Origin: an uncultured Planctomycetota bacterium | Lineage (GTDB): Bacteria > Planctomycetota > Planctomycetia > Isosphaerales > Isosphaeraceae | Direction of reading: 5' to 3' | DNA: 64,000 nucleotides | NCBI GenBank assembly: GCA_963737655.1 | Contig: CAVTTN010000002.1 | Coordinates: 5,952,001 to 6,016,000, forward strand | Shown here: in pieces, positions 1-64,000 of the stretch | How positions within the stretch are numbered: the stretch's first letter is position 1 | Layout: every line of letters starts with the position of its first letter | Position numbers and translations under genes: made by a program | The notes under the pieces: generated by a model | Seen by the model: only the letters and a program-made list of their open reading frames with translations | What the model was told of the DNA's origin: nothing | The model's database searches: none

Positions 1-2
1 TC

Positions 3-260
3 GGCACCGACGACACGCTCCGGGACGGCGTCTCGCGGGCCACCGGCCTGGCCGATGCGTTCCTCCGCGGCCTAAACGCCAGCGGGATGGCGGCCGTGCT
101 CGGCCATCCTCCTGGGGACGAGTTCGACCAGCGGCCGAACCTCGACCTCGCCGTGACCCAGTTCACGGCCTGCCGCCTCCTGCTGGCGATGGACATCCTC
201 CAGTGCCTCGAAGCCGGCGCGGTCTCCCACTGGAAAGGTGGCCATTTTGCAACCGCTTGA
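3..260 (+). CDS. 3' end of an unknown protein (starts before the window), overlapping the helicase start
   Basis: Frame from base 3 is open (GTDDTLRDG...WKGGHFATA*) to TGA at 258-260 and overlaps the GTG at 238, suggesting translational coupling. Confidence 0.55.
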   Translation, partial: GTDDTLRDGVSRATGLADAFLRGLNASGMAAVLGHPPGDEFDQRPNLDLAVTQFTACRLLLAMDILQCLEAGAVSHWKGGHFATA

Positions 261-3200
261 CGCCCTGAAGTTGACCGACTCGCTTCGCAGGAGGCTCGTA
301 GAGTTCACGGCCGATGACCACCACGTCCGAGACGCCCGGCTCCGCGCCATCGCCCGGGAGATCTGGTCGGGACCTCCCGCCGAGGGCGGGTTGACGAGCG
401 ACCTGTGGGTCGAGTCCTCGCCGCCGGCCCTGGCCTCCGTGACGAGCCTGGGGGACCTCGTCCGCCACGGCGACTTCGACGGCTGGCTGGCCGACCAGCT
501 CGACCGGGCCGGGGCGGTCCCCGGGCACCGGCCGCTCTACGAGCATCAACTCCGGGCGATCGAGGCGGCGAGGGCCGAGGGTCTGCCCGGCAGGCCGGCC
601 CTGGTCGTGACCGCCCCGACCGGCTCGGGCAAGACCGAGAGCTTCCTCCTGCCCGTCCTCGACGACCTCGCCCGAACCCCAAGGAACCCCGGGGTCCGGG
701 GCATCCGTTCCCTGATCCTCTATCCGATGAACGCCCTGGTGAACGACCAGGTCGATCGGCTCCATTCCTGGCTCCGGGGCCAGGACCGGCTCACCCTCTT
801 CCACTTCACGTCCGAGACGCCCGAGGACTACAAGGCTGCGGTGAACCGTGACCTGCCGCCCTTCGACGCGAGCCGGATGAGGACCCGCGAGCAGGCCCGG
901 GGGCGCGAGGACCATCGGGGCGTCAAGGTCCCGGGCCACCGCGAGCGGGGCCCTCAGCCGGACGTCCTGATCACCAATTATTCGATGCTCGAATACATGC
1001 TCTGCCGTCCCCAGGATGCGATCTTCTTCGGGCCGGCGTTACGATCGATCGTCCTGGACGAGGCCCACCTCTACACCGGGACGCTCGCGGCCGAGATCGC
1101 CCTGCTGCTCCGTCGAGTCCTGGAGCGCTGCGGCCGGGCGCCCTCGGACGTCCTCCACGTCGCGACCTCGGCCACCCTGGGCCGGGGAGACTCGTCCGAG
1201 CTAGGGGCCTTCGCGGCCACCCTCTTCACCAAGCCCCGCGAACTCGTCCAGGTGATCGAAGGACGCAGCGCCCGCAACCTAATGGCCGTCCCGAGCCCGC
1301 CTCCGGTCCCCCCCGAAGCCGCCTCGGTCGCGGGCCGAGCCTGGCTGACCGGCCCGACCCTCGTCGCCGACCCCGCCGGAGAGGTCCGCCTGAACGTCTC
1401 GGATAGGGACTGCCGGGCCCTGGCCGACGACCTCCGGGCGATCGTCGGAGGCGACGAGGTAAACGCGGCGCCGGGCGCCTGCGGCGATCGCCCGGCCGTC
1501 CTCCTCCGAGACGCCTTGGAGCATGCGCCGATCCTCCATCGGATCGACGACGAATTGCACGGGAAGCGTCACATGAGGCTGGACGACCTGGCGGCTCGGG
1601 TCTGGAGACGATCCGACGACGAGGCGGTCGGGGCGACGATCAAGCTCCTCCAGGCCGGGGCGGCGGCCCGGGACTCGCCGGGGGCCTACCCGCTGCTGCC
1701 CCACCGGCTCCATACACTGGTGAGGCCCGCCGACGGGCTGGTCGTGTGCTTGAACGCGGAGTGCTCGGGCCGGTCCGACCGGAAGCTCGACGGCCTCGGC
1801 CGGGTCTGGCCGGGAAGGTCCGACCTCTGCGGATCGTGCGGGTCGGCCGCGATGAGCCTCCATCGCTGCGCCCATTGCGGCGAGTGGGGGCTCGCCGCGG
1901 TGGAGATGGACGGCCGATATCGGCCCGCCCCGCCCCGCCCGAACGAGGGCGCCGTCGTTCGATTCGCCACGATGGCCATCGACGGCGCCAAGGCGATCGG
2001 CGTGGCGCCGAGGGACGGCCGGAGGACGTCGTCGGGGGCGCTCAGGCTCTGGCCGGTCGAGGACTGCCCGAGGTGCGGGGCCTCGGCGGCCAGGGAATGG
2101 AGCCCGTTCGAGTCGGGGGCCGCGCTGTCCCTCTCGATCGTGGCCGAGACCCTGCTGGCGGGCCTGCCCGAATTCCCGTCGCCCGGGGCGATCGTGAGGC
2201 CCGCGAGGGGCCGCCGCCTCCTGGCCTTCAGCGACAGCCGGGCCGAGGCCGCCCGCCTCGGCCCGCGGCTGACCCTCCAGCACGAGATCCAGGTCGCCCG
2301 CGCCGCCATCGCCCGATTCGTCGAGGGCGGCGGATCGGCGGCCGACGCGGCGCGGATCGGCGACCTGGCCGAGGACCTCGAGACCCTGGGGCGAAGGCGC
2401 GAACGGCCGGGGCTGACCGGCCCGCAGCGCGAGGGCATCGAGCGAGACATCGCGGCGAAGGAACGCGAGCTGGAGGCCGCGCGGCAGGGCGGGACGATCG
2501 ACCAATGGACCGACTCGCTGGCGAAGAATGCCGAGAGCGGGACGATCCTCCGCGAATTGCTCGACGCCGACGCCGGGGAGAAGCATCAGGCGGCCGAATG
2601 GTCGGCGAAGTCCTGGGAGGAGAACGAGGCAGCCATCCGCAGGAGGCTACCGAACCTGATCGCCCGAGAGCTGGCGGCCCGACCTCGCGGCCGGATCTCG
2701 CTGGAGACGGCCGGGCTAGTCGAGGTCGTCTATCCGCGGCTCGACGCGGTGGCGGCCGACCCCGCGTTCCTCGGGTCGATGTCGTCGGCCGCCGCCCGGA
2801 GCGAGCTGCGAGCCGCCTGGCACGGCCTCCTGGCCGCGATCTGCGACGCGGTCCGCTCCGACGGCGCCGTCACCCTCGGCGAGGAAGGGGACCGCGATTA
2901 CCCCCTGGGCGAGAACCTGGTCGGCCGGTGGTGCTCGGCCGACGGCGAGGGGTATCGCCTGTTCCGGCTCGTCGGTACGACCGAGAGGCAGGCCCGCCGC
3001 CGGTTCGCCGCGTCGGTCCTGGAGGCCGCGGGCCTCCCCGGGCGCGAGGCGACCGAGCGGGCCCCGGACCTCCTGCGATCGGCGTTCGAGGCGATCCGAT
3101 CGTCGGGCCTGCCGTGGTTGGAGACGACGGGCCGACCGGCGGAGGGCGGGGAGGTCCCGGCGATCCGAGTCGTCTTCGCGAAGCTGGGGCTGAGGCGCCC

Positions 3201-5478
3201 CGCGACCCCATTCCTCTGCGAGACGACCGGCCATTTCTAGCCAAGGTCGGTCCTGGGCTGCGCCCCCGAGGCCGGGTGCGTGGGCCTGAGGGCCGTCGAC
3301 GACGACGCGCTCGACCGGGACCCGAGGCTGGGCCGCCTCCGTCGGGAGTTCAAGGCCTCGGAGATCTTCGCCCTGGGCCTCTGGGCCGAGGAGCATAGCG
3401 CCCAGCTCGACCCCCCGGAGAATCGTCGGCTCCAGGACCTCTTCCGCGCGGGCCTGCGGAACGTTCTGAGCTCGACGACCGCGCTGGAGCTGGGGATCGA
3501 CATCGGCGGCCTCTCGGGCGTGCTGATGGGGAACGTGCCCCCGGGCAAGGCGAATTACCTCCAGAGGGCCGGGCGGGCCGGCCGCCGGGCCGACGGATCG
3601 TCGCTCGTCGTCACGTTCGCCCGGCCCCGGCCCTACGACCGCGAGGTCTTCGGCGACCTCGGCGGCTATCTCGCCCGCCCCCTGAGGTCCCCGACGGTCC
3701 TCCTCGGCCGGGAGCGGCTTGGCCTCCGCCACGCCCGCGCCTTCCTCCTCGGCGAATTCTTCCGCGCCGTGTACCCCGAGGGCCACAAGGTCGGGGCCAT
3801 GCGTGCCTACGGCCTGATGGGCGGCTTCTGCGGGGTGGAGCGGGTCCAGTCCTTCTGGAAGTCCGGCAAGCCGCGCCCTCCGGCCTCGGCCGATCTCCCC
3901 TACGTCCTGCCGGGCGGCCTCCCGTGGAAGGCGGACGGGGAGGCCGGGCTGGCCGGCGGGTTCCTCGCATTCCTTCGCTGGGCCGAGACGTCGGAGGGGA
4001 TGACTCGCCTCTCGCAGCCCCTGGGGGCCGTGCTCCACGACACCCCGGCCGCCGCCGGATTGGCCCGGTGGGACGGATTCCTCCGGGACGTTCGCGAGAA
4101 GTTCGCCGCGGAGATCGGCCGGTGGCGGGCCGACTACGCGGACGTGCTCGCCGCGTGGAAGGCCGTCGAGGGCGACGACCCCGGCGACCGGGCGCGGGCC
4201 AATGCCGTCTGCTACCAGCTCGACACGCTCGCCGACACCACCGTGATCGAGGTCCTCGCCGATCGTCAGGTCCTGCCCCGCTACGGCTTCCCGATTGGGA
4301 TGCTCAAGCTGAGGGTGGTCGTCCCCAGGACGGATCGGTCGGGCCGGGAGCGAGGCCGCGAGGAGGACCGATTCCGACTGGAAAGGGGCGGCCTGCTCGC
4401 CCTCCGCGAGTACGCGCCCGGCTCGAAGCTCCTGGCCGGCGGCAAGGTGGTGACCTCGCGAGGCCTGATGAAGCACTGGACCGGCGCGAACGTGAACAGC
4501 GCCTTCGGGCTGAGGGGACTCGGGTCGGAATGCGAGGACGGGCACTACTCGTATCGGATCGACTCTCAGGAGTCCTTCGACGAATGCCCGGTCTGCGGGG
4601 CCGGCCCCAGGCGCCCCCCCGACGAGCTGCTCCTGCCCCGGCACGGGTTCACCAGCGCCCTGTGGGACCCCCCGCGACGACGGACCGAGGTCGAGTCCGT
4701 CGGGAGCGTCGATCGGGCCACCATCAGCTTCGCCCGAGGGGGCTCCGGGGCGGCCCGCGCCGAGGATTTCGGCGGCGTCCCCGGCCTCCTCGCGCTCTAT
4801 CGGGAGGACGGCGAGATCCTCGTCTACCACCGGGGCGAACACGCGAACGGCTTCGCCGTGTGCGTCAAGTGCGGCTACGCCGAGAGCGAGCCGAGGAGGA
4901 AGCCCGGGGAGGCGGCCGACGGGCTCGTCGGGCTGCCGAAGAGCTTCAGCCGCCATGCCTCCCTCGACGACGCCAAAGGGAAGTCCCCATGCCTGAGGTC
5001 CGGCGATCCGCCCCCCCTGCGTCGCCGGGTCCTGGCGGCGAGGGAGACGACCGACGTGCTGCTGCTGGACCTCGATCGGTGCCTGCCCGCGACGGTCGAC
5101 GACAAGGAGGCCGAGGCCGTGATCGAGACGCTCGGGCGGTCCCTGCTCGCCTCGGGCTCCAGGCTCCTGGACCTCGACACCCGGGAGCTCGGTGGCTTCC
5201 CCCTGGGCCGGGGGATCGTCCTCCACGACAACGTCCCGGGGGGCGCCGGACACGTCGGCGAGCTCTTCGAGAAGCATCGGGACCGGGACGGCGGCCGGTC
5301 CTGGCTGGAGGAGGCCCGCCGCATCCTCCGGGGCGACGACGCCCACGACGCCCGCTGCGAGACCGCCTGCCTCGACTGCCTCCTGACGTTCGACGTCCAG
5401 GACGCCATGAGCCGCGGGATGCTGAGGCGTCGGCTCGCCCTGGAGGCCCTGGAAGCGATGCTCGGAGCGGCCGGCTGA
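238..5478 (+). pseudogene. Large DEAH-box SF2 helicase with Cys clusters and C-terminal DUF1998-like domain (DruE/Hrq1-SftH-like), interrupted by one in-frame TAG at 3238-3240
   Basis: ORFs 238-3240 and 3280-5478 are in the same frame. Motifs: Q motif LYEHQ, PTGSGKT, YPMNALVNDQ and LDEAH before the stop; LELGIDIG, QRAGRAGR, LPRYGFP, EYAPG and CETACLDCLL after it. Confidence 0.8.
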
Positions 5479-5533
5479 TCCGCGATCCGCCGGGCCGGCC
5501 GATGCCGAGAGGAGAAATCCGCGAAGTCCGGAC

Positions 5534-5570
5534 GGGACGACGGTCGATGTCCCACCCCCCTCGTTAGATT
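5534..5570 (+). promoter_or_regulatory. Inverted repeat GGGAC-N10-GTCCC followed by a -10-like TAGATT; candidate operator/promoter of the WYL-cas3 unit
   Basis: Palindromic arms at 5534-5538 and 5549-5553, TAGATT at 5565-5570, about 50 bp before the WYL start. Confidence 0.35.
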
Positions 5571-5620
5571 GGTCGTTGCCGGTGCCGGGGGATCGGTGCC
5601 GTACCTCGGGGAGGCAGGCC

Positions 5621-6592
5621 GTGAAGGTCGCCACGCGGTTCGCCATGCAAAGGATCGCCGCCCTGGACCGGGCCGTCCGGGCCGGCGAGTATCGCAACGC
5701 GTCGACCCTGGCCCGGCTCCTCGAGGTCGATCGCCGGACCGTCCAGCGTGACATCGAGTTCCTCCGAGACCGACTCGGCGGCCCCCTGGAGTTCGACGCC
5801 CGGCGGAACGGCTATCGCTACGCCGACCCCGACTACCGCCTCTCCTTCCTGGACCTGGACGAGAGCGAGCTGATCGCCCTGTTCCTGGCCGAGGGGGTCC
5901 TGAGGCAGTACCGGGGCACCCCGTACGCCGCCGACCTCGCCTCGGCCTGCCGGAAGATCGCCGCCGGGACGGCCGGGACGGCGGCCGGCGAGGCCGAGGC
6001 GCACTCGTTCCGCCTGACTGCCCCGTCCCCCCTGGACCCGGGCGTCTATGAGGCCCTCCTCGCGGCGATCCGTTCCCGGTCCCGCCTGGCGATCCGCTAC
6101 TACTCGGCCTCGCGCGACGAGGAGGCCGACCGCCGGATCGACCCGTACCACGTGGCCACGATCGACGGCAGCCCCTACCTGATCGCCCATTGCCACGCCC
6201 GGGGCGAGATCCGCATGTTCGCCCCCTCCCGGATCCGGGGCCTGAAGGCGACGGGCGAGACGTTCGACCCGCCGGTTGACTTCCGCGTCGAGGAGGACCT
6301 CGACGGGTCGTTCGCCGTGCTCCGCGGCGGGCCGGCGCACCACGTCCGGCTGAGGTTCTCCGGCCTGGCCGTCCGCTACGTCCGAGAGCGGGTCTGGCAC
6401 CCCAGCCAGTCGGTCGAGGACCGGCCCGACGGCTCGTTGGACCTCACCCTGACCGTCGATCACCTCCGCGAGGTCGAGCGATTCGCGCTGTCCTGGGGAC
6501 CGGACTGCCGGGTCATCGAGCCGGAGGCCCTCCGGGACCTCGTGGCCCGGGCCCTGGCGCTCGCGGCGGCCCAGTACGGGCCCCCGCGGTGA
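5621..6592 (+). CDS. HTH-WYL-WCX transcriptional regulator
   Basis: GTG after GGAGG. HTH LARLLEVDRRTVQRDIEFLRD; WYL-type RRIDPYH...YLIAHCHARGEIRMF..SRI; C-terminal ALSWGPDCRVIEPEALR. Confidence 0.9.
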   Translation: MKVATRFAMQRIAALDRAVRAGEYRNASTLARLLEVDRRTVQRDIEFLRDRLGGPLEFDARRNGYRYADPDYRLSFLDLDESELIALFLAEGVLRQYRGTPYAADLASACRKIAAGTAGTAAGEAEAHSFRLTAPSPLDPGVYEALLAAIRSRSRLAIRYYSASRDEEADRRIDPYHVATIDGSPYLIAHCHARGEIRMFAPSRIRGLKATGETFDPPVDFRVEEDLDGSFAVLRGGPAHHVRLRFSGLAVRYVRERVWHPSQSVEDRPDGSLDLTLTVDHLREVERFALSWGPDCRVIEPEALRDLVARALALAAAQYGPPR

Positions 6593-6659
6593 TCGGCAAG
6601 CGGGACCGAGTGGCTCTGTTGTGACCCTTCTGCCGCCCCGATTCCCGAAGAGGCCCGAG

Positions 6660-9047
6660 ATGGACGAACCGCAGGAACCTCGATACGCCCACACGCTCGA
6701 GGGGGCCGGTACGGACCGGTGGCAGACAATGCAAAAGCACCTCGCCGGGGTCGCTCGTCTCGCGGGGGACCACGCCGGGGCCTTCGGCTCGCGGGCCTGG
6801 GGTGAGTTGGCCGGGCTCTGGCACGACCTGGGCAAGTACGCCGAGGATTTCCAGTCGTACCTCAGGGCGTCCTCGCGAGACCCGGCGATCCTCGATGCCT
6901 CGGTGCTCGACGAACCGCGCGGACCGGGAAAGAAGGTGGACCATTCCACCGCCGGGGCCGCGTTCGTGTATGAGAAGTGCCAGGGAAAGCTCGGGGGAAG
7001 AGAGAGGAACGAGCTTCCCCCGACGGCCTTGACGCTGGCGATGGTCATCGCCGGGCACCACGGCGGGTTACCCAAGAGGTGTCAATTTGAGCAAGAACGG
7101 TTGACCGCCGAAGAGAAAACTTCCAGGCTCCGGGCCGCCAAATCGGGCGGCGCCCCGAGCGACCTTCTGGCCCACGAGTTACCCCCGCCACCGGACTTCC
7201 TGCGGCCCGAGGCTCTGCAAGGCGCGGCGTCCTCGCGGGAGGAACGCCTGCGGTTGTTCCAACTCCGCCACGAATTCTGGACCCGCATGCTCTTCTCGGC
7301 GCTGGTCGATGCCGACAGCCTGGACACCGAGGCGTTCTGCAACCCCGAGCGGTCCCGGGTCCGAGACCGGGCGAAGGGGGACGAAACCCTGCTGACCCGC
7401 ATGAAGGAGCGGCTCGACGCCCACCTCCTCCGCGTGGCGGACCGGGGGCGGGAGCGGGCGGATTCCCTCCCCGCCGGCGCCCGCGAACGGGCCGAGGCCG
7501 TCCTGGACCTCCGGGCCCGGGTCCTCGCCGCCTGCCGAGGCCGGGCCAAGGCGCCCCCCGGCCGTCGCAGCCTCACGGTCCCGACCGGCGGCGGCAAGAC
7601 GCTCTCGGCCCTGGCCTATGCCCTCGAACATGCGATCAAGAACGGGCTCCGCCGGGTGATCGTGGTGATCCCCTTCACCAGCATCATCGACCAGACGGCC
7701 GGGGTCTATCGCGACGCCTTCGGCGACGACCTGGCCGAATTCGTGATCGAGCACCACAGCAACCTCGACCCCGAGCGAGAGGAGTACCACAGCCGCCTGG
7801 CCTCGGAGAACTGGGACGCCCCGGTGGTCGTCACCACCAGCGTCCAGTTCTTCGAGAGCCTCTTCTCCCACAAGAGGTCGGCGACGCGGAAGCTCCACAA
7901 CATCGCCCGGAGCGTGGTCGTCTTCGACGAGGTCCAGACGCTCCCCCATGAGCTTCGCGAGCCGATCTTCGACGCCCTGAACGAGCTGGTGGACCACTAC
8001 GGCGTGTCGGCCCTGTTCTGCACCGCGACCCAGCCGGCCCTGTCGCTGAAGCAGGTCGGCCTCCAGGACTTCCCGCATCTCGTTGACGTGGAAGAGGTCA
8101 TCGACGACGTCGGCGCCCAGTTCGGGGCCGTCGCAGATCGGGTGAGCGTCGAGTTTCCCGAGGACGATGGGCCCACGACCTGGGAGGCCCTGGCGGCCCG
8201 GGTCCGCGAGCACGACCGGGCCCTGGCGATCGTCCACCGTCGCGACGATGCCCGCCTCCTCGCCGAAGCGGTCGGCCCGGGGACCGTCCACCTCTCGACT
8301 CGCATGTGCCCCACCCACCGCCGGGAGGTCATCGAGCGGATCAGGGCGGACCTGGCCGCGGGCCGTCCGATCCGAGTCGTGAGCACGACTTTAATTGAAG
8401 CCGGCGTCGATCTTGACTTCCCCACGGTCTTCCGCGCGCTCGGGGGGGCCGATTCCTGCGCCCAGGCTGCTGGCCGATGCAACCGTGAAGGCCGGCTGAC
8501 CGACGCGGAAGGCTACCCCATCCCGGGCCGCCTGATCCTCTTCCGCGCCCCCAGCGACCCGCCCCCGGGCTTGAGGCTCGGACTCCAGGTGGCCGACACT
8601 CTTCGACGATCGGGCGACCCCCTGGACCTGTTCGACCCGACGACGTTCGACCGCTATTTCCGAGAGTATTTCTCGTCGATCAACGTTGACCGGACCGAGG
8701 TGACCCTCTCACGCACGGAGCGGGATTTCCCCGAGGTCGATGCCCGATTCCGCATCATCGAGGAGGACGGGAAGGCCGGCGTGGTTGTTCCCTACGGCGG
8801 CTTCGAGGCCGGCGTCCGGGACTACGAGCGCGACCCCTGCCGCCGCACGCTACGCGGACTGCAACCGTTCCTCGTCAATGCCCACGAACATGATTTGGCG
8901 TTCTTCAGGAAAGAGGGATTGATCCAAACGATCCACGAGCAGGTCCATGTGTTGAGGGCGCCGGGTCCGCAGTATGACCCGACCTACGGACTGATCGTGG
9001 ACCGGGTCGTCCCGGCCGATCCCGGGGCGCTCATCACGGACCCCTGA
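6660..9047 (+). CDS. cas3: Type I-C Cas3 (HD nuclease + helicase), system A
   Basis: HDLGK, IAGHHGGL, LFSALVDADSLDT, VPTGGGKT, FDEVQ, EAGVDLDF, QAAGRCNREG. Confidence 0.95.
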   Translation: MDEPQEPRYAHTLEGAGTDRWQTMQKHLAGVARLAGDHAGAFGSRAWGELAGLWHDLGKYAEDFQSYLRASSRDPAILDASVLDEPRGPGKKVDHSTAGAAFVYEKCQGKLGGRERNELPPTALTLAMVIAGHHGGLPKRCQFEQERLTAEEKTSRLRAAKSGGAPSDLLAHELPPPPDFLRPEALQGAASSREERLRLFQLRHEFWTRMLFSALVDADSLDTEAFCNPERSRVRDRAKGDETLLTRMKERLDAHLLRVADRGRERADSLPAGARERAEAVLDLRARVLAACRGRAKAPPGRRSLTVPTGGGKTLSALAYALEHAIKNGLRRVIVVIPFTSIIDQTAGVYRDAFGDDLAEFVIEHHSNLDPEREEYHSRLASENWDAPVVVTTSVQFFESLFSHKRSATRKLHNIARSVVVFDEVQTLPHELREPIFDALNELVDHYGVSALFCTATQPALSLKQVGLQDFPHLVDVEEVIDDVGAQFGAVADRVSVEFPEDDGPTTWEALAARVREHDRALAIVHRRDDARLLAEAVGPGTVHLSTRMCPTHRREVIERIRADLAAGRPIRVVSTTLIEAGVDLDFPTVFRALGGADSCAQAAGRCNREGRLTDAEGYPIPGRLILFRAPSDPPPGLRLGLQVADTLRRSGDPLDLFDPTTFDRYFREYFSSINVDRTEVTLSRTERDFPEVDARFRIIEEDGKAGVVVPYGGFEAGVRDYERDPCRRTLRGLQPFLVNAHEHDLAFFRKEGLIQTIHEQVHVLRAPGPQYDPTYGLIVDRVVPADPGALITDP

Positions 9048-9060
9048 GCCGGGTCTTCGG

Positions 9061-9082
9061 TTCGCAGTAGCGAAATTTCCAA
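9061..9082 (+). promoter_or_regulatory. TTC PAM plus protospacer-like site in the AT-rich cas3-cas5 intergenic (probable promoter) region
   Basis: TTC at 9061-9063, then GCAGTAGCGAAATTTCCAA, which matches 9207-9225 at 17/19 positions. Confidence 0.75.
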
Positions 9083-9169
9083 AAATTCCCCGAACGCTCC
9101 CGGACGAGGGCCGTTCTTGGATCGGGCGAAGGTGCCCCACGCTCCTCGGGGCACCGATCGGCCGCGACG

Positions 9170-9240
9170 CGGCGGCCGACCGTCCCGGCGGCGTGTGGGT
9201 TGAAACGCAGTGGCGAAGTTTCCAATCCCCGAAAGGAGCA
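9170..9240 (+). ncRNA. CRISPR-like regulatory RNA element: solitary degenerate repeat plus promoter-matching guide in the cas5 5' leader
   Basis: Hairpin GCCG(A)CCG-TCC-CGGCGGC, then GTGGGTTGAAAC identical to the 3' end of the array repeat (ends at 9206), then GCAGTGGCGAAGTTTCCAA. Confidence 0.75.
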
Positions 9241-9917
9241 TGAATGTGACGAATGCCGAACGCACCTACCGTGTCCGAATCCGCGGCGAATGGGCCTGCT
9301 TCACCAGGCCCGAGCTCAAGACCGAGCGCGTGTCCTATCATGTGATCACGCCTTCGGCCGTCCGGGGGGCGGTCGAAGCGGTGGTCTGGAAGCCGGCGAT
9401 CCGCTGGAACGTCCACCGGATCGCGGTCCTGGCGCCGATCAAGTTCGCCTCGGTCAAACGGAACGAGGTGAACCGGGTCATCCCCACGCGGAACGCCCGG
9501 GCCCTGATGAGGGGCGAGGAGGTGCCCGACTACTTCGCCGACGAGGACCGGGCCCAGCGCAACGCGCTGGTCTTGCGGGACGTGGACTACGTCGCCGAGG
9601 TCTCGTTCGCGATGACCCGCCGCGCCGGCCCGGAAGACAACCCCCTGAAGTTCGACGAGATGTTCCGCCGCCGCCTGGAGCGGGGCCAGTACCACATGAG
9701 CCCGTACCTCGGCACCCGCGAGTTCCCCGCGATCATCGAGCCGGCCGGTGACGAGGACTGGAAGCCGATTGCCGTCGATATGGACCTCGGCCGGATGCTC
9801 CTGGACATCGACTACGGCCGCCCCAACCGCCCGGTCTTCTTCGAGGCCCGCATGAAGGGCGGCGTGATCGAGGTCCCGGCCATGAGCCGTCGCGAGGACG
9901 GCGAGGTGGGCGCATGA
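9240..9917 (+). CDS. cas5: Type I-C Cas5 (Cas5d), system A; start is ATG 9240 or GTG 9246
   Basis: GEWACFTRPELKTERVSY..ITPSAVRG, KRNEV, PYLGTREF; RBS AAGGAG at 9233-9238. Confidence 0.95.
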   Translation: MNVTNAERTYRVRIRGEWACFTRPELKTERVSYHVITPSAVRGAVEAVVWKPAIRWNVHRIAVLAPIKFASVKRNEVNRVIPTRNARALMRGEEVPDYFADEDRAQRNALVLRDVDYVAEVSFAMTRRAGPEDNPLKFDEMFRRRLERGQYHMSPYLGTREFPAIIEPAGDEDWKPIAVDMDLGRMLLDIDYGRPNRPVFFEARMKGGVIEVPAMSRREDGEVGA

Positions 9918-11731
9918 TCCTCAAGGAGCTGGCCGACCTGGCGAAGCGCGAGGGGCTGGTCGAGGACCCCGACTTCGAGCCCAAGCCCGTACGGTGGATC
10001 GTGCACATCGGCCTGGATGGGCAATTCTTCGGAATGGTCGACACGCGGGTTGAGGTCGACGGCAAGGCCCGGCCCAAGGTCCTCCAGGTGCCCCGCGCTC
10101 CGGTCCGGACGAGCGGATCGGCGGCGAACTTCCTCGTGGACAAGGCCGAATACGCCCTCGGATACGACCCCGACGAGAACCCGAGGAAGGTCCCGAAGCT
10201 GGCGCTCCACCGCTCCCTGTTCGCCGCGTCTGTCGAGACGGCGCTGACTCTGGCCCCCGACGACGCCGGCCTGAAGGCCCTGCTCGCCTTCGTCCGGGAC
10301 GACGCGGCGGTCTCCGGGGCGATCGGGGCCGTCCGGGGAAAGGCCGCCGCGAATGACCTGTTCGCGTTCCGCGCGATGCTCGGCGACGAGTCGGGCATGG
10401 TCCACGACCGCGAAGCCGTACGCTCGGCCTGGAAGGCGATGCGGCACCCGGCCGTCGAGGCGGGCGCCGACCTCCCGGAATGCCTCGTCTGCGGGGGCAG
10501 GGCCCCGGCCGTCGCCCACCCGCAGGTCAAGAGGATCCCCGGGGGCTCGACCTCGGGCATCGCGATCGTGTCGTCGAACGCAAGCGCCTTCGAGTCCTAC
10601 GGCCAGGAGGGGAACGAGGGAGCGCCGATCTGCCGCGAGTGCTCCGACTCCTACGGGACGGCCCTGAGCCGCCTGTTCCACCCGCAGTATACCGCCCCCG
10701 ACGGCCGGACCTTGCCCCGCCGGTCCTTCCGGCTCTCCGACGACACCGGGGTCGTCTACTGGGCCTCAGGAGCGGAGGAGCATCAGTTCGAAAACGAGAT
10801 CGGAGAACTCGATTTCGAGGACGCAGGCAAGGCCGGGGCGTTGTTCGAGGCCGTCCATTCCGGCAAGGGCGTCCTCCTCGGGGATACCACGCCGTTCCAC
10901 GCCCTGATCGTCACCGGGGGGCAGGGCCGGGCGACGCTTCGGAGCTACTTCCAATCGACCGTCGGCGAGGTCGCGGCGCATTTGCGGGAGTATTTCGAGG
11001 ACATCGAGATCGTCCGGCGGTTCCCGAACTCGCCGAGGTGGCCGCCGCTGTCGTGGCTGGTCCGCTCGCTGGCGGCCCAGGGGAAGTTCGAGAACGTGGC
11101 GCCGGCCCTCGCCGGCCGGCTGTTCCTGGCCATCCTCTCGGGCGAGTCGTTCCCCGCCGAGGTCCTCTCGGCGGCGATCGCCCGCATCCGCTCCGAGCCC
11201 GAAAAGCCCGACCAGGGGAAGTACAAGCACACCCGCGAACGGATGGCTCTGATCCGCGCCACGATCAACCGCTGGCTGAAGCCCCACGACCAGCGGGCCC
11301 CCGATCACCGAGTCGCCTCCCTGATCCGAAAGGAGATCCCGCCCGTGCTCGACGAGACCTGCTCCAACAATGCCTATTGCCTGGGCCGTCTGTTCGCCGT
11401 CCTGGAGAAGCTCCAGGGCGAGGCGATCGGCAAGGTCAACGCCTCGATCGCCGACCGCTTCTACGGGGCGGCCTCGGCCACTCCGGCGTCCGTCTTCGGC
11501 ACGCTCCTGCGCAAGGCACAGAGCCATCTCGCGAAGATGTCCGGGCCGTTCTACGTCCAGAAGATCCAGGAGGTGATGAACCTCCTAAGCCCGCCCGAAC
11601 CCTTCCCGACGACCCTCACCCTGGCCGAGCAGGGCCTGTTCGCCCTGGGTTACTACCAGCAACGGGCCGAACTCTGGACCAAGAAGCCCTCCCCGCAAGA
11701 CGACGCGGCCGGGTCCGAGACGAACTCCTGA
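9914..11731 (+). CDS. cas8c: Type I-C Cas8c/Csd1, system A
   Basis: MILKEL start, ANFLVDKAEY, AFESYG, AYCLGRLFAVLEKLQ, EQGLFALGYYQQ; ATGA overlap with cas5. Confidence 0.93.
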   Translation: MILKELADLAKREGLVEDPDFEPKPVRWIVHIGLDGQFFGMVDTRVEVDGKARPKVLQVPRAPVRTSGSAANFLVDKAEYALGYDPDENPRKVPKLALHRSLFAASVETALTLAPDDAGLKALLAFVRDDAAVSGAIGAVRGKAAANDLFAFRAMLGDESGMVHDREAVRSAWKAMRHPAVEAGADLPECLVCGGRAPAVAHPQVKRIPGGSTSGIAIVSSNASAFESYGQEGNEGAPICRECSDSYGTALSRLFHPQYTAPDGRTLPRRSFRLSDDTGVVYWASGAEEHQFENEIGELDFEDAGKAGALFEAVHSGKGVLLGDTTPFHALIVTGGQGRATLRSYFQSTVGEVAAHLREYFEDIEIVRRFPNSPRWPPLSWLVRSLAAQGKFENVAPALAGRLFLAILSGESFPAEVLSAAIARIRSEPEKPDQGKYKHTRERMALIRATINRWLKPHDQRAPDHRVASLIRKEIPPVLDETCSNNAYCLGRLFAVLEKLQGEAIGKVNASIADRFYGAASATPASVFGTLLRKAQSHLAKMSGPFYVQKIQEVMNLLSPPEPFPTTLTLAEQGLFALGYYQQRAELWTKKPSPQDDAAGSETNS

Positions 11732-11794
11732 TTCCCTACCACTCGCTTCCAATCGACTGTCCCCCGAACCCCTGGACTTAGCCGGAGCCTCCCC

Positions 11795-12826
11795 ATGTCC
11801 GAACCGTCTCAGCCCGTCGATCGCCGCCACGAGTTCGTCCTGTTCTTCGACGTCCAGGACGGCAACCCCAACGGCGACCCCGACGCCGGCAACGCCCCCC
11901 GGATCGACCCTGAGACCGGCCAGGGGCTAGTCACCGATGTCTGTTTGAAGCGCAAGGTCCGCAACTTCGTCCAGCTCACCCAGGCCGAGGGCCAGGGGGC
12001 CGAGCGGAGGCCGATCGGCGGTTACGAGATCTACGTGAAGGAGCGGGGCATCCTCGCCGCCGAGCAGAAGAAGGCCTATTCGGCGATCGGCAAGGAACCC
12101 GACAGCCGGACCGCCACCGTGAAGGAGGCCCGCGCCTGGATGTGCAAGACCTTCTTCGACGTCCGGGCCTTCGGCGCCGTGATGAGCACGGGCAAGGCGG
12201 GCGACGAGGACGCCGAGCCTAGGGCCGAGAAGGGGACGAAGGACAAGGACGCGCCCGCCAAGAAGAAGCCGGCCGGTGCGCAGAAGCACTGGAATTGCGG
12301 GCAGGTGCGGGGGCCGATCCAGCTCTCGTTCTCGCGGTCGATCGACCCGATCCTCACCCTGGAGCACGCGATCACGCGAGTGGCCCTGACCAACAAGGAC
12401 GACACCAAGCGGGGCCAGGATCTCACCGGCGAGGGCGAGGAGGCATCCAGCGGGCAGATGGGCCGGAAGTCCACGGTCCCCTACGCCCTGTATCGGGGCC
12501 ATGGCTTCGTCTCCCCCTACCTGGCGCTGGATACTGGCTTCACCCGGGCGGACCTCGACCTGTTCTGGAAGGCCCTGGTCGGCATGTTCGATCACGACCG
12601 CTCCGCCTCCCGGGGGGTGATGGCCGCCCGGACGCTGATCGTCTTCGAGCACGCCTCGGCCCTGGGCAACCACCCGGCTCACCGCCTGTTCGAGCGTGTG
12701 AAGTGCGCTCGCACGCCGGAAGACGACCCGACCCGGGCGAAGCGGCCCGCCCGGAGGTTCGAGGATTACCGGGTCACGGTCGATGAGTCGGCCATCGAGG
12801 GGGTCACGATCCGCTCGCTGATCTGA
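11795..12826 (+). CDS. cas7: Type I-C Cas7/Csd2, system A
   Basis: GNPNGDPDAGNAPRID, TDVCLKRKVRN, FDVRAFGAV, QVRGPIQ, FDHDRSASRG. Confidence 0.96.
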   Translation: MSEPSQPVDRRHEFVLFFDVQDGNPNGDPDAGNAPRIDPETGQGLVTDVCLKRKVRNFVQLTQAEGQGAERRPIGGYEIYVKERGILAAEQKKAYSAIGKEPDSRTATVKEARAWMCKTFFDVRAFGAVMSTGKAGDEDAEPRAEKGTKDKDAPAKKKPAGAQKHWNCGQVRGPIQLSFSRSIDPILTLEHAITRVALTNKDDTKRGQDLTGEGEEASSGQMGRKSTVPYALYRGHGFVSPYLALDTGFTRADLDLFWKALVGMFDHDRSASRGVMAARTLIVFEHASALGNHPAHRLFERVKCARTPEDDPTRAKRPARRFEDYRVTVDESAIEGVTIRSLI

Positions 12827-12902
12827 GGCTCGACCGGGCCCGTCGCGACGAGGGGCGAGGATTGCGGACCTCGCCCCTCGTCCGCAATCGGAGGACGAAA
12901 CG

Positions 12903-13562
12903 ATGGAGATCGACGACTACCTGCCGCTCTCGGCGCTCCAGCACCTGATCTTCTGCGAGAGGCAGTTCGCCCTGATCCACGTCGAGGGGATCTGGGCCGA
13001 GAACGAGCTGACGATCTCCGGCCGCCAGCTCCACGAGCGGGCCGACCTCCCCGGCCAGTCCCTCGGCGCCTCGATCCGCGTCTCCCGGGCCCTGCCGCTC
13101 CGCTGCGATCGCCTCCGACTCTCGGGCAGGGCCGACGTGGTCGAGTTCCACCGCGAGGCCGGCCCCGGAGGCCCCGTCTGGCGCCCCTTCCCCGTCGAGT
13201 ACAAGCGGGGACGACCCAAGAGGGGCGGGGCCGACGAGGTCCAGCTCTGCGCCCAGGCCCTCTGCCTCGAGGAGATGACCGGGCTGGACGTCCCTCGCGG
13301 GGCCCTCTTCTACGGGACCACGAGGCGGAGGAAGCCGGTCGAATTCGATGCCCCCCTCCGGGCCCGGGTCGAGGCCGCCGCCCTCAGGTGCCATGCCCTG
13401 TTCGACGCCCGCTCGACCCCGAGAGCGACGCGGGACCGACGATGCGACCGCTGCTCCCTGCTCGACTTCTGCCTGCCGGGCGTGACGGGCCCGGCAGCCC
13501 CCCCGACGATCGACCCCGCCGACCCCCGACGCTACGCCCTTGTCCCGGAGGCCCCCCCGTGA
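12903..13562 (+). CDS. cas4: Cas4, system A
   Basis: LSALQHLIFCERQ, GRADVVEF, PVEYKRG, VQLCAQALCLEEM, CDRCSLLDFC. Confidence 0.95.
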   Translation: MEIDDYLPLSALQHLIFCERQFALIHVEGIWAENELTISGRQLHERADLPGQSLGASIRVSRALPLRCDRLRLSGRADVVEFHREAGPGGPVWRPFPVEYKRGRPKRGGADEVQLCAQALCLEEMTGLDVPRGALFYGTTRRRKPVEFDAPLRARVEAAALRCHALFDARSTPRATRDRRCDRCSLLDFCLPGVTGPAAPPTIDPADPRRYALVPEAPP

Positions 13563-14593
13563 GCGCCTACCACAACACCCTCTTCGTCACCACCCCCGGC
13601 GCCTACCTCGCCAAGGACCGCGAGAACCTGGCCGTGAGGGTCGAGCACCAGACCCGGCTCGCCGTCCCCTTCCACCACCTCGGCGGGGTCGTCTGCCTCG
13701 GGCCGGTCTCGGCCAGCCCCGAGCTGATGGCCGCCTGCGCCGAGAGGGGCATCGGCCTGTCCTTCCTCGACGGGGACGGCCGGTTCCTCGCGCGGGTGGA
13801 GGGGCCGGCCTCCGGCAACGTCCTGCTCCGCCGTCGCCAGTATCGCCTCGCCGACGACCCGGTCGCCGCGGCGGGGCTGGCCCGGTCCTTCGTCGTCGGC
13901 AAGGTGGCGAACGCCCGGGCCCTGATCGTCCGCTCCGCCCGCGAGCAGAAGGACCCGGCCCGCTCGGCCATCCTGGACTCGGCCGCCACGAGGCTCTCCG
14001 AGCGGCTCGCCGACCTGGGCAGGCCCGGCCAATCGCTCGAGACCGTCCGCGGCCTCGAAGGAGAGGCCGCCGCCACTTACTTCGCCGCCTTCGACGCCAT
14101 GATCCGCGCCGCCGACCCCGCCCTCCGGTTCGCGACCAGGAGCCGCCGCCCCCCGAGGGACCCTGTCAACGCGATGCTGTCGTTCGCCTACGCCCTGGTG
14201 CGTCACGACTGCACCTCGGCCCTCGCCGCCGTGGGCCTCGACCCGGCCGTCGGCTACCTGCACGCCGACCGGCCCGGGCGGCCCTCGCTCGCCCTGGACC
14301 TGATGGAGGAGTTCCGCCACTCCCTGGCCGACCGGCTCGTCCTGGCCATGATCAACCGCGGGCAGGTCTCGCCCTCGGGGTTCGTGAGCGACCCGGCCGG
14401 CGGGGTCGCGATGGACGCCGCGATGCGCAAGGCCGTCATCGTCGCCTACCAGGAACGCAAGCAGTCGTCGCTGACCCACCCCCTGACCGGCGAGGCGACG
14501 AGCTTCGCGATCGTGCCCCACATCCAGGCCCGCCTCCTGGCCCGGACGATCCGGGGCGACCTGGACCCCTATCCGCCGTTCCTCGTCCGTTGA
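13559..14593 (+). CDS. cas1: Type I-C Cas1, system A
   Basis: GTGA overlap with cas4. NTLFVTT, SGNVLLRRRQY, RGLEGEAA..YF, RRPPRDPVNAMLSFAY, LALDLMEEFR. Confidence 0.96.
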   Translation: MSAYHNTLFVTTPGAYLAKDRENLAVRVEHQTRLAVPFHHLGGVVCLGPVSASPELMAACAERGIGLSFLDGDGRFLARVEGPASGNVLLRRRQYRLADDPVAAAGLARSFVVGKVANARALIVRSAREQKDPARSAILDSAATRLSERLADLGRPGQSLETVRGLEGEAAATYFAAFDAMIRAADPALRFATRSRRPPRDPVNAMLSFAYALVRHDCTSALAAVGLDPAVGYLHADRPGRPSLALDLMEEFRHSLADRLVLAMINRGQVSPSGFVSDPAGGVAMDAAMRKAVIVAYQERKQSSLTHPLTGEATSFAIVPHIQARLLARTIRGDLDPYPPFLVR

Positions 14594-14613
14594 ACCTCCG
14601 AGGGGACCCCGCC

Positions 14614-14904
14614 ATGTTCGTCCTGGTCTGCTACGACGTCTCGACCACGACCCCGGCCGGCCGTCGGCGACTGAGGAGGGTGGCTCGCCTCTGCAAAGAC
14701 TTCGGCCAGCGGGTCCAGCAGAGCGTCTTCGAGTGCGACGTCGGCGAGGCGCAATGGGTGACCCTCCGACCGGCCCTCCTCGCGGAGTTCGACCCGAACG
14801 AGGACAGTCTCCGCTTCTACCGCCTCGGGGAGGCCCCCTCGTCCCGGGCCGAGCATCACGGGGTGCGGCCCTCGGTCGATTTTCAGGGTCCGCTGATCGC
14901 CTGA
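14614..14904 (+). CDS. cas2: Cas2, system A
   Basis: MFVLVCYDV...RRLRRVARLCKDFGQRVQQSVFEC...DSLRFY. Confidence 0.95.
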   Translation: MFVLVCYDVSTTTPAGRRRLRRVARLCKDFGQRVQQSVFECDVGEAQWVTLRPALLAEFDPNEDSLRFYRLGEAPSSRAEHHGVRPSVDFQGPLIA

Positions 14905-15164
14905 GCCGTGGCCCCCGCCGCCGAAATCGCGCCAACCCCCATCCCGGACGATGCACTCGGTCCACCCGAGGGCCGGCGGACTCGAACGCGGACCAGAAGC
15001 GATGCTGGAAAGGGGGGAGGATCGCGATTTGAGGGAAGTTCTTGGCTACAAAAGGTTTTGGTCGAGTAGCGCGGTCAGAAACTCGGGAAACTACCCCAAT
15101 GGCTGATTGGCCCGCTTTCCAGGTAACACAAATCCTTAACCCGCAAGAACCTATGCCTACAGGG
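14905..15164 (+). promoter_or_regulatory. CRISPR leader of array A
   Basis: Non-coding, more AT-rich segment between cas2 and the first repeat. Confidence 0.75.
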
Positions 15165-18132
15165 GTTCCCCTCGTCGACGAGGCGAGGGGTGGGTTGAAA
15201 CAACTCGGTGAGTCCGAGGAAGCATAGCCTGACGGGTTCCCCTCGTCGACGAGGCGAGGGGTGGGTTGAAACGATATGCCTTGAAGCCACCCGCCATCCC
15301 CGACAAGTTCCCCTCGTCGACGAGGCGAGGGGTGGGTTGAAACATCGCCAGGGCGACGACCCCCCGCGCCTCCAGGGCGTTCCCCTCGTCGACGAGGCGA
15401 GGGGTGGGTTGAAACGCGTAGGCGTAGAAGTGGGTCGGCTGGCCCCGGGTTCCCCTCGTCGACGAGGCGAGGGGTGGGTTGAAACTGCTCCCGGCCGCCG
15501 GCCACATCTGGCAGATCGAGTTCCCCTCGTCGACGAGGCGAGGGGTGGGTTGAAACCTCGCGTTCGGCTGGGCCCGGGGCAAGGACATCGTTCCCCTCGT
15601 CGACGAGGCGAGGGGTGGGTTGAAACACGCCGGGGGGTGACCCCGAGGCGTCTCCGCTGGTTCCCCTCGTCGACGAGGCGAGGGGTGGGTTGAAACCCGT
15701 CCGCATCCACCGGACGACCGACCGGCATGGTTCCCCTCGTCGACGAGGCGAGGGGTGGGTTGAAACCGCGACTACGCCTACACCGCGTGCCGGTGGAGGG
15801 GTTCCCCTCGTCGACGAGGCGAGGGGTGGGTTGAAACGGTGCCTTGCGCGACGTCCAGCGAGGGCTGTCGCGTTCCCCTCGTCGACGAGGCGAGGGGTGG
15901 GTTGAAACGCGATCCCCCCCCCAACGTCGGCGGCGGCCCCGTGTTCCCCTCGTCGACGAGGCGAGGGGTGGGTTGAAACGACACGATCGCCTCCACGCCC
16001 TCCGCGCCGTACCGTTCCCCTCGTCGACGAGGCGAGGGGTGGGTTGAAACTCCCAGATCTTCGTGGCGAGGCCCTCGAACGGGCAGTTCCCCTCGTCGAC
16101 GAGGCGAGGGGTGGGTTGAAACTCGAACTGGCCCCGGCGGACGAGCTCCTCGTGCAGGTTCCCCTCGTCGACGAGGCGAGGGGTGGGTTGAAACGCCAAT
16201 TTCGTGGAATTGCTGGCCATCTCCTGGCGTTCCCCTCGTCGACGAGGCGAGGGGTGGGTTGAAACGTCGCCGGCTACGGCAACGACGGCACGAGCCTGCC
16301 GTTCCCCTCGTCGACGAGGCGAGGGGTGGGTTGAAACGTTGAGGGCCTCGGCATCGAGCCAGTGGGGCGGCGTTCCCCTCGTCGACGAGGCGAGGGGTGG
16401 GTTGAAACCTTCCAGCAGACCGAGTGTCGATCGACCCCGGCCGGTTCCCCTCGTCGACGAGGCGAGGGGTGGGTTGAAACCGGAACCAGGGCCACGACTC
16501 GGCCGAGGAAGCCCAGGTTCCCCTCGTCGACGAGGCGAGGGGTGGGTTGAAACAGTTGCGGGCCGACGTCGCTGGGGTGCGACCTGGGCGTTCCCCTCGT
16601 CGACGAGGCGAGGGGTGGGTTGAAACCAGTACAAGCAGGAGGTCCTGGACCACGGCACCGGGTTCCCCTCGTCGACGAGGCGAGGGGTGGGTTGAAACAG
16701 GCCGCGGTCAAGAAGCGGCTGAGCGGCGAAAAGTTCCCCTCGTCGACGAGGCGAGGGGTGGGTTGAAACGGTTCAGGGGTTGATAAGGCGGAGGACCTCG
16801 ACCCGTTCCCCTCGTCGACGAGGCGAGGGGTGGGTTGAAACCATGATGAGGCGGAGCCGGCAGCACCGGGAGTGGCGTTCCCCTCGTCGACGAGGCGAGG
16901 GGTGGGTTGAAACATGTCGAGCAGGAAGCCCGTCCTGCCGCCCGAGCTGTTCCCCTCGTCGACGAGGCGAGGGGTGGGTTGAAACCGGCTCTTCGACGAC
17001 ATCATGCGGGACGAGGACATGTTCCCCTCGTCGACGAGGCGAGGGGTGGGTTGAAACCTTGCGCGAGTGCAACGCCGAGATCGACCGCGAGCTGGTTCCC
17101 CTCGTCGACGAGGCGAGGGGTGGGTTGAAACCTCGAGTCGGACCGCCGGGAGGACGCCGGCGCGGGGTTCCCCTCGTCGACTAGGCGAGGGGTGGGTTGA
17201 AACCGGCCACCTGGACCCCTCGACGCGTGCCGAAGCGTTCCCCTCGTCGACGAGGCGAGGGGTGGGTTGAAACTTCGGTGGCCAACCGGAACGCGAGCAA
17301 TTCGTCGTTCCCCTCGTCGACGAGGCGAGGGGTGGGTTGAAACCCGACGGACTGGGGCCGGCGGCTTCGGGCCGGGGCGTTCCCCTCGTCGACGAGGCGA
17401 GGGGTGGGTTGAAACGGGTCCAGGTCCGGCCGGATCGCCTTCAGCTCGGCCGTTCCCCTCGTCGACGAGGCGAGGGGTGGGTTGAAACGGCCCCGACGGC
17501 TATCCCGAGATCGAGGCGTTCGCGTTCCCCTCGTCGACGAGGCGAGGGGTGGGTTGAAACTGGTCGGGCGGTCCCGGGGCCGGCCTCCGCGACGGTTCCC
17601 CTCGTCGACGAGGCGAGGGGTGGGTTGAAACATTACGGCCAGGACGGCGCGTCGGTGGCGATCGGTTCCCCTCGTCGACGAGGCGAGGGGTGGGTTGAAA
17701 CAGGTCGGCCAGGGTCTTCGCGAGGTCGGCGAGCTGGTTCCCCTCGTCGACGAGGCGAGGGGTGGGTTGAAACACCTACGCGACGACGCCGGCCCAGACC
17801 GGCTCGCGGTTCCCCTCGTCGACGAGGCGAGGGGTGGGTTGAAACGGCGACGACGAGGCGACGATCGCCGCGTTGGCGGGGTTCCCCTCGTCGACGAGGC
17901 GAGGGGTGGGTTGAAACTCGGAGGTCGAGGACGTCCAGTGGGACCGCAAGGGGTTCCCCTCGTCGACGAGGCGAGGGGTGGGTTGAAACTCGGCCACCTG
18001 GGCCCGCAACACGTCCACGGGCGGTTCCCCTCGTCGACGAGGCGAGGGGTGGGTTGAAACTATTCGACCGCCGTGAACCGCGCCGGCCTCACCGGGTTCC
18101 CCTCGTCGACGAGGCGAGGGGTGGGTTGAAAC
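15165..18132 (+). CRISPR. Array A: 42 repeats of 37 nt (GTTCCCCTCGTCGACGAGGCGAGGGGTGGGTTGAAAC), 41 spacers of about 33-37 nt, plus a degenerate terminal repeat near 18166-18200
   Basis: Counted by eye. One variant repeat at 17167 (GACTAGG). The repeat has a hairpin and a GAAAC end typical of type I-C. Confidence 0.98.
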
Positions 18133-18425
18133 AAGTCTCCCAACTACCCTAGCCCTCGCCCAGTTCCGTCGCCTCGTCGGCGAGAGTTGAGCTCAAATCG
18201 GAATCGGACCGAGTGGAGACGAATTGCTTCGACGCTCTGGATCGCCTCCTCTGAAAGACCTCGGTCGGAAATCTGTACTCACTTTGTACTCATTTACCGG
18301 TCGGCGTACTGCCCTTCCCCGCACTTTCTCGCGTTCCGACGCACCGCTTTGCAAACGGCCCCGATCGCTGTATGATACTTCGCAGGAAGGCATTCCGGCG
18401 ATTTTCGGGGCGGGTGACGACCCGT

Positions 18426-18467
18426 TTCCCAAGCTGGACGTCAGGGGTTCGAATCCCCTCGCCCGCT
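18426..18467 (+). mobile_element. 3' fragment of tRNA-Gly(CCC); candidate att site at an island boundary
   Basis: TTCCCAA anticodon loop, GCTGG, T-arm AGGGG-TTCGAAT-CCCCT and acceptor 3' strand CGCCCGC-T. No D-arm or 5' anticodon stem upstream. Confidence 0.8.
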
Positions 18468-18763
18468 CTTGACTTAGGACAACAGGGCCGGTCTGGTTGC
18501 ACCCTGGGTTGCACCGGGGCTACGCGGCATCACGGGGTTACACGACCCCTGAGCGGTGCCAGCTCCAACCATGATGGGCAGCGAGAGGCAGGGGCACCGA
18601 CCCGCCGGGCGATCGGCTGGAGTCGAGTCGGTTGGAGCGGGTGCCGTGATCCTCCTGAGCCTATACCGGGCCACGGGCCAGGCTCGCCCCTTCGAAGATC
18701 GCATGACCGTGAGCTTAGGCCGAGAGACCTGCTGGCGGTCGCGCTGCTCAGGTGCGTTGAGAG

Positions 18764-18870
18764 GTTTCAATCAGCTCCCGACTCAGAGGCCGGGAGAGGC
18801 GTGAAGTCCGCTCGCATGGTCGCTCCCCTCCGCGTTTCAATCAGCTCCCGACTCAGAGGCCGGGAGAGGC
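18764..18870 (-). CRISPR. Array B mini-array: two identical 37-nt repeats (GCCTCTCCCGGCCTCTGAGTCGGGAGCTGATTGAAAC on the - strand) and one 33-nt spacer
   Basis: Repeats at 18764-18800 and 18834-18870, spacer 18801-18833. Possible eroded third repeat ending near 18729. Lies downstream of cas2 B with a leader-sized gap. Confidence 0.9.
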
Positions 18871-19118
18871 GGCCCTTCCCCAAGTGGCTCGGGCGCAGGG
18901 ATTTGCGAACAAGCCTTCGCGGACCTCGTCGGGATGCGGCCGAGGCCCGGTCGGTTATGGGGAGAGGGACTGCGTAAGGGTTCATGGGTCATGGATTTCG
19001 GACGATCGCGGACCCCCCGGCCCGACGCCGGAACGGGGGGTCCGCGATCCGTTCGACTCTACGTGGAAGCCTTCCGACTTGTCAAAGAGCGCGGGCCGAC
19101 CGGGGCTTCGGCCTCATC

Positions 19119-19409
19119 TCAGAGGATCAGGGGGCCGTCCAGGTCGAGCGGGGCGTTGACCCCGTGGTGCTCGATTTTCCTTCGGACGGCCTCGTCCAAA
19201 GGATAGATCCTCAGGCTGTCCTCGGCCGGGTCGATCTCACCCAGCAACGCCTCCCTGAGGAGGACCCATTGCTCCGGGCCGACCAGGCACTCGAAGACCG
19301 ACTGCTGGACGCGCTGGCCGTAGTTCTTGCAGGCCGTGGCCACGCGGCGGAGGCGTCGGCGGCCGGCCGGGGTGGTCGTGGCCACGTCGTAGGTCACGAG
19401 GATCAGCAT
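19119..19409 (-). CDS. cas2: Cas2, system B
   Basis: MLILVTYDV...RRLRRVATACKNYGQRVQQSVFEC. Confidence 0.95.
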   Translation of the reverse strand: MLILVTYDVATTTPAGRRRLRRVATACKNYGQRVQQSVFECLVGPEQWVLLREALLGEIDPAEDSLRIYPLDEAVRRKIEHHGVNAPLDLDGPLIL

Positions 19410-19422
19410 GGTCGGGCGGGCC

Positions 19423-20454
19423 TCAGCGGACGATGCATGGCGGGTAGGCCCCGGAATCGCCCCGGATGTGGCGGGCCAGGAGCTTCGCCTGGAGGAACGG
19501 GAGCTGCCCGATTCGCACCGGGGCGTCGAGCAGGGGGTGCTTCAGCTCGTCCCTCTTCCGCGCCACGTACGCCTGGACGAGGGTCTTGCGGGCCTCGGCG
19601 TTCATCTCGACGCCCCCTCCGTCCCGGCGGGCGAACTGCGAGGGCGCGACCTGCCGGCGGTTGATCAGGGCGAGGACCAGGCGGTCGGCGACGAGGGTGC
19701 GGAACTCCTCGACCAGGTCCAGGGCGAGCGAGGGGCGGCCGGGGCGGTCGGCGTGGAGGAAGCCGACGCTCGGGTCCAGGCCCGCGGCCGACAGGGCGGC
19801 GACGCAGTCGTGGACCATCAGGGCATAGGTGAACGAGAGCATCGCGTTGACCGGGTCGAGGGGCGGGCGTCGCGAGCGGCCGTCCATCGCCAGGTCCCGG
19901 CGGCCGTGGCGGATCATCCGCGGGAAGGCGGCGAAGTAGCAGCGGGCGGAGTCCCCTTCGCGGCCCCGGACCTCGTCGAGGGTCGCGGCGTCGGGGAGGC
20001 CCTCGATGCTCTCGGCCATCCGGCCGGCGGCGAAGTTCAGGGCGGCGACGTCGTCGGCCGAGTCGGACTCCCGGGCGGCCCGGAGCAGGGCGTTGCGGGC
20101 GTTGTGGACCTTGCCGGCGACGAACGAGCGGGCCAGGGGCAGGCAGGACTCGGGGCGGTCGGCGATCCGGAACTGCTGGCGGCGGAGCAGGACGTTGCCC
20201 GAGCCCGGGGCGTCCACCCGGCCGATCAGCCGGCCCGATTCGGACAGGAAGGTCACCGCCACGCCCGCCTCCAGGCAGAGCTCGATCAGCCCGGGGCTGA
20301 CCATCACCTGGCCGAAGGCGGCGATGGCGTCGAGGTTGTGGATCGGCAGGGCGAGCCTCTTCTGCTTCTCGACCTCGACGACGACCGTCCGGTGGTCGCG
20401 CCTCAGGTACGACCCCTGGGTGAAGACGTAGAGGGTGTTGAGCTGGATGTCCAC
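19423..20454 (-). CDS. cas1: Type I-C Cas1, system B
   Basis: LNTLYVFTQG, SGNVLLRRQQF, RGREG, RRPPLDPVNAMLSFTY, LALDLVEEFR. Confidence 0.96.
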   Translation of the reverse strand: MDIQLNTLYVFTQGSYLRRDHRTVVVEVEKQKRLALPIHNLDAIAAFGQVMVSPGLIELCLEAGVAVTFLSESGRLIGRVDAPGSGNVLLRRQQFRIADRPESCLPLARSFVAGKVHNARNALLRAARESDSADDVAALNFAAGRMAESIEGLPDAATLDEVRGREGDSARCYFAAFPRMIRHGRRDLAMDGRSRRPPLDPVNAMLSFTYALMVHDCVAALSAAGLDPSVGFLHADRPGRPSLALDLVEEFRTLVADRLVLALINRRQVAPSQFARRDGGGVEMNAEARKTLVQAYVARKRDELKHPLLDAPVRIGQLPFLQAKLLARHIRGDSGAYPPCIVR

Positions 20455-20487
20455 GGAGGGCGCCTCCCGGGTCGCCGACGGGGGGTT

Positions 20488-21171
20488 TCAGGGGGCGGGA
20501 TCGGAGAGCCGGGCCGAGAACAGGCCGCGGGCCATCGCGGCGAGGCGGCCGGGGTGGGCGAACGCCTCGGGCAGGCAGTGGCCCCGGAGCGAGCAGCCCC
20601 GGCACTGGGGCTTCTTCACCGCGGGCGGGACTTGAACTGAGGCGAGCAGGTCGTGGAGCCGGGCCACGGCGGTCTCGGTCTCGTCGCGGAGTTCGAGGGT
20701 GAACGGGACCTCGCGCCTCTTCTTGCTGACGGCGTGGAAGACGGCCCCCTCGGGGACCGGCAGGCCGAGCATCTCCTCCAGGCAGAGGGCCTGGGCGCAG
20801 AGCTGGACGTCGTCGTTGCTCCAGGGTCGGGCCTTGCCCCGCTTGTACTCGACCGGGTAGGGCGTCTCGACGAGGGGGAGGCCGGGCGGCTTTCGGCCGG
20901 GCCCGCGGCGGAACTCGACGAGGTCGGCGCGGCCGTAGAGCCGGAGCCGCCGGGAGGCGATCCACAGGCCGCGCTCGGTGCGGACGCCCTTGCGGCGCTC
21001 GAACCCGGGGCGGTCGGCCCTGCGGTGGAGCGAATCGCCTCGCCGGGTGTGCTCGTTGTGGACGTAGAGGCCCTCCAGGTGGCGCAGCGCCGCCCGGCGG
21101 TCGCAATACAGCAGGGCGTTCAGGGCCGACAGGGGGACGAGGTCGTCCCCCTCGGAGTCGGCGGCGGTCAT
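20488..21171 (-). CDS. cas4: Cas4, system B
   Basis: C-terminal part of ORF 20488-23055, from MTAADSEG: LSALNALLYCDR, GRADLVEF, PVEYKRG, CRGCSLRGHC. Confidence 0.93.
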   Translation of the reverse strand: MTAADSEGDDLVPLSALNALLYCDRRAALRHLEGLYVHNEHTRRGDSLHRRADRPGFERRKGVRTERGLWIASRRLRLYGRADLVEFRRGPGRKPPGLPLVETPYPVEYKRGKARPWSNDDVQLCAQALCLEEMLGLPVPEGAVFHAVSKKRREVPFTLELRDETETAVARLHDLLASVQVPPAVKKPQCRGCSLRGHCLPEAFAHPGRLAAMARGLFSARLSDPAP

Positions 21172-22121
21172 CGCGCCGGGTCCACGTGGCGGTGGAGCTT
21201 CACGCCCGGGAACCTCGCCTCGTCGAACCCGACCTTCACCGCGTAGTCGGCGAACGACTGTGGCATCGAGTCCCTGGCCTTCAGCGCCACCCCCACCGAG
21301 TCGAACAGCTCGTGGGCGTGGGCGCAGCCGAGCATCGCCTCGCGGCGGTTCTGCTCGGGGTTGGGGCCGGCCTGGGTGCCGACGTGCTCGAAGTCCAGGA
21401 CGCCCCGGACGACCATGTCCCCCCGGGCCGCCGAGCGGTCGTGGTCGAAGAGGTGCGTCAGGGCCTCGATGAAGAGGTCGTAGTCGGCCCGGTCGAACCC
21501 CGTGTTCTGGGCGAACCGGGGCGACACGTAGCACTTCGCGGAGTACAGGCCGTAGGGGACGATGTACTTCTGCCCCATCGTCCGGCCGCTCTCGGCATCC
21601 GCCTCCTTCGTGGCGACGCATCGGGTGATGGTGATCTCCTGGGTGGTGATCGGGTCGAACGACCTGCCGAAGGAGAACTGGACGGGCCCGCGGATCTGGC
21701 CGTGGGCCGAACCCTTCATGACGTCGCCGCCGGTCGAGATCACCTGGCCGAAGGTGCGGATGTCGTAGTACTGGTTGCAGAGCCAGTCCTTGATCAGGCG
21801 GCCGTGCTCGTCCTTGATCTTCGCCTTGTCCTTCTTCTCCCGGACCTGGTCCTTCGTCCTCGACTCGGCCTCGGCCTGCTTGGTGTTGAGGACGTTCCCC
21901 TGCTTGATGAGGATGTCGAACGCCTTGCCGTTGGTGGGCGGCGGGAAGAGGTCCACGTAGTTGCGGACCTTGCGCTTCAGGCAGACGTCGGAGACCAGGC
22001 CGCGGCCCGAGGCGGCATCGACCCGGGGCTGGTTGCCGGCGTCGGGGTCGCCGTTGGGGTTGCCGTTGGTGACCTCGAAGAGGACCAGGATGTCGTGGCG
22101 CGAAGCGAGGGGCTCGGACAT
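21168..22121 (-). CDS. cas7: Type I-C Cas7/Csd2, system B
   Basis: GNPNGDPDAGNQPRVD, SDVCLKRKVRN, QIRGPVQ, FDHDRSAARG. Confidence 0.95.
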   Translation of the reverse strand: MSEPLASRHDILVLFEVTNGNPNGDPDAGNQPRVDAASGRGLVSDVCLKRKVRNYVDLFPPPTNGKAFDILIKQGNVLNTKQAEAESRTKDQVREKKDKAKIKDEHGRLIKDWLCNQYYDIRTFGQVISTGGDVMKGSAHGQIRGPVQFSFGRSFDPITTQEITITRCVATKEADAESGRTMGQKYIVPYGLYSAKCYVSPRFAQNTGFDRADYDLFIEALTHLFDHDRSAARGDMVVRGVLDFEHVGTQAGPNPEQNRREAMLGCAHAHELFDSVGVALKARDSMPQSFADYAVKVGFDEARFPGVKLHRHVDPAR

Positions 22122-22163
22122 GGAACGGCGTCCTTTCTTGGTGGCGCGAGGGGGTCGTCCGGG

Positions 22164-24206
22164 TCAGTCGGATTCGGAGGGGATGGGGGCCTGGACCTCG
22201 GCGAGCGCCTCGAGGGTCGGGTCCTCGGCCGCCTTGCCGGCGGCCTTGTCGGCGAGGTATTTCTTGATGGCGCGGTCGTCGGCCGCCTTCTGCTGGTGGA
22301 AGCCGAGGGCGAACCGGCCCTGCTCCTTGGGGCCGAGCAGCGAGGGGAATTCCGGGGCGGCGCCGACGCTGCGGGGCCCCAGCCGGGCGAGGATCTCGTT
22401 GACCCTCGCCGACAGCGCCCAGCCCTTGCCCTGGAGCCTCGGGTCGCCGCTCTTCTTGAGCTTCTTCTCGTGGGCCTTGGCCAGCCGGAGCAGGGTCTGG
22501 AAGGAATTCGCGGGGTAGACCGACGCCGCCCCGTAGAACCGCGAGACGACGTCGCCGCCGACCTGCCCCTGGGCGGCCCTCTGGAGGTCGTCGAGGACGG
22601 CGAGGAGCCGGCCGCCGTTGTACGCGGGGTCGTTCGTGTCCTCGCAGAGGACGAGTTCGACGGGCATCGGCGAGTCTCCCGATCGCTTGAGGATGAGCTT
22701 GATGAGCGCGAATCGCGACGTGTCGAAGCGGAGGCCGTTGCCCTTCTCCTTCGCGGCGATCCTCAGCCGCTGGAGCGCCGGGCCGAGGAGCGCCGCCGGG
22801 TTGAACCGGGACGGGTCGAGGGCGGCCCGGTACAGGGCGTCGTAGGTCGAATCCTGGACCTCCGACGGGACCCGGGCCGTGGTCGCGGCGAGGGCATACA
22901 CCGAGAATGGGTTGATCGCCCCGAACGGCGAATCCTCCGGGCCGGAGGGCGCGGGCCCCCTGGCCTTCCTGGGGACCGCGATGGCCTCGACCTTCAGGTC
23001 GTCGAACCAGGCACGGACGGCGTCGATGACCTCGCCCAGGGGCTCGTCGAGCCATCGGCGGACGACGACCCGGCCGCCGTTGGCCGCGAGCGTCAGGGAT
23101 CGATAGAGCCCCCCGGTGCGGAACTCGAAGAACTCGCCCCCCTTCTCGAAGGCCCGGAAGAACCTCTCCAGGGCGTCCGAGGTCGGGACGTTCAGGACGT
23201 CGAGGACCATCCCACCCAGCTCGGGGCGGACGTCCACCCAGCCGCAGAGGACGGCATCGCCGACCTTCGCCCGGAGGCCCCTCTCGGAGAGGACGTGGTT
23301 CAGGCCGAGGGCGTAGGCCGCGGCGGCGTCCTCGGAGACCGGGGCGTTCCAGCCCCCTTCGAAACCGTAGGAGCGGAGGCTCGGCGTCATCTTGTCGAAC
23401 GAGACGAGGTAGCCGCCGATCGGCGGCAGGCCCGGGACGCCCTTGATGGTCGTCCGGTGGACCTCGGCGATCGGGACCTCGACCGGATTCTCCGCGTCGC
23501 CGGTGACGAGGCAGATCCCCCGAGGGGCCGTCGTTCCCGGCGTGGCCTCCGCGAACCGCTCGCGGCGGAACTGGTCGCGCCAGTAGTCGATCAGGGGCGA
23601 GTCCTCGTCGGCGAAGACGGGGAGGGCGAGCGCCCCGACCTGGAACGTGACCGTCTTGCCTTCGAGGGGCACCGGACCGTTCGGGGTGAGGGCGGAGAAG
23701 GCCGGCTTGCCCTCCTTGCCGACCGGCACGACGTCGGCGATCGCCGCGAGCGCGGCCTTGCGGTCGGGGGCCGCCAGGAAGAGGTCCCGGAACCCGAGCA
23801 TCGCCGCGAGCTCCGCGCTCTTCGTCGCCTCGTGGGCGTCGGCGATCCGCTTCCAGTAATGGTCGAACGCCTTGGCCGCGTTCTTGCCGCCGGCCGGGAT
23901 CGGCTCGCCGTCCTTCGCGGAGAGGCCGAGGACCTTCTCGGCCGAGTCGGCGAGGAAATGGGCCTTACCCCCGGCGTTCACGCCCGGGTACTCGGGCATC
24001 GCCAGCGACTTGAATTCGATCGACCTCATCTTCCCCGGCTTCTTGGGGTCGGGGACCTCGTCGTTGAGCGGGTCCCACGCGCCGGAGGCCAGGGGACGGC
24101 CGGCGGAGTCGATGCGGAGGACCAGGTGGACGGGCCTCTTGCGGATGGCCATGTCCTCGATCAGTTTCTGTCGATGGGCATAGTCGTGGAGGGCCTTGAG
24201 GATCAC
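22164..24206 (-). CDS. cas8c: Divergent Cas8c/Csd1, system B
   Basis: GTG start (VILKAL) overlapping the cas5 stop. AHFLADS, CLVTG, SLRSYG, AYNGGRLLAVLDDLQ, EQGRFALGFHQQ. Confidence 0.88.
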   Translation of the reverse strand: MILKALHDYAHRQKLIEDMAIRKRPVHLVLRIDSAGRPLASGAWDPLNDEVPDPKKPGKMRSIEFKSLAMPEYPGVNAGGKAHFLADSAEKVLGLSAKDGEPIPAGGKNAAKAFDHYWKRIADAHEATKSAELAAMLGFRDLFLAAPDRKAALAAIADVVPVGKEGKPAFSALTPNGPVPLEGKTVTFQVGALALPVFADEDSPLIDYWRDQFRRERFAEATPGTTAPRGICLVTGDAENPVEVPIAEVHRTTIKGVPGLPPIGGYLVSFDKMTPSLRSYGFEGGWNAPVSEDAAAAYALGLNHVLSERGLRAKVGDAVLCGWVDVRPELGGMVLDVLNVPTSDALERFFRAFEKGGEFFEFRTGGLYRSLTLAANGGRVVVRRWLDEPLGEVIDAVRAWFDDLKVEAIAVPRKARGPAPSGPEDSPFGAINPFSVYALAATTARVPSEVQDSTYDALYRAALDPSRFNPAALLGPALQRLRIAAKEKGNGLRFDTSRFALIKLILKRSGDSPMPVELVLCEDTNDPAYNGGRLLAVLDDLQRAAQGQVGGDVVSRFYGAASVYPANSFQTLLRLAKAHEKKLKKSGDPRLQGKGWALSARVNEILARLGPRSVGAAPEFPSLLGPKEQGRFALGFHQQKAADDRAIKKYLADKAAGKAAEDPTLEALAEVQAPIPSESD

Positions 24207-24940
24207 GCCGTCGCCTCCTTCTTCTTGATGACCTTGACGCGGTCGGGGTGGCAGTCGAGCCGGGCCCCGACGACCCGGGCGTGGAAGAACACGGAGGCCG
24301 GCGCGACGTCGCGGCCGGAGCCTCGGAGCGTCGGGTCGAAGACGTCGTAGAGCATCAGGCCGAGGTCTTCGGTGGCCGCCCAATCCTCGACGCCGAGCCG
24401 GACGGCCGCCGGGTCCTCGACGTGCTCGAAGAAGGCGTCGAACTCCCGGACCCCGAGGCAGGGCCGGTGCGTACACTTCCCCGCCTTCGCCCGGCGGACG
24501 AACTGCCCGCGGTACTTCTCGATGAAGTCCCTCGGCGGCTCGGCCCGGTCCGTCAGGCGGATCTCGGACGTGATCAGGTATTCCACGCCCGAAAGCGCCA
24601 GCATGCCCCTCTGGGTGGTGTCGTCGGCACCGCCCCCGGCCCGGATCGCGGCCATCGGGGGCCCGCCCTCCATCGCCCGGCCCGCCTCCTTCATCGAGAC
24701 GACCCGCTTCACCTCGTTCCGCCGGAACGAGAACCACGAGCCGCGCCGGATGACCCCGATCGAGTCGATCAGGTAGCACATCTGAGGCTCCCAGTAGATC
24801 GCCTCCAGGATGCCGCGGGCCGCCGAGGGCGTGAGGAGCGGATAGGAGACGCGCTCCGCCTTGAGTTCGGGGCGGGTCACGCAGGCGAAATCGCCCCAGA
24901 CGCGGAGGGAGACGAGGCCCGGATGTTTGCTCACGCTCAT
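24203..24940 (-). CDS. cas5: Type I-C Cas5, system B
   Basis: WGDFACVTRPELKAERVSYPLLTPSAARGILEAIYW, RRNEV, PCLGVREF. Confidence 0.95.
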   Translation of the reverse strand: MSVSKHPGLVSLRVWGDFACVTRPELKAERVSYPLLTPSAARGILEAIYWEPQMCYLIDSIGVIRRGSWFSFRRNEVKRVVSMKEAGRAMEGGPPMAAIRAGGGADDTTQRGMLALSGVEYLITSEIRLTDRAEPPRDFIEKYRGQFVRRAKAGKCTHRPCLGVREFDAFFEHVEDPAAVRLGVEDWAATEDLGLMLYDVFDPTLRGSGRDVAPASVFFHARVVGARLDCHPDRVKVIKKKEATA

Positions 24941-25109
24941 CGCTCCTTTCGTGGCGTTGTCGGTTCGGAGGTGTCGAAGGGCGGGGCGAAGTCACGGCGA
25001 TCCGCGGCGATGCGATGGAGGTCGGGGGTCATCCGAGGGAGAGGGAGACATCCCCGGCCCGAGCGGCCTCGGGCCGGGGGCCCTTCGGTCCGCCACCGAT
25101 CGGGAGGGT

Positions 25110-27440
25110 TCATCGGACGTCCCCGAATGGGTCCGATCCCTTCCCCATGACGCAGTATTCCTCGATGGGCAGCTCCACGACGGGGATGCCCAAGGCTTCT
25201 TCATATTTGCCGAGGTATTCGAGCGGGCCGTCCTCCTGCCCGTGGGAAAGGGGCTGGATCAAATCCTGGCGGCGGAAGTGCTCGATCCAGTCCGGCATGA
25301 GCGAGACGCTCAGCCGCTGGAGTCGGCGATGGTCGCCAGGGCCCAGGTGGGCCCTGCGCGGATCGCCTCGATGAGTTCGCTCGCGGCCTCGCCGAAGGGG
25401 ACGACCACGCCCCGGCCGGCCTCGTCGATGACCTTGAACAGCTCATCGACCCTGCGGAACCTGAGTTCCCGGCGCGCTTTCTGGATCTCCAGGCCGAGTT
25501 CGCAACCCTCGCCCCTCTTGATGAGATATTCGTGGTAAGCCTCGAAGATCGAGGGGTCGGTGAGGATGCGAGAGGGGTCGGCGGCATGCACGAGGAGGAA
25601 CTCGCGGGCGGTCGCCGTCGCTCGACGGTAGTAGCCGGGCGGCGTGTCGTTCTTGTCCAGGGGTTCGAAGACGATCACCCGCCCCTCGGGCGAGCCGGCG
25701 GCGCGGGTCAGGAGGCCCTCGCGGTCACACCGACCGGCGGCCTGGATGATTGCATCCAGTGGTGCCAGGGCCCGATAGACCACCGGGAAGTCGATGTCGA
25801 CCCCGGCTTCCACCACTTGCGTACTGATGACAATGCAGTCCTCGGTCTCCAGGTCGCCGTAGATGGTCCCCGGCCCGGCGTCGCCCTTCCGGCCGAGGAC
25901 GGCCTCTCGGTGGGCGGGGCACATCGTGCTGGAGAGGTGGTGCAGGTTGCGGAACTCGCGCCCTTTCAGGGCATTGAACAGCTCCTGCGCGTGCTTGCGG
26001 AGGTTGACGATCACCAGGGCCTTCGGCGTGCCCTCCAGGCGGTCGGCCAGGTCGTCCCACGACCAGCGGCCCTCGGCCAGGAACGGCAGTTCGAGGCGGG
26101 CGCGGGCGAGGTCCCGGAAGAGGGCCGTCCGGTCCTCGATCACCTCGCGGCAGAGGCCGGGGGTGAATCCGCTGGGCAGGGTCGTCTTCCTCCGGGCGAA
26201 GGTCGGCCTCGTCGCCGATGCAGAGGAGCGAGGTGACGCCGAAGTGGGCGGAGAGGTCGCCCAGGGCGCTCAGGACCGGGTCGAGCAGGGGGAACGGGAG
26301 CGCCTGGACCTCGTCGAGGACGACGACCGACCTCGCGATGTTGTGGAGCTTCCTGGTGCGGCCGGGCCGGCACGAGAAGAGGGACTCGAGGAACTGGACG
26401 GCGGTGGTCACGACCACGGGGGCGTCCCAGTTCTCGGTGGCGTTGCCGGCCCGACGCCTCGCCTTCGAGATGCCCTCCTCGCCGTCCCCCTCCTCGACGG
26501 CCACGGCGGAGTGGTGCTCCAGGACGACGTCGGGCCCGCCGTCGCGGTTCAGGGCCCGGCGGTAGACGGCCGCGTTCTGCTCGATGATCGCCAGGAACGG
26601 CAGGACGACGATCACCCGGCGGAGCCCATGCTGCTTCGCGTGCTCCAGGGCGAAGGCCATCGCGGCGAGCGTCTTGCCCGAGCCCGTCGGCGCCCTCAGG
26701 CTGAACAGGCCGGGCGGGAGGGCCGCGGCCCGCAAGCAGGACTCGTAGACGTCCCGCCGGGCCGCATCGATGGCGCCATCGTCCTGCTTCGAGAGGCCCC
26801 GGACGTACTCCGAGAGCCGATCGCCGAGCGCGACGGGATCGAACGGGATCGACGGCCGCCCCTCGCCGGTGAAATAGCGCTCGGTGTCGAGGTGGTCGGC
26901 GTCCACCAGGCACGAGAACAGCATCCGCACCCTCAGCTCGCGATCGAACGACGCCGAGGCGAACTGGCTTCGAGGGTCGAGAGCGATCAGGGGGTCGGCG
27001 AGGGGTGCATGCCACGGGATCGACCTCGGCACCATCGCCGACTCGAGCCTCTTCAGGAGTTCGGGAGCCGCCTGCCCCGGCGTCAGGTCGCGATCGGTGA
27101 GGCCGTCCTGATACCCCCCGTAATCTGCCAGGCCGGCGTGGTGTCCGAGGACGGCGAACGCCGCACTATATCGCTGCGCGGAGTGGGCGGACGCGGCGCC
27201 GTAGACGGCGTGACGCTTCCCCTTCTCCGGCCCCGACCAGGCCCCCCGCAGGTATTGCTGGAAGGCCGGGCGGAACTTCCCGAGGTCATGGAGCCACCCG
27301 GCGACCCGGGCATCCGTCTCCAGGCCCGGCGTGGCGAGGCGGGCGAGCTCCGCGGAGAGGTCCGCGACGGCCCGCAAGTGTTCGACGAGGTCATGCGGCC
27401 GACCGTCCGAGCCGCCGAGGTGCGCATAAATCCCGCTCAT
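25110..27440 (-). pseudogene. cas3: Cas3, system B, with two frameshifts (near 26220 and 25350)
   Basis: HDLGK, GHHAGL, LVDADHLDT, APTGSGKT and LDEVQ in ORF 25725-27479; VEAGVDIDF and QAAGRC in ORF 25310-26143; tail in ORF 25110-25298. Confidence 0.88.
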
Positions 27441-27531
27441 GGCGTCCTCGCCCATCCGCGCCGTGGCCCGCACCGACATGGTCCGGCCTGGGTCGTCGAG
27501 CCACCCCCGCGGATGACTGCACGCAGGTTTA

Positions 27532-28469
27532 GAGCGTATCCCAGTAGGTGGACAGGCGCATACAATTCGTGTGTGATGCCCGCTCCTTTTCCGGGATTCG
27601 TCTCATGGCCAAGGCTCGGCCCCGCGCCTCGTCCCCATCCGCTCCACCGGTCGACGATCAGTGGCGTATCCCCGACCCGCTGTGGGAACGCATCGTGCAA
27701 CTGCTACCGCCTCGGCCGCTCCACCCGCTGGGCTGCCACAACCCTTGCACCGACGACCGCAAGGCCATGGACGCCGTCTTCTTCGTACTGCGCACCGGCT
27801 GCCGTTGGGGGGCCCTCGACGCCACCGGCATCTGCAAGCATTCCTCGGCCCACCGCCGCTTCCAGGAGTGGGCCGCCGCCGGCGTCTTCGTCAACCTCTG
27901 GGCCTCGGGCCTCCAGGAATACGACGAGCTGAAGGGGCTGGATTGGGAGTGGCTGGCGATGGACGGGGCCATGACCAAGGCCCCGCTGGGAGGCGAGCGG
28001 CCCGGCCGGGACCCGACGGACCGGGGCAAGCAGGGCACCAAGCGGAGCCCGCTGGTTGAGGCCGGCGGGGTGCCGGTGGGGCTTGCGGTCGATGGTGCCA
28101 ACCGGCACGACAAGAAGCTCGTGGAGGCGACCCTGGAGAGCATCCCGGCGGATCGTCCCGAGCCGACGCCGGAGAGGCCGCAGGGGCTGTGCCTGGACAA
28201 GGGCTACGACTACGACGACACGAGGGAACTGGTGAGGGAGTTCGGCTTCACGGCGCACGTCCGGGCCCGGGGCGAGGAGGCCGAGGAACTCAAGCGGGAG
28301 GCGGGCCAGAAGGCCCGCCGCTGGGTGGTGGAGCGGACACACAGCTGGATGAACCGGTTCCGTCGGCTCCTGATCCGTTGGGAGAAGCAGGTGGAGAATT
28401 ACTTCGGCATGTTGCACTTCGTCTGCGCCTGGATCACCTATCGATCCGCCGGCCTACTGGGATAGGCTC
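27532..28469 (+). mobile_element. IS5-family insertion sequence, 938 bp, with 17-bp terminal inverted repeats and TTA target duplication
   Basis: IRL GAGCGTATCCCAGTAGG 27532-27548; IRR CCTACTGGGATAGGCTC 28453-28469 (one mismatch); TTA at 27529-27531 and 28470-28472. Confidence 0.92.
27605..28465 (+). CDS. IS5-family DDE transposase
   Basis: VLRTGCRW, AHRRFQEW, AMDG, DGANRHD, LDKGYD, RWVVERTHSWMNRFRRL. Confidence 0.93.
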   Translation: MAKARPRASSPSAPPVDDQWRIPDPLWERIVQLLPPRPLHPLGCHNPCTDDRKAMDAVFFVLRTGCRWGALDATGICKHSSAHRRFQEWAAAGVFVNLWASGLQEYDELKGLDWEWLAMDGAMTKAPLGGERPGRDPTDRGKQGTKRSPLVEAGGVPVGLAVDGANRHDKKLVEATLESIPADRPEPTPERPQGLCLDKGYDYDDTRELVREFGFTAHVRARGEEAEELKREAGQKARRWVVERTHSWMNRFRRLLIRWEKQVENYFGMLHFVCAWITYRSAGLLG

Positions 28470-28953
28470 TTAGGCGAGGCTTCGCCTTCACCAGGGACTC
28501 CGGAGCGAACTCCAAGGCTCGCACCCATGACAGCCCCCGGCCACGCGGGTTCTGCTCCTCGGACATGCCGAGCCCCCCTCGCCGTTCCATGGGGCCGAGT
28601 CCGACGTCGGACCGAGGTAACCATCTTGTGAAACGCATCTGCTGAGCACCGCTGGCTTGGCTCAGGTGACTCGGCGACCAGGATAGATCATCTCCGCTCC
28701 GAGATGCGGGCCTTGCAGGTGCGGCATCGATTGACGATCGGGCGGAGTTTCGTGCCATGGTTTCAGGCCACGAGGGGAAAGTACGGAACAGAGAAGGTCT
28801 CCGGATCGACGCGAGAAGAAGCGGCTTGCGTCGGCTCGGAGCGTAGCATAAGCTCTCACATCCAGCGGGACGGGCACATGCCGGTCGCTCGCCGTTTCCA
28901 TCGGCGCGTCGTTTCCCGCGCTCGTTCAGTCACCGCACGGACCCCTGACTCGC

Positions 28954-29385
28954 GTGCAAACGTCCGGCGCATCGGGTCGCTTGAAGTTCCGCCTCGTCGG
29001 AGTGGCCTTCGCCCTCCTGACGGTGGCTGGCCTCGCGCCCGGCGCGGCCCGCGCCGATTGCTGGCATCCGGGACGCGAAGGGCCGGACCACCTGGTCCTG
29101 CTCCGCGACGCCGGGGCGCTGGGCGAGACGGGCCGGTCGGCCCTCCTGGACGAGTCTCACAACATGCCGAGACCGGACTCGGGCGGATGCACCGGGCCGT
29201 ATTGCTCGGACCGCTCCGAGCAGCCCCTGCCCCCCTCGGCGGCGACGTCGCCGCGGATGAGCCAGTGGGCGGTGCTGGATGCGCCGCCGCCTCCGATCAC
29301 CCCGGCCTCGTTCCCCCGCCGTCACGACGACGGCGACGCGAGCCCGATCCTCGCGGCCGACGCGATCTTCCATCCTCCGAGATGA
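28954..29385 (+). CDS. Small secreted protein with CTGPYC and C-terminal IFHPPR; possible regulatory leader/arrest peptide
   Basis: Signal-peptide-like N-terminus ending ARA, Cys pair, Pro-rich linker, PP motif just before the stop. Confidence 0.6.
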   Translation: MQTSGASGRLKFRLVGVAFALLTVAGLAPGAARADCWHPGREGPDHLVLLRDAGALGETGRSALLDESHNMPRPDSGGCTGPYCSDRSEQPLPPSAATSPRMSQWAVLDAPPPPITPASFPRRHDDGDASPILAADAIFHPPR

Positions 29386-29824
29386 GCCGCGCCGGCGGTC
29401 GGGTCGACGGCCCATCGCGATGATGGTGCGCGCCCGAAGGGGCAGGCGCCATCTCCCCCGGACTGTCGCCGATCTCTCGGCGGTCGCGAGCGGCCACGCA
29501 TGCCCTTGGAGAATCCTCTCCCGGTGCGGGCGGTGACGCTCCTGCGCCTCGAGCGATCGGCGGCCCCAACCCGAGGGTCCGCACGACGAGCCGACCGCCC
29601 TCGCCGCCGTCACGTCCACGCCTCCGGGCTCGATCGGACACCGCGCGCGGAGCGGCGCGAGGGGTCGGATGGGCCGGGTGCGCGTGCATTCGACCTCCCG
29701 GATTCCACCGATGCCGCCCGATCCGCCACGGTCGCGCCCCGCGCCCGGTCGGGGCGTCGCACGGGCCTCGAGGAACGTGCGCGACGAGTTCAGCTCATCA
29801 TTTGTCTTGAAAGAGCATGAATTC

Positions 29825-30692
29825 ATGAAGATTCCTGAGGCGCGACGCGGCTTCACCCTGATCAAGCTGCTCATGGTGATCGCCATCATCGGCGTCTTGA
29901 TCGCCCTGCTGTGCCCTGCCCGGTGCCGAGCTGCCGATGCAGCCCTCGCCGTCGGCTTCGAGCTTCTCGGCGGTCTCGCACCTGCTCCCGAGGTTAGAGC
30001 TGACGAACCAGTACAACGGCCTGAACTTCTCGCTCCCCAGCTCGGACCCCGCGAACGCGACGGTCTCGTTCTCGGCCGTCTCGTCGTTCATCTGCCCGTC
30101 GGACGTGAACAACACGGCGCTGGCGCAGATCGGCGCACAGACGCACTACATGGCCGACATGGGGAGCTGGATCGTCTGGCAGGCGGCCACCGGCCCGAAC
30201 ACGGCGCTTCAGCCCCCCAGCGGCGAGTTCTACGGCAACGGCGCCACGCGGTTCGCCGACATCACCGACGGCCTGTCGAACACCGCGTTCTACAGCGAGC
30301 GCATCCTGGCCGATGGCAACAACGCCGTCGTCAGCCCGATCGCCGACGTCTTCTTCCCGAAGGGGTCGCCCACGACGATCGACGACGCCGTGAGCCAGCG
30401 CCGGGTGCTGGACATCACCGACCTGAGCAACCAGTTCCCGCTCTTCATGGGCGCCCCGTGGACCAACGGCCAGCACGTCTTCACGCACCTGGGCGGGCCG
30501 AACACGCGGTCGTGCGGCTTCTTCATCTTGCTCAGGGTGATCATGCCGCCGTCGAGCCGCCATCCGGGCGGGATCAACGTCCTGAGGGGGGACGGCCCGG
30601 TGAAGTTCGTCAAGGACTCGATCAACCTCCAAACCTGGCGCGCCCTGGGCACGCGGTCGGGCGGCGAGATCATCAACCAAACGGACCTTTGA
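29825..30692 (+). pseudogene. DUF1559 / prepilin-like protein, degraded
   Basis: RRGFTLIKLL has K where the conserved pilin E is expected. The usual AVQAAREAARR..CxNNLKQ block is missing at a frame change near 29920. C-terminal part keeps ITDGLSNT and SRHPGGINV..GDG. Confidence 0.8.
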
Positions 30693-30714
30693 ACCAAGAG
30701 AGCGACACGACGCC

Positions 30715-31104
30715 ATGATCACCGCACGCAAGCTCCGCGCGTCGCTCCTGGCCCTGGCCGCCCTCGCGGCGGCCGGGTGCGCCGAGTCCATCGGCCCGAC
30801 TCCGCTCGACGAGGGGAAGGCCCGCGACGCGCTCAAAGTCACGCTCGACGCCTGGAAGGACGGATCGTCGACCGACTCCCTGAAGTCCGGCCCGCAGGCC
30901 ATCGTCGCGCAGGATCTCGACTGGCAGACCGGCGCGAAGCTCGTCGATTTCTCGATCGAAGGGGACGGCAAGAAGGTCGATTCGAACCTGCGGGTCCCCG
31001 TCAAATTGACCCTGAAGGACGCGTCCGGGAAAGGCGCCGTCAAGACCGTCAACTACCTCGTGACCACCAGCCCGAAGGTGACCGTCTTCCGCGGCTTCCC
31101 CTGA
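30715..31104 (+). CDS. Hypothetical lipoprotein
   Basis: Lipobox-like LAAAGC; typical partner position after a DUF1559 gene. Confidence 0.75.
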   Translation: MITARKLRASLLALAALAAAGCAESIGPTPLDEGKARDALKVTLDAWKDGSSTDSLKSGPQAIVAQDLDWQTGAKLVDFSIEGDGKKVDSNLRVPVKLTLKDASGKGAVKTVNYLVTTSPKVTVFRGFP

Positions 31105-31145
31105 CGGGCGCGACACGGATCGACTCCAACTCCCGGAGTCCCGCG

Positions 31146-32024
31146 ATGATACCGAAGTCTCGATGGCTCGCGACGATCGCCGCCTCGCTCGGCCTGGCCG
31201 CGCTGACGCCCCACGACGCCCACGCCTCGGGAGCTCACCCTTTGCTCGCCCCGCTTTCGAACGAAGAGGCCTGGAAAGCGATGCCGCCGGCCGAGGTCGG
31301 CTCGGGCAAGCCGCTCCCGTCATGGGCCCGGATGCTCGCGCGATCGCTCCCGCGCACCACGGCCGCGATCCTGCGACTCGACTACGCCCAGAGGGCCCGG
31401 AGCCCGCTCGACCCGAAGCTCCGCGCCGCCATGCGGTTCGTCGCGGCCCGCGCGAACGGATCGACCTATGGCGAAACCTACGCCGCCTCCGACGCCACCC
31501 GCGCCGGGCTCGACAAGACGGCCCTGGTCGCGCCGGCCCCGGACTTCACCCTCCCGAAGGCCGACGGGACCGGCGACGTGACGCTCTCGATGCTCGTCGG
31601 GTCGAGGCCCGTGGTGCTGATCTTCGGCACCTTCACTTGCGGCCCCTTCCGGGCCCAGGCCGGGAACATCGAGAAGCTGTACGAGCGCTACAAGGACCGC
31701 GCGGAGTTCGTCATGGTCTACGTGCGAGAGCCCCACCCGACGGACGGCTGGAGGATGGAGAACAACGATCGGGTCGGCGTGGCCCGGACGTGCAGCCGGT
31801 CCCTCCGGCTTTGCTTCCCGATCCTCGTTGACACGATGGACGACGCGGCGAACAACCTCTCCAGCGGCCTCCCCGGCCGCCTCTACCTGATCGACCTCGG
31901 CGGCAAGGTGGCCTTCAAGAACGGCCGAGGCCCGTTCGGGTTCAAGCTCGCCGAGCTGGAGCAATCCCTGATCCTGCTGCTGAGGCAGGACGAGTCCGCG
32001 TCGGCCGCCAGCGGCCCCCGATGA
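31146..32024 (+). CDS. Secreted deiodinase-like/thioredoxin-fold protein with a short AhpD-like N-terminal part (possibly internally deleted)
   Basis: APDFTL, LIFGTFTCGPF, VYVREPHPTDGW, GRGPFGF. Confidence 0.65.
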   Translation: MIPKSRWLATIAASLGLAALTPHDAHASGAHPLLAPLSNEEAWKAMPPAEVGSGKPLPSWARMLARSLPRTTAAILRLDYAQRARSPLDPKLRAAMRFVAARANGSTYGETYAASDATRAGLDKTALVAPAPDFTLPKADGTGDVTLSMLVGSRPVVLIFGTFTCGPFRAQAGNIEKLYERYKDRAEFVMVYVREPHPTDGWRMENNDRVGVARTCSRSLRLCFPILVDTMDDAANNLSSGLPGRLYLIDLGGKVAFKNGRGPFGFKLAELEQSLILLLRQDESASAASGPR

Positions 32025-32091
32025 GCCGGGCCGACCCCCGATGGCCCAGTCTGTCCATGCCCACCCCTTTGCGGATCGGAGAGAGCCAGCC

Positions 32092-32639
32092 GTGCCCCAC
32101 ATCACACTCCCCGAAGGCGTCCCCGGCATCCTCGGGCCGATGACCGCCTATCCCGAGACCGAGCGCCACCTGAACGGCCTGGCCGAGGCCCTCCTGCGCG
32201 GGCCGTCCTCGCTGACTCCGGCCGAGCGCGAGACGATCGCGACGTCGGTGTCGCACGGCAACGAGTGCTACTTCTGCACCCAGTCGCACGCCGCCGTCGC
32301 CCGCGAGCACCTCGGCGAGCATCGCCACCTCCTGGACCTCGTCCTCGAAGACCGCGCTCGGCCCCGATCGACGAGAAGCTCAAGGCCTTGCTGGAGATCG
32401 CCCACAAGGTCCGCCTGGACGCCCGCACCGTCCGCCCGGAGGACGTCGAGCGGGCCCGCGCCGCCGGCGCCGACGACAAGGCGATCCACGACACCGTCCT
32501 GATCGCCGCCGCGTTCTGCATGTATAACCGCTACGTCGACGGCCTCGCGACCTGGGCGCCGCGCGACCCCGAGGTCTATCGCAGGATCGGCGTGAACCTG
32601 GCGAGCCGGGGCTATCGGGGGCCGGACGCGGATGCCTGA
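32092..32639 (+). CDS. AhpD/carboxymuconolactone-decarboxylase-family peroxidase-related protein, frameshift near 32355
   Basis: ERETIAT.VS..NECYFCTQSH, then in another frame DTVLIAAAFCMYNRYVDGL. Confidence 0.8.
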
Positions 32640-34044
32640 CTCGACGCGTCCGGAGATTGCCGCCCCCGACCTGATGCCCCGCCGCCTGGGCCTGGCCTCG
32701 GCGTCGGCGCTCGTGGTCGGGCAGGTCATCGGCGTGGGGATCTTCCTCACGCCGTCGGACATGGCCCGCTCGCTCGGCTCGCCGTTCTGGCTCCTGGTCG
32801 TCTGGGGCTCGATGGGCGTCATGGCGATCTGCGGCGCCCTGTCGTTCGGGGCGCTGGCGGCCCGCCACCCCGAGGATGGCGGCGGCTACGTCTACCTGCG
32901 ACGGGCCTTCGGGCCTCGCGTCGCGTTCCTCTACGGCTGGATGTCGCTGCTGGTCACGGACCCCGGCCTCACCGCCATGCTGGCCGCGGGGCTGGCACGC
33001 TACGCGGGATCGCTGGTCCCGCTCGACGCGTTCGGCCTGCGGGCCGTCGCCGTCGGGGCGATCCTGCTCATGGCGGCGGTGAACGTCGCGGGGCTGGCGA
33101 TCGGCTCGGGGGTGCTGCGCGTGCTCTCGGCGCTGAAGCTCGGCCTGCTCGCGCTGATCGTCGTCGGGGGGTTCGGCTCCGGTCGGGGCTCGTGGGCGCA
33201 CTTCGATCCCTTCGTGAGCCGGCCCTCGGGCGCCGGCCCGCTCGTGCCGGCGCTCATCGGCGGGCTGCTCGCCGCGTTCTTCTCGCTCGCGGGGTTCTGG
33301 GACGTCAGCAAGATTGCGGGCGAGATCCGCGACCCGGCCCGCAACGTGCCTCGCGCGATGACGCTCGGCGTCTCGATCGTGACGCTCGTGTACGTCCTCA
33401 TCAGTGCCGTGTTCTGGTACCTCGTCCCGTGGTCCGCGGTCGACCCGGAGCGGGGCTTCGCCGCGCAGGCCGGAGCGATCCTGTTCGGCTCGGCGGTGGA
33501 GCGGGTGTTCGCCGGGGTCGTGATCGTCTCGGTCCTCGGCAGCCTGGCGGCGTACCTGATGGCGGCGCCCCGCGTGTACTACGCGATGGCCCGCGACGGC
33601 CTGTTCCCGTCGTGGCTCTCGGCGATCAGCCCGAGGCTCGGCACGCCGGCCCGCGCCACGGCGGTCCAGGCGACCCTCGCGTCGATCCTGGCGGCCTCGG
33701 GGTCGTTCGAGCAGATCCTCGCCTACTTCATGGCGGTCACGATCGGGTTCCTCGCTCTGATCGCCGCGACCGTCTTTGTGCTGCCCGCGACGGGCGACGC
33801 GGGGCGGGTGCCGGGGTCTCCGATCACCCCGCTGGGGTTCATCGTCCCGACGACGCTGGTAGTCGTTCTTCAAGTGATGAACGATCCCCTGCGTTCCGGG
33901 GGAGGCCTGGCCATCGTCGCGCTGGGCCTGCCCGCCTACCAGATCGCCATCCATCGCGGCGCCGCGATCGGGGGCCCGCGAGGGCCCGACGTCGGCCCAG
34001 GCCCGGAAGGCTCCGAATCACAGGCGTCGGCAGGCGCCGAGTGA
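32632..34044 (+). CDS. APC-family amino acid permease
   Basis: GQVIGVGIF, GGGYVYLRRAFG, AGEIRDPARNVPRA, PRVYYAMARDGLF; multiple hydrophobic segments. Confidence 0.9.
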   Translation: MPDSTRPEIAAPDLMPRRLGLASASALVVGQVIGVGIFLTPSDMARSLGSPFWLLVVWGSMGVMAICGALSFGALAARHPEDGGGYVYLRRAFGPRVAFLYGWMSLLVTDPGLTAMLAAGLARYAGSLVPLDAFGLRAVAVGAILLMAAVNVAGLAIGSGVLRVLSALKLGLLALIVVGGFGSGRGSWAHFDPFVSRPSGAGPLVPALIGGLLAAFFSLAGFWDVSKIAGEIRDPARNVPRAMTLGVSIVTLVYVLISAVFWYLVPWSAVDPERGFAAQAGAILFGSAVERVFAGVVIVSVLGSLAAYLMAAPRVYYAMARDGLFPSWLSAISPRLGTPARATAVQATLASILAASGSFEQILAYFMAVTIGFLALIAATVFVLPATGDAGRVPGSPITPLGFIVPTTLVVVLQVMNDPLRSGGGLAIVALGLPAYQIAIHRGAAIGGPRGPDVGPGPEGSESQASAGAE

Positions 34045-34095
34045 ATGTCCGTGTGGCCCGTTTGTTCCCATTCCTCGCAACAGGAGAGACGCATC

Positions 34096-34494
34096 ATGGC
34101 CGAGACGAACGACGCGGTGATCGGCAACCAGGAGTCGATCTTGGGCAACCAGGAGAGGATCCTGGCGAACCAGGCGACCATCGAGCGCAATCAGTCGAAG
34201 CTCGACAAGGTCGTCTCGAATCAGGCGGCGATCCTGGCGAACCAGGAGACCATCCAGCAGAACCAGAAGAAGCTGGACAGGATCGCCGCCAATCAGGCGA
34301 CCATCCTGGCGAATCAGGAGACGATCCAGCACAATCAGGAGAAGCTGGACAAGGCCATCGCCAACCAGGCGAGCATCCAGAGCAACCAGGAGCACATCCT
34401 GGCCAATCAGGAGACCATCGCCGCCAACCAGCGAGAGATCCTCGGCAACCAGCGAGAGATCCTCGCCAATCAGAAGAAGATCCTGACGAAGTGA
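34096..34494 (+). CDS. 132-aa IxxNQxx heptad-repeat coiled-coil protein
   Basis: AGGAG RBS; 16 NQ units spaced 7 or 10 residues apart. Confidence 0.85.
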   Translation: MAETNDAVIGNQESILGNQERILANQATIERNQSKLDKVVSNQAAILANQETIQQNQKKLDRIAANQATILANQETIQHNQEKLDKAIANQASIQSNQEHILANQETIAANQREILGNQREILANQKKILTK

Positions 34495-34610
34495 CGGGTC
34501 CGCCGTCGGCGGCGCCGGCCGGTCTTCGGCCGGCGCCGCCCCGGATCGCGGCGCGAGATGGTATGATCGATCGAAAATGGGATTGCTTCCCACCCACCGG
34601 AGGTCAACGG

Positions 34611-35797
34611 ATGGAAACCCCCCGCCCCGCCCCGCCGAAGCGGTCTCGCATCGGATCAGCGCTCGTCCCGCTCGCCCTCGCGGCCCTCGCGACGGGGTGC
34701 GGCGGCTCGTCGGAGGGCCCGAAGTCGGCCAAGGACGGTAGTCCGACGCCGGTGAAGGTCGCCTATTTGGGCCTCACCTGCGAGGCCGCCATGTTCGTCG
34801 CTCAGGAGAAGGGGTTCTTCAAGGACGAGGGGCTCGACGTCGAGTTCGTGAAGACCGACTGGGACGGACTGCGCGACGGCCTCGGCCTCGGCCGTTTCGA
34901 CGCCAATTACACGCTGATCATGTACCTGTTGAAGCCGATCGAGCAGGGCCTGGACGTGAAGATCACCGGCGGGGTCCATTCGGGATGCCTCCGCGTGCAG
35001 GTCGGCGCGAAGTCGGACATCAAGTCCCCCGAGGACCTCAAGGGGAAGAAGATCGGCATCCCCACGATGGGCAGCCCGCCGTTCCTCTTCGCCAGCCGCG
35101 TGCTCGCCGCGAAGGGGCTCGACCCGCGGAAGGACGTCGCCTGGGTCGTCGTCGCGCCCGAGGTCATGGGCCTGGCGCTGGACAAGGGGCAGGTCGACGC
35201 GGTGGCCGATTCCGAACCGCTGGGCTCGATCCTCACGGCCAAATCGGGAGTCCGCACGATCGCCGACCAGGCCGTCGACGCGCCGTACAGGGACGAATAC
35301 TGCTGCGCGACCGTCGTGAGCGGCAAGTTCGCGTCGAGGGACCCGGCCGGCGCCGCGAAGGTGACGCGGGCCTTGCTGAGGGGCGCCCGGTGGGTCGAGG
35401 AGAACCCGACGGCCGCGGCGAAGCTGGCGGTCGAGAAGAAGTACGTCGCCTCCTCGGCCGAACTCAACGCGCAGGCGATCGGCAAACTGCATTACATGCC
35501 GGGCGTCTCGCGCTGCCGAGAGAGCATCGGGCTGGCCGCGAAGGAGATGAAGGCGGCCGGGCTGCTCAACCCCTCGACGGATCCGGCCGAGCTTGCCAAG
35601 CGGGCCTGGATCGACCTGGAAGGCGTCGATGATGACTGGATCAAGGGCCTCCAGGTCGAAAAGGTCGCCGGGGGAGGCCGACCGGTCGAGATGGATCGCG
35701 TGGCGTTGGCCGCGCTCCTGCGCGCGAGAAGGACTCCCATTTCATGTGCTGCGCCGGCTGCGGCGCGGCGAAGGACGGCGAGCTGTGCGGACGATAG
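34611..35797 (+). CDS. NitT/TauT-type ABC substrate-binding lipoprotein; probable frameshift near 35720 leading into a Cys-rich tail
   Basis: Lipobox LATGC, KGFFKDEGLDVEF, DLKGKKIG, DEYCC; alternate-frame tail FMCCAGC...LCGR*. Confidence 0.8.
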
Positions 35798-36812
35798 GCA
35801 CGACGAACCTCCGCGACGAGGGGCCGGCGGCCTTGCCCCTCGCCGCGGGCCCGGGGGGCGGGACGCGCCCGGCCGCCTGGGCGGTCCGCCTCGCGCCGAC
35901 CGCGGCGGCGGTCTCGGCGCTGGCGGCCCATCGGCTCCTCCCGGACGGGCAATCCTCGCCGCCGTCGCAACTCTATCCGGGCCTGCTCGTCGTCCTCCTG
36001 GTCGCGGGCCTGGGGTTCGCGGCCTTGCCGGGCGCTCGCGGACGCCTCGCCTCGTGGCTGCGACATCGAAGCCCGCTGTTCGCCGGCATCATCGTTTGGC
36101 TCGCGACCTGGGACCTCATGACCCTCAAGCTGGCCTGGTTGCCCCTGCCGTACTTCCCCGACCCCGACCGAGTGCTGATGGCGATGTGGGAGGACCGCGG
36201 CGACCTGGCGTGGAGCGCGTTCCACTCGCTGAAGCTGCTGTTCTCGGGCTATGCGTGCGGCGTGGCGGCGGGGCTGGTGTGCGGCGTCCTGATCGGGTGG
36301 TTCCGGCCGATCCGGTACTGGGGGATGCCGCTGTTGAAGTTCGTCGGTCCGATCCCGGCCACGGCGTATGTGCCGCTGATGATGGCGCTCTTCCCGAGCG
36401 GGTTCCTCTCCGGCTCGGCCCTGATCGCAGTGGCGGTGTGGTTCCCGGTGACGATGCTCACGACCTCGGGCATGGCGAACGTGCCGGTGTCGTACCTGGA
36501 CGTCGCGCGGACCCTGGGCGCGGGCGCGGCTACCTGATCTTCCGCGTCGCCTTGCCGTCGGCGTTGCCGAGCATCTTCCTCGGCCTCTTCATGGGCCTCG
36601 GCTCGGCGTTCCTGACGCTCATCGTGGCCGAGACGATGGGCGTGCCGGCCGGGCTGGGGTGGTATCTCAAGTGGAAGCAGGGCTATCTCGAATATGCCCA
36701 CGTCTACGGGGCGCTGATCGTCATGGCGGCCTTCTTCTCGGGCCTCATGACGCTCCTCTTCGGGGCCCGCGACCGGGTCCTCGGCTGGCAGAAGGGCGTG
36801 ATCCGGTGGTAA
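35785..36812 (+). CDS. NitT/TauT-type ABC permease, frameshift near 36525
   Basis: GPIPATAYVPL, YLDVARTLGA, then LIFRVALPSALPSIF..LIVAETMG. Confidence 0.85.
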
Positions 36813-37638
36813 GCGCGATCGACCTCGACTCGTCGAGCCTGCACGTCCGAGAGGTCTCCCGATCCTTCCGCGCGGAGGACGGCTCGACGGTCCTGGCGCT
36901 CGACCGCCTGTCGCTCTCGGTCGCCCCGGGCGAGATGGTGGCCCTCGTGGGCCCGAGCGGGTGCGGCAAGTCCACCCTCCTGCGGCTGATCGCCGGCCTG
37001 GATCGGCCCTCGTCGGGCGAGCTGCGGATCGGCTCGGAGCCGATCGCCGGCCCGAGCGCCGAGCGCGGGCTGATGTTCCAGGACCCGACGCTCTTCCCCT
37101 GGGCGACGGTCCGGCGTAACGTGGAGGCGGGCCTCGTCGCGCGGGGCGTCCTGCGCCAGGGTCGCGGCGAGGTCGAGGAGTATCTCAGGCTCGTCGGCCT
37201 GGACGCCTTCGCCGACGCCTATCCGCACCAGCTCTCCGGCGGCATGGCGCAGAGGGCGGCCCTGGCCCGGGCGCTCATCAACCACCCGAAGGTCCTGCTG
37301 CTGGACGAGCCCTCGGCGCCCTCGATCAATTTACCCGGATGCGGATGCAGGACGAGGTGATCCGGCTCTGGCAGGCGCGGAAGACGACGATGGTGCTGGT
37401 CACGCACGACATCGACGAGGCGCTCTACATGAGCGACCGCATCGTGATGATGACCCCGCGGCCGGGGCGGATCGACCGGGTCCTCGACGTCCCGCTCGAA
37501 CGGCCGAGGCATCGCAACGACCCCCGGTTCCTCCGCCTCCGCGCCCAGATCCTCGACGACCTCCACTTCTCCGGCGGAAGAGCCGCGGCCCCCATCGACG
37601 CCGGGGCCCACGCCCCGGACGCGGGCGGTGCGTCATGA
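36806..37638 (+). CDS. NitT/TauT-type ABC ATPase, frameshift near 37312
   Basis: GPSGCGKST, YPHQLSGGMAQR, LLLDEP, then LVTHDIDEA. Confidence 0.88.
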
Positions 37639-40600
37639 CCCGGGCCCGACGGATGCTGTTCCTCGTCGTCGGGCTGCCCCTGGCGATCCTCGCCGTCGGC
37701 GGGACGGCCCTCCTGATCTGGTGGGCGACTCGTTCGAGGCTGCCCGCTCCGGGCTCGCCACGTTACGAGGAGATGGTCTCGGCCTTCTCCTCGGGCGTCG
37801 CGGCCCTCGACTCGGACGCGAACCCGATCGCTCGCGACGCGCTGGACCGGGCCGTCGGGATCGTGCCCGAGGAGCCGGCGGCCTGGGCGAACCTGGGCCT
37901 GGCGCTGCTCCGCCTCAACGACCTCGAAGCGTCCGCGAAGGCGATGGAAGAGGCCCGCAAGCTCGCCCCCGACAGCGGAGCCGTCGAGCACCTTTCGGCA
38001 CTCCTCGAGGAGCGCCGCGGCGACTTCGACAGGGTCGTGACGCACCTGAAACGGGCGATCGATCTGGACCCGAAAGCCCTCCGGTCCCGCTACGCTCTCG
38101 TCAAGGAATACGAGCGCCAGGGGCAGGCCGAGGCCGAGGCCCTCCGGCTGCTGGCGGAGATCGTGGAGCTGGCCCCGAGCAACCTCGCCGCGCAGATCGA
38201 CCGGGCCCGCCTGGCGGCCAAGTCGGGCGACGCCGAGTCGCTCCGGGCGGCGATCCGGGGCCTGAGCGGCCAGTCGGCCTCCTGGCCCGAGAGGGCCCGC
38301 GAGCAGTTCGCGTCCGTGGAGAAGGCCATCGCCGAGAAGAACCCGAGGCTCGCCACGTCACGCGTGCTGGGCCTCCGCAACCTGCTCGTGACCGTCCCCG
38401 CCTTCCGCCAGGGGAGCGACGCCCTGGAACTCCCGGCCGGCACCGTGGGCGCGCCGATCCCCCGGTTCCTGCGCATGCCGAACCCCTCTCCAACTCCCGC
38501 GCCGCCGGATCGGTCGGTCGCGTTCGCCTTCAGTCCCCCGGGCAAGGACGCGGCGAGGAGGGCGGACGCCGTCTTCCTGCTCATCGACCCCAAGGATGGT
38601 GCGGTGACGCTCCTCGAAGCCGACGGCCGCGAGCTTCGCAGGGCCGGCGGCTCGGGCACCATCGCCCCGTTCCCCGGCGGGGGGGACGCGAAACCGCCGA
38701 CGCCCCACGGCGTCGCCGTGGCCGACTGGAATTCGGACTATCGGCCCGACCTCGTCCTCGCCGGCGCCGGGGGTGTCCGGTTCCTGAAGCAGGAGGAGGA
38801 CGGCTCGTTCACCGACGTGACCGCCGCCACGAAGCTGGGGCCGGAGATCCTCGGGACGAACGCCTCGGGCATCTGGGCCGCGGACATCGAGATGGACGGC
38901 GATCTCGACTTCGTGGTCGGCGTGCGTGACGGGGCGACGCGGGTACTCGTCAATCGGGGCGACGGCACCTTCGCGTCGGACGAGTCCCGATTCAAACAGT
39001 GCAAGGATATGCACAATTTCGCGTGGTCCGACCTGGACGGAGACGGCGACCCCGACGCGGCGATGGTCGAGGGGACCGGCCCCGCCGGCTTCTCGAAGCT
39101 GCGCGTGTTCATGAACGAGCGGGCCGGCCGGTTCGTGGAAAGGGAAGTGCCCCAGGAGATCGAAGGCGTCCGAGACCTCGCCGTGGGCGACGCGGACGGC
39201 GACGGCCTGATGGACCTGCTCCTCCTGACGTGGTCCACGGTCCTGCGACTCTCCGATCGCGAGGGCGGCCGATCCTGGGATTTCGCGGAGCTGTTCCGGA
39301 GGCCGGGCCCGAAGGACGGCGGCGGGGATCGCCTCCTGGTCGCGGATCTGGACAACAATGGCGCGATCGATCTGATCCTCTCGTCACGAGAACTCGCCAC
39401 GGAGGCTCTGGCTCGGCGGGCGGCCGGGCGATCCCTGGGTCCGCGCGGCCGGTGCGATGGAGTCGCTGGCGCCGTTCCAGGTCTTCGGGATCGCCGACGC
39501 GAACCGCGACGGACGTCTCGACGTCGCGGGGACCGTGAGCAACGGCGTCGCGGGCCCGACGGTCTCCCTCGGCACCAACAGCGGGAAGGCGTCGTATGGC
39601 TGGCTCGACGTCCGCCCCCGCGCCGCGAAGAGCGTGGGGGACGGCCGCATCAACTCCTTCGGCCTCGGCGGCGAGATCCAGGTCCGCGCGGGCCTGCTCG
39701 TCCAGAAGCAGGTGATCGCCGGCCCGGTGGTCCACTTCGGCCTCGGCACCCACAACGGGGCCGACGTCGCCCGCGTGGTCTGGCCGAACGGCACGGCGCA
39801 GGCCGAGTTCAACACGAAAGCGAATGTCGCGATCGCCGCCGAGCAGAGGCTCAAGGGCTCGTGCCCCTTCATCTATGCCTTCGACGGGTCGGAGATCCGC
39901 TTCGTCACCGATTTCCTCTGGCGCTCGCCCCTGGGGCTGCGGATCAACGCGCAGGACACGGCGGGAGTCGGCCAGACGGAGGACTGGATCAAGATCCGAG
40001 GCGACCAGCTCGCCCCGCGCGAGGGGAATTACGACCTCCGCATGACCGCCGAGCTGTGGGAGACCCATTTCTGGGACCACGTCTCGCTGATGGTCGTCGA
40101 TCACCCCAGTGGCACCGAAGTGTTCGTCGACGAGCGGTTCGCCCGCAAGCCGCCGACGCTGAAGGTCCACGCCACGGGGCGCGTCCGCCCGGTGAAGAGC
40201 GCTCGCGACGATCGGGGAGACGACGTCCATGACGTCGTCCGCGCGGGACGGCCGCTATCTCGACACCTTCGGCCGGGGCTTCTATCAGGGCGTCACGCGT
40301 GATCACTGGGTCGAGGTCGAGATCGGCGAGGACGTGCCGAGGGACCGGAAGCTCGTCCTCGTCGCCGAGGGCTGGATTCACCCGACCGATAGCTCGATCA
40401 ACGTGGCGCTTGGTCAGGGGACTCATGAGCCGCCGAGGGGGCTAAGCCTGGAGGCCCCGACGGCAGACGGCCAATGGGCCGTGGTTCGCGACCACCTGGG
40501 GTTCCCGGCCGGCAAGAACAAGACCGTTCTCATCGACCTGGACGGCGTGTTCCGGTCCGATGCCCCGCGCAAGCTCCGCCTGAGGACGAATCTGGAGGTC

Positions 40601-41164
40601 TATTGGGACGCACTCTCGGTCGCGACGGCCGAGGACGGGGCACCCCTCAAGATCCGCCGCATAGCCCCGGCGACGGCCGACCTGCGCCATCGCGGCTATT
40701 CGCGGATGACGCAGGCGGATGCCGGCTCGCCGGAAACCCCTCGCTACGATATCCTGGACGGGGGGCGCCAGCGCTGGAATGACCTGATCGGGTTCTACAC
40801 CCGGTTCGGCGACGTCCGCGAGCTTCTGGAGCGGGTCGACGACCGCTACGTGATCGCCAACGCCGGGGACGAGGTCCGGCTCCTCTTCCCCGCCGCGGAC
40901 CCTCCGCCGCCGGGATGGACGCGCGACTTCGTCCTGATCGGCGACGGCTGGAACAAGGATGGCGACTACAATACGGCGTTCTCGAAGACCGTCCTGCCCC
41001 TGCCGTCCCACGCGCGACCGAATTACGACACGCCTCCGGGCGAGCTGGAAGACGACCCCGTCTATCGGGACCATCCGGACGACTGGCAGCAGTATCACAC
41101 CCGTTACGTCACACCGCACGTCTTCCGCGACGGGCTGAAGCCCCGGGCGGTCGCGAAACCATAG
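37635..41164 (+). CDS. TPR + FG-GAP/ASPIC-UnbV-type protein, frameshifts near 39400 and 40235
   Basis: N-terminal membrane anchor, TPR (AAWANLGLALL), repeated DxDxDGxxD motifs, VHFGLG, KGSCPFIY; pieces in ORFs 37635-40232, 39457-40302 and 40229-41164. Confidence 0.8.
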
Positions 41165-41184
41165 CAGGATCGGAGTCGGAACGC

Positions 41185-42984
41185 ATGCTCGGGGCCAAGG
41201 CCGGACGGATCGCCGCGATCCTCCTGTTCGTCGGGCTGATCGGCGCGACCCTGGTGCTGAATCGCTCGTCGCCGTCGTCGGGGGGGGCGAAGCCGTCCCC
41301 CTCGGGGTCGAAGTCCGAAGGGCCCTCGCGCTACGGCTTCCGCCTGGAAGAGGTGTCGAAGGCGTCGGGGATCGACTTCGTCCACAAGGCCCCCACGCTC
41401 GACGCCAAGCTCGCGCACATCATGCCGCAGATCGCCTCGATGGGCGCGGGGGTCTCGGCGGTCGACTTCGACCGCGACGGCTGGCAGGACCTCTACGTCA
41501 CCAACAGCGGCGAGGGGAGCTTCAACCGGCTCTATCGCAACAGGAAGGACGGCACGTTCGAGGACGTCGCCGGCCCCCTCGGCGTGGCCGACGTCAACAA
41601 GGAGGGGACCGGCGTCTCGATGGGCTCGGTCTGGGGCGACTACGACAACGACGGCTATGAAGACCTGTTCCTCTACAAGTGGGGCCGCCCCGAACTCTTC
41701 CACAACGACGGCGGCAAGGCGTTCACCCGCCAGACCGAATCCGCCGGCCTCCCCGCGTGGGTCAACGCCGGGTGCGCGACGTGGCTCGACTTCGACCGCG
41801 ACGGCCGGCTCGACCTCTTCCTCGGCGGCTACTGGGCCGACGACCTCGACCTCTGGCACCTCAAGACGACGAAGATGATGCCGGAGAGCTTCGAGTATGC
41901 GAAGAACGGCGGGCGCAAATACCTCTTCCGCAACGTCGGCGACGGCCGATTCGAGGACGCGGCCAAAACGACCGGCCTGGAGAGCCGCGCTGGGCGCTGT
42001 GCGCGGCGGCGGCCGATCTGCGAGGGACCGGCTTCCCCGACCTGGTCGTCGCCAACGACTACGGCGTCTCGGAACTCTTCGCGAATGAGGGCGGGAAGCG
42101 ATTCCGCGAGATCGGCAACGCGACGGGGGTCGGCTTCGCGCCCAAGAGCGGCATGAACGTCAGCTTCGGCGACATCTTCAACCAGGGCCGGTTCTCGATC
42201 TACGTGACGAACATCTCCGAGGAGGGCGTCCTGATCCAGGGGAACAACCTCTGGGTCCCTCGCGAGGGGACGAAGGGGGACGGCCTCAAGTACGACAACC
42301 TGGCGCGCGAGACGGGCGTCGAGCTCGGCGGCTGGAGCTTCGGCGCCCAGTTCGGCGACCTGAACAACGACGGCACGCAGGATCTCGTGCTCACCAATGG
42401 TTATATCTCGGATGCGAAGGATGCCAGCTACTGGTATGACTACTCGGTGATCGCCGGCGGTCACAGCTCGATCATCTCCGACGCCAAGAACTGGCCGGCG
42501 ATGGGGGACAAGAGCCTCTCGGGCTACCAGGCGAAGCGCGTCTGGATGAACGACGGCGCGGGGCATTTCGCCGACGTGGCGCAGGCCGTCGGCTACACCG
42601 ACCGGCACGACGGCCGGGCCGTGATCCTCGTTGACCTCTGGAACCGCGGCGCGCTCGACCTCGTCGTCGCCAACCAGAAGGGGCCGCTGCTCGTCTACAG
42701 GAACACGGTCGATCCCGCGAACAAGTGGATCGGCTTCGACCTCCGCGGCAAGGCGTCCAACCGCAGCGCCATCGGGGCCGAGGTCCGTCTGTTCTGGGAC
42801 GGGCAGGAGCAGCTGCAGCAGGTCACGGGCGGCGCGGGTACTCGGCGCAGAATCCCCGCCCGCTGCACTTCGGCCTGGGCAAGTCGCCGAAGATGGAGAA
42901 GGCCGTCATCCGCTGGCCGTCCGGCAAGGAACAGGTCATCCCGACGCCCGAATCCGGGCGCGTTCATACGGTGGAGGAGCCCTG

Positions 42985-42985
<1 letters not shown>
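41185..42985 (+). CDS. CRTAC1 / ASPIC-UnbV family protein, frameshifts near 41985 and 42838
   Basis: DFDRDGWQDLYVTN, GDYDNDGYEDL, NRSAIGAEV, LHFGLG, IRWPSG. Confidence 0.85.
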
Positions 42986-43875
<890 letters not shown>

Positions 43876-43924
43876 TCGACGCGGATTCATCGCTCCTTCC
43901 TTCCTTTCGGACGAGGCCGGACTC

Positions 43925-45295
43925 ATGTTGCAGGGCGTGGAGAGGCTGGACGACCTGATCGGGCCGCGGGCGTCGGGGCTCACCGGCGCGACCCTGGACG
44001 AGGTCGCATCGGCCGTGCATCGGGCCGACGTCGATCGGCTCGCGGCGACCGGCGGGCACTTCGCCGCCGTGGCGCACGAGGGGCACACCGTCCGCCTGGC
44101 GAGGACGATGGGGGTGCCCCTGCGCTACTTCGTCGCCAAGCGCCATCACGGCCCCTATCTCGTCGTCTCGGACCGCATCGATCGCCTCTATGAGTATTGC
44201 TGCTCGCTCAAGATCGGCTGGCAGTTCGACCCTCTCTACACGCGGATGATCCCGGCGCACTACCTCGTGGAGGTCGATCAGGTCGGATGCCCCGACCCGA
44301 ATCCCCGGTATCGCCGCTTCTTCTCGCCCGAGGTGGCGCAAGGGCCTCGCGACCTCGACGCGCTCGGCGCCGCCTACGTGCGTGCTGCCTACGAGACGGC
44401 CCGCGACTGGATCGCGCGGGTGCCGGATGGTGAGCCGATCGCCGTGCTCTTCTCGGGAGGCGTGGACAGCGGCTCGGTCTTCCTGCTGGCCCGGAAGGCG
44501 CTCGCCGAACTCGGCCGCGACCCGAACCTGTTGCGGGCCTACTCGCTCGACCTCGGCGGCGGCGAAGACGCGGCCCAGGCCGAGCGCTGGGTGCGCGAGC
44601 TCGGCCTCGAATCGCAGTGGGAGCGGATCGCTCCGGAAGGCGCGAAGCCCGATTACGAGGAGGCGATCGCGACGATCGAGGACTATCACCCGCTCGACGT
44701 CGAATGCGCCGCGGCGTCGCTCCTGCTGCTGAGGGCGATCCGAGAGCGGCATCCCTCGGTGCGTCACCTGCTCGACGGCGACGGCGGAGACGAGAACCTC
44801 AAGTCGTACCCGCTGGAGGATTCGGACCTGACGATCTCCAGCATCCTCCGCAACCCGATGCTCTATCAGGAGGGCTGGGGCATCGACGCGGTCAAGCACA
44901 GCCTGACCTACTCGGGCGGGCTGTCACGCTCCTATATCCGAACATATGCCCCGGCGGAGCGGCTCGGCTTCTCCGCGTTCAGCCCTTATACGACGCGCGC
45001 CGCCATGGCCGGCGCCGTGGCGATCCCGTTCGAGGACCTGCTCGCGGGGGACGCCGGGCGGCTCGCGACGCTCAAGGCCGACGTCGTCCGCGCGGGCGTC
45101 GAGGCCGTCACGGGCGTCCGCATGCCGGTCTTCGCCAAGCGACGGTTCCAGGACGGCGCCGGCGGCGCCTATCGTCAGTGGCGCGTGAGCAAGGCGTGGT
45201 GCCGGCAGGTGTTCCTCCGCCAGTGGGAGGAGCGGCTGAAGGTCGCGTGGTCGCCGTTCGCCGAGCGCGTCTCGGGCAACGCGGTGCCGGTCTGA
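43925..45295 (+). CDS. Asparagine-synthetase-like ATP-dependent ligase with no N-terminal catalytic Cys
   Basis: PP-loop LFSGGVDS, DGDGGDE, KRRFQDG. Confidence 0.8.
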   Translation: MLQGVERLDDLIGPRASGLTGATLDEVASAVHRADVDRLAATGGHFAAVAHEGHTVRLARTMGVPLRYFVAKRHHGPYLVVSDRIDRLYEYCCSLKIGWQFDPLYTRMIPAHYLVEVDQVGCPDPNPRYRRFFSPEVAQGPRDLDALGAAYVRAAYETARDWIARVPDGEPIAVLFSGGVDSGSVFLLARKALAELGRDPNLLRAYSLDLGGGEDAAQAERWVRELGLESQWERIAPEGAKPDYEEAIATIEDYHPLDVECAAASLLLLRAIRERHPSVRHLLDGDGGDENLKSYPLEDSDLTISSILRNPMLYQEGWGIDAVKHSLTYSGGLSRSYIRTYAPAERLGFSAFSPYTTRAAMAGAVAIPFEDLLAGDAGRLATLKADVVRAGVEAVTGVRMPVFAKRRFQDGAGGAYRQWRVSKAWCRQVFLRQWEERLKVAWSPFAERVSGNAVPV

Positions 45296-45312
45296 ATCGG
45301 GGCCAACCCGCC

Positions 45313-46305
45313 ATGACGATCTATCCCGACGACCCCTCCGCCCGGGATCGCTGGATCCTGGAGCGGAGGCCGCCTCGCAACGCGCTCGACCCCCGGCGCC
45401 CCTACGTGGTCCTCGCGGAGGCCGAGCCCGGCCCGGACGGAAGTGCCGTCGACGTCGCGACGGTCTTCCTCACGAATCGCGAATGCCCCTGGCGCTGCCT
45501 GATGTGCGACCTGTGGAAGAACACCCTGGAGGACACGGTCCCCGAAGGGGCGATCGCCGAGCAGGTCCGATTCGCCATCGAGGGCCTGCCGCAGATCGAG
45601 CCGGCGCGTTCGCACCTGAAGCTCTACAACGCCGGCAGCTTCTTCGATCCCCGCGCGATCCCGCCGGCGGAATACGCCGAGGTCGCCCGGCTCGCCGCCC
45701 CGTTCGCCCGCACGATCGTCGAATGCCACCCCGCGCTCGTCGGGCGACGCTGCGTCGAGTTCCGCGACCGGCTCGCGAAGCCTCTGGAGGTCGCCTTGGG
45801 GCTCGAGACGACGCATCCCGAGGTGCTGCCGCGACTCAACAAGCGGATGACGCTCGACCGCTTCCGCGCCGCGGCCGAGTTCCTCAAGGACCACGACATC
45901 GACCTGCGCGTGTTCATCCTGGTCCGACCCCCGTGGCTATCCGAGGCGGAGGGGGTCGAATGGGCGGGGCGATCCCTGGATTTCGCCTTCGACTGCGGCG
46001 CGTCCGTCTGCTCGCTCATCCCGACGAGGGCGGGCAATGGCGCGATGGAGGCCCTCCGAGAGTCCGGCGACTTCGCCCCGCCGTCGCTCGCCTCGCTGGA
46101 GGCGGCCCTGGAATACGGCCTCTCCCTGCGGGCCGGTCGCGTCTTCGCCGACCTGTGGGACATCCAGTCCCTGGCCCTCTGCCCCTCATGCCGAGCCGCC
46201 CGCATCCGCCGGCTGGCCCGCATGAACGCGACGCAGAGCATCCCCGCCCCGATCGCTTGCCCCGATTGCCGGAGCGCCGACGGGTTGCATCGTCCGGATT
46301 CATGA
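45313..46305 (+). CDS. Radical SAM enzyme, archaeal RaSEA/Elp3-like
   Basis: CPWRCLMC, KLYNAGSFFDP, EVALGLET, RLNKRMT, C-terminal CPSC/CPDC. Confidence 0.82.
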   Translation: MTIYPDDPSARDRWILERRPPRNALDPRRPYVVLAEAEPGPDGSAVDVATVFLTNRECPWRCLMCDLWKNTLEDTVPEGAIAEQVRFAIEGLPQIEPARSHLKLYNAGSFFDPRAIPPAEYAEVARLAAPFARTIVECHPALVGRRCVEFRDRLAKPLEVALGLETTHPEVLPRLNKRMTLDRFRAAAEFLKDHDIDLRVFILVRPPWLSEAEGVEWAGRSLDFAFDCGASVCSLIPTRAGNGAMEALRESGDFAPPSLASLEAALEYGLSLRAGRVFADLWDIQSLALCPSCRAARIRRLARMNATQSIPAPIACPDCRSADGLHRPDS

Positions 46306-46599
46306 TCCCGGATTCCGTGAGCGGTTCCCAGCCGAGTCGAGAATCACACTTCTCTACCTGTGTCAGGTTGCCCTGACTCTCTCCATCTCGCAAAGGCATG
46401 GCAGATGAGGGCATGCTCGACCCGTATTCGAGTCGCAAGCCGGGGCGGGTTGGTCGGCCCGGAGGGTGGAAGGCCAGTGGTTCGAGAACGATACGGAGGG
46501 ATGAGACCATGTCCATCATCACCGTCTCATGATTCGGATTTGCTCGGGGCGGAGGTCCAGACGCCCGCCCCGAAGGGCCGCAGGGGGGGCACGCCGGGT

Positions 46600-47780
46600 C
46601 CCCGCGGTCCATTTTGCCCCCTACTTCCCTCCCGCCGGAGTATCGCGAATCCTCCGAGCATGTCCTGAGGAGCGAGAAGTTCTGGGGTCTCGAGGAGAAA
46701 CCCGGCTCGTTAACCATGATCGACCGGCCCATCGTGCCGACCCCCGTCGTCGGATCGGCGGTGCCCTCGAACGGGGATGTGGAAGGGTCGGCCGAGGGGG
46801 AGCGGAGCGGACTCCCGTGTCTCCAGCGAGCGAGAGGTTTCCGGACCGCCTCAGCAGCTTCGGGGCGTTCGGCAAGACGACCTGGGTCGCCCCCTCCGGC
46901 ATGTGTGAACCCGCCCCCTGGGGCACCGCAGGGTTCGCCGAGAGACTCCAGGGGGAGACCCCCAACGTCTTGGAATGGAGACGGCCGCTCCGATCCTGGC
47001 TCCTGGCCAGGGGGATCGACGTCCTTGGGGGATCGGAGCCCGTCGTCCCGCTCGACGACCTTGAGGCCCTGGCATCGATCGCCTCCTCGCCCTTGCTCCC
47101 GCACAGCGGCACGAACCCACGTCGGCGACGAACGCCCCCTGGACAGGGTCCGCGCCGCCCTGCATTCCGGGGCCGATCGCCCGGTCTCGCGCCTCAGGTC
47201 GAGGCTCGCCTCGGTGCGGGCCGATTTCAAGGAGGAGTACCCGGCCTTCACCAACGGCGGCAATCGCCTCAAGCTGACGCATTGCCGCGATGCGTGGCGG
47301 AAGTTCGTCCGCGAGGGGGACGCCTGCTTCCGGTCGCTCTTCCCGCCGGAGAAGAATGCCGCCGGCCAGCTCGACCCGGCCCGCGTCGCCCGCGAAATAG
47401 GTCGCCTCCGAGATCGTGCCGTGCTCGCCGCCAGGATCACCGAGCGGGTCCGCGAGGCGCTGCTGAAGGAGATCCGCGGGCGTCGGGGCGTGACCTGCGC
47501 CGTGATCGACGACCTGGACCTCTGCCGCCTGGTCAACCCCGGCGGGGACCCGCCCGACCCCCTGATCGGCTTCTTCGAGGTCGTCCTGGAACAGCAACGG
47601 TGGGACGCGTTGTCCCCGATCTCGACGCAGGACGGCCGCCCGGCGGTCAAGGAGACGTTCGTCGGACGCGCCCAGGAGGCCGACGACCTGAGCCGCCTGT
47701 GGTGGCCGACGGGTTCTCCGAAGCCGGAAGGGCATTCCTGCCGGAGTCCGCCGCCGAGGGCCCCGACCGGCCGTCGAGAT
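46600..47780 (+). pseudogene. Degraded gene fragment of unknown function; boundaries approximate
   Basis: Protein-like segments alternate between frames (ORFs 46529 and 46614), e.g. LEWRRPLRSWLL and LIGFFEVVLEQQRWDALSPISTQDGR. Confidence 0.35.
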
Positions 47781-47831
47781 GGACGAGGGATCGACCGACC
47801 GGGGACGGGGCCCGGCGACGGCCCGGGCGGC

Positions 47832-50800
47832 TCAGCGGGGCCGGGCGAAGACCTCGGCCGGCAGCTCGGGGAGCGGCCTGGTCCCGACTTCGAGCTCGCG
47901 ACGGAGGATCTGCCATTCGGCGGCCTCCCAGGGCCCCGGGGGCCGGGGGGCCGACTCGAAGCGGTCGCGCCATCGTCGGGCCGAGGGCGCGTCGCCCATG
48001 GCGCGGGCGGCGATCGCCAGGAAGGCCCAGTCCTGGGGCTGGGCGCCCTCCGGGTCGGCCTGGATGCCCTCCAGGAGCCGGTCCGTCGCCTCGCGGTATC
48101 GGCCGTCGCGGACGAGCAGGGCGCCGACGGTGTTGAGGATGCTGTGGCGGCGGCGGCCCTGGTCGCGGGGCGCGGCCCGCAGGGCCCCCTCGGCCAGGGC
48201 GAGCGGCTCGGCGTCATCGGCCCCCGCGCCCGGGGCCAGGGCGCAGGCGAAGGCGGCTTGGTTGGCGTGCATCGTCCCCTCGTGGCCGCGGGCCCCGGCG
48301 AGGATCCGGGCGCAGGCCTCGCGATAGCCCGGGAGGTCGCCGGCCATCAGGGAGGCGACGGCCCGGCGATAGGTGAAGATCGGGGGCGCCGCGGGCCCCG
48401 GCCCTCGACGATCGCCAGGAGCCGCGAGGCGCGGCCCCACCGCCCGGCCGCGACGAGCCGGTCGGCCTGGCGGCCCACCCCGGCGAGGTCCATCCCGAGG
48501 CCGGCGGCCCGCTCCAGGTCGTCGTCGCGGTCGTCGATCCGCCCGGCCTGGCCGCGGACCTCCGCCCTCTCGGCCAGGGCCCTCCAATCGCCCGGATGGC
48601 CGGCCAGGAGGCGGTCGAGATACCAGGTCGCCGACCCCGGACGGCCCGCCCCCGCGCCTCGGCCGCCCGGGTCCGTTCCCAGTCGCTGAGGGCCTCCGAA
48701 GGCGCGATCCGGGCGGCCCGGTCGAGGGCGGCCTCGGCCTCGTCCCGTCTCCCGTCGCGTTCCAGGGCCGTCGCCCGCCGCGCCTCGACGGCCCAGTCGC
48801 CGGGCCGCAGGGGGGCGAGGCGGTCGAGGTGCCAGAGGGCGGCGAAGGTGAGGCCCTCGGCCTCGGCGGAGTCCAGGGCCAGGGCATGGCGCCGGGCGGC
48901 CCGCTCGGGGGATTCCTCGGGGTCCGGGACGGGCGCGAGCCGGTCCCTCTCGGCCCAGGACGAGGCCGCCATCGGGACGACCGATCCGATCGACGGGTCC
49001 AGGGTCGCCCCGGTGGCCAGGGCCAGGGCGTCGGACGTCTCCTCGGGGCCCGGCTCGGGGCCGGGCTCGGGCAGGGGCCAGGACCGGACGATCAGGCCCT
49101 CGCCGGCCCCGAGGATCGACGCGCCGTCCCGGGAGAAGGCCAGCGCCTGGAGGGGGCCCTCGGCGACCAGGGGAGGGCCGACCGGCGCGAACGTGGCCGC
49201 GTCGTGGAGCCGCCCCCGGCCGTCGTCGCCGAGCAGGGCCAACCATCGGGCCGACGGGTCCGCGACCAGGGCGGCGAGTCCCCGGGCCTCGGGGATCACC
49301 AGCCGGAGCGGCTTGCCGGCCCGCACGTCCCACTCCCAGACCCCCCCGGGGCCCTTCGTCAGGAGCCGGTCTCCGGGCAGGAAGGCCACGGCCCCGGGGT
49401 TCTGGGCCGGGATGGCCAGGGGGACGCCCCGGGGCCGCAGCGGGTCCAGGTCCCAGAGCTGATAGCGCCCGAAGTCGGCGCCTTCGAGCGTCCCCATCGA
49501 CCGGACCAGCAAGGTCCGACCGTCCGGGCTGAATCGCGTCCAGGTCGCGAAGCCCTGGACGTCCGCCGAGTCCCGGAGCCGGCCCGACTTCGCCTCGTAG
49601 AGCCGGATCTGGGAGCGATGCGGGTCGCGAGGCTCGTCCTTCAGAGTGCCGACGGCCAGGGTCGAGTCGTCGGGCGAGAAGGAGACCGACATCCCCCGGG
49701 CCCGAGGGCCAGCGGGGCGCCGGCCATCCGGCCGTCGGAGGCGTCGAGCCGGAAGAGGGCGCCGCCGAAGCCGGTGGCCGCCAGGGCCTTGCCGTCGTGA
49801 GAGAAGCCCATCGACAGGATCCAGTTGGGACGGGGCACGCCCGGGCCTACCGCGCGGCCCCGGGCGTCGTGGAGCCGGAGCTCGGCCGAGACGCTCAGGT
49901 CGTCGCGGGAGGCCGTCGCCCAGGTCGGCCCGCTCGGCCCGGCCGCCAGCAGGACGCCGCCGCCGGGCCACCCCAGGGGGATCGGGGCGCCGATCGGCCG
50001 TCCGTCCGCGGAGACGGCCTGGGCGAAGCCCGCGGCCGGGTCGGTGACCAGGGCCCGGTCCGACCCCGGCGCGAAGACCGCCTGGCCCACTCGGCCCGGC
50101 CTCATCGGCGCCGGGATCGGCCGGTCCGGGAGCCTCCAGAGCCGGAACGACCCCTCGATCAGGACGCCCAAATCGCGGCCGTCGGGGCGGAAGGCCAGGT
50201 CGGTGACCGGGCCGGGCTCGGCCAGGAGCTCGGCCCGGGCCGCGCCGTCCCGGACGTCCCGGAAGATCACCCGGCCGTCGTTGGACCCCGTGGCCAGGGT
50301 GGCCCCGTCGGGGTGGAAGGCCAGGGCCGTGACGAACCCGCCCCCGGTCCGGACCGGGCCCCGGGCGGCCCCTCGGCGGCAGTCGTAGAGGCCGACGTCG
50401 CCCGAGTGGTGGACGATCGCCAGGGTCTCGCCGTCGGGGCCGAGGAGGTGGCTGGCGGGGCGGTTCACGAGCCCGGGCAGGCCGGTCAGGGACGCCTTGA
50501 GTCCGCCCGAGGCGTCCCAGAAGTCGAGGACCCAGTCGGTGGTCGGGTCGTCCGGCCGGAGCCGGCCGGGGGACATCGTGGCGACGCCTCCCCGGCCGTC
50601 GAAGACGGCGAAGGCGGCCCCGGCCGGCATCCCGGGGGCGGCGCCCCGAGGCTCCCCCGAGGCCACGTCCCAGAACCGGGCGCCCCCGGGGCCGATCGTC
50701 AGGGCGACCCGCCCGCCCGGCCCGACGGCCACCGCCTTCACGGCTCCGGCCCGGATCGGGGGCCCCAGGGGCCGGCCCGTCCCCCGGTCCCGGACCACGA

Positions 50801-52730
50801 CCGTCCCGTCGGGCTCGGCCCGGGCCAGGGCCTCCCCGTCGGGCGAGGCCGAGAGGTCCCAACGGTGGAGCGACCCGTCCCGACCGGCGACCGGGGCGCC
50901 GGTGGCCAGGTCGAAGGCCCTCGGGCCGTGTTCGGCGGAGTCGATGGTGATCGTCGAGGGGTCGGGGCCGAACTCGAGGTGCCGGGCGGTCCCCAGGTCG
51001 GGGAGGACCCGGAGGAGCCGGGGGGCGGAGGCGGCCCAGGCGGCCAGGTTCAGCCGGGCCAGGCGTCGCGAGTCCGGGGCCATCTCGGGGGTCTCCAGGC
51101 TCCGGGCCAGCCACAGACGGCCCGCCACCGTCTCCCCGCGGTCGAGGAACCCCAGGGCCCGGTCCAGCGTCAGGTCGGCGGCCGTCCGCCTGGCCTCGCG
51201 GCGGGCCTCGACGGCCTCGGCCGTCCGTCGGGTCGCCTCTCGCCACTTCCAGACCGTCAGGCCGAAGCCGACGAGGATCGCCAGGACCACCGAGGCGGCC
51301 AGGCCCGAGACCGTCGGCTCGCGGCGGACCCAGCGCGCGGCCCTCTCGGCCAGCCCCAACCTCCGGGCCCGGATCGGCTCGCCCGCGAGGTAGAGCCTGA
51401 GGTCCTCGGCCATCTCGCCGGCCGAGGCGTACCGGGCCGAGGGGGCCTTGGCCATCGCCTTCAGGGCGACGGTCTCCAGGTCCCGGGGGACCCGGCGGTC
51501 GATCGACCGGGGCCAGGGCGGCTCCTCGCGGAGGACTTTCTCGATCAGGCGGGCCCGGTTGGGCTCGTCGAACAGGGGGCGCGAGGTCAGCAGCTCGTAC
51601 AGGGTCACGCCCAGGGCGTAGACGTCGCCCCGGACGTCGGACCGGCCGTCGAACCGCTCCGGGGCCATGTAGCGGAGGGTGCCGACGATGTCGCCGGTGC
51701 GGGTCAGGGCCTCGCCGTCGCCGTCGAACGACTTGGCCAGGCCGAAGTCGGCCACCCAGGCGTCTCCCCGGTCGTCGATCAGGACGTTCGAGGGCTTCAC
51801 GTCGCGGTGGAGGATGCCCTGGCGGTGGGCGTAGTCCAGGGCCTGGGCGACCTGGAGGGCTACCCTCGCCGCCTCCCGGAACCGATCCCGGCCGGGATCG
51901 GTTCCGGGAGGCGGCGACGGCTCGGGCCCGGGCGGGGCGGGCGCCGGTCCCTCGGCCGGGAGGCCGGGCCCGGGGGGAGCGGCGAGCGTCGCGTCGGCGT
52001 CGAGCTCCAGGGTCGGAGGGCCGTCGGACGGCCCGGGCCCCGGTCCCGCCGAGACCGTCGCGCCGTCGGTCGGCCTCGGCCCCCAGCCACGGCGGGAGAC
52101 GGCGTCCAGCCCTTCGCCTTCGATGAATTGCATGGCGTAGAAGAGGTAGGGCGCGGCCTCCCCCACGCCGAAGACCGGGACGATGTTCGTGTGGTGCAGG
52201 CGGGCCGCGGCCCGGGCCTCGCGCCGGAACCGCTCGGCCTCCGGGGCGTGCGTCCCGGCCGGGGGGGCGATGACCTTCAGGGCGACCCGTCGGTCCAGGG
52301 CGATCTCCTGGGCCTCGTACACGACCCCCATCCCGCCCCGCCCCACCTCTCGGACGATCCGGAATCCCGGGATCGCCGGCCGGGAGCCCGCCGGGAGGGC
52401 CGGGGCCCGACCGTCCCCGGTGGTGGCGTCGGTCGAGTGCGGGGGCGACGAGGAGGTCCGGGGCGGCCCCATCCGCTTCAGGAGGTCGAGATAGGGCGCC
52501 GGCGGGGCCTGGTCGTCGCGACCGGTCGGGACTCCGGCGTCGGCCAGCCCCTCCAGGCCGGCGCGGCAGGCCCGGCAGCCCGCGACGTGGGCCTCGACGG
52601 CCTCGGCCTCGGCCCCCTCCAGCCGGTCGTCCAGGTATCGGGCCAGGTGGGCCGACGGGTAGCAGCCGGGCGCCGAGGGGTCGGACGGCTCCGGGGCCGG
52701 GCGGTCGGGCCCGCCGTGGGTCGGGGTCAT
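47832..52730 (-). CDS. Ser/Thr protein kinase with N-terminal zinc-finger anti-sigma-like motif, WD40 repeats and TPR tail; frameshifts near 49700, 48650 and 48390
   Basis: HVAGCRAC, GRGGMGVVY, VALK, HRDVKPSN, DFGLAK, GTLRYMAPE, ALAFHPDG repeats. Confidence 0.88.
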
Positions 52731-52800
52731 GGGTGCATTCCTTCCGACGGGCGGAGAGGTCTCGACTCCCCCCAGGAGCAGTCGCCGGGCCGTCGGGGCG

Positions 52801-53412
52801 TCATCCCGCGTCGGCCTCGGCCCCGCCGGGGCGTTCCAGGTCGCGGACCGCCTCCCGGAGCCTCTTCAGGACGTTGCTCTTGGCCTTGAAGACGGCGGCC
52901 ACGGACAGGCCCAGGCGCCCCGCCGCGTCGTCCGCCGCGACGCCGTCCCGGGCGGTCATCCGATAGGCGTCCCAGGTCGTCGCCGAGACCCGGGCGCGGA
53001 CCCGCCGCTCGGCCTCTTCGAGCAATTCCAGGTCGTATTCTTCCTCCAGGCGGCGGGCGAGGTCCTCGCGGGCCTCGACCCCGGCGAGCCCGTCGAAGAA
53101 CTCGCCCCGGCGCGCGGCCCGGTCGCGATCGGCCAGCCAGTCGCGCCAGGCGTTCTCCGTGAGCGTGCGGAGCCAGCCGCGGAAGCTCCGCCCCGGGTCG
53201 TACCGGAACCGTTCCATCTGCCGGGCGAGCTTCATCAGGACGGCCTGGGTGACGTCCTGGGCGTCGGCCTCCTGGAGCCTCCAGGCGCGGCACCAAGCGT
53301 AGATCTTCGGGGCGTAGCGGTCGACGAAATCGGCCCACGCCTCCTGATCCCTGGCCCCCTGGCAGACTCGCCCGAGGAGGCTCGCGTTGGTCCGGGAGGC
53401 GTCATCCAGCAT
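52801..53412 (-). CDS. ECF sigma factor paired with the kinase
   Basis: TNASLLGR, AWADFVDRY, DAQDVTQ, SFRGWL, VFKAKSNVLKRLRE. Confidence 0.9.
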   Translation of the reverse strand: MLDDASRTNASLLGRVCQGARDQEAWADFVDRYAPKIYAWCRAWRLQEADAQDVTQAVLMKLARQMERFRYDPGRSFRGWLRTLTENAWRDWLADRDRAARRGEFFDGLAGVEAREDLARRLEEEYDLELLEEAERRVRARVSATTWDAYRMTARDGVAADDAAGRLGLSVAAVFKAKSNVLKRLREAVRDLERPGGAEADAG

Positions 53413-53737
53413 GTCGACGAGGCTCCGATCGGGGCCGGATGGCTCAGGAGGTCCGGCCGAGGGAGGCGTTGGGGGTGCGTCGCGAGGAAGGAGCGGAGGG
53501 TCGGGATTTCTTCAAACTAGAATCGATCGGCCCTCGGTCGTCAAGTTTCCCGCCCGACGCCCGAGGGAATCGCCGCCCTCGAATTTTTTCCGGGGGCGAT
53601 TCAGGTCTCGGCCGGTCGGCCGGTATAGATCGGTGTACCCAACGACGCGGCCTCCGACGACGGGGGCCGACGGGCCGAGGGCCGGGCGGGGCAACCGGCC
53701 GGACAGACGATTCCCCCTTTCGCGAGGAGACCGAGCC

Positions 53738-54004
53738 ATGGCGATCCAGAATCTTCGGGGCGGCGATCCGGTCGAGGCGATGGTGGAGCTGACCGACGAC
53801 CAGCTCGCCGGAGTGGCCGGAGGGGCGACCCATCCGACGATGGTGACCACCTCGGCCACGGGGACCACCACGACCACCGGGGGCGCGATCGTGACTAGCA
53901 AGAGCAGCGACACCCTCACCGCGACCCCCACGACCGTCACGACTTCGGGCGCGCCGAAGACCTCGGAGTCGACGCTCACCGGCTCGCCGGGCTCGGTCGG
54001 CTGA
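53738..54004 (+). CDS. Double-glycine-leader precursor peptide: 29-aa leader plus 59-aa Thr/Ser-rich core
   Basis: GAGGAG RBS; leader ends ELTDDQLAGVAGG; directly upstream of HlyD and the C39 exporter. Confidence 0.85.
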   Translation: MAIQNLRGGDPVEAMVELTDDQLAGVAGGATHPTMVTTSATGTTTTTGGAIVTSKSSDTLTATPTTVTTSGAPKTSESTLTGSPGSVG

Positions 54005-54076
54005 CCGGCGCCGACCCGGGCGGGGCGATGAGTTCGCCTCGCGCCCGAGTCGATTCGATCGCGGAAGGAAATCGCC

Positions 54077-55387
54077 GTGCCCCCGAGTGGATCGCCGATC
54101 GCCCTGGTCGCGGAGAGGCCCCCCGAGGCGTTCGAGCAGCTCGACGCCCCGGTTCGGGTCGTCTCCCTGCGCCTGTGGATGTTCCTGGGGGCGTCTCTGC
54201 TGACGCTGGGGTCGGTCGCGGCGTTCGCCACGCTGTACCAGGTCCCGCTGACGGTCCCGGGCCGGGGCATCCTCCTGGCCGGTCCGGGCGGGGGCGGCGA
54301 GAGCCTGCTCCAGGTCACCGCGCCGTCGTCGGGCCGGCTGACGACCGTCCTCACGGCCGTCGGCGCGACGGTCCGCGCCGGGGACACGATCGCCGAGATC
54401 GACCAGAAGGAGATCCGCGACGAGCTGGTGGCCGCCGAGGCCGACCTCGCCCGGCTCCGCGAGGAGGACCGCGAGCTCAGCCGCTTCGACCGGGCGGAGG
54501 AAGAGTCGCGGGCCTCGGCGCTGGCCAAGGTCGAGGAGGCCCTCCGCCGGACCATCGACATCGACCGCAATCGCCTGGCCGACTACCGGAGGATCGCCGC
54601 CGGGGACCGCAGCCTGAACCAGAAACGGCTCCTGAGCGACGCCGAGGCGTTGAGGTCCCGCGCCGAGGCCGACGCCATCGAGAGCGCCATCGGCTCGGGC
54701 GAGGCGAAGATGCAGGAGCTGGTCTTCGACCGCCTGAAGGACCAGACGACCCGCCGCCGCGAGAAGGTCCAGCGCGAGCTGGCCATCCATCGGACCGAGA
54801 TCGAGATCGGGCTGCTCCGGGACCGGCTCGACCGCGAGACCCGCCTGCTCTCGCCCCACGACGGCAAGGTGATCGACCTGCGGATCACCCCGCATGCCCT
54901 GGTGGAGAAGGGCTCGGTGGCGGCCCTGCTCCAGCCCCGGGCCCCGGCGGGCGCCGCGATGGAGGCGATCGTCTTCGTCCCGGCCGGCCGCGGCAAGAAG
55001 ATCCGGGTCGGCGACCCGGTCGAGATCCTGCCCGACACGGCGCTCCGGCAGGAGCAGGGGTTCATCCGGGGGGAGGTCCGCTCGATCTCCGAGATCCCCG
55101 CCACCGACGGCGCGATGCTCGCCGAGCTGAAGCATCCGGCGCTGGTGGCGCACTTCTCCGGCAAGGCCCCCGGCGAGGTCCTCCTGGGCCTCCGCGTGGC
55201 CCTGCCCGAGGCGACCCCGGGCGCGCAGGACTCGGGCCGGAGGAACCGCCTGGTCTGGTCGTCCCGGTCGGGGGCCTCGCACCCGCTGACCGCCGGGACG
55301 CTCTGCGGGGCCGACGTCGTCGTCGAGCATCGCCCTTTGATCGCCCTGGCCATGCCCTGGGTCAAGCACCTCCTCTCGATCGATTAG
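54077..55387 (+). CDS. NHLM-type bacteriocin secretion membrane-fusion protein (HlyD family)
   Basis: PEAFEQLDAPVRVV, transmembrane segment, coiled coil, LSPHDGKV, GKKIRVGD, WSSRSG. Confidence 0.88.
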   Translation: MPPSGSPIALVAERPPEAFEQLDAPVRVVSLRLWMFLGASLLTLGSVAAFATLYQVPLTVPGRGILLAGPGGGGESLLQVTAPSSGRLTTVLTAVGATVRAGDTIAEIDQKEIRDELVAAEADLARLREEDRELSRFDRAEEESRASALAKVEEALRRTIDIDRNRLADYRRIAAGDRSLNQKRLLSDAEALRSRAEADAIESAIGSGEAKMQELVFDRLKDQTTRRREKVQRELAIHRTEIEIGLLRDRLDRETRLLSPHDGKVIDLRITPHALVEKGSVAALLQPRAPAGAAMEAIVFVPAGRGKKIRVGDPVEILPDTALRQEQGFIRGEVRSISEIPATDGAMLAELKHPALVAHFSGKAPGEVLLGLRVALPEATPGAQDSGRRNRLVWSSRSGASHPLTAGTLCGADVVVEHRPLIALAMPWVKHLLSID

Positions 55388-55410
55388 TTCGAGCCACTTC
55401 CTCCAGGACG

Positions 55411-58400
55411 ATGCCCATGTCCTCCGGGCGGGCCAGACGATTTCGGAGGGTCCGGACCCCGGCCTACCTCCAGATGGAGGCCACGGAGTGCGGCGCCGCG
55501 TCCCTGGGCATCCTCCTGGAGTATTTCGGCCGGTACGTCCCCCTGGAGGAATTGCGGGTCGAGTGCCGGGTCTCCCGGGACGGCAGCAACGCCCTGTTCA
55601 TCAAGAAGACCGGCGAGAAGTACGGCCTGACGGGCAAGGGGATGAAGGCGACGGCCGAGGCCCTCCGCGGCCTGAAGCCCCCGTTCATGGCCTTCTGGGA
55701 GATGAACCACTTCCTCGTCGTCGAGGGGTTCGCCGGCGGTCGCGTGTTCCTGAACGACCCGGCGACCGGCCGGAGGTCGATCGGCGAGGCGGAGTTCCGG
55801 GAGTCGTACTCCGGGATCGCCTTCCGGTTCGAGCCCGGGCCGTCGTTCCGCAAGGGGGGCAAGCGGCCCGGCCTCTTCCGGGCGATCGCCTCCCGGGCGG
55901 CCCCGGTCCGGGCGGCGATCCTCTTCGCGGTCCTCGCCGGGTTGGCGCTGGCCATCGCCGACTTGGTCGCGTCGTCCTTCCCGCTGGTGTTCATCGACGG
56001 GGTGCTGGTGGCCGGGCGATGGCGATGGGTCCGGCCCCTGGTCGCGGCGATCGGCCTGACGGCCGTGTTCCGCCTCCTGGTCCGCGGGTCGCTCCTGAGG
56101 ACGATGAGGGGCGTCCAGGCCGGGCTGGCGTCGGCCCAGTCGGCGAAGTTCCTCTGGCACGTCCTGCGCCTGCCCGTGGCCTTCTTCCAGCACCGCTACG
56201 CCGGGGAGGTCGCCGGGCGGATCGACGGCAACTCGGCGGTCGCCAACCTGATCACCGGCCAGCTCGCCTCGACGCTCCTCGGGTTCCTCATGATCGCCCT
56301 GTTCGCCGCGATCATGGCGGCCATCGACCCGGCCCTGGCCGCCGTGGGGGTGGTCAGCGGGTCCTGAACCTGGTCGGCATCGGCCTGTCCCGGAGATACC
56401 TGACCGACGACGCCCTGAAGGCCGAGCGGTTCCGGGGCCGCCTCTTCGGGGCGATGACCCGGTCGATCCAGATCATCGAGACGATCAAGGCCGGGGGGAC
56501 CGAGCAGGACGCGTTCGTCCGCCTGACGGGCAACCAGGCGAGGATCACCAACGCCTCGCAGAGGATCGGGGCCGTGGGGGCGGCCCTCGGCGTCCTCCCG
56601 CCGTTCCTGTCGCTCCTGACCACGGCGTCCCTGCTCTGGATCGGCGGCGGCCGGGTCGTCGAGGGCGTGATGAGCGTCGGCGTGATGGTCGCCTTCCAGG
56701 CGATCGTGGCCCAGTACCTCGGCCCGTTCGCCGGGATCGTCCAGCTCGGGTCGAGCGTCCAGGCGCTCCGGGCGGAGCTCGACCGGATCGACGACGTCCG
56801 CCGCCACCCGATCGACCCGGTCTTCACCCCGACCGCGTCGGGAGGGCCTTCGGAGGAGCCGGGCGGGCCGCCCCCTCGCCGGCTCTCGGGGCACCTGGAA
56901 TTCCGGGACGTCACCTTCGGCTTCAACCGGACGGTGGACGAGCCGTTGATCGATCGCCTGTCGCTGGAGGTCCGACCCGGGAGCCGGGTGGCGCTGGTCG
57001 GGACCTCCGGCAGCGGCAAGTCGACGATCGGGAGGCTGGCCGCCGGGCTCGATCAGCCCTGGAGCGGCGAGGTCCTCCTCGACGGCCGCCCGCTCCGCGA
57101 GATCCCCCGAGACGTGCTGACCGACGGGGTCGCGATGATCGACGACCAGTCCTTCCTGTTCCGGGGGACGGTCCGCGACAACCTGACGCTCTGGGACGAC
57201 ACGATCCCCGACCGCGACCTGACCCGCGCGGCGATGGACGCCCGGATCCACGCCGACCTCATGGCCCGCCCGGGCGGGTATCACTCCGGGCTCCAGGAGG
57301 GGGCGAGGAACCTCTCGGGCGGGCAGAGGCAGAGGGTCGAGATCGCCCGGGCCCTGGTCCGCCATCCCGCCCTGCTGATCCTCGACGAGGCGACCAGCGC
57401 CCTGGACCCGGTGACCGAGGCGTTCGTGGACGACAACCTCCGCCGCCGGGGCTGCGCCTGCCTGATCATCGCCCACCGCCTGAGCACGATCCGCGACTGC
57501 GACGAGATCCTCGTCCTCCGCCAGGGGCGGGTGATCCAGAGGGGGACCCACGACGCCCTGATGGCCGACGTCGACGGCTTCTATCACGAGCTCCAGACGC
57601 TCCAGGACGCCGACGGGTCGGCCGAGGAACCCGGCCTCGGGCCCGCCGGGAGGGGGCGTCCCGCCGCGCCTCCGGCGCTCAACGGCACCCACTCCGCGGC
57701 CCGGGGCCATTCGGACGGCCACCCCGCCGCGGCCCTCGCCCTGGAAGCTTCGGCCTCGGCCTCGGCCACGGCGGTGGCGGACGACCCGGAGGCCGAGGCC
57801 GGTAGTCTGATGGAGTCGCTGGCCGAGGGGGCCCGGATCGTCGAGACGTCCGGCAACCGGCCGCTGCCCCTGGACGAGCCCGGGGCGGTCTGGGTGGTGG
57901 TCTCGGGCCGGGTGGACGTCTTCTCCCTCCACCCGGACGCCCGCGGGGGGCCGCCGGGCCGCCGCCATTTCTGCCGGGTCGAGGAGGGCGGGGCGATCTT
58001 CGGGCTCGAAGGCGTCCGGGGGGAGGGCCACGGGGGGCTCCTGGCCGTCGGCGTCGGCCCGGCGAGGCTCCGCCGGTTCGCCGGCGCGGAGCTGATCCGA
58101 TCGAGCTTCGAGCCGGCCTGGCGGTCGGACGTGGCGGCCCTGCTCGACGACTGGATCGACCGGGTCAGCCGGGCGACCGCCTCGGGCGACCCGCCGTCGT
58201 CCTCGACCCGCCTCGAACCCGACGACCTCGCCGCCGTCGAGGCCGGACGGCCCGTGACGCCGAGGAGCCGGGTCCTCTGGGTCCGGCAGGGGGACGCGGA
58301 CCTGGCCTTCCTCGGGTCAATCCACGTGGCGCCATGCGACCACGGGTCCCGGTTCCCCCTGTCCCCGCACGCCTGGGCGAGCGCGGAGGGGCCGGCGGCC

Positions 58401-60707
58401 CTCCGGCCCTGCGACACCGAGTCCCTGATCGAGAACGGCGACCCCTGGCTCGGGCTCCGGCGATTCCACCGGGCGGTCCTCGACGCCCTGGCCGCCTCCC
58501 GGGACGAGGCGGAGGCGTCCGCCCTGGCCCGCCGGGCCCTGGCGGCCCGGCGCGACGAGGCGAGGATGGCCGAGTCGGTCGCCCTCCTGGCCCGGCCCTC
58601 GGGGCCGTCCCCCCGGTCCCGGCGACGGACGCCCGGCGATGAGGCCCCGAGGGTCGCGGCCTGTCGCGCGGTGGCCGAGTCCCTCGGGTGCGACGCGGCG
58701 GCCCCGGTCCCGGACGGCGCCCCCCTGCCCCAGGTCGCCCGGTCCCTGGGCCTCCTGACGAGGAGGGTCCGCCTGCCCCTGGGCTGGTGGCGGGCCGAGG
58801 GCGGCCCCCTCCTCGCGGCCCGGGGCGACGAGGCCCGGCCGGTCGCCCTCCTGCCCGGCCCCGGCGGCCGATACACGATCGTCGACCCCTCGGACGGGAC
58901 CGAGGGGCCTTTGACCGAGGCGTCGGCCCGCTCGATCGGGGCGTCGGCCGTGGCGTTCTATCGCACCTTGCGGATCGAGCGGCCCTCGCTCGGCGAGCTC
59001 TTCCGCTTCGCCCTGCCGACCTTCCGCAAGGAGCTGAGGATCGTCCTGGTGCTGGGCCTCGTCGCCGGCCTCCTGGGCCTGGTGCTGCCCTATGCGTCGG
59101 CTGTGGCCATCGACGACGCCATCCCCAGGGCCGACCGTCGGCGGCTGGGCGTCCTGTGCGGGTTCCTGGTGGCCATCGGGACGGCCGTGGCCCTGTTCCA
59201 GGCGATCCAGGGCCTGGCGATGGCCCGGGTCCGCGCCCGCCTGGAATCGGACCTCCTGCCGGCGGTCTGGGACCGGCTCCTGAACCTCCCGGCGCGGTTC
59301 TTCTCGGGCTACGAGTCGGGCGACCTGGCCCTCCGGGCGATGGGTCTGGCGAACGCCGTGGGGGTGATGGCCACCACGCCTTTGGTCTCGATGCTCGTGG
59401 GCGCCTTCTCGCTCCTGAACCTCGCGGCACTCTTCGCGATCGACGGGAGGATGGCCCTGGTGGCCGTCGCCCTGATCGCGCTGTCCCCGGTCGCGACCCT
59501 CCTGGCGATGAGGCCGCTGGGCCGGCTCCGTCACGAGATCGCCCGGTCCCAGGGGGAGATCGCGGGCCTCCTGGTCCCCATGCTCGGCGGGATCGCCCGG
59601 CTGAGGGTCGCCGGGGCCGAGGGCCGGGCCTTCGCCCGCTGGGCCGAGAAGTACCGGCGGCAGCTCGGCCTGATGCTGGAATTCCAGGGGCTGGCCGACC
59701 GCCTCGCCCTGTTCCAGGACGCCTGGCCCCTGGTCCTCCTGATGGCCGTGCTCGCCTCCGCGAGCCTCCTGGGCGAGGGCACCCTGTCCGTCGGGCAGTT
59801 CCTGGCGTTCAACCTGGCGCTGGGCCAGGGCGTGGGCGCGGTCCTCGGGCTGGGCCGATCGGCCTCGGCCCTCCTCGACGCCCGGGAGCAGTACCGACGA
59901 TTCGCGCCGATCCTGGAGGCCGCCCCGGAAGGGATTGAGGGACCTTCGGAGGCCGTCGTCCTCGGCGGGTCGATCCGCCTGGGGGACGTCTCCTTCCGGT
60001 ATTCGGAGGACGGCCCCCTGGTGCTCGACAAGGTGGACATCCAGGCCCGGCCCGGCGAGTTCGTGGCGATCGTGGGGCCGTCGGGTTCGGGCAAGAGCAC
60101 CCTGCTCCGCCTCCTCCTGGGGTTCGAAGCCCCGAGCGAAGGGGTGGTCGCCTACGACGGCCGGGAGCTCGCCACCCTGGACGCCCGGGACGTCCGCCGC
60201 CAGGTCGGCACGGTCCTCCAGGACGCGCAGCTGACCCCGGGCGACCTGCTCACGAACATCGTGGGCCTGTCCTCCGGCCTGGGCCACGCCGAGGCGATGG
60301 AGGCGGCCCGCCTGGCCGGCCTGGCCGACGATATCGAGCAGATGCCGATGGGCCTCCATACGCTCGTGGGCGAATCCGGGGGCGGCCTCTCCAGCGGCCA
60401 GCGCCAGCGCCTCCTGATCGCCCGGGCGGTCGTCGGCCGGCCGAGGGTCCTCCTCTTCGACGAGGCGACCAGCGCCCTGGACAACCGCACCCAGCAGCAC
60501 GTCGCTCGGGGCCTCCGCGACGGGCTCCGGGGGACGACTCGCGTCGTGATCGCCCACCGCCTGAGCACGATCGTCGAGGCCGATCGGATCTACGTCCTCG
60601 CCGGGGGCAAGGTCGTCCAGGCCGGGACGTATTCGCAGATGATCCGGGTCCCCGGGGCCTTCCGCGACCTGGCGAGGCGCCAGCAGCTCATCCCCGAGAG
60701 CCTTTGA
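55411..60707 (+). CDS. Fused NHLM-type exporter: C39 peptidase-ABC transporter joined to a second ABC transporter; frameshift near 56360
   Basis: QMEATECGAASL, WEMNHF, LNDP. Two ATPase domains (GTSGSGKST/LSGGQRQR/DEATSALD and GPSGSGKST/LSSGQRQR/DEATSALD) lie in one open frame. Confidence 0.85.
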
Positions 60708-61282
60708 CGAGGGGGACGGACCCCGGAAGGCCCGCCGCCCTCCGGCCCTGGCCTCGACCCCCGGCGGGCCGTTCGTGCGGGGCCGGCCCGGTCGAGACGG
60801 GTCGCGGACCCGGTCGTCGGCTTCCCTGCCGCGGCCGGAGACGGTCGATTGGTGAGGTGGGTGCCGAATCGGCATCCGGGGAGCGAGCGGCCCGGATCGT
60901 CGGCCTCGGCGGGCGAGGGAAGCGACAAGCGGTCGGTGGCCATGACGCCCACGCACCGGAAGGCCGACCTCGACCTCACGGGCGGCCTCGCCGTCCTGGC
61001 GATCGCCCAGATCCCCTCAGACGAGCGGAAGGAGGGCAGGCTTTCCGGGCCGATATCGACGCCTTGCTGAACGGGACTGAGTGGTGGGGGATCGACGGCT
61101 CCCCCAGGGCGGATGGATGGCCGCCACCGGGCGTGGCGCGGAGCCTCCGGGATGGCCACTCCGATCGAGGGAGGGATCGGCGAATTTCCCGCCCTGCGTG
61201 GAGTGCCCAGGTGGCGGACGATCGGCGGCCGGGGCGGCTCGATCGCAGCGGGCGACGTCCGCGACGTCCGCCCGCCCGGCGG

Positions 61283-64000
61283 TTATCGCGTCGTGGCGGC
61301 CCGCTGGATGAGGGATTCCAGGTCGCGCCAGAAATCCTGCCAGGCGCGACGCTCGGCGGCGGGGAGCCGGGCGAGGGCGTGCTCGTCGCGGACGAGGTAG
61401 AGGTCGGCCTCGGACAGCCAGGGGGTCAACCGCTCCCGCGCGACTCGACGGGCCTCCGCGTCGCCGCCGATCACCCGGCTGGCCCACGAATCGAGGTCGG
61501 TGCGGAGCCATCGCAGCGCCTGATCCCGCCGGCGTCGGCGTTCGGCCTCGGTCAGGCCGGCGGCGTCGGCGCCCCCGCCGCAGCCGGCGAGTGCGGCCAG
61601 CCGGGCGGACGGGTAGTGCCCTCCGCCGTCGATGTCCGCGAACGATTTCGGATCGGCCTCGACCGCCTCGGCCTGGAGGCGAGACGCGGCGACGACGAGG
61701 TTCCTCGCCAGGCACGACCCGATCAGGGCCCGTCGCTCCTCCGGGCCTCGCGGTCGGAGGTCCCCCGCCAGGAGCGCCGGCAGGTCGGGCAGGATCAGGG
61801 CCTCGGCCTCGCGGCGGAGGGCGTGGAAGATCCAGGCCTCGCGGTCGCGCGCCTGGGTCGGTCGCCAGTCGAACGCGGAGGTGGTCGCCGCCAGGGTCGC
61901 GAGGGCCCGGTCCTCTTGGCCGAGGCGATCCTGGGCCATCGCCAGCAGGAGCTGCGGGCCCGGGACCAGCACCTCGGAGGTCGGGCCGTTCAGGATGGCG
62001 GTCGCCTCGTCGAAATGGCCCGCCCGATACTCGGCCAGGGCCTTGACGAACAGGAAATACGGGTGGGTCCATTCCTGACGCCCCCGGCCCGATTCGACGG
62101 CGAAATCCGCGAGCGCGGTCGCCCGTCTCGCCTCCTCGGCGGAGCCGGGCAGGAGCAGGCAGGTCCGGCCGACGTGCTCGGCGTCGCGGGGCTGCCCGCC
62201 GGGCTTGACGTGATCGAGGAGGACGCCCCGGGCCCGGCGATACTCGTCCCGATCCCCGAGGAAGAGGCAGAACTCGGCGTAGCCGTCCCAGGCGTCGAGG
62301 GCGAAGGGCCCGCCGTCGAGTTCTTTGCGCCATCCGCGCCGGATCTCTTCCCCCGTCCCGAAGCGATGCCGAGGCGCCGCCACCAACCCGCGGCCGCCGG
62401 CGCGGCGTCGGGCATCGCCATCGCCTTCTGAAAAAGGAGGAACGCCTCTTCGGTCCGGCCCGTCTGGGCGAGGGCGTAGCCGAGGAACGGGTAAGCGCGA
62501 TCATCCTCGGGGGCGAGCCGGATCGCCTCGCGGTAGGACGCGATCGCCTCGTCGAACCGCCCCAGGCTCAACAGGGAGGTGCCGAGATTCTGGTGGACCC
62601 AGTGGACGCCCGGGCGGAGGGCGATGGCCGCCTGGTAGTAGCGGAGCGCCTCCGACGAATTGCCGACTTCTTCCAGGGTGCGGGCGAGGAACGTGTTGAT
62701 CAGCAGGTCGTCCGGATGCTGCCGCACGGCCCTCTCCATCAGCGCGATCCAGGCCCCGGTCTCCTGCGGATGCGGTCGCCGAGGGCCAGCACCAGCGACA
62801 CCGACAGCCGGGCGAGGTCGGCCTCGTCGGACAGCGTCTTCATCGCCGGGAGATCCCACCAGATCCTCGGGTCGCGGAACCGGTCGCGCCAGCCGGTCGG
62901 GTCGGGGTCGGCCTGGCGGGCGACCTCCAGCAGCCAGGCGAGGCGTCCCCTGTCGGGCCGATAGGCGGCGAAGTTCGCCCAGTCGTCCAGGCCGTCCACG
63001 AGCGCCTGGCGGATCTCGGACGCCCGGATCCGGGCCGCGGCGAGGCCCGGATCGCCGCCGACCTCGCCGAGCACGCTCCCCCGGAAGGCCGCTTCATAGG
63101 GGGCTTCCAGATCGGCGCCGTCCTTCCGGAGACGGATCGCGTCCTTGATCCGGGCGTCCTCCAGGGCCAGGGCCGTCCTCTGGTCTCGTTCGGCCCGGTC
63201 CAGCAGGGCGGCGACCTCGGCATCGACGCCATTGCCCAGGCGGATCTTCGCCCTCTGGAGGGCCGCGCCCGACTCGGCCCAGGACGATCGGCGCTGGTGG
63301 CGGACGGTCTCGCGCAGGTCGTCCCTCACGGCCCGCAGGGTCGCCTCCCGCTCCAGGAAGAGCCTGGCCCCGCCGCCGCCCAGGATCATGGCGAGCACGA
63401 GGCTCGCGCCGAGCAGCGAGGCCAGCGCGGGCCGGCGTCGCACCCACTTGCCGGCGCGTTCCAGGGGGCCGACCGGCCTGGCCAGGATCGGCTCGCCCCG
63501 GCCGAAGCGGAGCAGGTCCCTCCGGAGTTCCTCGGCCGAGTGGTAGCGCCGCGACGGGTTCTTGTGGAGGCACTTCAGGCAGATCGTCTCCAGGTCGCGC
63601 GGCACCTTCGAGTTGAGGCGCGAGGGCGGTACGGGCTCGTCGGCGACGACCTGCCGCTCGGTCTCGGCGGCCGTGACGCCCCGGAAGGGCGGCCGGCCGG
63701 TCAGGGCCTCGAAGAGCAGGGCGCCCAGCGCGTAGACGTCGACGGCCGGCCTCAGCGCCGCGGCCGTCCCGAGGGCCTGCTCGGGGGCCATGTAGCTCGG
63801 GGTCCCGACCCGGGCCCCGCTGATCGTGATCGCCGGCCCGGCCTCCAGCCGCCGGGCCAGGCCGAAGTCGCCGACCTTGGCGGTGCCGTCGGCCTGGAGC
63901 AGGATGTTCGCCGGCTTGAGGTCGCGGTGGACGATCCCCCGCTGGTGGGCGTGCTCGACGGCGCCCGCCAGCGTGGCCACCAGCTCGGCCGACCGCCGGG
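61283..64000 (-). CDS. Ser/Thr protein kinase with TPR repeats; 5' end outside the window; frameshifts near 62760 and 62390
   Basis: [39 protein letters not shown] segments in ORF 61990-62859. Confidence 0.88.

Follow-up and report, generated by a model that had tools for sequence, protein, structure and literature searches.

Solitary repeats located before cas5c, with TTC-flanked partial targets in which positions 6 and 12 are free, have already been described experimentally in the preprint of Shu et al. (bioRxiv 10.1101/2024.12.27.630466). In that account, type I-C SRUs lie directly before cas5c, carry an 11-nt handle, and match a target adjacent to a TTC PAM over 16 bp with a mismatch at position 6, pairing being dispensable at positions 6 and 12; reporters for these I-C SRUs showed 4.8- to 60-fold repression. 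The mature I-C crlRNA reported there is 48-50 nt long and ends in a 3' hairpin loop, and the cargos presented are Neisseria Nezha and Gabija together with eight 'CRISIS' cargos. A related class, the CreR, consists of Cas-regulating RNAs that originate from degenerate mini-CRISPRs and are documented experimentally for subtypes I-B, I-E and V-A, with 'creA-like elements' listed for I-C from a manual search (Figure S7 of Liu et al., bioRxiv 10.1101/2023.03.10.532045). The same work describes CreTA, the pair of a CreA antitoxin RNA and a CreT toxin in Haloarcula type I-B.

We analysed a 64,000-nt stretch of DNA (hereafter, the window) that contains a comparable element. It resembles the SRUs of Shu et al. 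in subtype, in its position before cas5c, in the 11-nt handle, and in the TTC-flanked target located upstream on the same strand (bioRxiv 10.1101/2024.12.27.630466). The partial match covers 16 bp in the SRUs of that preprint and 19 nt in the window, where the mismatches are at positions 6 and 12. Unlike those SRUs, the window element has no cargo, so that the Cascade genes themselves would be regulated, and unlike the published I-C crlRNAs, it has no 3' hairpin, and its guide overlaps the ribosome-binding site of cas5. With CreR, it shares a degenerate repeat that retains the handle nucleotides, a guide that partially matches a PAM-flanked site (for CreR, the effector-gene promoter), and an autorepression model in which the crRNA load and anti-CRISPRs are sensed; CreRs of type I typically contain two pseudo-repeats, whereas the window has one (bioRxiv 10.1101/2023.03.10.532045). 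As in CreTA, where CreA directs Cascade to a promoter, a crRNA-like RNA would direct Cascade to DNA through partial complementarity (bioRxiv 10.1101/2023.03.10.532045), but the window contains no toxin candidate, the only frame available being one of 28 codons that starts with TTG.

A solitary repeat end before the Cascade genes

Profile matches (NCBIfam) identify a complete type I-C locus in the window, with the following features, all on the forward strand:

6621..9047, +, cas3 (HD nuclease and helicase; NCBIfam cas3_HD, 3.9e-30, and cas3_core, 7.7e-23)
9061..9063, +, type I-C PAM TTC, immediately 5' to the target, on the strand with the same sense as the guide (sequence reading)
9064..9082, +, protospacer-like target site, in agreement with the guide at 17/19 positions (sequence comparison)
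9087..9094, +, TCCCCGAA, second block in common with the guide region (9226..9233), 4 nt out of register (sequence reading)
9131..9182, +, two G+C-rich stem-loops between the target and the pseudo-repeat, at 9131..9155 and about 9155..9182, followed by no T-run (folding and sequence)
9195..9206, +, solitary repeat end (pseudo-repeat) GTGGGTTGAAAC (identity to the 3' end of the array repeat)
9196..9206, +, predicted 11-nt 5' handle TGGGTTGAAAC, the same as the 3'-terminal 11 nt of the repeat in array A
9207..9239, +, spacer-like guide, 33 nt up to the cas5 ATG, of which bases 1-19 (9207..9225) match the target (sequence reading)
9232..9238, +, Shine-Dalgarno sequence of cas5, AAAGGAG, which is guide bases 26-32
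9240..9917, +, cas5c (pre-crRNA endonuclease and handle-binding subunit; NCBIfam Cas5c, 4.8e-40)
9914..11731, +, cas8c (NCBIfam Csd1, 9.4e-113)
11795..12826, +, cas7 (NCBIfam Csd2, 1.2e-95)
15165..18132, +, CRISPR array A with 42 repeats, each 37 nt long; it supplies the handle sequence as well as competing crRNAs

The stop codon of cas3 and the PAM are separated by 14 nt, and cas8c and cas7 (9914..12826) presumably form the remainder of the Cascade operon under regulation. The Cas5c chain 8dex_A matches the window Cas5 at 3.8e-57 over residues 6-216 of the 225-residue query, that is, nearly at full length, and the N-termini of the two proteins are aligned within one residue.

The repeat of array A is GTTCCCCTCGTCGACGAGGCGAGGGGTGGGTTGAAAC (37 nt, with a spacing of 70-74 and spacers of 33-37 nt), and the 33-nt guide falls inside this spacer range. 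As noted from the sequence alone, positions 9195..9206 reproduce the 3' end of this repeat, over 12 bases. The 12-mer is present in 43 copies in the 7.63-Mb genome, 42 of which are in the array and one at 9195..9206, with none elsewhere; the reversed 12-mer, used as a control, has 0 copies in the same genome. The handle lies on the cas strand, 33 nt before the cas5 ATG. The window includes a second type I-C system, and the TTGAAAC motif is absent from its cas5 leader (24914..25150, minus strand).

The sequence-only reading had also placed a hairpin at 9170..9206, but folding lends it no support: the segment 9160..9206 gives z = +0.55 relative to shuffled sequences, and its centroid structure is unstructured. 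In this segment, no stem was found that ends at the boundary of the 11-nt handle, and the sequence 5' of the handle is degenerate. The array repeat does have such a boundary stem, as do the pseudo-repeats of the related loci L075, L081 and L083; that of L013 is weak. Because the window pseudo-repeat has no stem at the handle boundary, its cutting by Cas5c may be poor. Downstream of the guide, folding detected no stable stem in the window; a strong 3' hairpin is found in L013 and L082, and its loop in L013 falls about 47-49 nt from the start of the handle.

The guide matches a PAM-flanked site upstream of itself

The guide (GCAGTGGCGAAGTTTCCAA, 9207..9225) and the site at 9064..9082 (GCAGTAGCGAAATTTCCAA) are identical at 17/19 positions, with mismatches only at positions 6 and 12, and TTC directly precedes the site at 9061..9063, in both respects exactly as first reported. 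The earlier statement that the match ends after position 19 holds in register, given that positions 20-23 do not match, but not for the similarity as such, which resumes after a 4-nt gap: the 8 bases at 9226..9233 are the same as those at 9087..9094. This out-of-register block suggests that the guide is a copy of the target region in which a 4-nt indel has left 19 in-register bases, and it looks like a trace of a common origin of guide and target.

The target starts 143 bases upstream of the guide, and 112 nt separate its end (9082) from the start of the repeat end (9195). Of 59,522 mock guide starts in the window, only 2 had at least 17 in-register matches beside TTC or TTT within 1 kb upstream, and both were 24/24 self-matches, which we take to lie in tandem repeats near 34 kb. 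The combination of PAM and target, with positions 6 and 12 left free, has no second 0-mismatch site in the genome. The DNA of the guide itself is preceded by AAC, which is not a PAM.

No credible open reading frame was found in the 112 nt between the target and the repeat end: there is no ATG between 9083 and 9195, and the single 28-codon TTG frame has no Shine-Dalgarno sequence visible by eye. A scan of 8800..9400 for sigma-70 promoters, which does not cover planctomycete promoters, returned 0 sites. Inspection of L013 and L282 by eye showed a -10-like motif, TAA(C/T)(T/G)(G/T), located 43-48 nt downstream of the start of the target; the window has no counterpart of it.

Guides and targets change together among related loci

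The solitary handle, (G/A)TTGAAA(C/T), was found within about 130 nt before cas5 in 9 of 12 distinct related loci, whose Cas5 proteins are 74-100% identical; the handle is invariant among them, and the guides differ. A solitary repeat is absent from the three remaining loci (L077/L078, L080 and L088), which shows that the element is dispensable. Among the six loci with at least 700 nt of upstream DNA, five, including the window, have an upstream target of their own that matches the guide in register from base 1. The PAMs of these targets are TTC in three cases (the window, L013 and L081), TTT in L083 and CTT in L282, the latter two being non-canonical. The match is 14/14 in L013 (0 of 12,422 mock guides as good), 14/16 in L083, with mismatches at positions 6 and 12 (0 of 1,470), 14/15 in L282, with a mismatch at position 6 (0 of 2,487), and 11/14 in L081, with mismatches at positions 6, 11 and 12 (14 of 7,758 mock guides, 8 of these 14 being 24/24 matches that most likely come from its CRISPR array).

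The sequence-only reading had proposed that guides in related cas3-cas5 spacers should covary with their targets, and they do so, again with mismatches at positions 6 and 12. Between L081 and L083, the guides differ at positions 1, 3 and 8, and the targets differ alike; the same holds for positions 1 and 12 between L013 and L282. On the sequences compared, we regard this comparison among related loci as the decisive evidence for reading the element as a guide.

In L013, L081, L083 and L282, the guide and target are 655-723 nt apart, across a gene, and the order is cas3, target, cargo, SRU, cas5, which is the full SRU layout of Shu et al. (bioRxiv 10.1101/2024.12.27.630466). The cargo in all four is a Sigma70_r2-type (ECF-sigma-like) gene, a class not mentioned in the main text of that preprint, in which 'sigma' has 0 occurrences (bioRxiv 10.1101/2024.12.27.630466). 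In the window, no homolog of the cargo sigma was detected at E of 1e-3 or better, and 8950..9300 contains no sigma remnant. The loci with which the window clusters in the Cas5 tree are L075 and L076 (support 94/88). A sigma-like gene precedes the repeat in L075, where it is 5'-truncated, and L076 has a short upstream fragment that is unclassified. In L075, the closest relative, both the repeat and a guide are present, with no cas3 upstream; an in-register target was not detected there, and the best result of a loose search, 11/16, was out of register and lacked a PAM. The L012 contig starts at the repeat, and a search of the L012 genome for the PAM followed by 15 bases of the guide, with up to 3 mismatches allowed, was uninformative, yielding 17 matches vs. 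33 for the reversed control.

Beyond these relatives, TTGAAA(C/G) occurs within 400 nt before cas5 in 15 of 63 type I-C loci taken more widely from genome contigs, and only L013 has a convincing PAM-flanked target; under this crude test, the layout is lineage-specific. L022 was considered as a target-bearing locus and set aside, with 11 matches only, CCA as the PAM, and a distance of 3.1 kb. From a further 80 metagenome loci, the close relatives were taken into the scan for handles and targets. In viral contigs, GCGTGGGTTGAAAC has at least 152 occurrences, and among the matches listed, none is followed by a sequence resembling a guide (best 10/14 against eight guides).

A probable crRNA-like RNA for Cascade self-repression

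Taken together, the handle, the PAM, a partial in-register match that is unique in the genome, and the conservation and covariation in relatives support the reading of the element as a crRNA-like guide. The core of the sequence-only reading, namely such a guide that follows an intact 11-nt type I-C handle and is directed at a TTC-flanked site between cas3 and cas5, thus stands, and the related loci agree with it. We consider it likely that the window element is a type I-C solitary-repeat crRNA-like RNA, of the crlRNA/CreR kind, through which Cascade represses itself.

Under this model, the leader of the cas5-cas8c-cas7 transcript would carry the 11-nt handle UGGGUUGAAAC followed by the spacer-like guide. 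Cas5c would bind the handle and perhaps cut on its 5' side, and Cas7, Cas8c and Cas11 would assemble onto the guide. The complex would recognise TTC at 9061..9063, and 19 nt would pair with the template strand at 9064..9082, with guide positions 6 and 12 flipped out and in no need of pairing. Because pairing would stop at 19 of about 34 nt, the R-loop would be incomplete and Cas3 would not be licensed; the DNA-bound complex would instead lower transcription into the Cascade genes. The resulting negative feedback would relax when crRNAs from the array draw off Cascade subunits or when anti-CRISPRs block them. That Cascade represses the operon and that titration by crRNAs or anti-CRISPRs relieves the repression we infer by analogy with the published CreR/crlRNA systems, and the production and processing of the RNA and the position of the promoter are likewise inferred.

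Alternative and extended readings

The same observations could be explained without a functional regulatory RNA. The window might hold a decaying relic of an ancestral module (target, sigma cargo, repeat, cas5) that lost its cargo in this lineage, the leftovers regulating nothing. The grouping with L075 and L076 in the Cas5 tree, together with the sigma-like gene before the repeat in L075, speaks for such a history, as do the degenerate stem of the pseudo-repeat and the sigma-70 scan that found no promoter. A relic, however, would be expected to keep its old guide and to lose the match, whereas the window guide is unlike the guides of L075 and L076 and still has its match within its own spacer, which holds no cargo, beside TTC and with mismatches only at positions 6 and 12; with the 11-nt handle also intact and no trace of the sigma gene left in the spacer, we consider decay unlikely. 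Still more improbable, in our assessment, is that the two 19-mers are direct repeats unrelated to CRISPR RNA, arising from a plain local duplication or serving as two sites for a protein regulator. The 8 further shared bases past the 4-nt gap are what a duplication would leave, but one copy begins with the very base that follows a repeat end seen otherwise in the array alone, the other begins right behind TTC, and the same geometry recurs in four further loci of unrelated or diverged sequence at far greater distances and across a gene. Mismatches at positions 6 and 12 are a Cascade signature and would not be expected for a protein site.

A different possibility is that the element acts mainly in cis on RNA: Cas5c and Cas7 would load on the handle and guide in the cas5 leader, and either this loading or a trimming of the 3' end would mask or cut away the site of translation initiation, with the DNA match being secondary. 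The guide indeed contains the cas5 Shine-Dalgarno sequence and ends at the AUG. In four of the nine loci (33 nt in the window; L012, L081 and L083; by eye), the handle-to-start distance is about 33-36 nt, within or close to the array spacer range of 33-37 nt, and these four have a purine-rich Shine-Dalgarno sequence at roughly guide positions 23-32 and no clear 3' hairpin before the start codon. The distance is, however, much longer in the other five (91 nt in L013 and ~100 nt in L282, L075, L076 and L082, by eye), and with the strong 3' hairpin of L013 and L082, the overlap is not general. Because the overlap also leaves the covariation of guides with DNA targets unexplained, action in cis in place of DNA targeting seems to us doubtful. 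Slightly less so, and still speculative, is a two-level feedback in which one leader RNA would both supply the Cascade guide and hold the cas5 Shine-Dalgarno sequence and start inside a Cas7-coated 33-nt 'spacer', with the sigma cargo likewise under Cascade control in relatives. If so, making the regulatory complex would silence or sever its own mRNA, and transcription and translation of Cascade would both be tied to the free pool of Cas5 and Cas7; in the relatives with a sigma cargo, the 'supervised' gene would be a transcription factor rather than an effector.

Implications for the distribution and annotation of solitary repeats

Self-repression by a crRNA-like RNA, as favoured here, would extend CRISPR self-regulation of this kind to Planctomycetota (Isosphaeraceae-like genomes), here in the form of a type I-C solitary repeat that has no cargo and is directed at the spacer in front of its own Cascade genes. 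The five guide-target pairs with one invariant handle form a natural covariation series that lends support to the mechanism without experiment. Two features of note are that the guide overlaps the start of cas5 translation and that an ECF-sigma-like gene is the putative guarded cargo in relatives. In its location in a cas intergenic region and its conservation among close relatives, the window element resembles the repeat-like sequences collected in a published survey. That survey used a match threshold of 16 bp, and because the window element has only 12 bases identical to the repeat, it may have fallen below the threshold. For annotation, 12 bases of repeat identity suffice to mark such elements, which a 16-bp threshold would miss.

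Anatomy of the locus

NCBIfam annotation of the window's + strand gives a complete type I-C system.

Features of the type I-C locus
6621-9047, +, cas3
9240-9917, +, cas5c
9914-11731, +, cas8c
11795-12826, +, cas7
12903-13562, +, cas4
13540-15032, +, cas1-cas2 region
15165-18132, CRISPR array of 42 repeats of 37 nt, downstream of the cas genes

The array repeats are spaced 70-74 nt apart, so that the spacers are 33-37 nt long. The gene cas5 starts with the ATG at 9240, just 3' of AAAGGAG, and its protein aligns with 8dex_A, a solved Cas5c chain, from residue 6 opposite residue 5 (3.8e-57).

Direct reading bore out most of what the sequence-only reading had described in the cas5 leader: GTGGGTTGAAAC at 9195-9206 is identical to the 3' end of the array repeat (its last 11 nt being the handle), the guide GCAGTGGCGAAGTTTCCAA (9207-9225) matches the target GCAGTAGCGAAATTTCCAA (9064-9082) at 17 of 19 positions with mismatches at 6 and 12, TTC lies immediately 5' of the target, and in-register matching ends at position 19. 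The similarity restarts past a 4-nt gap, with TCCCCGAA at both 9226-9233 and 9087-9094, so the guide has the look of a target-region copy with in-register pairing restricted to 19 nt by an indel. The hairpin proposed at 9170-9206 did not hold up: it folds no more stably than shuffles do (z = +0.55), its centroid shows no structure, and no stem terminates at the handle boundary. The stem preceding the handle is weak, no 3' hairpin follows the guide, and a sigma-70 scan of 8800-9400, which does not cover planctomycete promoters, returned 0 promoter sites.

The guide-target match is far from chance

The 7.63-Mb genome has 43 copies of the 12-mer repeat end, 42 within the array and 1 solitary, and 0 of the reversed 12-mer. 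As mock guides we used all window positions outside the array as start sites, each scored by its best in-register match, with every sixth base free, adjoining TTC or TTT within 1 kb upstream. At least 17 matched bases were found for 2 of the 59,522 mock starts, both 24/24 self-matches, which we take to come from the tandem repeats near 34 kb (34123-34484; units of 21, 63 and 72 nt by TRF), a stretch probably within a coding region. PAM plus target has a single 0-mismatch site in the genome, and the three bases before the guide in the DNA are AAC, which is not a PAM. The match is thus far from chance, and the element is real and clearly non-random.

Conservation and covariation in related loci

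Cas5 searches of species-representative genomes, metagenome contigs and 121 genomes of the same order gave related loci (numbered L) whose Cas5 is 74-91% identical to that of the window; by the named records (a Paludisphaera MAG; 'Planctomycetales bacterium 71-10') the group belongs to the Planctomycetota. After merging identical sequences (L012 = L281, L013 = L079 = L283, L077 = L078), 12 distinct loci remained, including the window. The motif (G/A)TTGAAA(C/T) lies at most ~130 nt before cas5 in 9 of them (window, L012, L013, L075, L076, L081, L082, L083 and L282), and no solitary repeat precedes cas5 in the other 3 (L077, L080 and L088). Among the aligned solitary units GTGG-TTGAAA is invariant, and flanks and guides vary. 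Array repeats on the relatives' contigs end in the same handle, except in L079, with C for T at handle base 1. L076 carries a duplicated handle at 179-215, GAGTTGAAAC - GCGGCG - TGGGTTGAAAT, followed by the guide, and L080 has CCCCGGGTTGAAAC at 314-346, ~3.4 kb upstream of cas3.

Targets were searched for in the six of the nine solitary-repeat loci with 700 nt or more of upstream sequence; in 5 of these 6, a site on the same strand matches the guide starting at base 1.

Guide-target pairs (matches; mismatched positions; PAM; distance upstream; equally good mock guides)
Window: 17/19; 6, 12; TTC; 143 nt; 2/59,522
L013: 14/14; none; TTC; 669 nt; 0/12,422
L083: 14/16; 6, 12; TTT; 693 nt; 0/1,470
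L282: 14/15; 6; CTT; 723 nt; 0/2,487 (PAM not required)
L081: 11/14; 6, 11, 12; TTC; 655 nt; 14/7,758 (strict score 9)

The PAMs of L083 and L282 are non-canonical. Of the 14 equally good mock guides in L081, 8 match at 24/24 and most likely lie in the CRISPR array of that locus. No target was detected for the guide of L075, which has no cas3 upstream. The upstream sequence of L012, L076 and L082 is too short for this search; searching the whole genome for the L012 target did no better than the control. The sequence-only reading had proposed covariation in related loci as a check, and homologous pairs do change in concert: the guides of L081 and L083 differ at positions 1, 3 and 8 and their targets at the same positions, and in L013 vs. 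L282 positions 1 and 12 differ in guide and target alike. This positive test argues in favour of selection on the guide-target relationship.

A sigma-like gene between target and repeat

Downstream of cas3, the spacer of L013, L081, L083 and L282 holds the target, followed by a cargo gene (166-196 codons in L013, L081 and L083) and directly by the solitary repeat.

Sigma-like genes
7327-7917, L013
1871-2371, L081
1526-2083, L083
~854-1396, L282
1742-2071, L075, 5'-truncated

The cargo genes match Pfam Sigma70_r2 (4.7e-7 to 4.6e-6), and that of L013 also matches Sigma70_r4_2 (8.4e-7); the L282 cargo is 36% identical to that of L013 (E = 4.6e-24), and the truncated L075 homolog matches the L083 cargo with E = 4e-6. 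No Pfam match came from L076 or L082, whose upstream fragments are short. Since the guide's target precedes the sigma-like gene, the CRISPR-'supervised' cargo of these relatives would be a transcription factor (ECF-type sigma-70-like). Coding sequence and pseudo-repeat overlap, as the cargo stop codon falls within or just past the handle in L013 (7898-7917) and L282 (~1380-1399; TGA inside GGTTGAAAC). By eye, TAA(C/T)(T/G)(G/T) lies 43-48 nt past the target start in L013 (7284-7289) and L282 (720-725), with no counterpart in the window; it may be a -10 element, the target then adjoining the -35 position.

The window spacer holds no sigma-like gene or remnant, only a 28-codon TTG frame, and its closest relatives have guides unlike that of the window. 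The Cas5 tree has 15 rows, 10 of the in-group and 5 of the out-group (L078, L079, L088 and L281-L283, being duplicate, partial or later finds, are omitted). It recovers the in-group with support 98/98, with the two repeat-less rows nested inside, and groups the window with L075, which has a sigma-like gene, and L076, whose upstream gene is unclassified, at 94/88. This grouping lends weak support to a cargo-less state of the window that is probably derived.

Comparison with published systems and proposed mechanism

CreR RNAs from degenerate mini-CRISPRs are reported to autorepress I-B, I-E and V-A effectors, and for I-C the same preprint describes only manually found 'creA-like elements' (bioRxiv 10.1101/2023.03.10.532045); Table 1 of PMC10120712 gives repeat-like sequences in 34% of 1,206 I-C loci. 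The closest published match, by the descriptions in bioRxiv 10.1101/2024.12.27.630466, is the type I-C SRUs (solitary repeat units): non-cas genes are inserted between cas3 and cas5c with the SRU directly before cas5c, a layout that the window's relatives share, and ahead of the cargo is a TTC- or TTA-flanked site to which the guide is a partial match, with mismatches at positions 6 and 12 or PAM-distal. That preprint places transcription starts 37-46 bp downstream of the target, reports 4.8- to 60-fold repression in reporters, and describes crlRNAs (crRNA-like RNAs) that measure 48-50 nt, carry an 11-nt handle and end, on the 3' side, within a 3' hairpin loop; L013 likewise has a 3' hairpin, its loop ~47-49 nt from the handle start. 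The word 'sigma' is absent from its main text. Viral mimics of such RNAs, some aimed at I-C loci, are described in 10.1101/2024.10.29.618823.

An element of the CreR/crlRNA type is the most likely reading, held with good though not full confidence, and it builds on the observed anatomy, uniqueness, conservation and covariation. Cas5c would bind the handle within the leader RNA, and Cascade would assemble on the guide, recognise TTC and pair over 19 nt with the template strand; because PAM-distal pairing is missing, bound Cascade would not license Cas3, and would instead lower cas5-cas8c-cas7 transcription. Maturation of the RNA, occlusion of a promoter and relief by competing crRNAs or anti-CRISPRs are predicted by analogy. 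Counting against this reading or limiting it are the unrecognised promoter, the weak stem and the lacking 3' hairpin in the window and, among the relatives, the three loci missing the element, the missing target in L075 and the PAMs of L083 and L282. On balance, the best reading of the window element is that of a self-targeting type I-C guide with a regulatory role; the kind is known, and two features of this one are variant.

Overlap with the cas5 translation start

In the window 33 nt separate the guide start from the cas5 ATG (9207-9242 including ATG), and the Shine-Dalgarno sequence occupies guide positions 26-32. By eye, the repeat end lies ~35-36 nt from the cas5 start in L012 (15-52), L081 (2425-2463) and L083 (2136-2174), with a purine-rich Shine-Dalgarno at about guide positions 23-28. 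The distance is thus about one spacer length, with the Shine-Dalgarno within the guide, in 4 of the 9 loci; it is far longer in the remaining 5 (91 nt in L013, of the order of 100 nt elsewhere). Were Cascade subunits to load on the leader, the cas5 translation start would be covered or cut off, from which an added RNA-level feedback would follow, purely as a hypothesis.

A second type I-C system (18760-25150, minus strand) faces the first, with cas5 at 24263-24913 (its product 43% identical to that of the first cas5), cas genes down to ~19100 and a two-repeat mini-array at 18765-18870 whose repeat ends are GATTGAAAC; no solitary repeat lies in the leader of this second cas5. Between the two arrays, a stretch at 18395-18470 ending in GGGGTTCGAATCCCCTCGCCCGCTC, in which ARAGORN called no tRNA, resembles a tRNA 3' half, with T-arm and acceptor, and is possibly what remains of an attachment site.

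Follow-up and report, generated by a model that had tools for sequence, protein, structure and literature searches.

Results

A solitary repeat within a complete type I-C locus

The window, by which we mean the whole 64,000-nt stretch of planctomycete DNA analysed here, carries a complete type I-C locus on its + strand: a WYL regulator, cas3, cas5c, cas8c, cas7, cas4, cas1, a cas2-like ORF and a CRISPR array. The regulator gene (5576..6592; Pfam WYL, WCX and HTH_11) lies upstream of cas3 (6621..9047; HD and helicase, from its ORF and Pfam), which is followed by cas5c (9246..9917; TIGR01876 above cut-off), cas8c (9914..11731; Pfam Cas_Csd1) and cas7 (11795..12826; Pfam Cas_Cas7). The cas4, cas1 and cas2-like genes occupy 12903..14904 (the last, at 14614-14904, was named by eye), and the array (15165..18132) has 42 repeats of 37 nt and spacers of 33-37 nt, which show only short partial matches (16-30 nt) to their own genome, as is typical of GC-rich DNA. 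Rfam at gathering thresholds returned no match in the window. A large helicase-like gene in two frames (238-3240 and 3280-5478; named by eye) precedes cas3 on the same strand and, together with the WYL regulator 5' of cas3, suggests a defence island whose cas operon is under control at the protein level.

A second type I-C-like system (18764-27479, - strand) faces the first. Its cas3 is split over two frames beside a transposase gene (27548-28465), and it also has cas8, cas7, cas4 and cas1 and a cas5 (24203-24940; Y/K/Y at the triad positions discussed below, by eye), with only two repeats (18764-18801 and 18834-18871). We found no handle 5' of this second cas5.

The cas3-cas5c gap of the first system is 198 nt long and contains a self-target, a solitary degenerate repeat directly before cas5c, and a guide, all on the + strand. 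A TTC PAM, the type I-C consensus, lies at 9061..9063, 14 nt past the cas3 stop, and is followed by the self-target (protospacer; 9064..9082). The repeat consists of an extended stem (9138..9195; predicted only) and an 11-nt 5' handle (9196..9206), and Cas5c would by analogy cut at 9195/9196. The spacer-like guide region (9207..9245) is at the same time the cas5 leader: its part at 9207-9225 pairs with the target, while the Shine-Dalgarno sequence of cas5, GAAAGGAG (9231..9238), occupies guide positions 25-32.

Handle, stem and hairpins

The handle is an exact copy of the last 11 nt of the array repeat, and the 7.6-Mb genome has only two other handle-like 11-mers outside the array. The arms of the predicted stem (9138-9143/9190-9195) sit flush at the handle, just as the array repeat's stem does. 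This flush stem is 6 bp long in the window, against background rates of 19% for 6 bp and 9% for 7 bp; stems of 6-11 bp and varying sequence sit flush in 8/8 clade loci with upstream DNA, although these are kin and not independent. In one relative (L098; handle end 219), the loop of the repeat stem encloses a second handle-like sequence 17 nt 5' of the working handle, which itself ends in T rather than C.

The perfect 8-bp hairpin described in the first-pass annotation (hairpin A, 9131..9155) is indeed present. It is nevertheless not taken as the stem of the repeat, because 40 nt lie between its end and the handle and because it competes with the flush stem, the two being mutually exclusive. 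Which of the two wins depends on the RNA ends. Folding of one fixed segment gave the flush pairing a probability of 0.14 vs 0.80 for hairpin A, whereas 5' ends at 9100-9134 gave 0.17-0.71 vs 0.00-0.28. A second perfect 8-bp hairpin, missed earlier, is predicted at the tip of the extended repeat stem (hairpin B, 9158..9179).

The absence of a second repeat was borne out: in 9208-9400 the array repeat is matched, without gaps, at no more than 18/37 positions (background mean 18.4, 95th percentile 21) and a second handle at no more than 7/11, not above background. There is no 3' hairpin after the guide either (positions 20-75 fold at -8.7 kcal/mol, z -0.14), and the 3' end of the guide therefore has no visible boundary. 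A perfect hairpin in the coding sequence (~9291-9310) was considered as a conserved stop for Cas7 and rejected, as clade members use different codons there and do not keep the pairing in register (by eye).

The guide and its self-target

Guide and target match over 19 nt, a length reached by 0/3000 shuffled guides; the sole mismatches fall on positions 6 and 12, where the bases are flipped out. Genome-wide, 9064-9082 is the best of 289 PAM+seed sites for this guide; no trans target was found in its own genome, the next best of these sites matching over only 10 nt.

Further on, TCCCCGAA is common to guide (positions 20-27) and target (positions 24-31; 9087..9094), 4 nt out of register, as noticed earlier. 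It is only modestly beyond chance, because its last three bases are fixed by the Shine-Dalgarno sequence and an 8-nt run appeared in 508/20000 shuffles. As for the idea that this offset prevents self-cleavage, the offset is one way to truncate the match; 4/6 clade targets just diverge after 10-16 nt, with no off-register run longer than 4 nt. Off-register tails of 6 nt are also seen in G095, with an offset of 3, and in L034, with an offset of 1.

The cas5 ribosome-binding site lies inside the guide

The ribosome-binding site AAGGAG was correctly placed in the first-pass annotation at 9233-9238 (guide positions 27-32) and is part of the fuller GAAAGGAG, which is complementary to the 16S 3' end of the same genome. 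The likely start codon is GTG 9246, which lies 7 nt from the Shine-Dalgarno sequence and aligns with the start codons used in L031, L099 and L102-L105. The in-frame ATG 9240 is disfavoured, being 1 nt from the Shine-Dalgarno sequence, and relatives start at the GTG position. Judging by the array spacers (33-37 nt), the next repeat would be expected at 9240-9244; with ATG 9240 at position 34 and GTG 9246 at position 40, the earlier remark that the start codon falls where a downstream repeat would begin is accurate within 2-6 nt.

The guide-to-Shine-Dalgarno interval leaves no room for a terminator, and because nothing separates guide and cas5, the guide-bearing transcript must continue into cas5. 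This agrees with the earlier proposal of a self-targeting guide whose precursor runs into cas5, and the predicted Cascade span (about 9196-9245) would, as also proposed, cover the Shine-Dalgarno sequence. Both cas5 genes of the window (9231-9248; ~24933-24951, - strand) begin with GAAAGGAG, 1-2 nt, ATG, 3 nt and GTG, and these are the only two occurrences of the pattern in the genome; the tandem start could yield two N-termini or reflect shared ancestry.

Guides and targets co-vary among relatives

Our clade set comprised 11 distinct loci including the window, with Cas5 72-100% identical, after merging of duplicates (L001/L110; L002 with L031; L003/L108 with L094; L004/L032/L101/L109 with L096; L100 with L099). 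The closest relatives belong to the same family of genomes, L031 being labelled Isosphaeraceae, Planctomycetota. A handle is present within 110 nt of cas5 in 9/11 of these loci (window included), and L099 and L102 have neither repeat nor cargo gene (see below). In the relatives the upstream ORF runs into the repeat or stops right next to it. Handle-like matches 5' of cas5 were present in four of 96 more distant loci: a true guide-target unit in L034, array ends in L043 and L045, and a one-mismatch copy in L015. The compact handle-plus-cas5 layout, searched for as exact patterns that miss variants, appeared in 2/401 genomes of the phylum including its own, and in no viral contig.

Co-varying targets were found in six of the nine repeat-bearing loci, with a different guide, a correspondingly different target and a TTC, TTT or CTT PAM in each. 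The window match is the longest of the six (TTC, 19 nt), the others being L105 (TTT, 16 nt), L094 (CTT, 15 nt), L096 (TTC, 14 nt), G095 on its cas3 contig (TTC, 13 nt) and L103 (TTC, 10 nt). Mismatches within these matches occur only at positions 6 or 12, the sites adjoin the cas3 stop or lie some distance past it, and 0-2 of 3000 shuffles reached the observed lengths in the five loci tested. TTT and CTT are functional type I-C PAMs in Legionella (PMC5602111). No targets were found for L097, L098 and L104 on their contigs, which end short of cas3.

A possible trans target exists for the guide of L031: a second, intergenic match next to a CTT PAM (16 nt, mismatched at 6 and 12; G095:C97:15557-15573, L120:1501), which is longer than the match to its cis target and lies ~13 kb from cas3 on the same contig. 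L034 (7698, - strand; 7895-7960) is a gammaproteobacterial type I-C locus with a cargo-less solitary repeat and a strong 3' hairpin; its target has a TTC PAM, lies on the opposite strand and has a 1-nt off-register tail. At G689:C5:59751-59845 (L118) just 17 nt separate a handle from the cas5 start. The Shine-Dalgarno sequence follows this handle immediately, leaving no space for a guide, and no target was found; the handle may serve purely as a site in the cas5 leader that Cas5 binds or cuts.

Two spacing classes and a cargo gene

The nine repeat-bearing loci fall into two classes, with no locus between them. In the short class (L031, L103, L105 and the window) the handle-to-start distance is 35, 35, 36 and 39 nt and the Shine-Dalgarno sequence lies inside the guide; in the long class (L094, L096, L097, L098 and L104) the handle-to-Cas5-anchor distance is 87-107 nt, and a GC-rich hairpin begins 24-39 nt after the handle. 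The downstream fold has an MFE of -8.7 to -16.9 (z -1.0 to +0.1) in the short class and -17.9 to -30.7 (z -0.8 to -4.2) in the long class. On the Cas5 tree, which is poorly resolved and has no starred branch, the short class is scattered (4 changes; grouped in 0/200 bootstrap trees), and the window's nearest relatives are of the long class. The overlap of ribosome-binding site and guide had been regarded as integral to the element. This does not extend to the clade: the overlap recurs yet is dispensable, since five of the nine loci keep the hairpin and have their ribosome-binding site ~85-100 nt away behind it.

Between target and repeat, L094, L096, L103 and L105 carry an ORF of 166-209 aa (L094:10103-10732, L096:10930-11520, L103:1871-2371, L105:1481-2083), and a truncated version in L097 ends at 2071. 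All four full ORFs match ECF sigma-70 models (TIGR02937, E 5e-12 to 9e-8, one above cut-off), and a fold search with a structure model (pLDDT 71) returned only sigma factors, none below E 0.001. These genes diverge fast, being 20-32% identical. In L094 the stop codon falls within the handle and in L096 within the guide; in L103 and L105 it precedes the handle end by ~50 nt. The repeat therefore lies downstream of the targeted site, embedded in the operon message. Judged by sequence, the gene is a candidate CRISPR-supervised sigma factor.

In the window only ~45 nt separate target and repeat, with no ORF in 9048-9206 and no close homologue of the cargo in the genome. A module that once guarded cargo probably gave rise to the window element by deletion of its ECF-sigma-like gene.

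Discussion

Processing enzyme and promoter

Alignment places V47/K135/F136 of the window Cas5 at the triad positions, where solved Cas5c enzymes have H or Y, K and H. Among 107 Cas5 loci (counted after 11 duplicate rows were dropped), L/K/F or L/K/Y is found in 58. The lysine is the only invariant triad residue of the Cas5 family (PMC8524198), such triads are common and this genome, 88% complete, yielded no cas6, so that the window Cas5c is likely to be capable of cleavage; the Cas5 of the second system could also be a source of processing in trans. Cas5c cleaves the repeat at the 3' foot of its stem, so that an 11-nt handle remains, and recognises mainly the cut site and the handle (PMC8524198); it then remains bound to the handle like a clamp, and seven Cas7 subunits extend along the RNA (PMC7684278).

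In the described CRISIS loci, start sites lie 37-46 bp from the target (bioRxiv 10.1101/2024.12.27.630466). That spacing maps to about 9100-9128 in the window. We found no sigma-70-like promoter in 8900-9400, no TAnnnT within 80 nt of the window PAM (TAnnnT is present at +36 or +44 in 3/5 relatives) and no + strand terminator after cas3. The position of the target, just behind cas3 and, in relatives, 5' of the cargo, suits a CreR-type site at a cas promoter, but no promoter consensus was found; since a terminator after cas3 was not found either, a roadblock to read-through is equally possible. The PAM side is the blocking side for dCas9 and dCas12, and might be so for Cascade.

A probable self-regulating guide

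We favour, with a probability of roughly 0.6, a solitary-repeat regulatory guide, in which RNA is cut at 9195/9196, Cascade forms on handle and guide, and cas5-cas8c-cas7 are damped without recruitment of Cas3. We infer the steps of cleavage, loading and repression as follows. Cas5c would cut at the base of the degenerate repeat and release a handle-guide-cas5 RNA, Cascade would assemble on the 11-nt handle and the next 35-39 nt, covering the Shine-Dalgarno sequence, and host nucleases would mature the guide by trimming its 3' end; such trimmed ends have been reported among related RNAs, those of CRISIS included (bioRxiv 10.1101/2024.12.27.630466). The loaded complex would bind the TTC-flanked 9064-9082, where a 19-nt R-loop would repress cas5-cas8c-cas7 with no cleavage. 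It could do so by occluding a local promoter or by obstructing transcription that reads through from cas3; the polymerase would meet the PAM side of the target first. Type I-C Cas3 binds only a full R-loop (bioRxiv 10.1101/2023.08.05.552134). That the window element works as a self-regulating guide in some form is very probable.

Since one and the same stretch of RNA is both guide and cas5 leader, cas5 would no longer be translated from a transcript that serves as guide. We take this loss to be a real consequence of the compact layout, and the transcriptional loop to be the conserved, selected function. In the long class and in published units a Cas5c-cuttable 3' hairpin would free the guide and spare the Shine-Dalgarno sequence, whereas the short class could not do so. 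That the loss amounts to a meaningful second layer of translational feedback is doubtful.

A stronger version of this, in which the 35-39-nt layout exists for shut-off of cas5 (and coupled cas8c) translation by Cas5 and Cas7, so that two-level feedback was selected as such, seems unlikely. It would account for four loci that share one spacer length with the Shine-Dalgarno sequence inside, none intermediate between them and the five at 87-107 nt, for their failure to form one clade, for their lack of the strong downstream hairpin of the long class, and for the handle without a target 17 nt before cas5 in G689. Yet 5/9 loci work without the overlap, a seed of 14-19 nt plus a Shine-Dalgarno sequence plus 7-8 nt of spacing needs ~30 nt, so that plain compaction gives a similar distance, and perhaps only a small share of transcripts is consumed; the number of loci is small and the Cas5 tree has no starred branch.

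The unit might instead be a decaying relic, unprocessed or off any active promoter after cargo loss, with cas5 read through from the WYL-cas3 promoter. The missing cargo and -10 element, the competing hairpin A, the two of 11 clade loci without repeat and cargo (L099/L100 and L102), and the truncated cargo of the nearest relative, L097, with no target on its contig, would all fit. Against decay stand a perfect handle, an optimal PAM and the longest match of six, altered only at 6 and 12; moreover, the window guide is unlike those of all relatives, so that guide and target stayed matched after divergence, and L034 is another cargo-less unit with its target intact. We consider this reading improbable. 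Still less credible, and in our view very unlikely, is a Racr-like decoy repeat that titrates Cas5 and Cas7 irrespective of a DNA target. Solitary repeats can sequester Cas proteins (PMC10651486), but Racr repeats are encoded by phages or other mobile elements and act without a self DNA target, whereas the present element is chromosomal, lies within a cas operon and has a PAM-flanked self target that co-varies with the guide in six loci.

Returning to the regulatory guide, a bolder form of it can be put forward tentatively, with less than even odds. Cas7 polymerises until a hairpin stops it. In a hairpin-less regulator the cas5 leader would itself be the guide, Cas5c would decapitate the operon mRNA, Cas7 would bury the Shine-Dalgarno sequence, and the product would repress the operon; the switch between hairpin A and the repeat stem would set the share of messages sacrificed, and the layout would have arisen several times within a planctomycete clade that has an ECF sigma factor as its supervised cargo. 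If burial of the Shine-Dalgarno sequence is true, CRISPR systems would self-regulate at the mRNA level with their own message as guide, each message being either guide or template. More generally, the locus would extend RNA-guided Cascade autoregulation to a planctomycete clade, and its relatives offer a natural series (with and without cargo, 3' hairpin and repeat) in which to ask whether a type I-C regulatory guide needs a 3' hairpin and whether guide excision costs cas5 translation. The ECF-sigma-like cargo suggests that loss of Cascade, e.g. to an anti-CRISPR, could switch on a transcriptional programme, not a toxin.

Comparison with known systems

The missing second repeat had been put forward as perhaps undescribed; solitary repeats directly before cas5c are, however, a described type I-C form (bioRxiv 10.1101/2024.12.27.630466). 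The CRISIS type I-C loci reported there have the same layout, the same PAM and the same mismatches at 6 and 12, with RNAs of 48-50 nt and 5- to 60-fold promoter repression. Their SRUs (crlRNAs) resemble the window element in having a single degenerate repeat immediately 5' of cas5c, in the gap behind cas3, an 11-nt handle after a stem (weak and predicted in the window, clear in its relatives), in most cases no second full repeat, and an upstream match of about 16-19 nt with a TTC PAM; the CRISIS order of cas3, TTC-PAM target, cargo, solitary repeat and cas5c is exactly that of our cargo-bearing relatives. They differ in ending in a 3' hairpin that Cas5c cuts in vitro, which the window does not have, and in guarding immune cargo genes, whereas the window has no cargo and the cargo of five relatives is ECF-sigma-like; sigma factors are not among the cargoes in the CRISIS main text. 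The window guide also contains the cas5 Shine-Dalgarno sequence, unlike the described CRISIS SRUs, and the main text of that work has no mention of read-through, co-transcription or a terminator.

The element likewise resembles CreR of the CreR/CreA kind, for which a degenerate repeat, a conserved handle, limited PAM-flanked complementarity near a cas promoter, autorepression and cases with no toxin partner are described and type I-C examples are mentioned (bioRxiv 10.1101/2023.03.10.532045). The tested CreRs (I-B, I-E and V-A) nevertheless have a second, often very degenerate repeat, which the window does not, and the tested V-A CreR has its own putative promoter, while the window guide is found 3' of its target, within the leader of the very gene it would regulate. 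Stand-alone repeats occur in 34% of type I-C loci (Shmakov et al., PMC10120712). The SRUs of that survey can also lack the downstream repeat, and I-D 'empty' loci keep the unit without cargo, but its worked examples are I-E, I-F1, I-B and I-D mini-arrays with a downstream target in opposite orientation, unlike the window (PMC10120712); its main text mentions no cas5, ribosome, start codon, mRNA or translation.

In the literature searched we found no guide that overlaps a cas ribosome-binding site or is cut from a cas mRNA, although subscription papers and preprint supplements may hold compact or sigma-cargo cases. Because two features of SRUs and CreRs fail here (the 3' hairpin or second repeat, and the cargo), we regard the element as a variant rather than a member: its kind is already known, and what is new is the compact form, with guide and ribosome-binding site on the same RNA.
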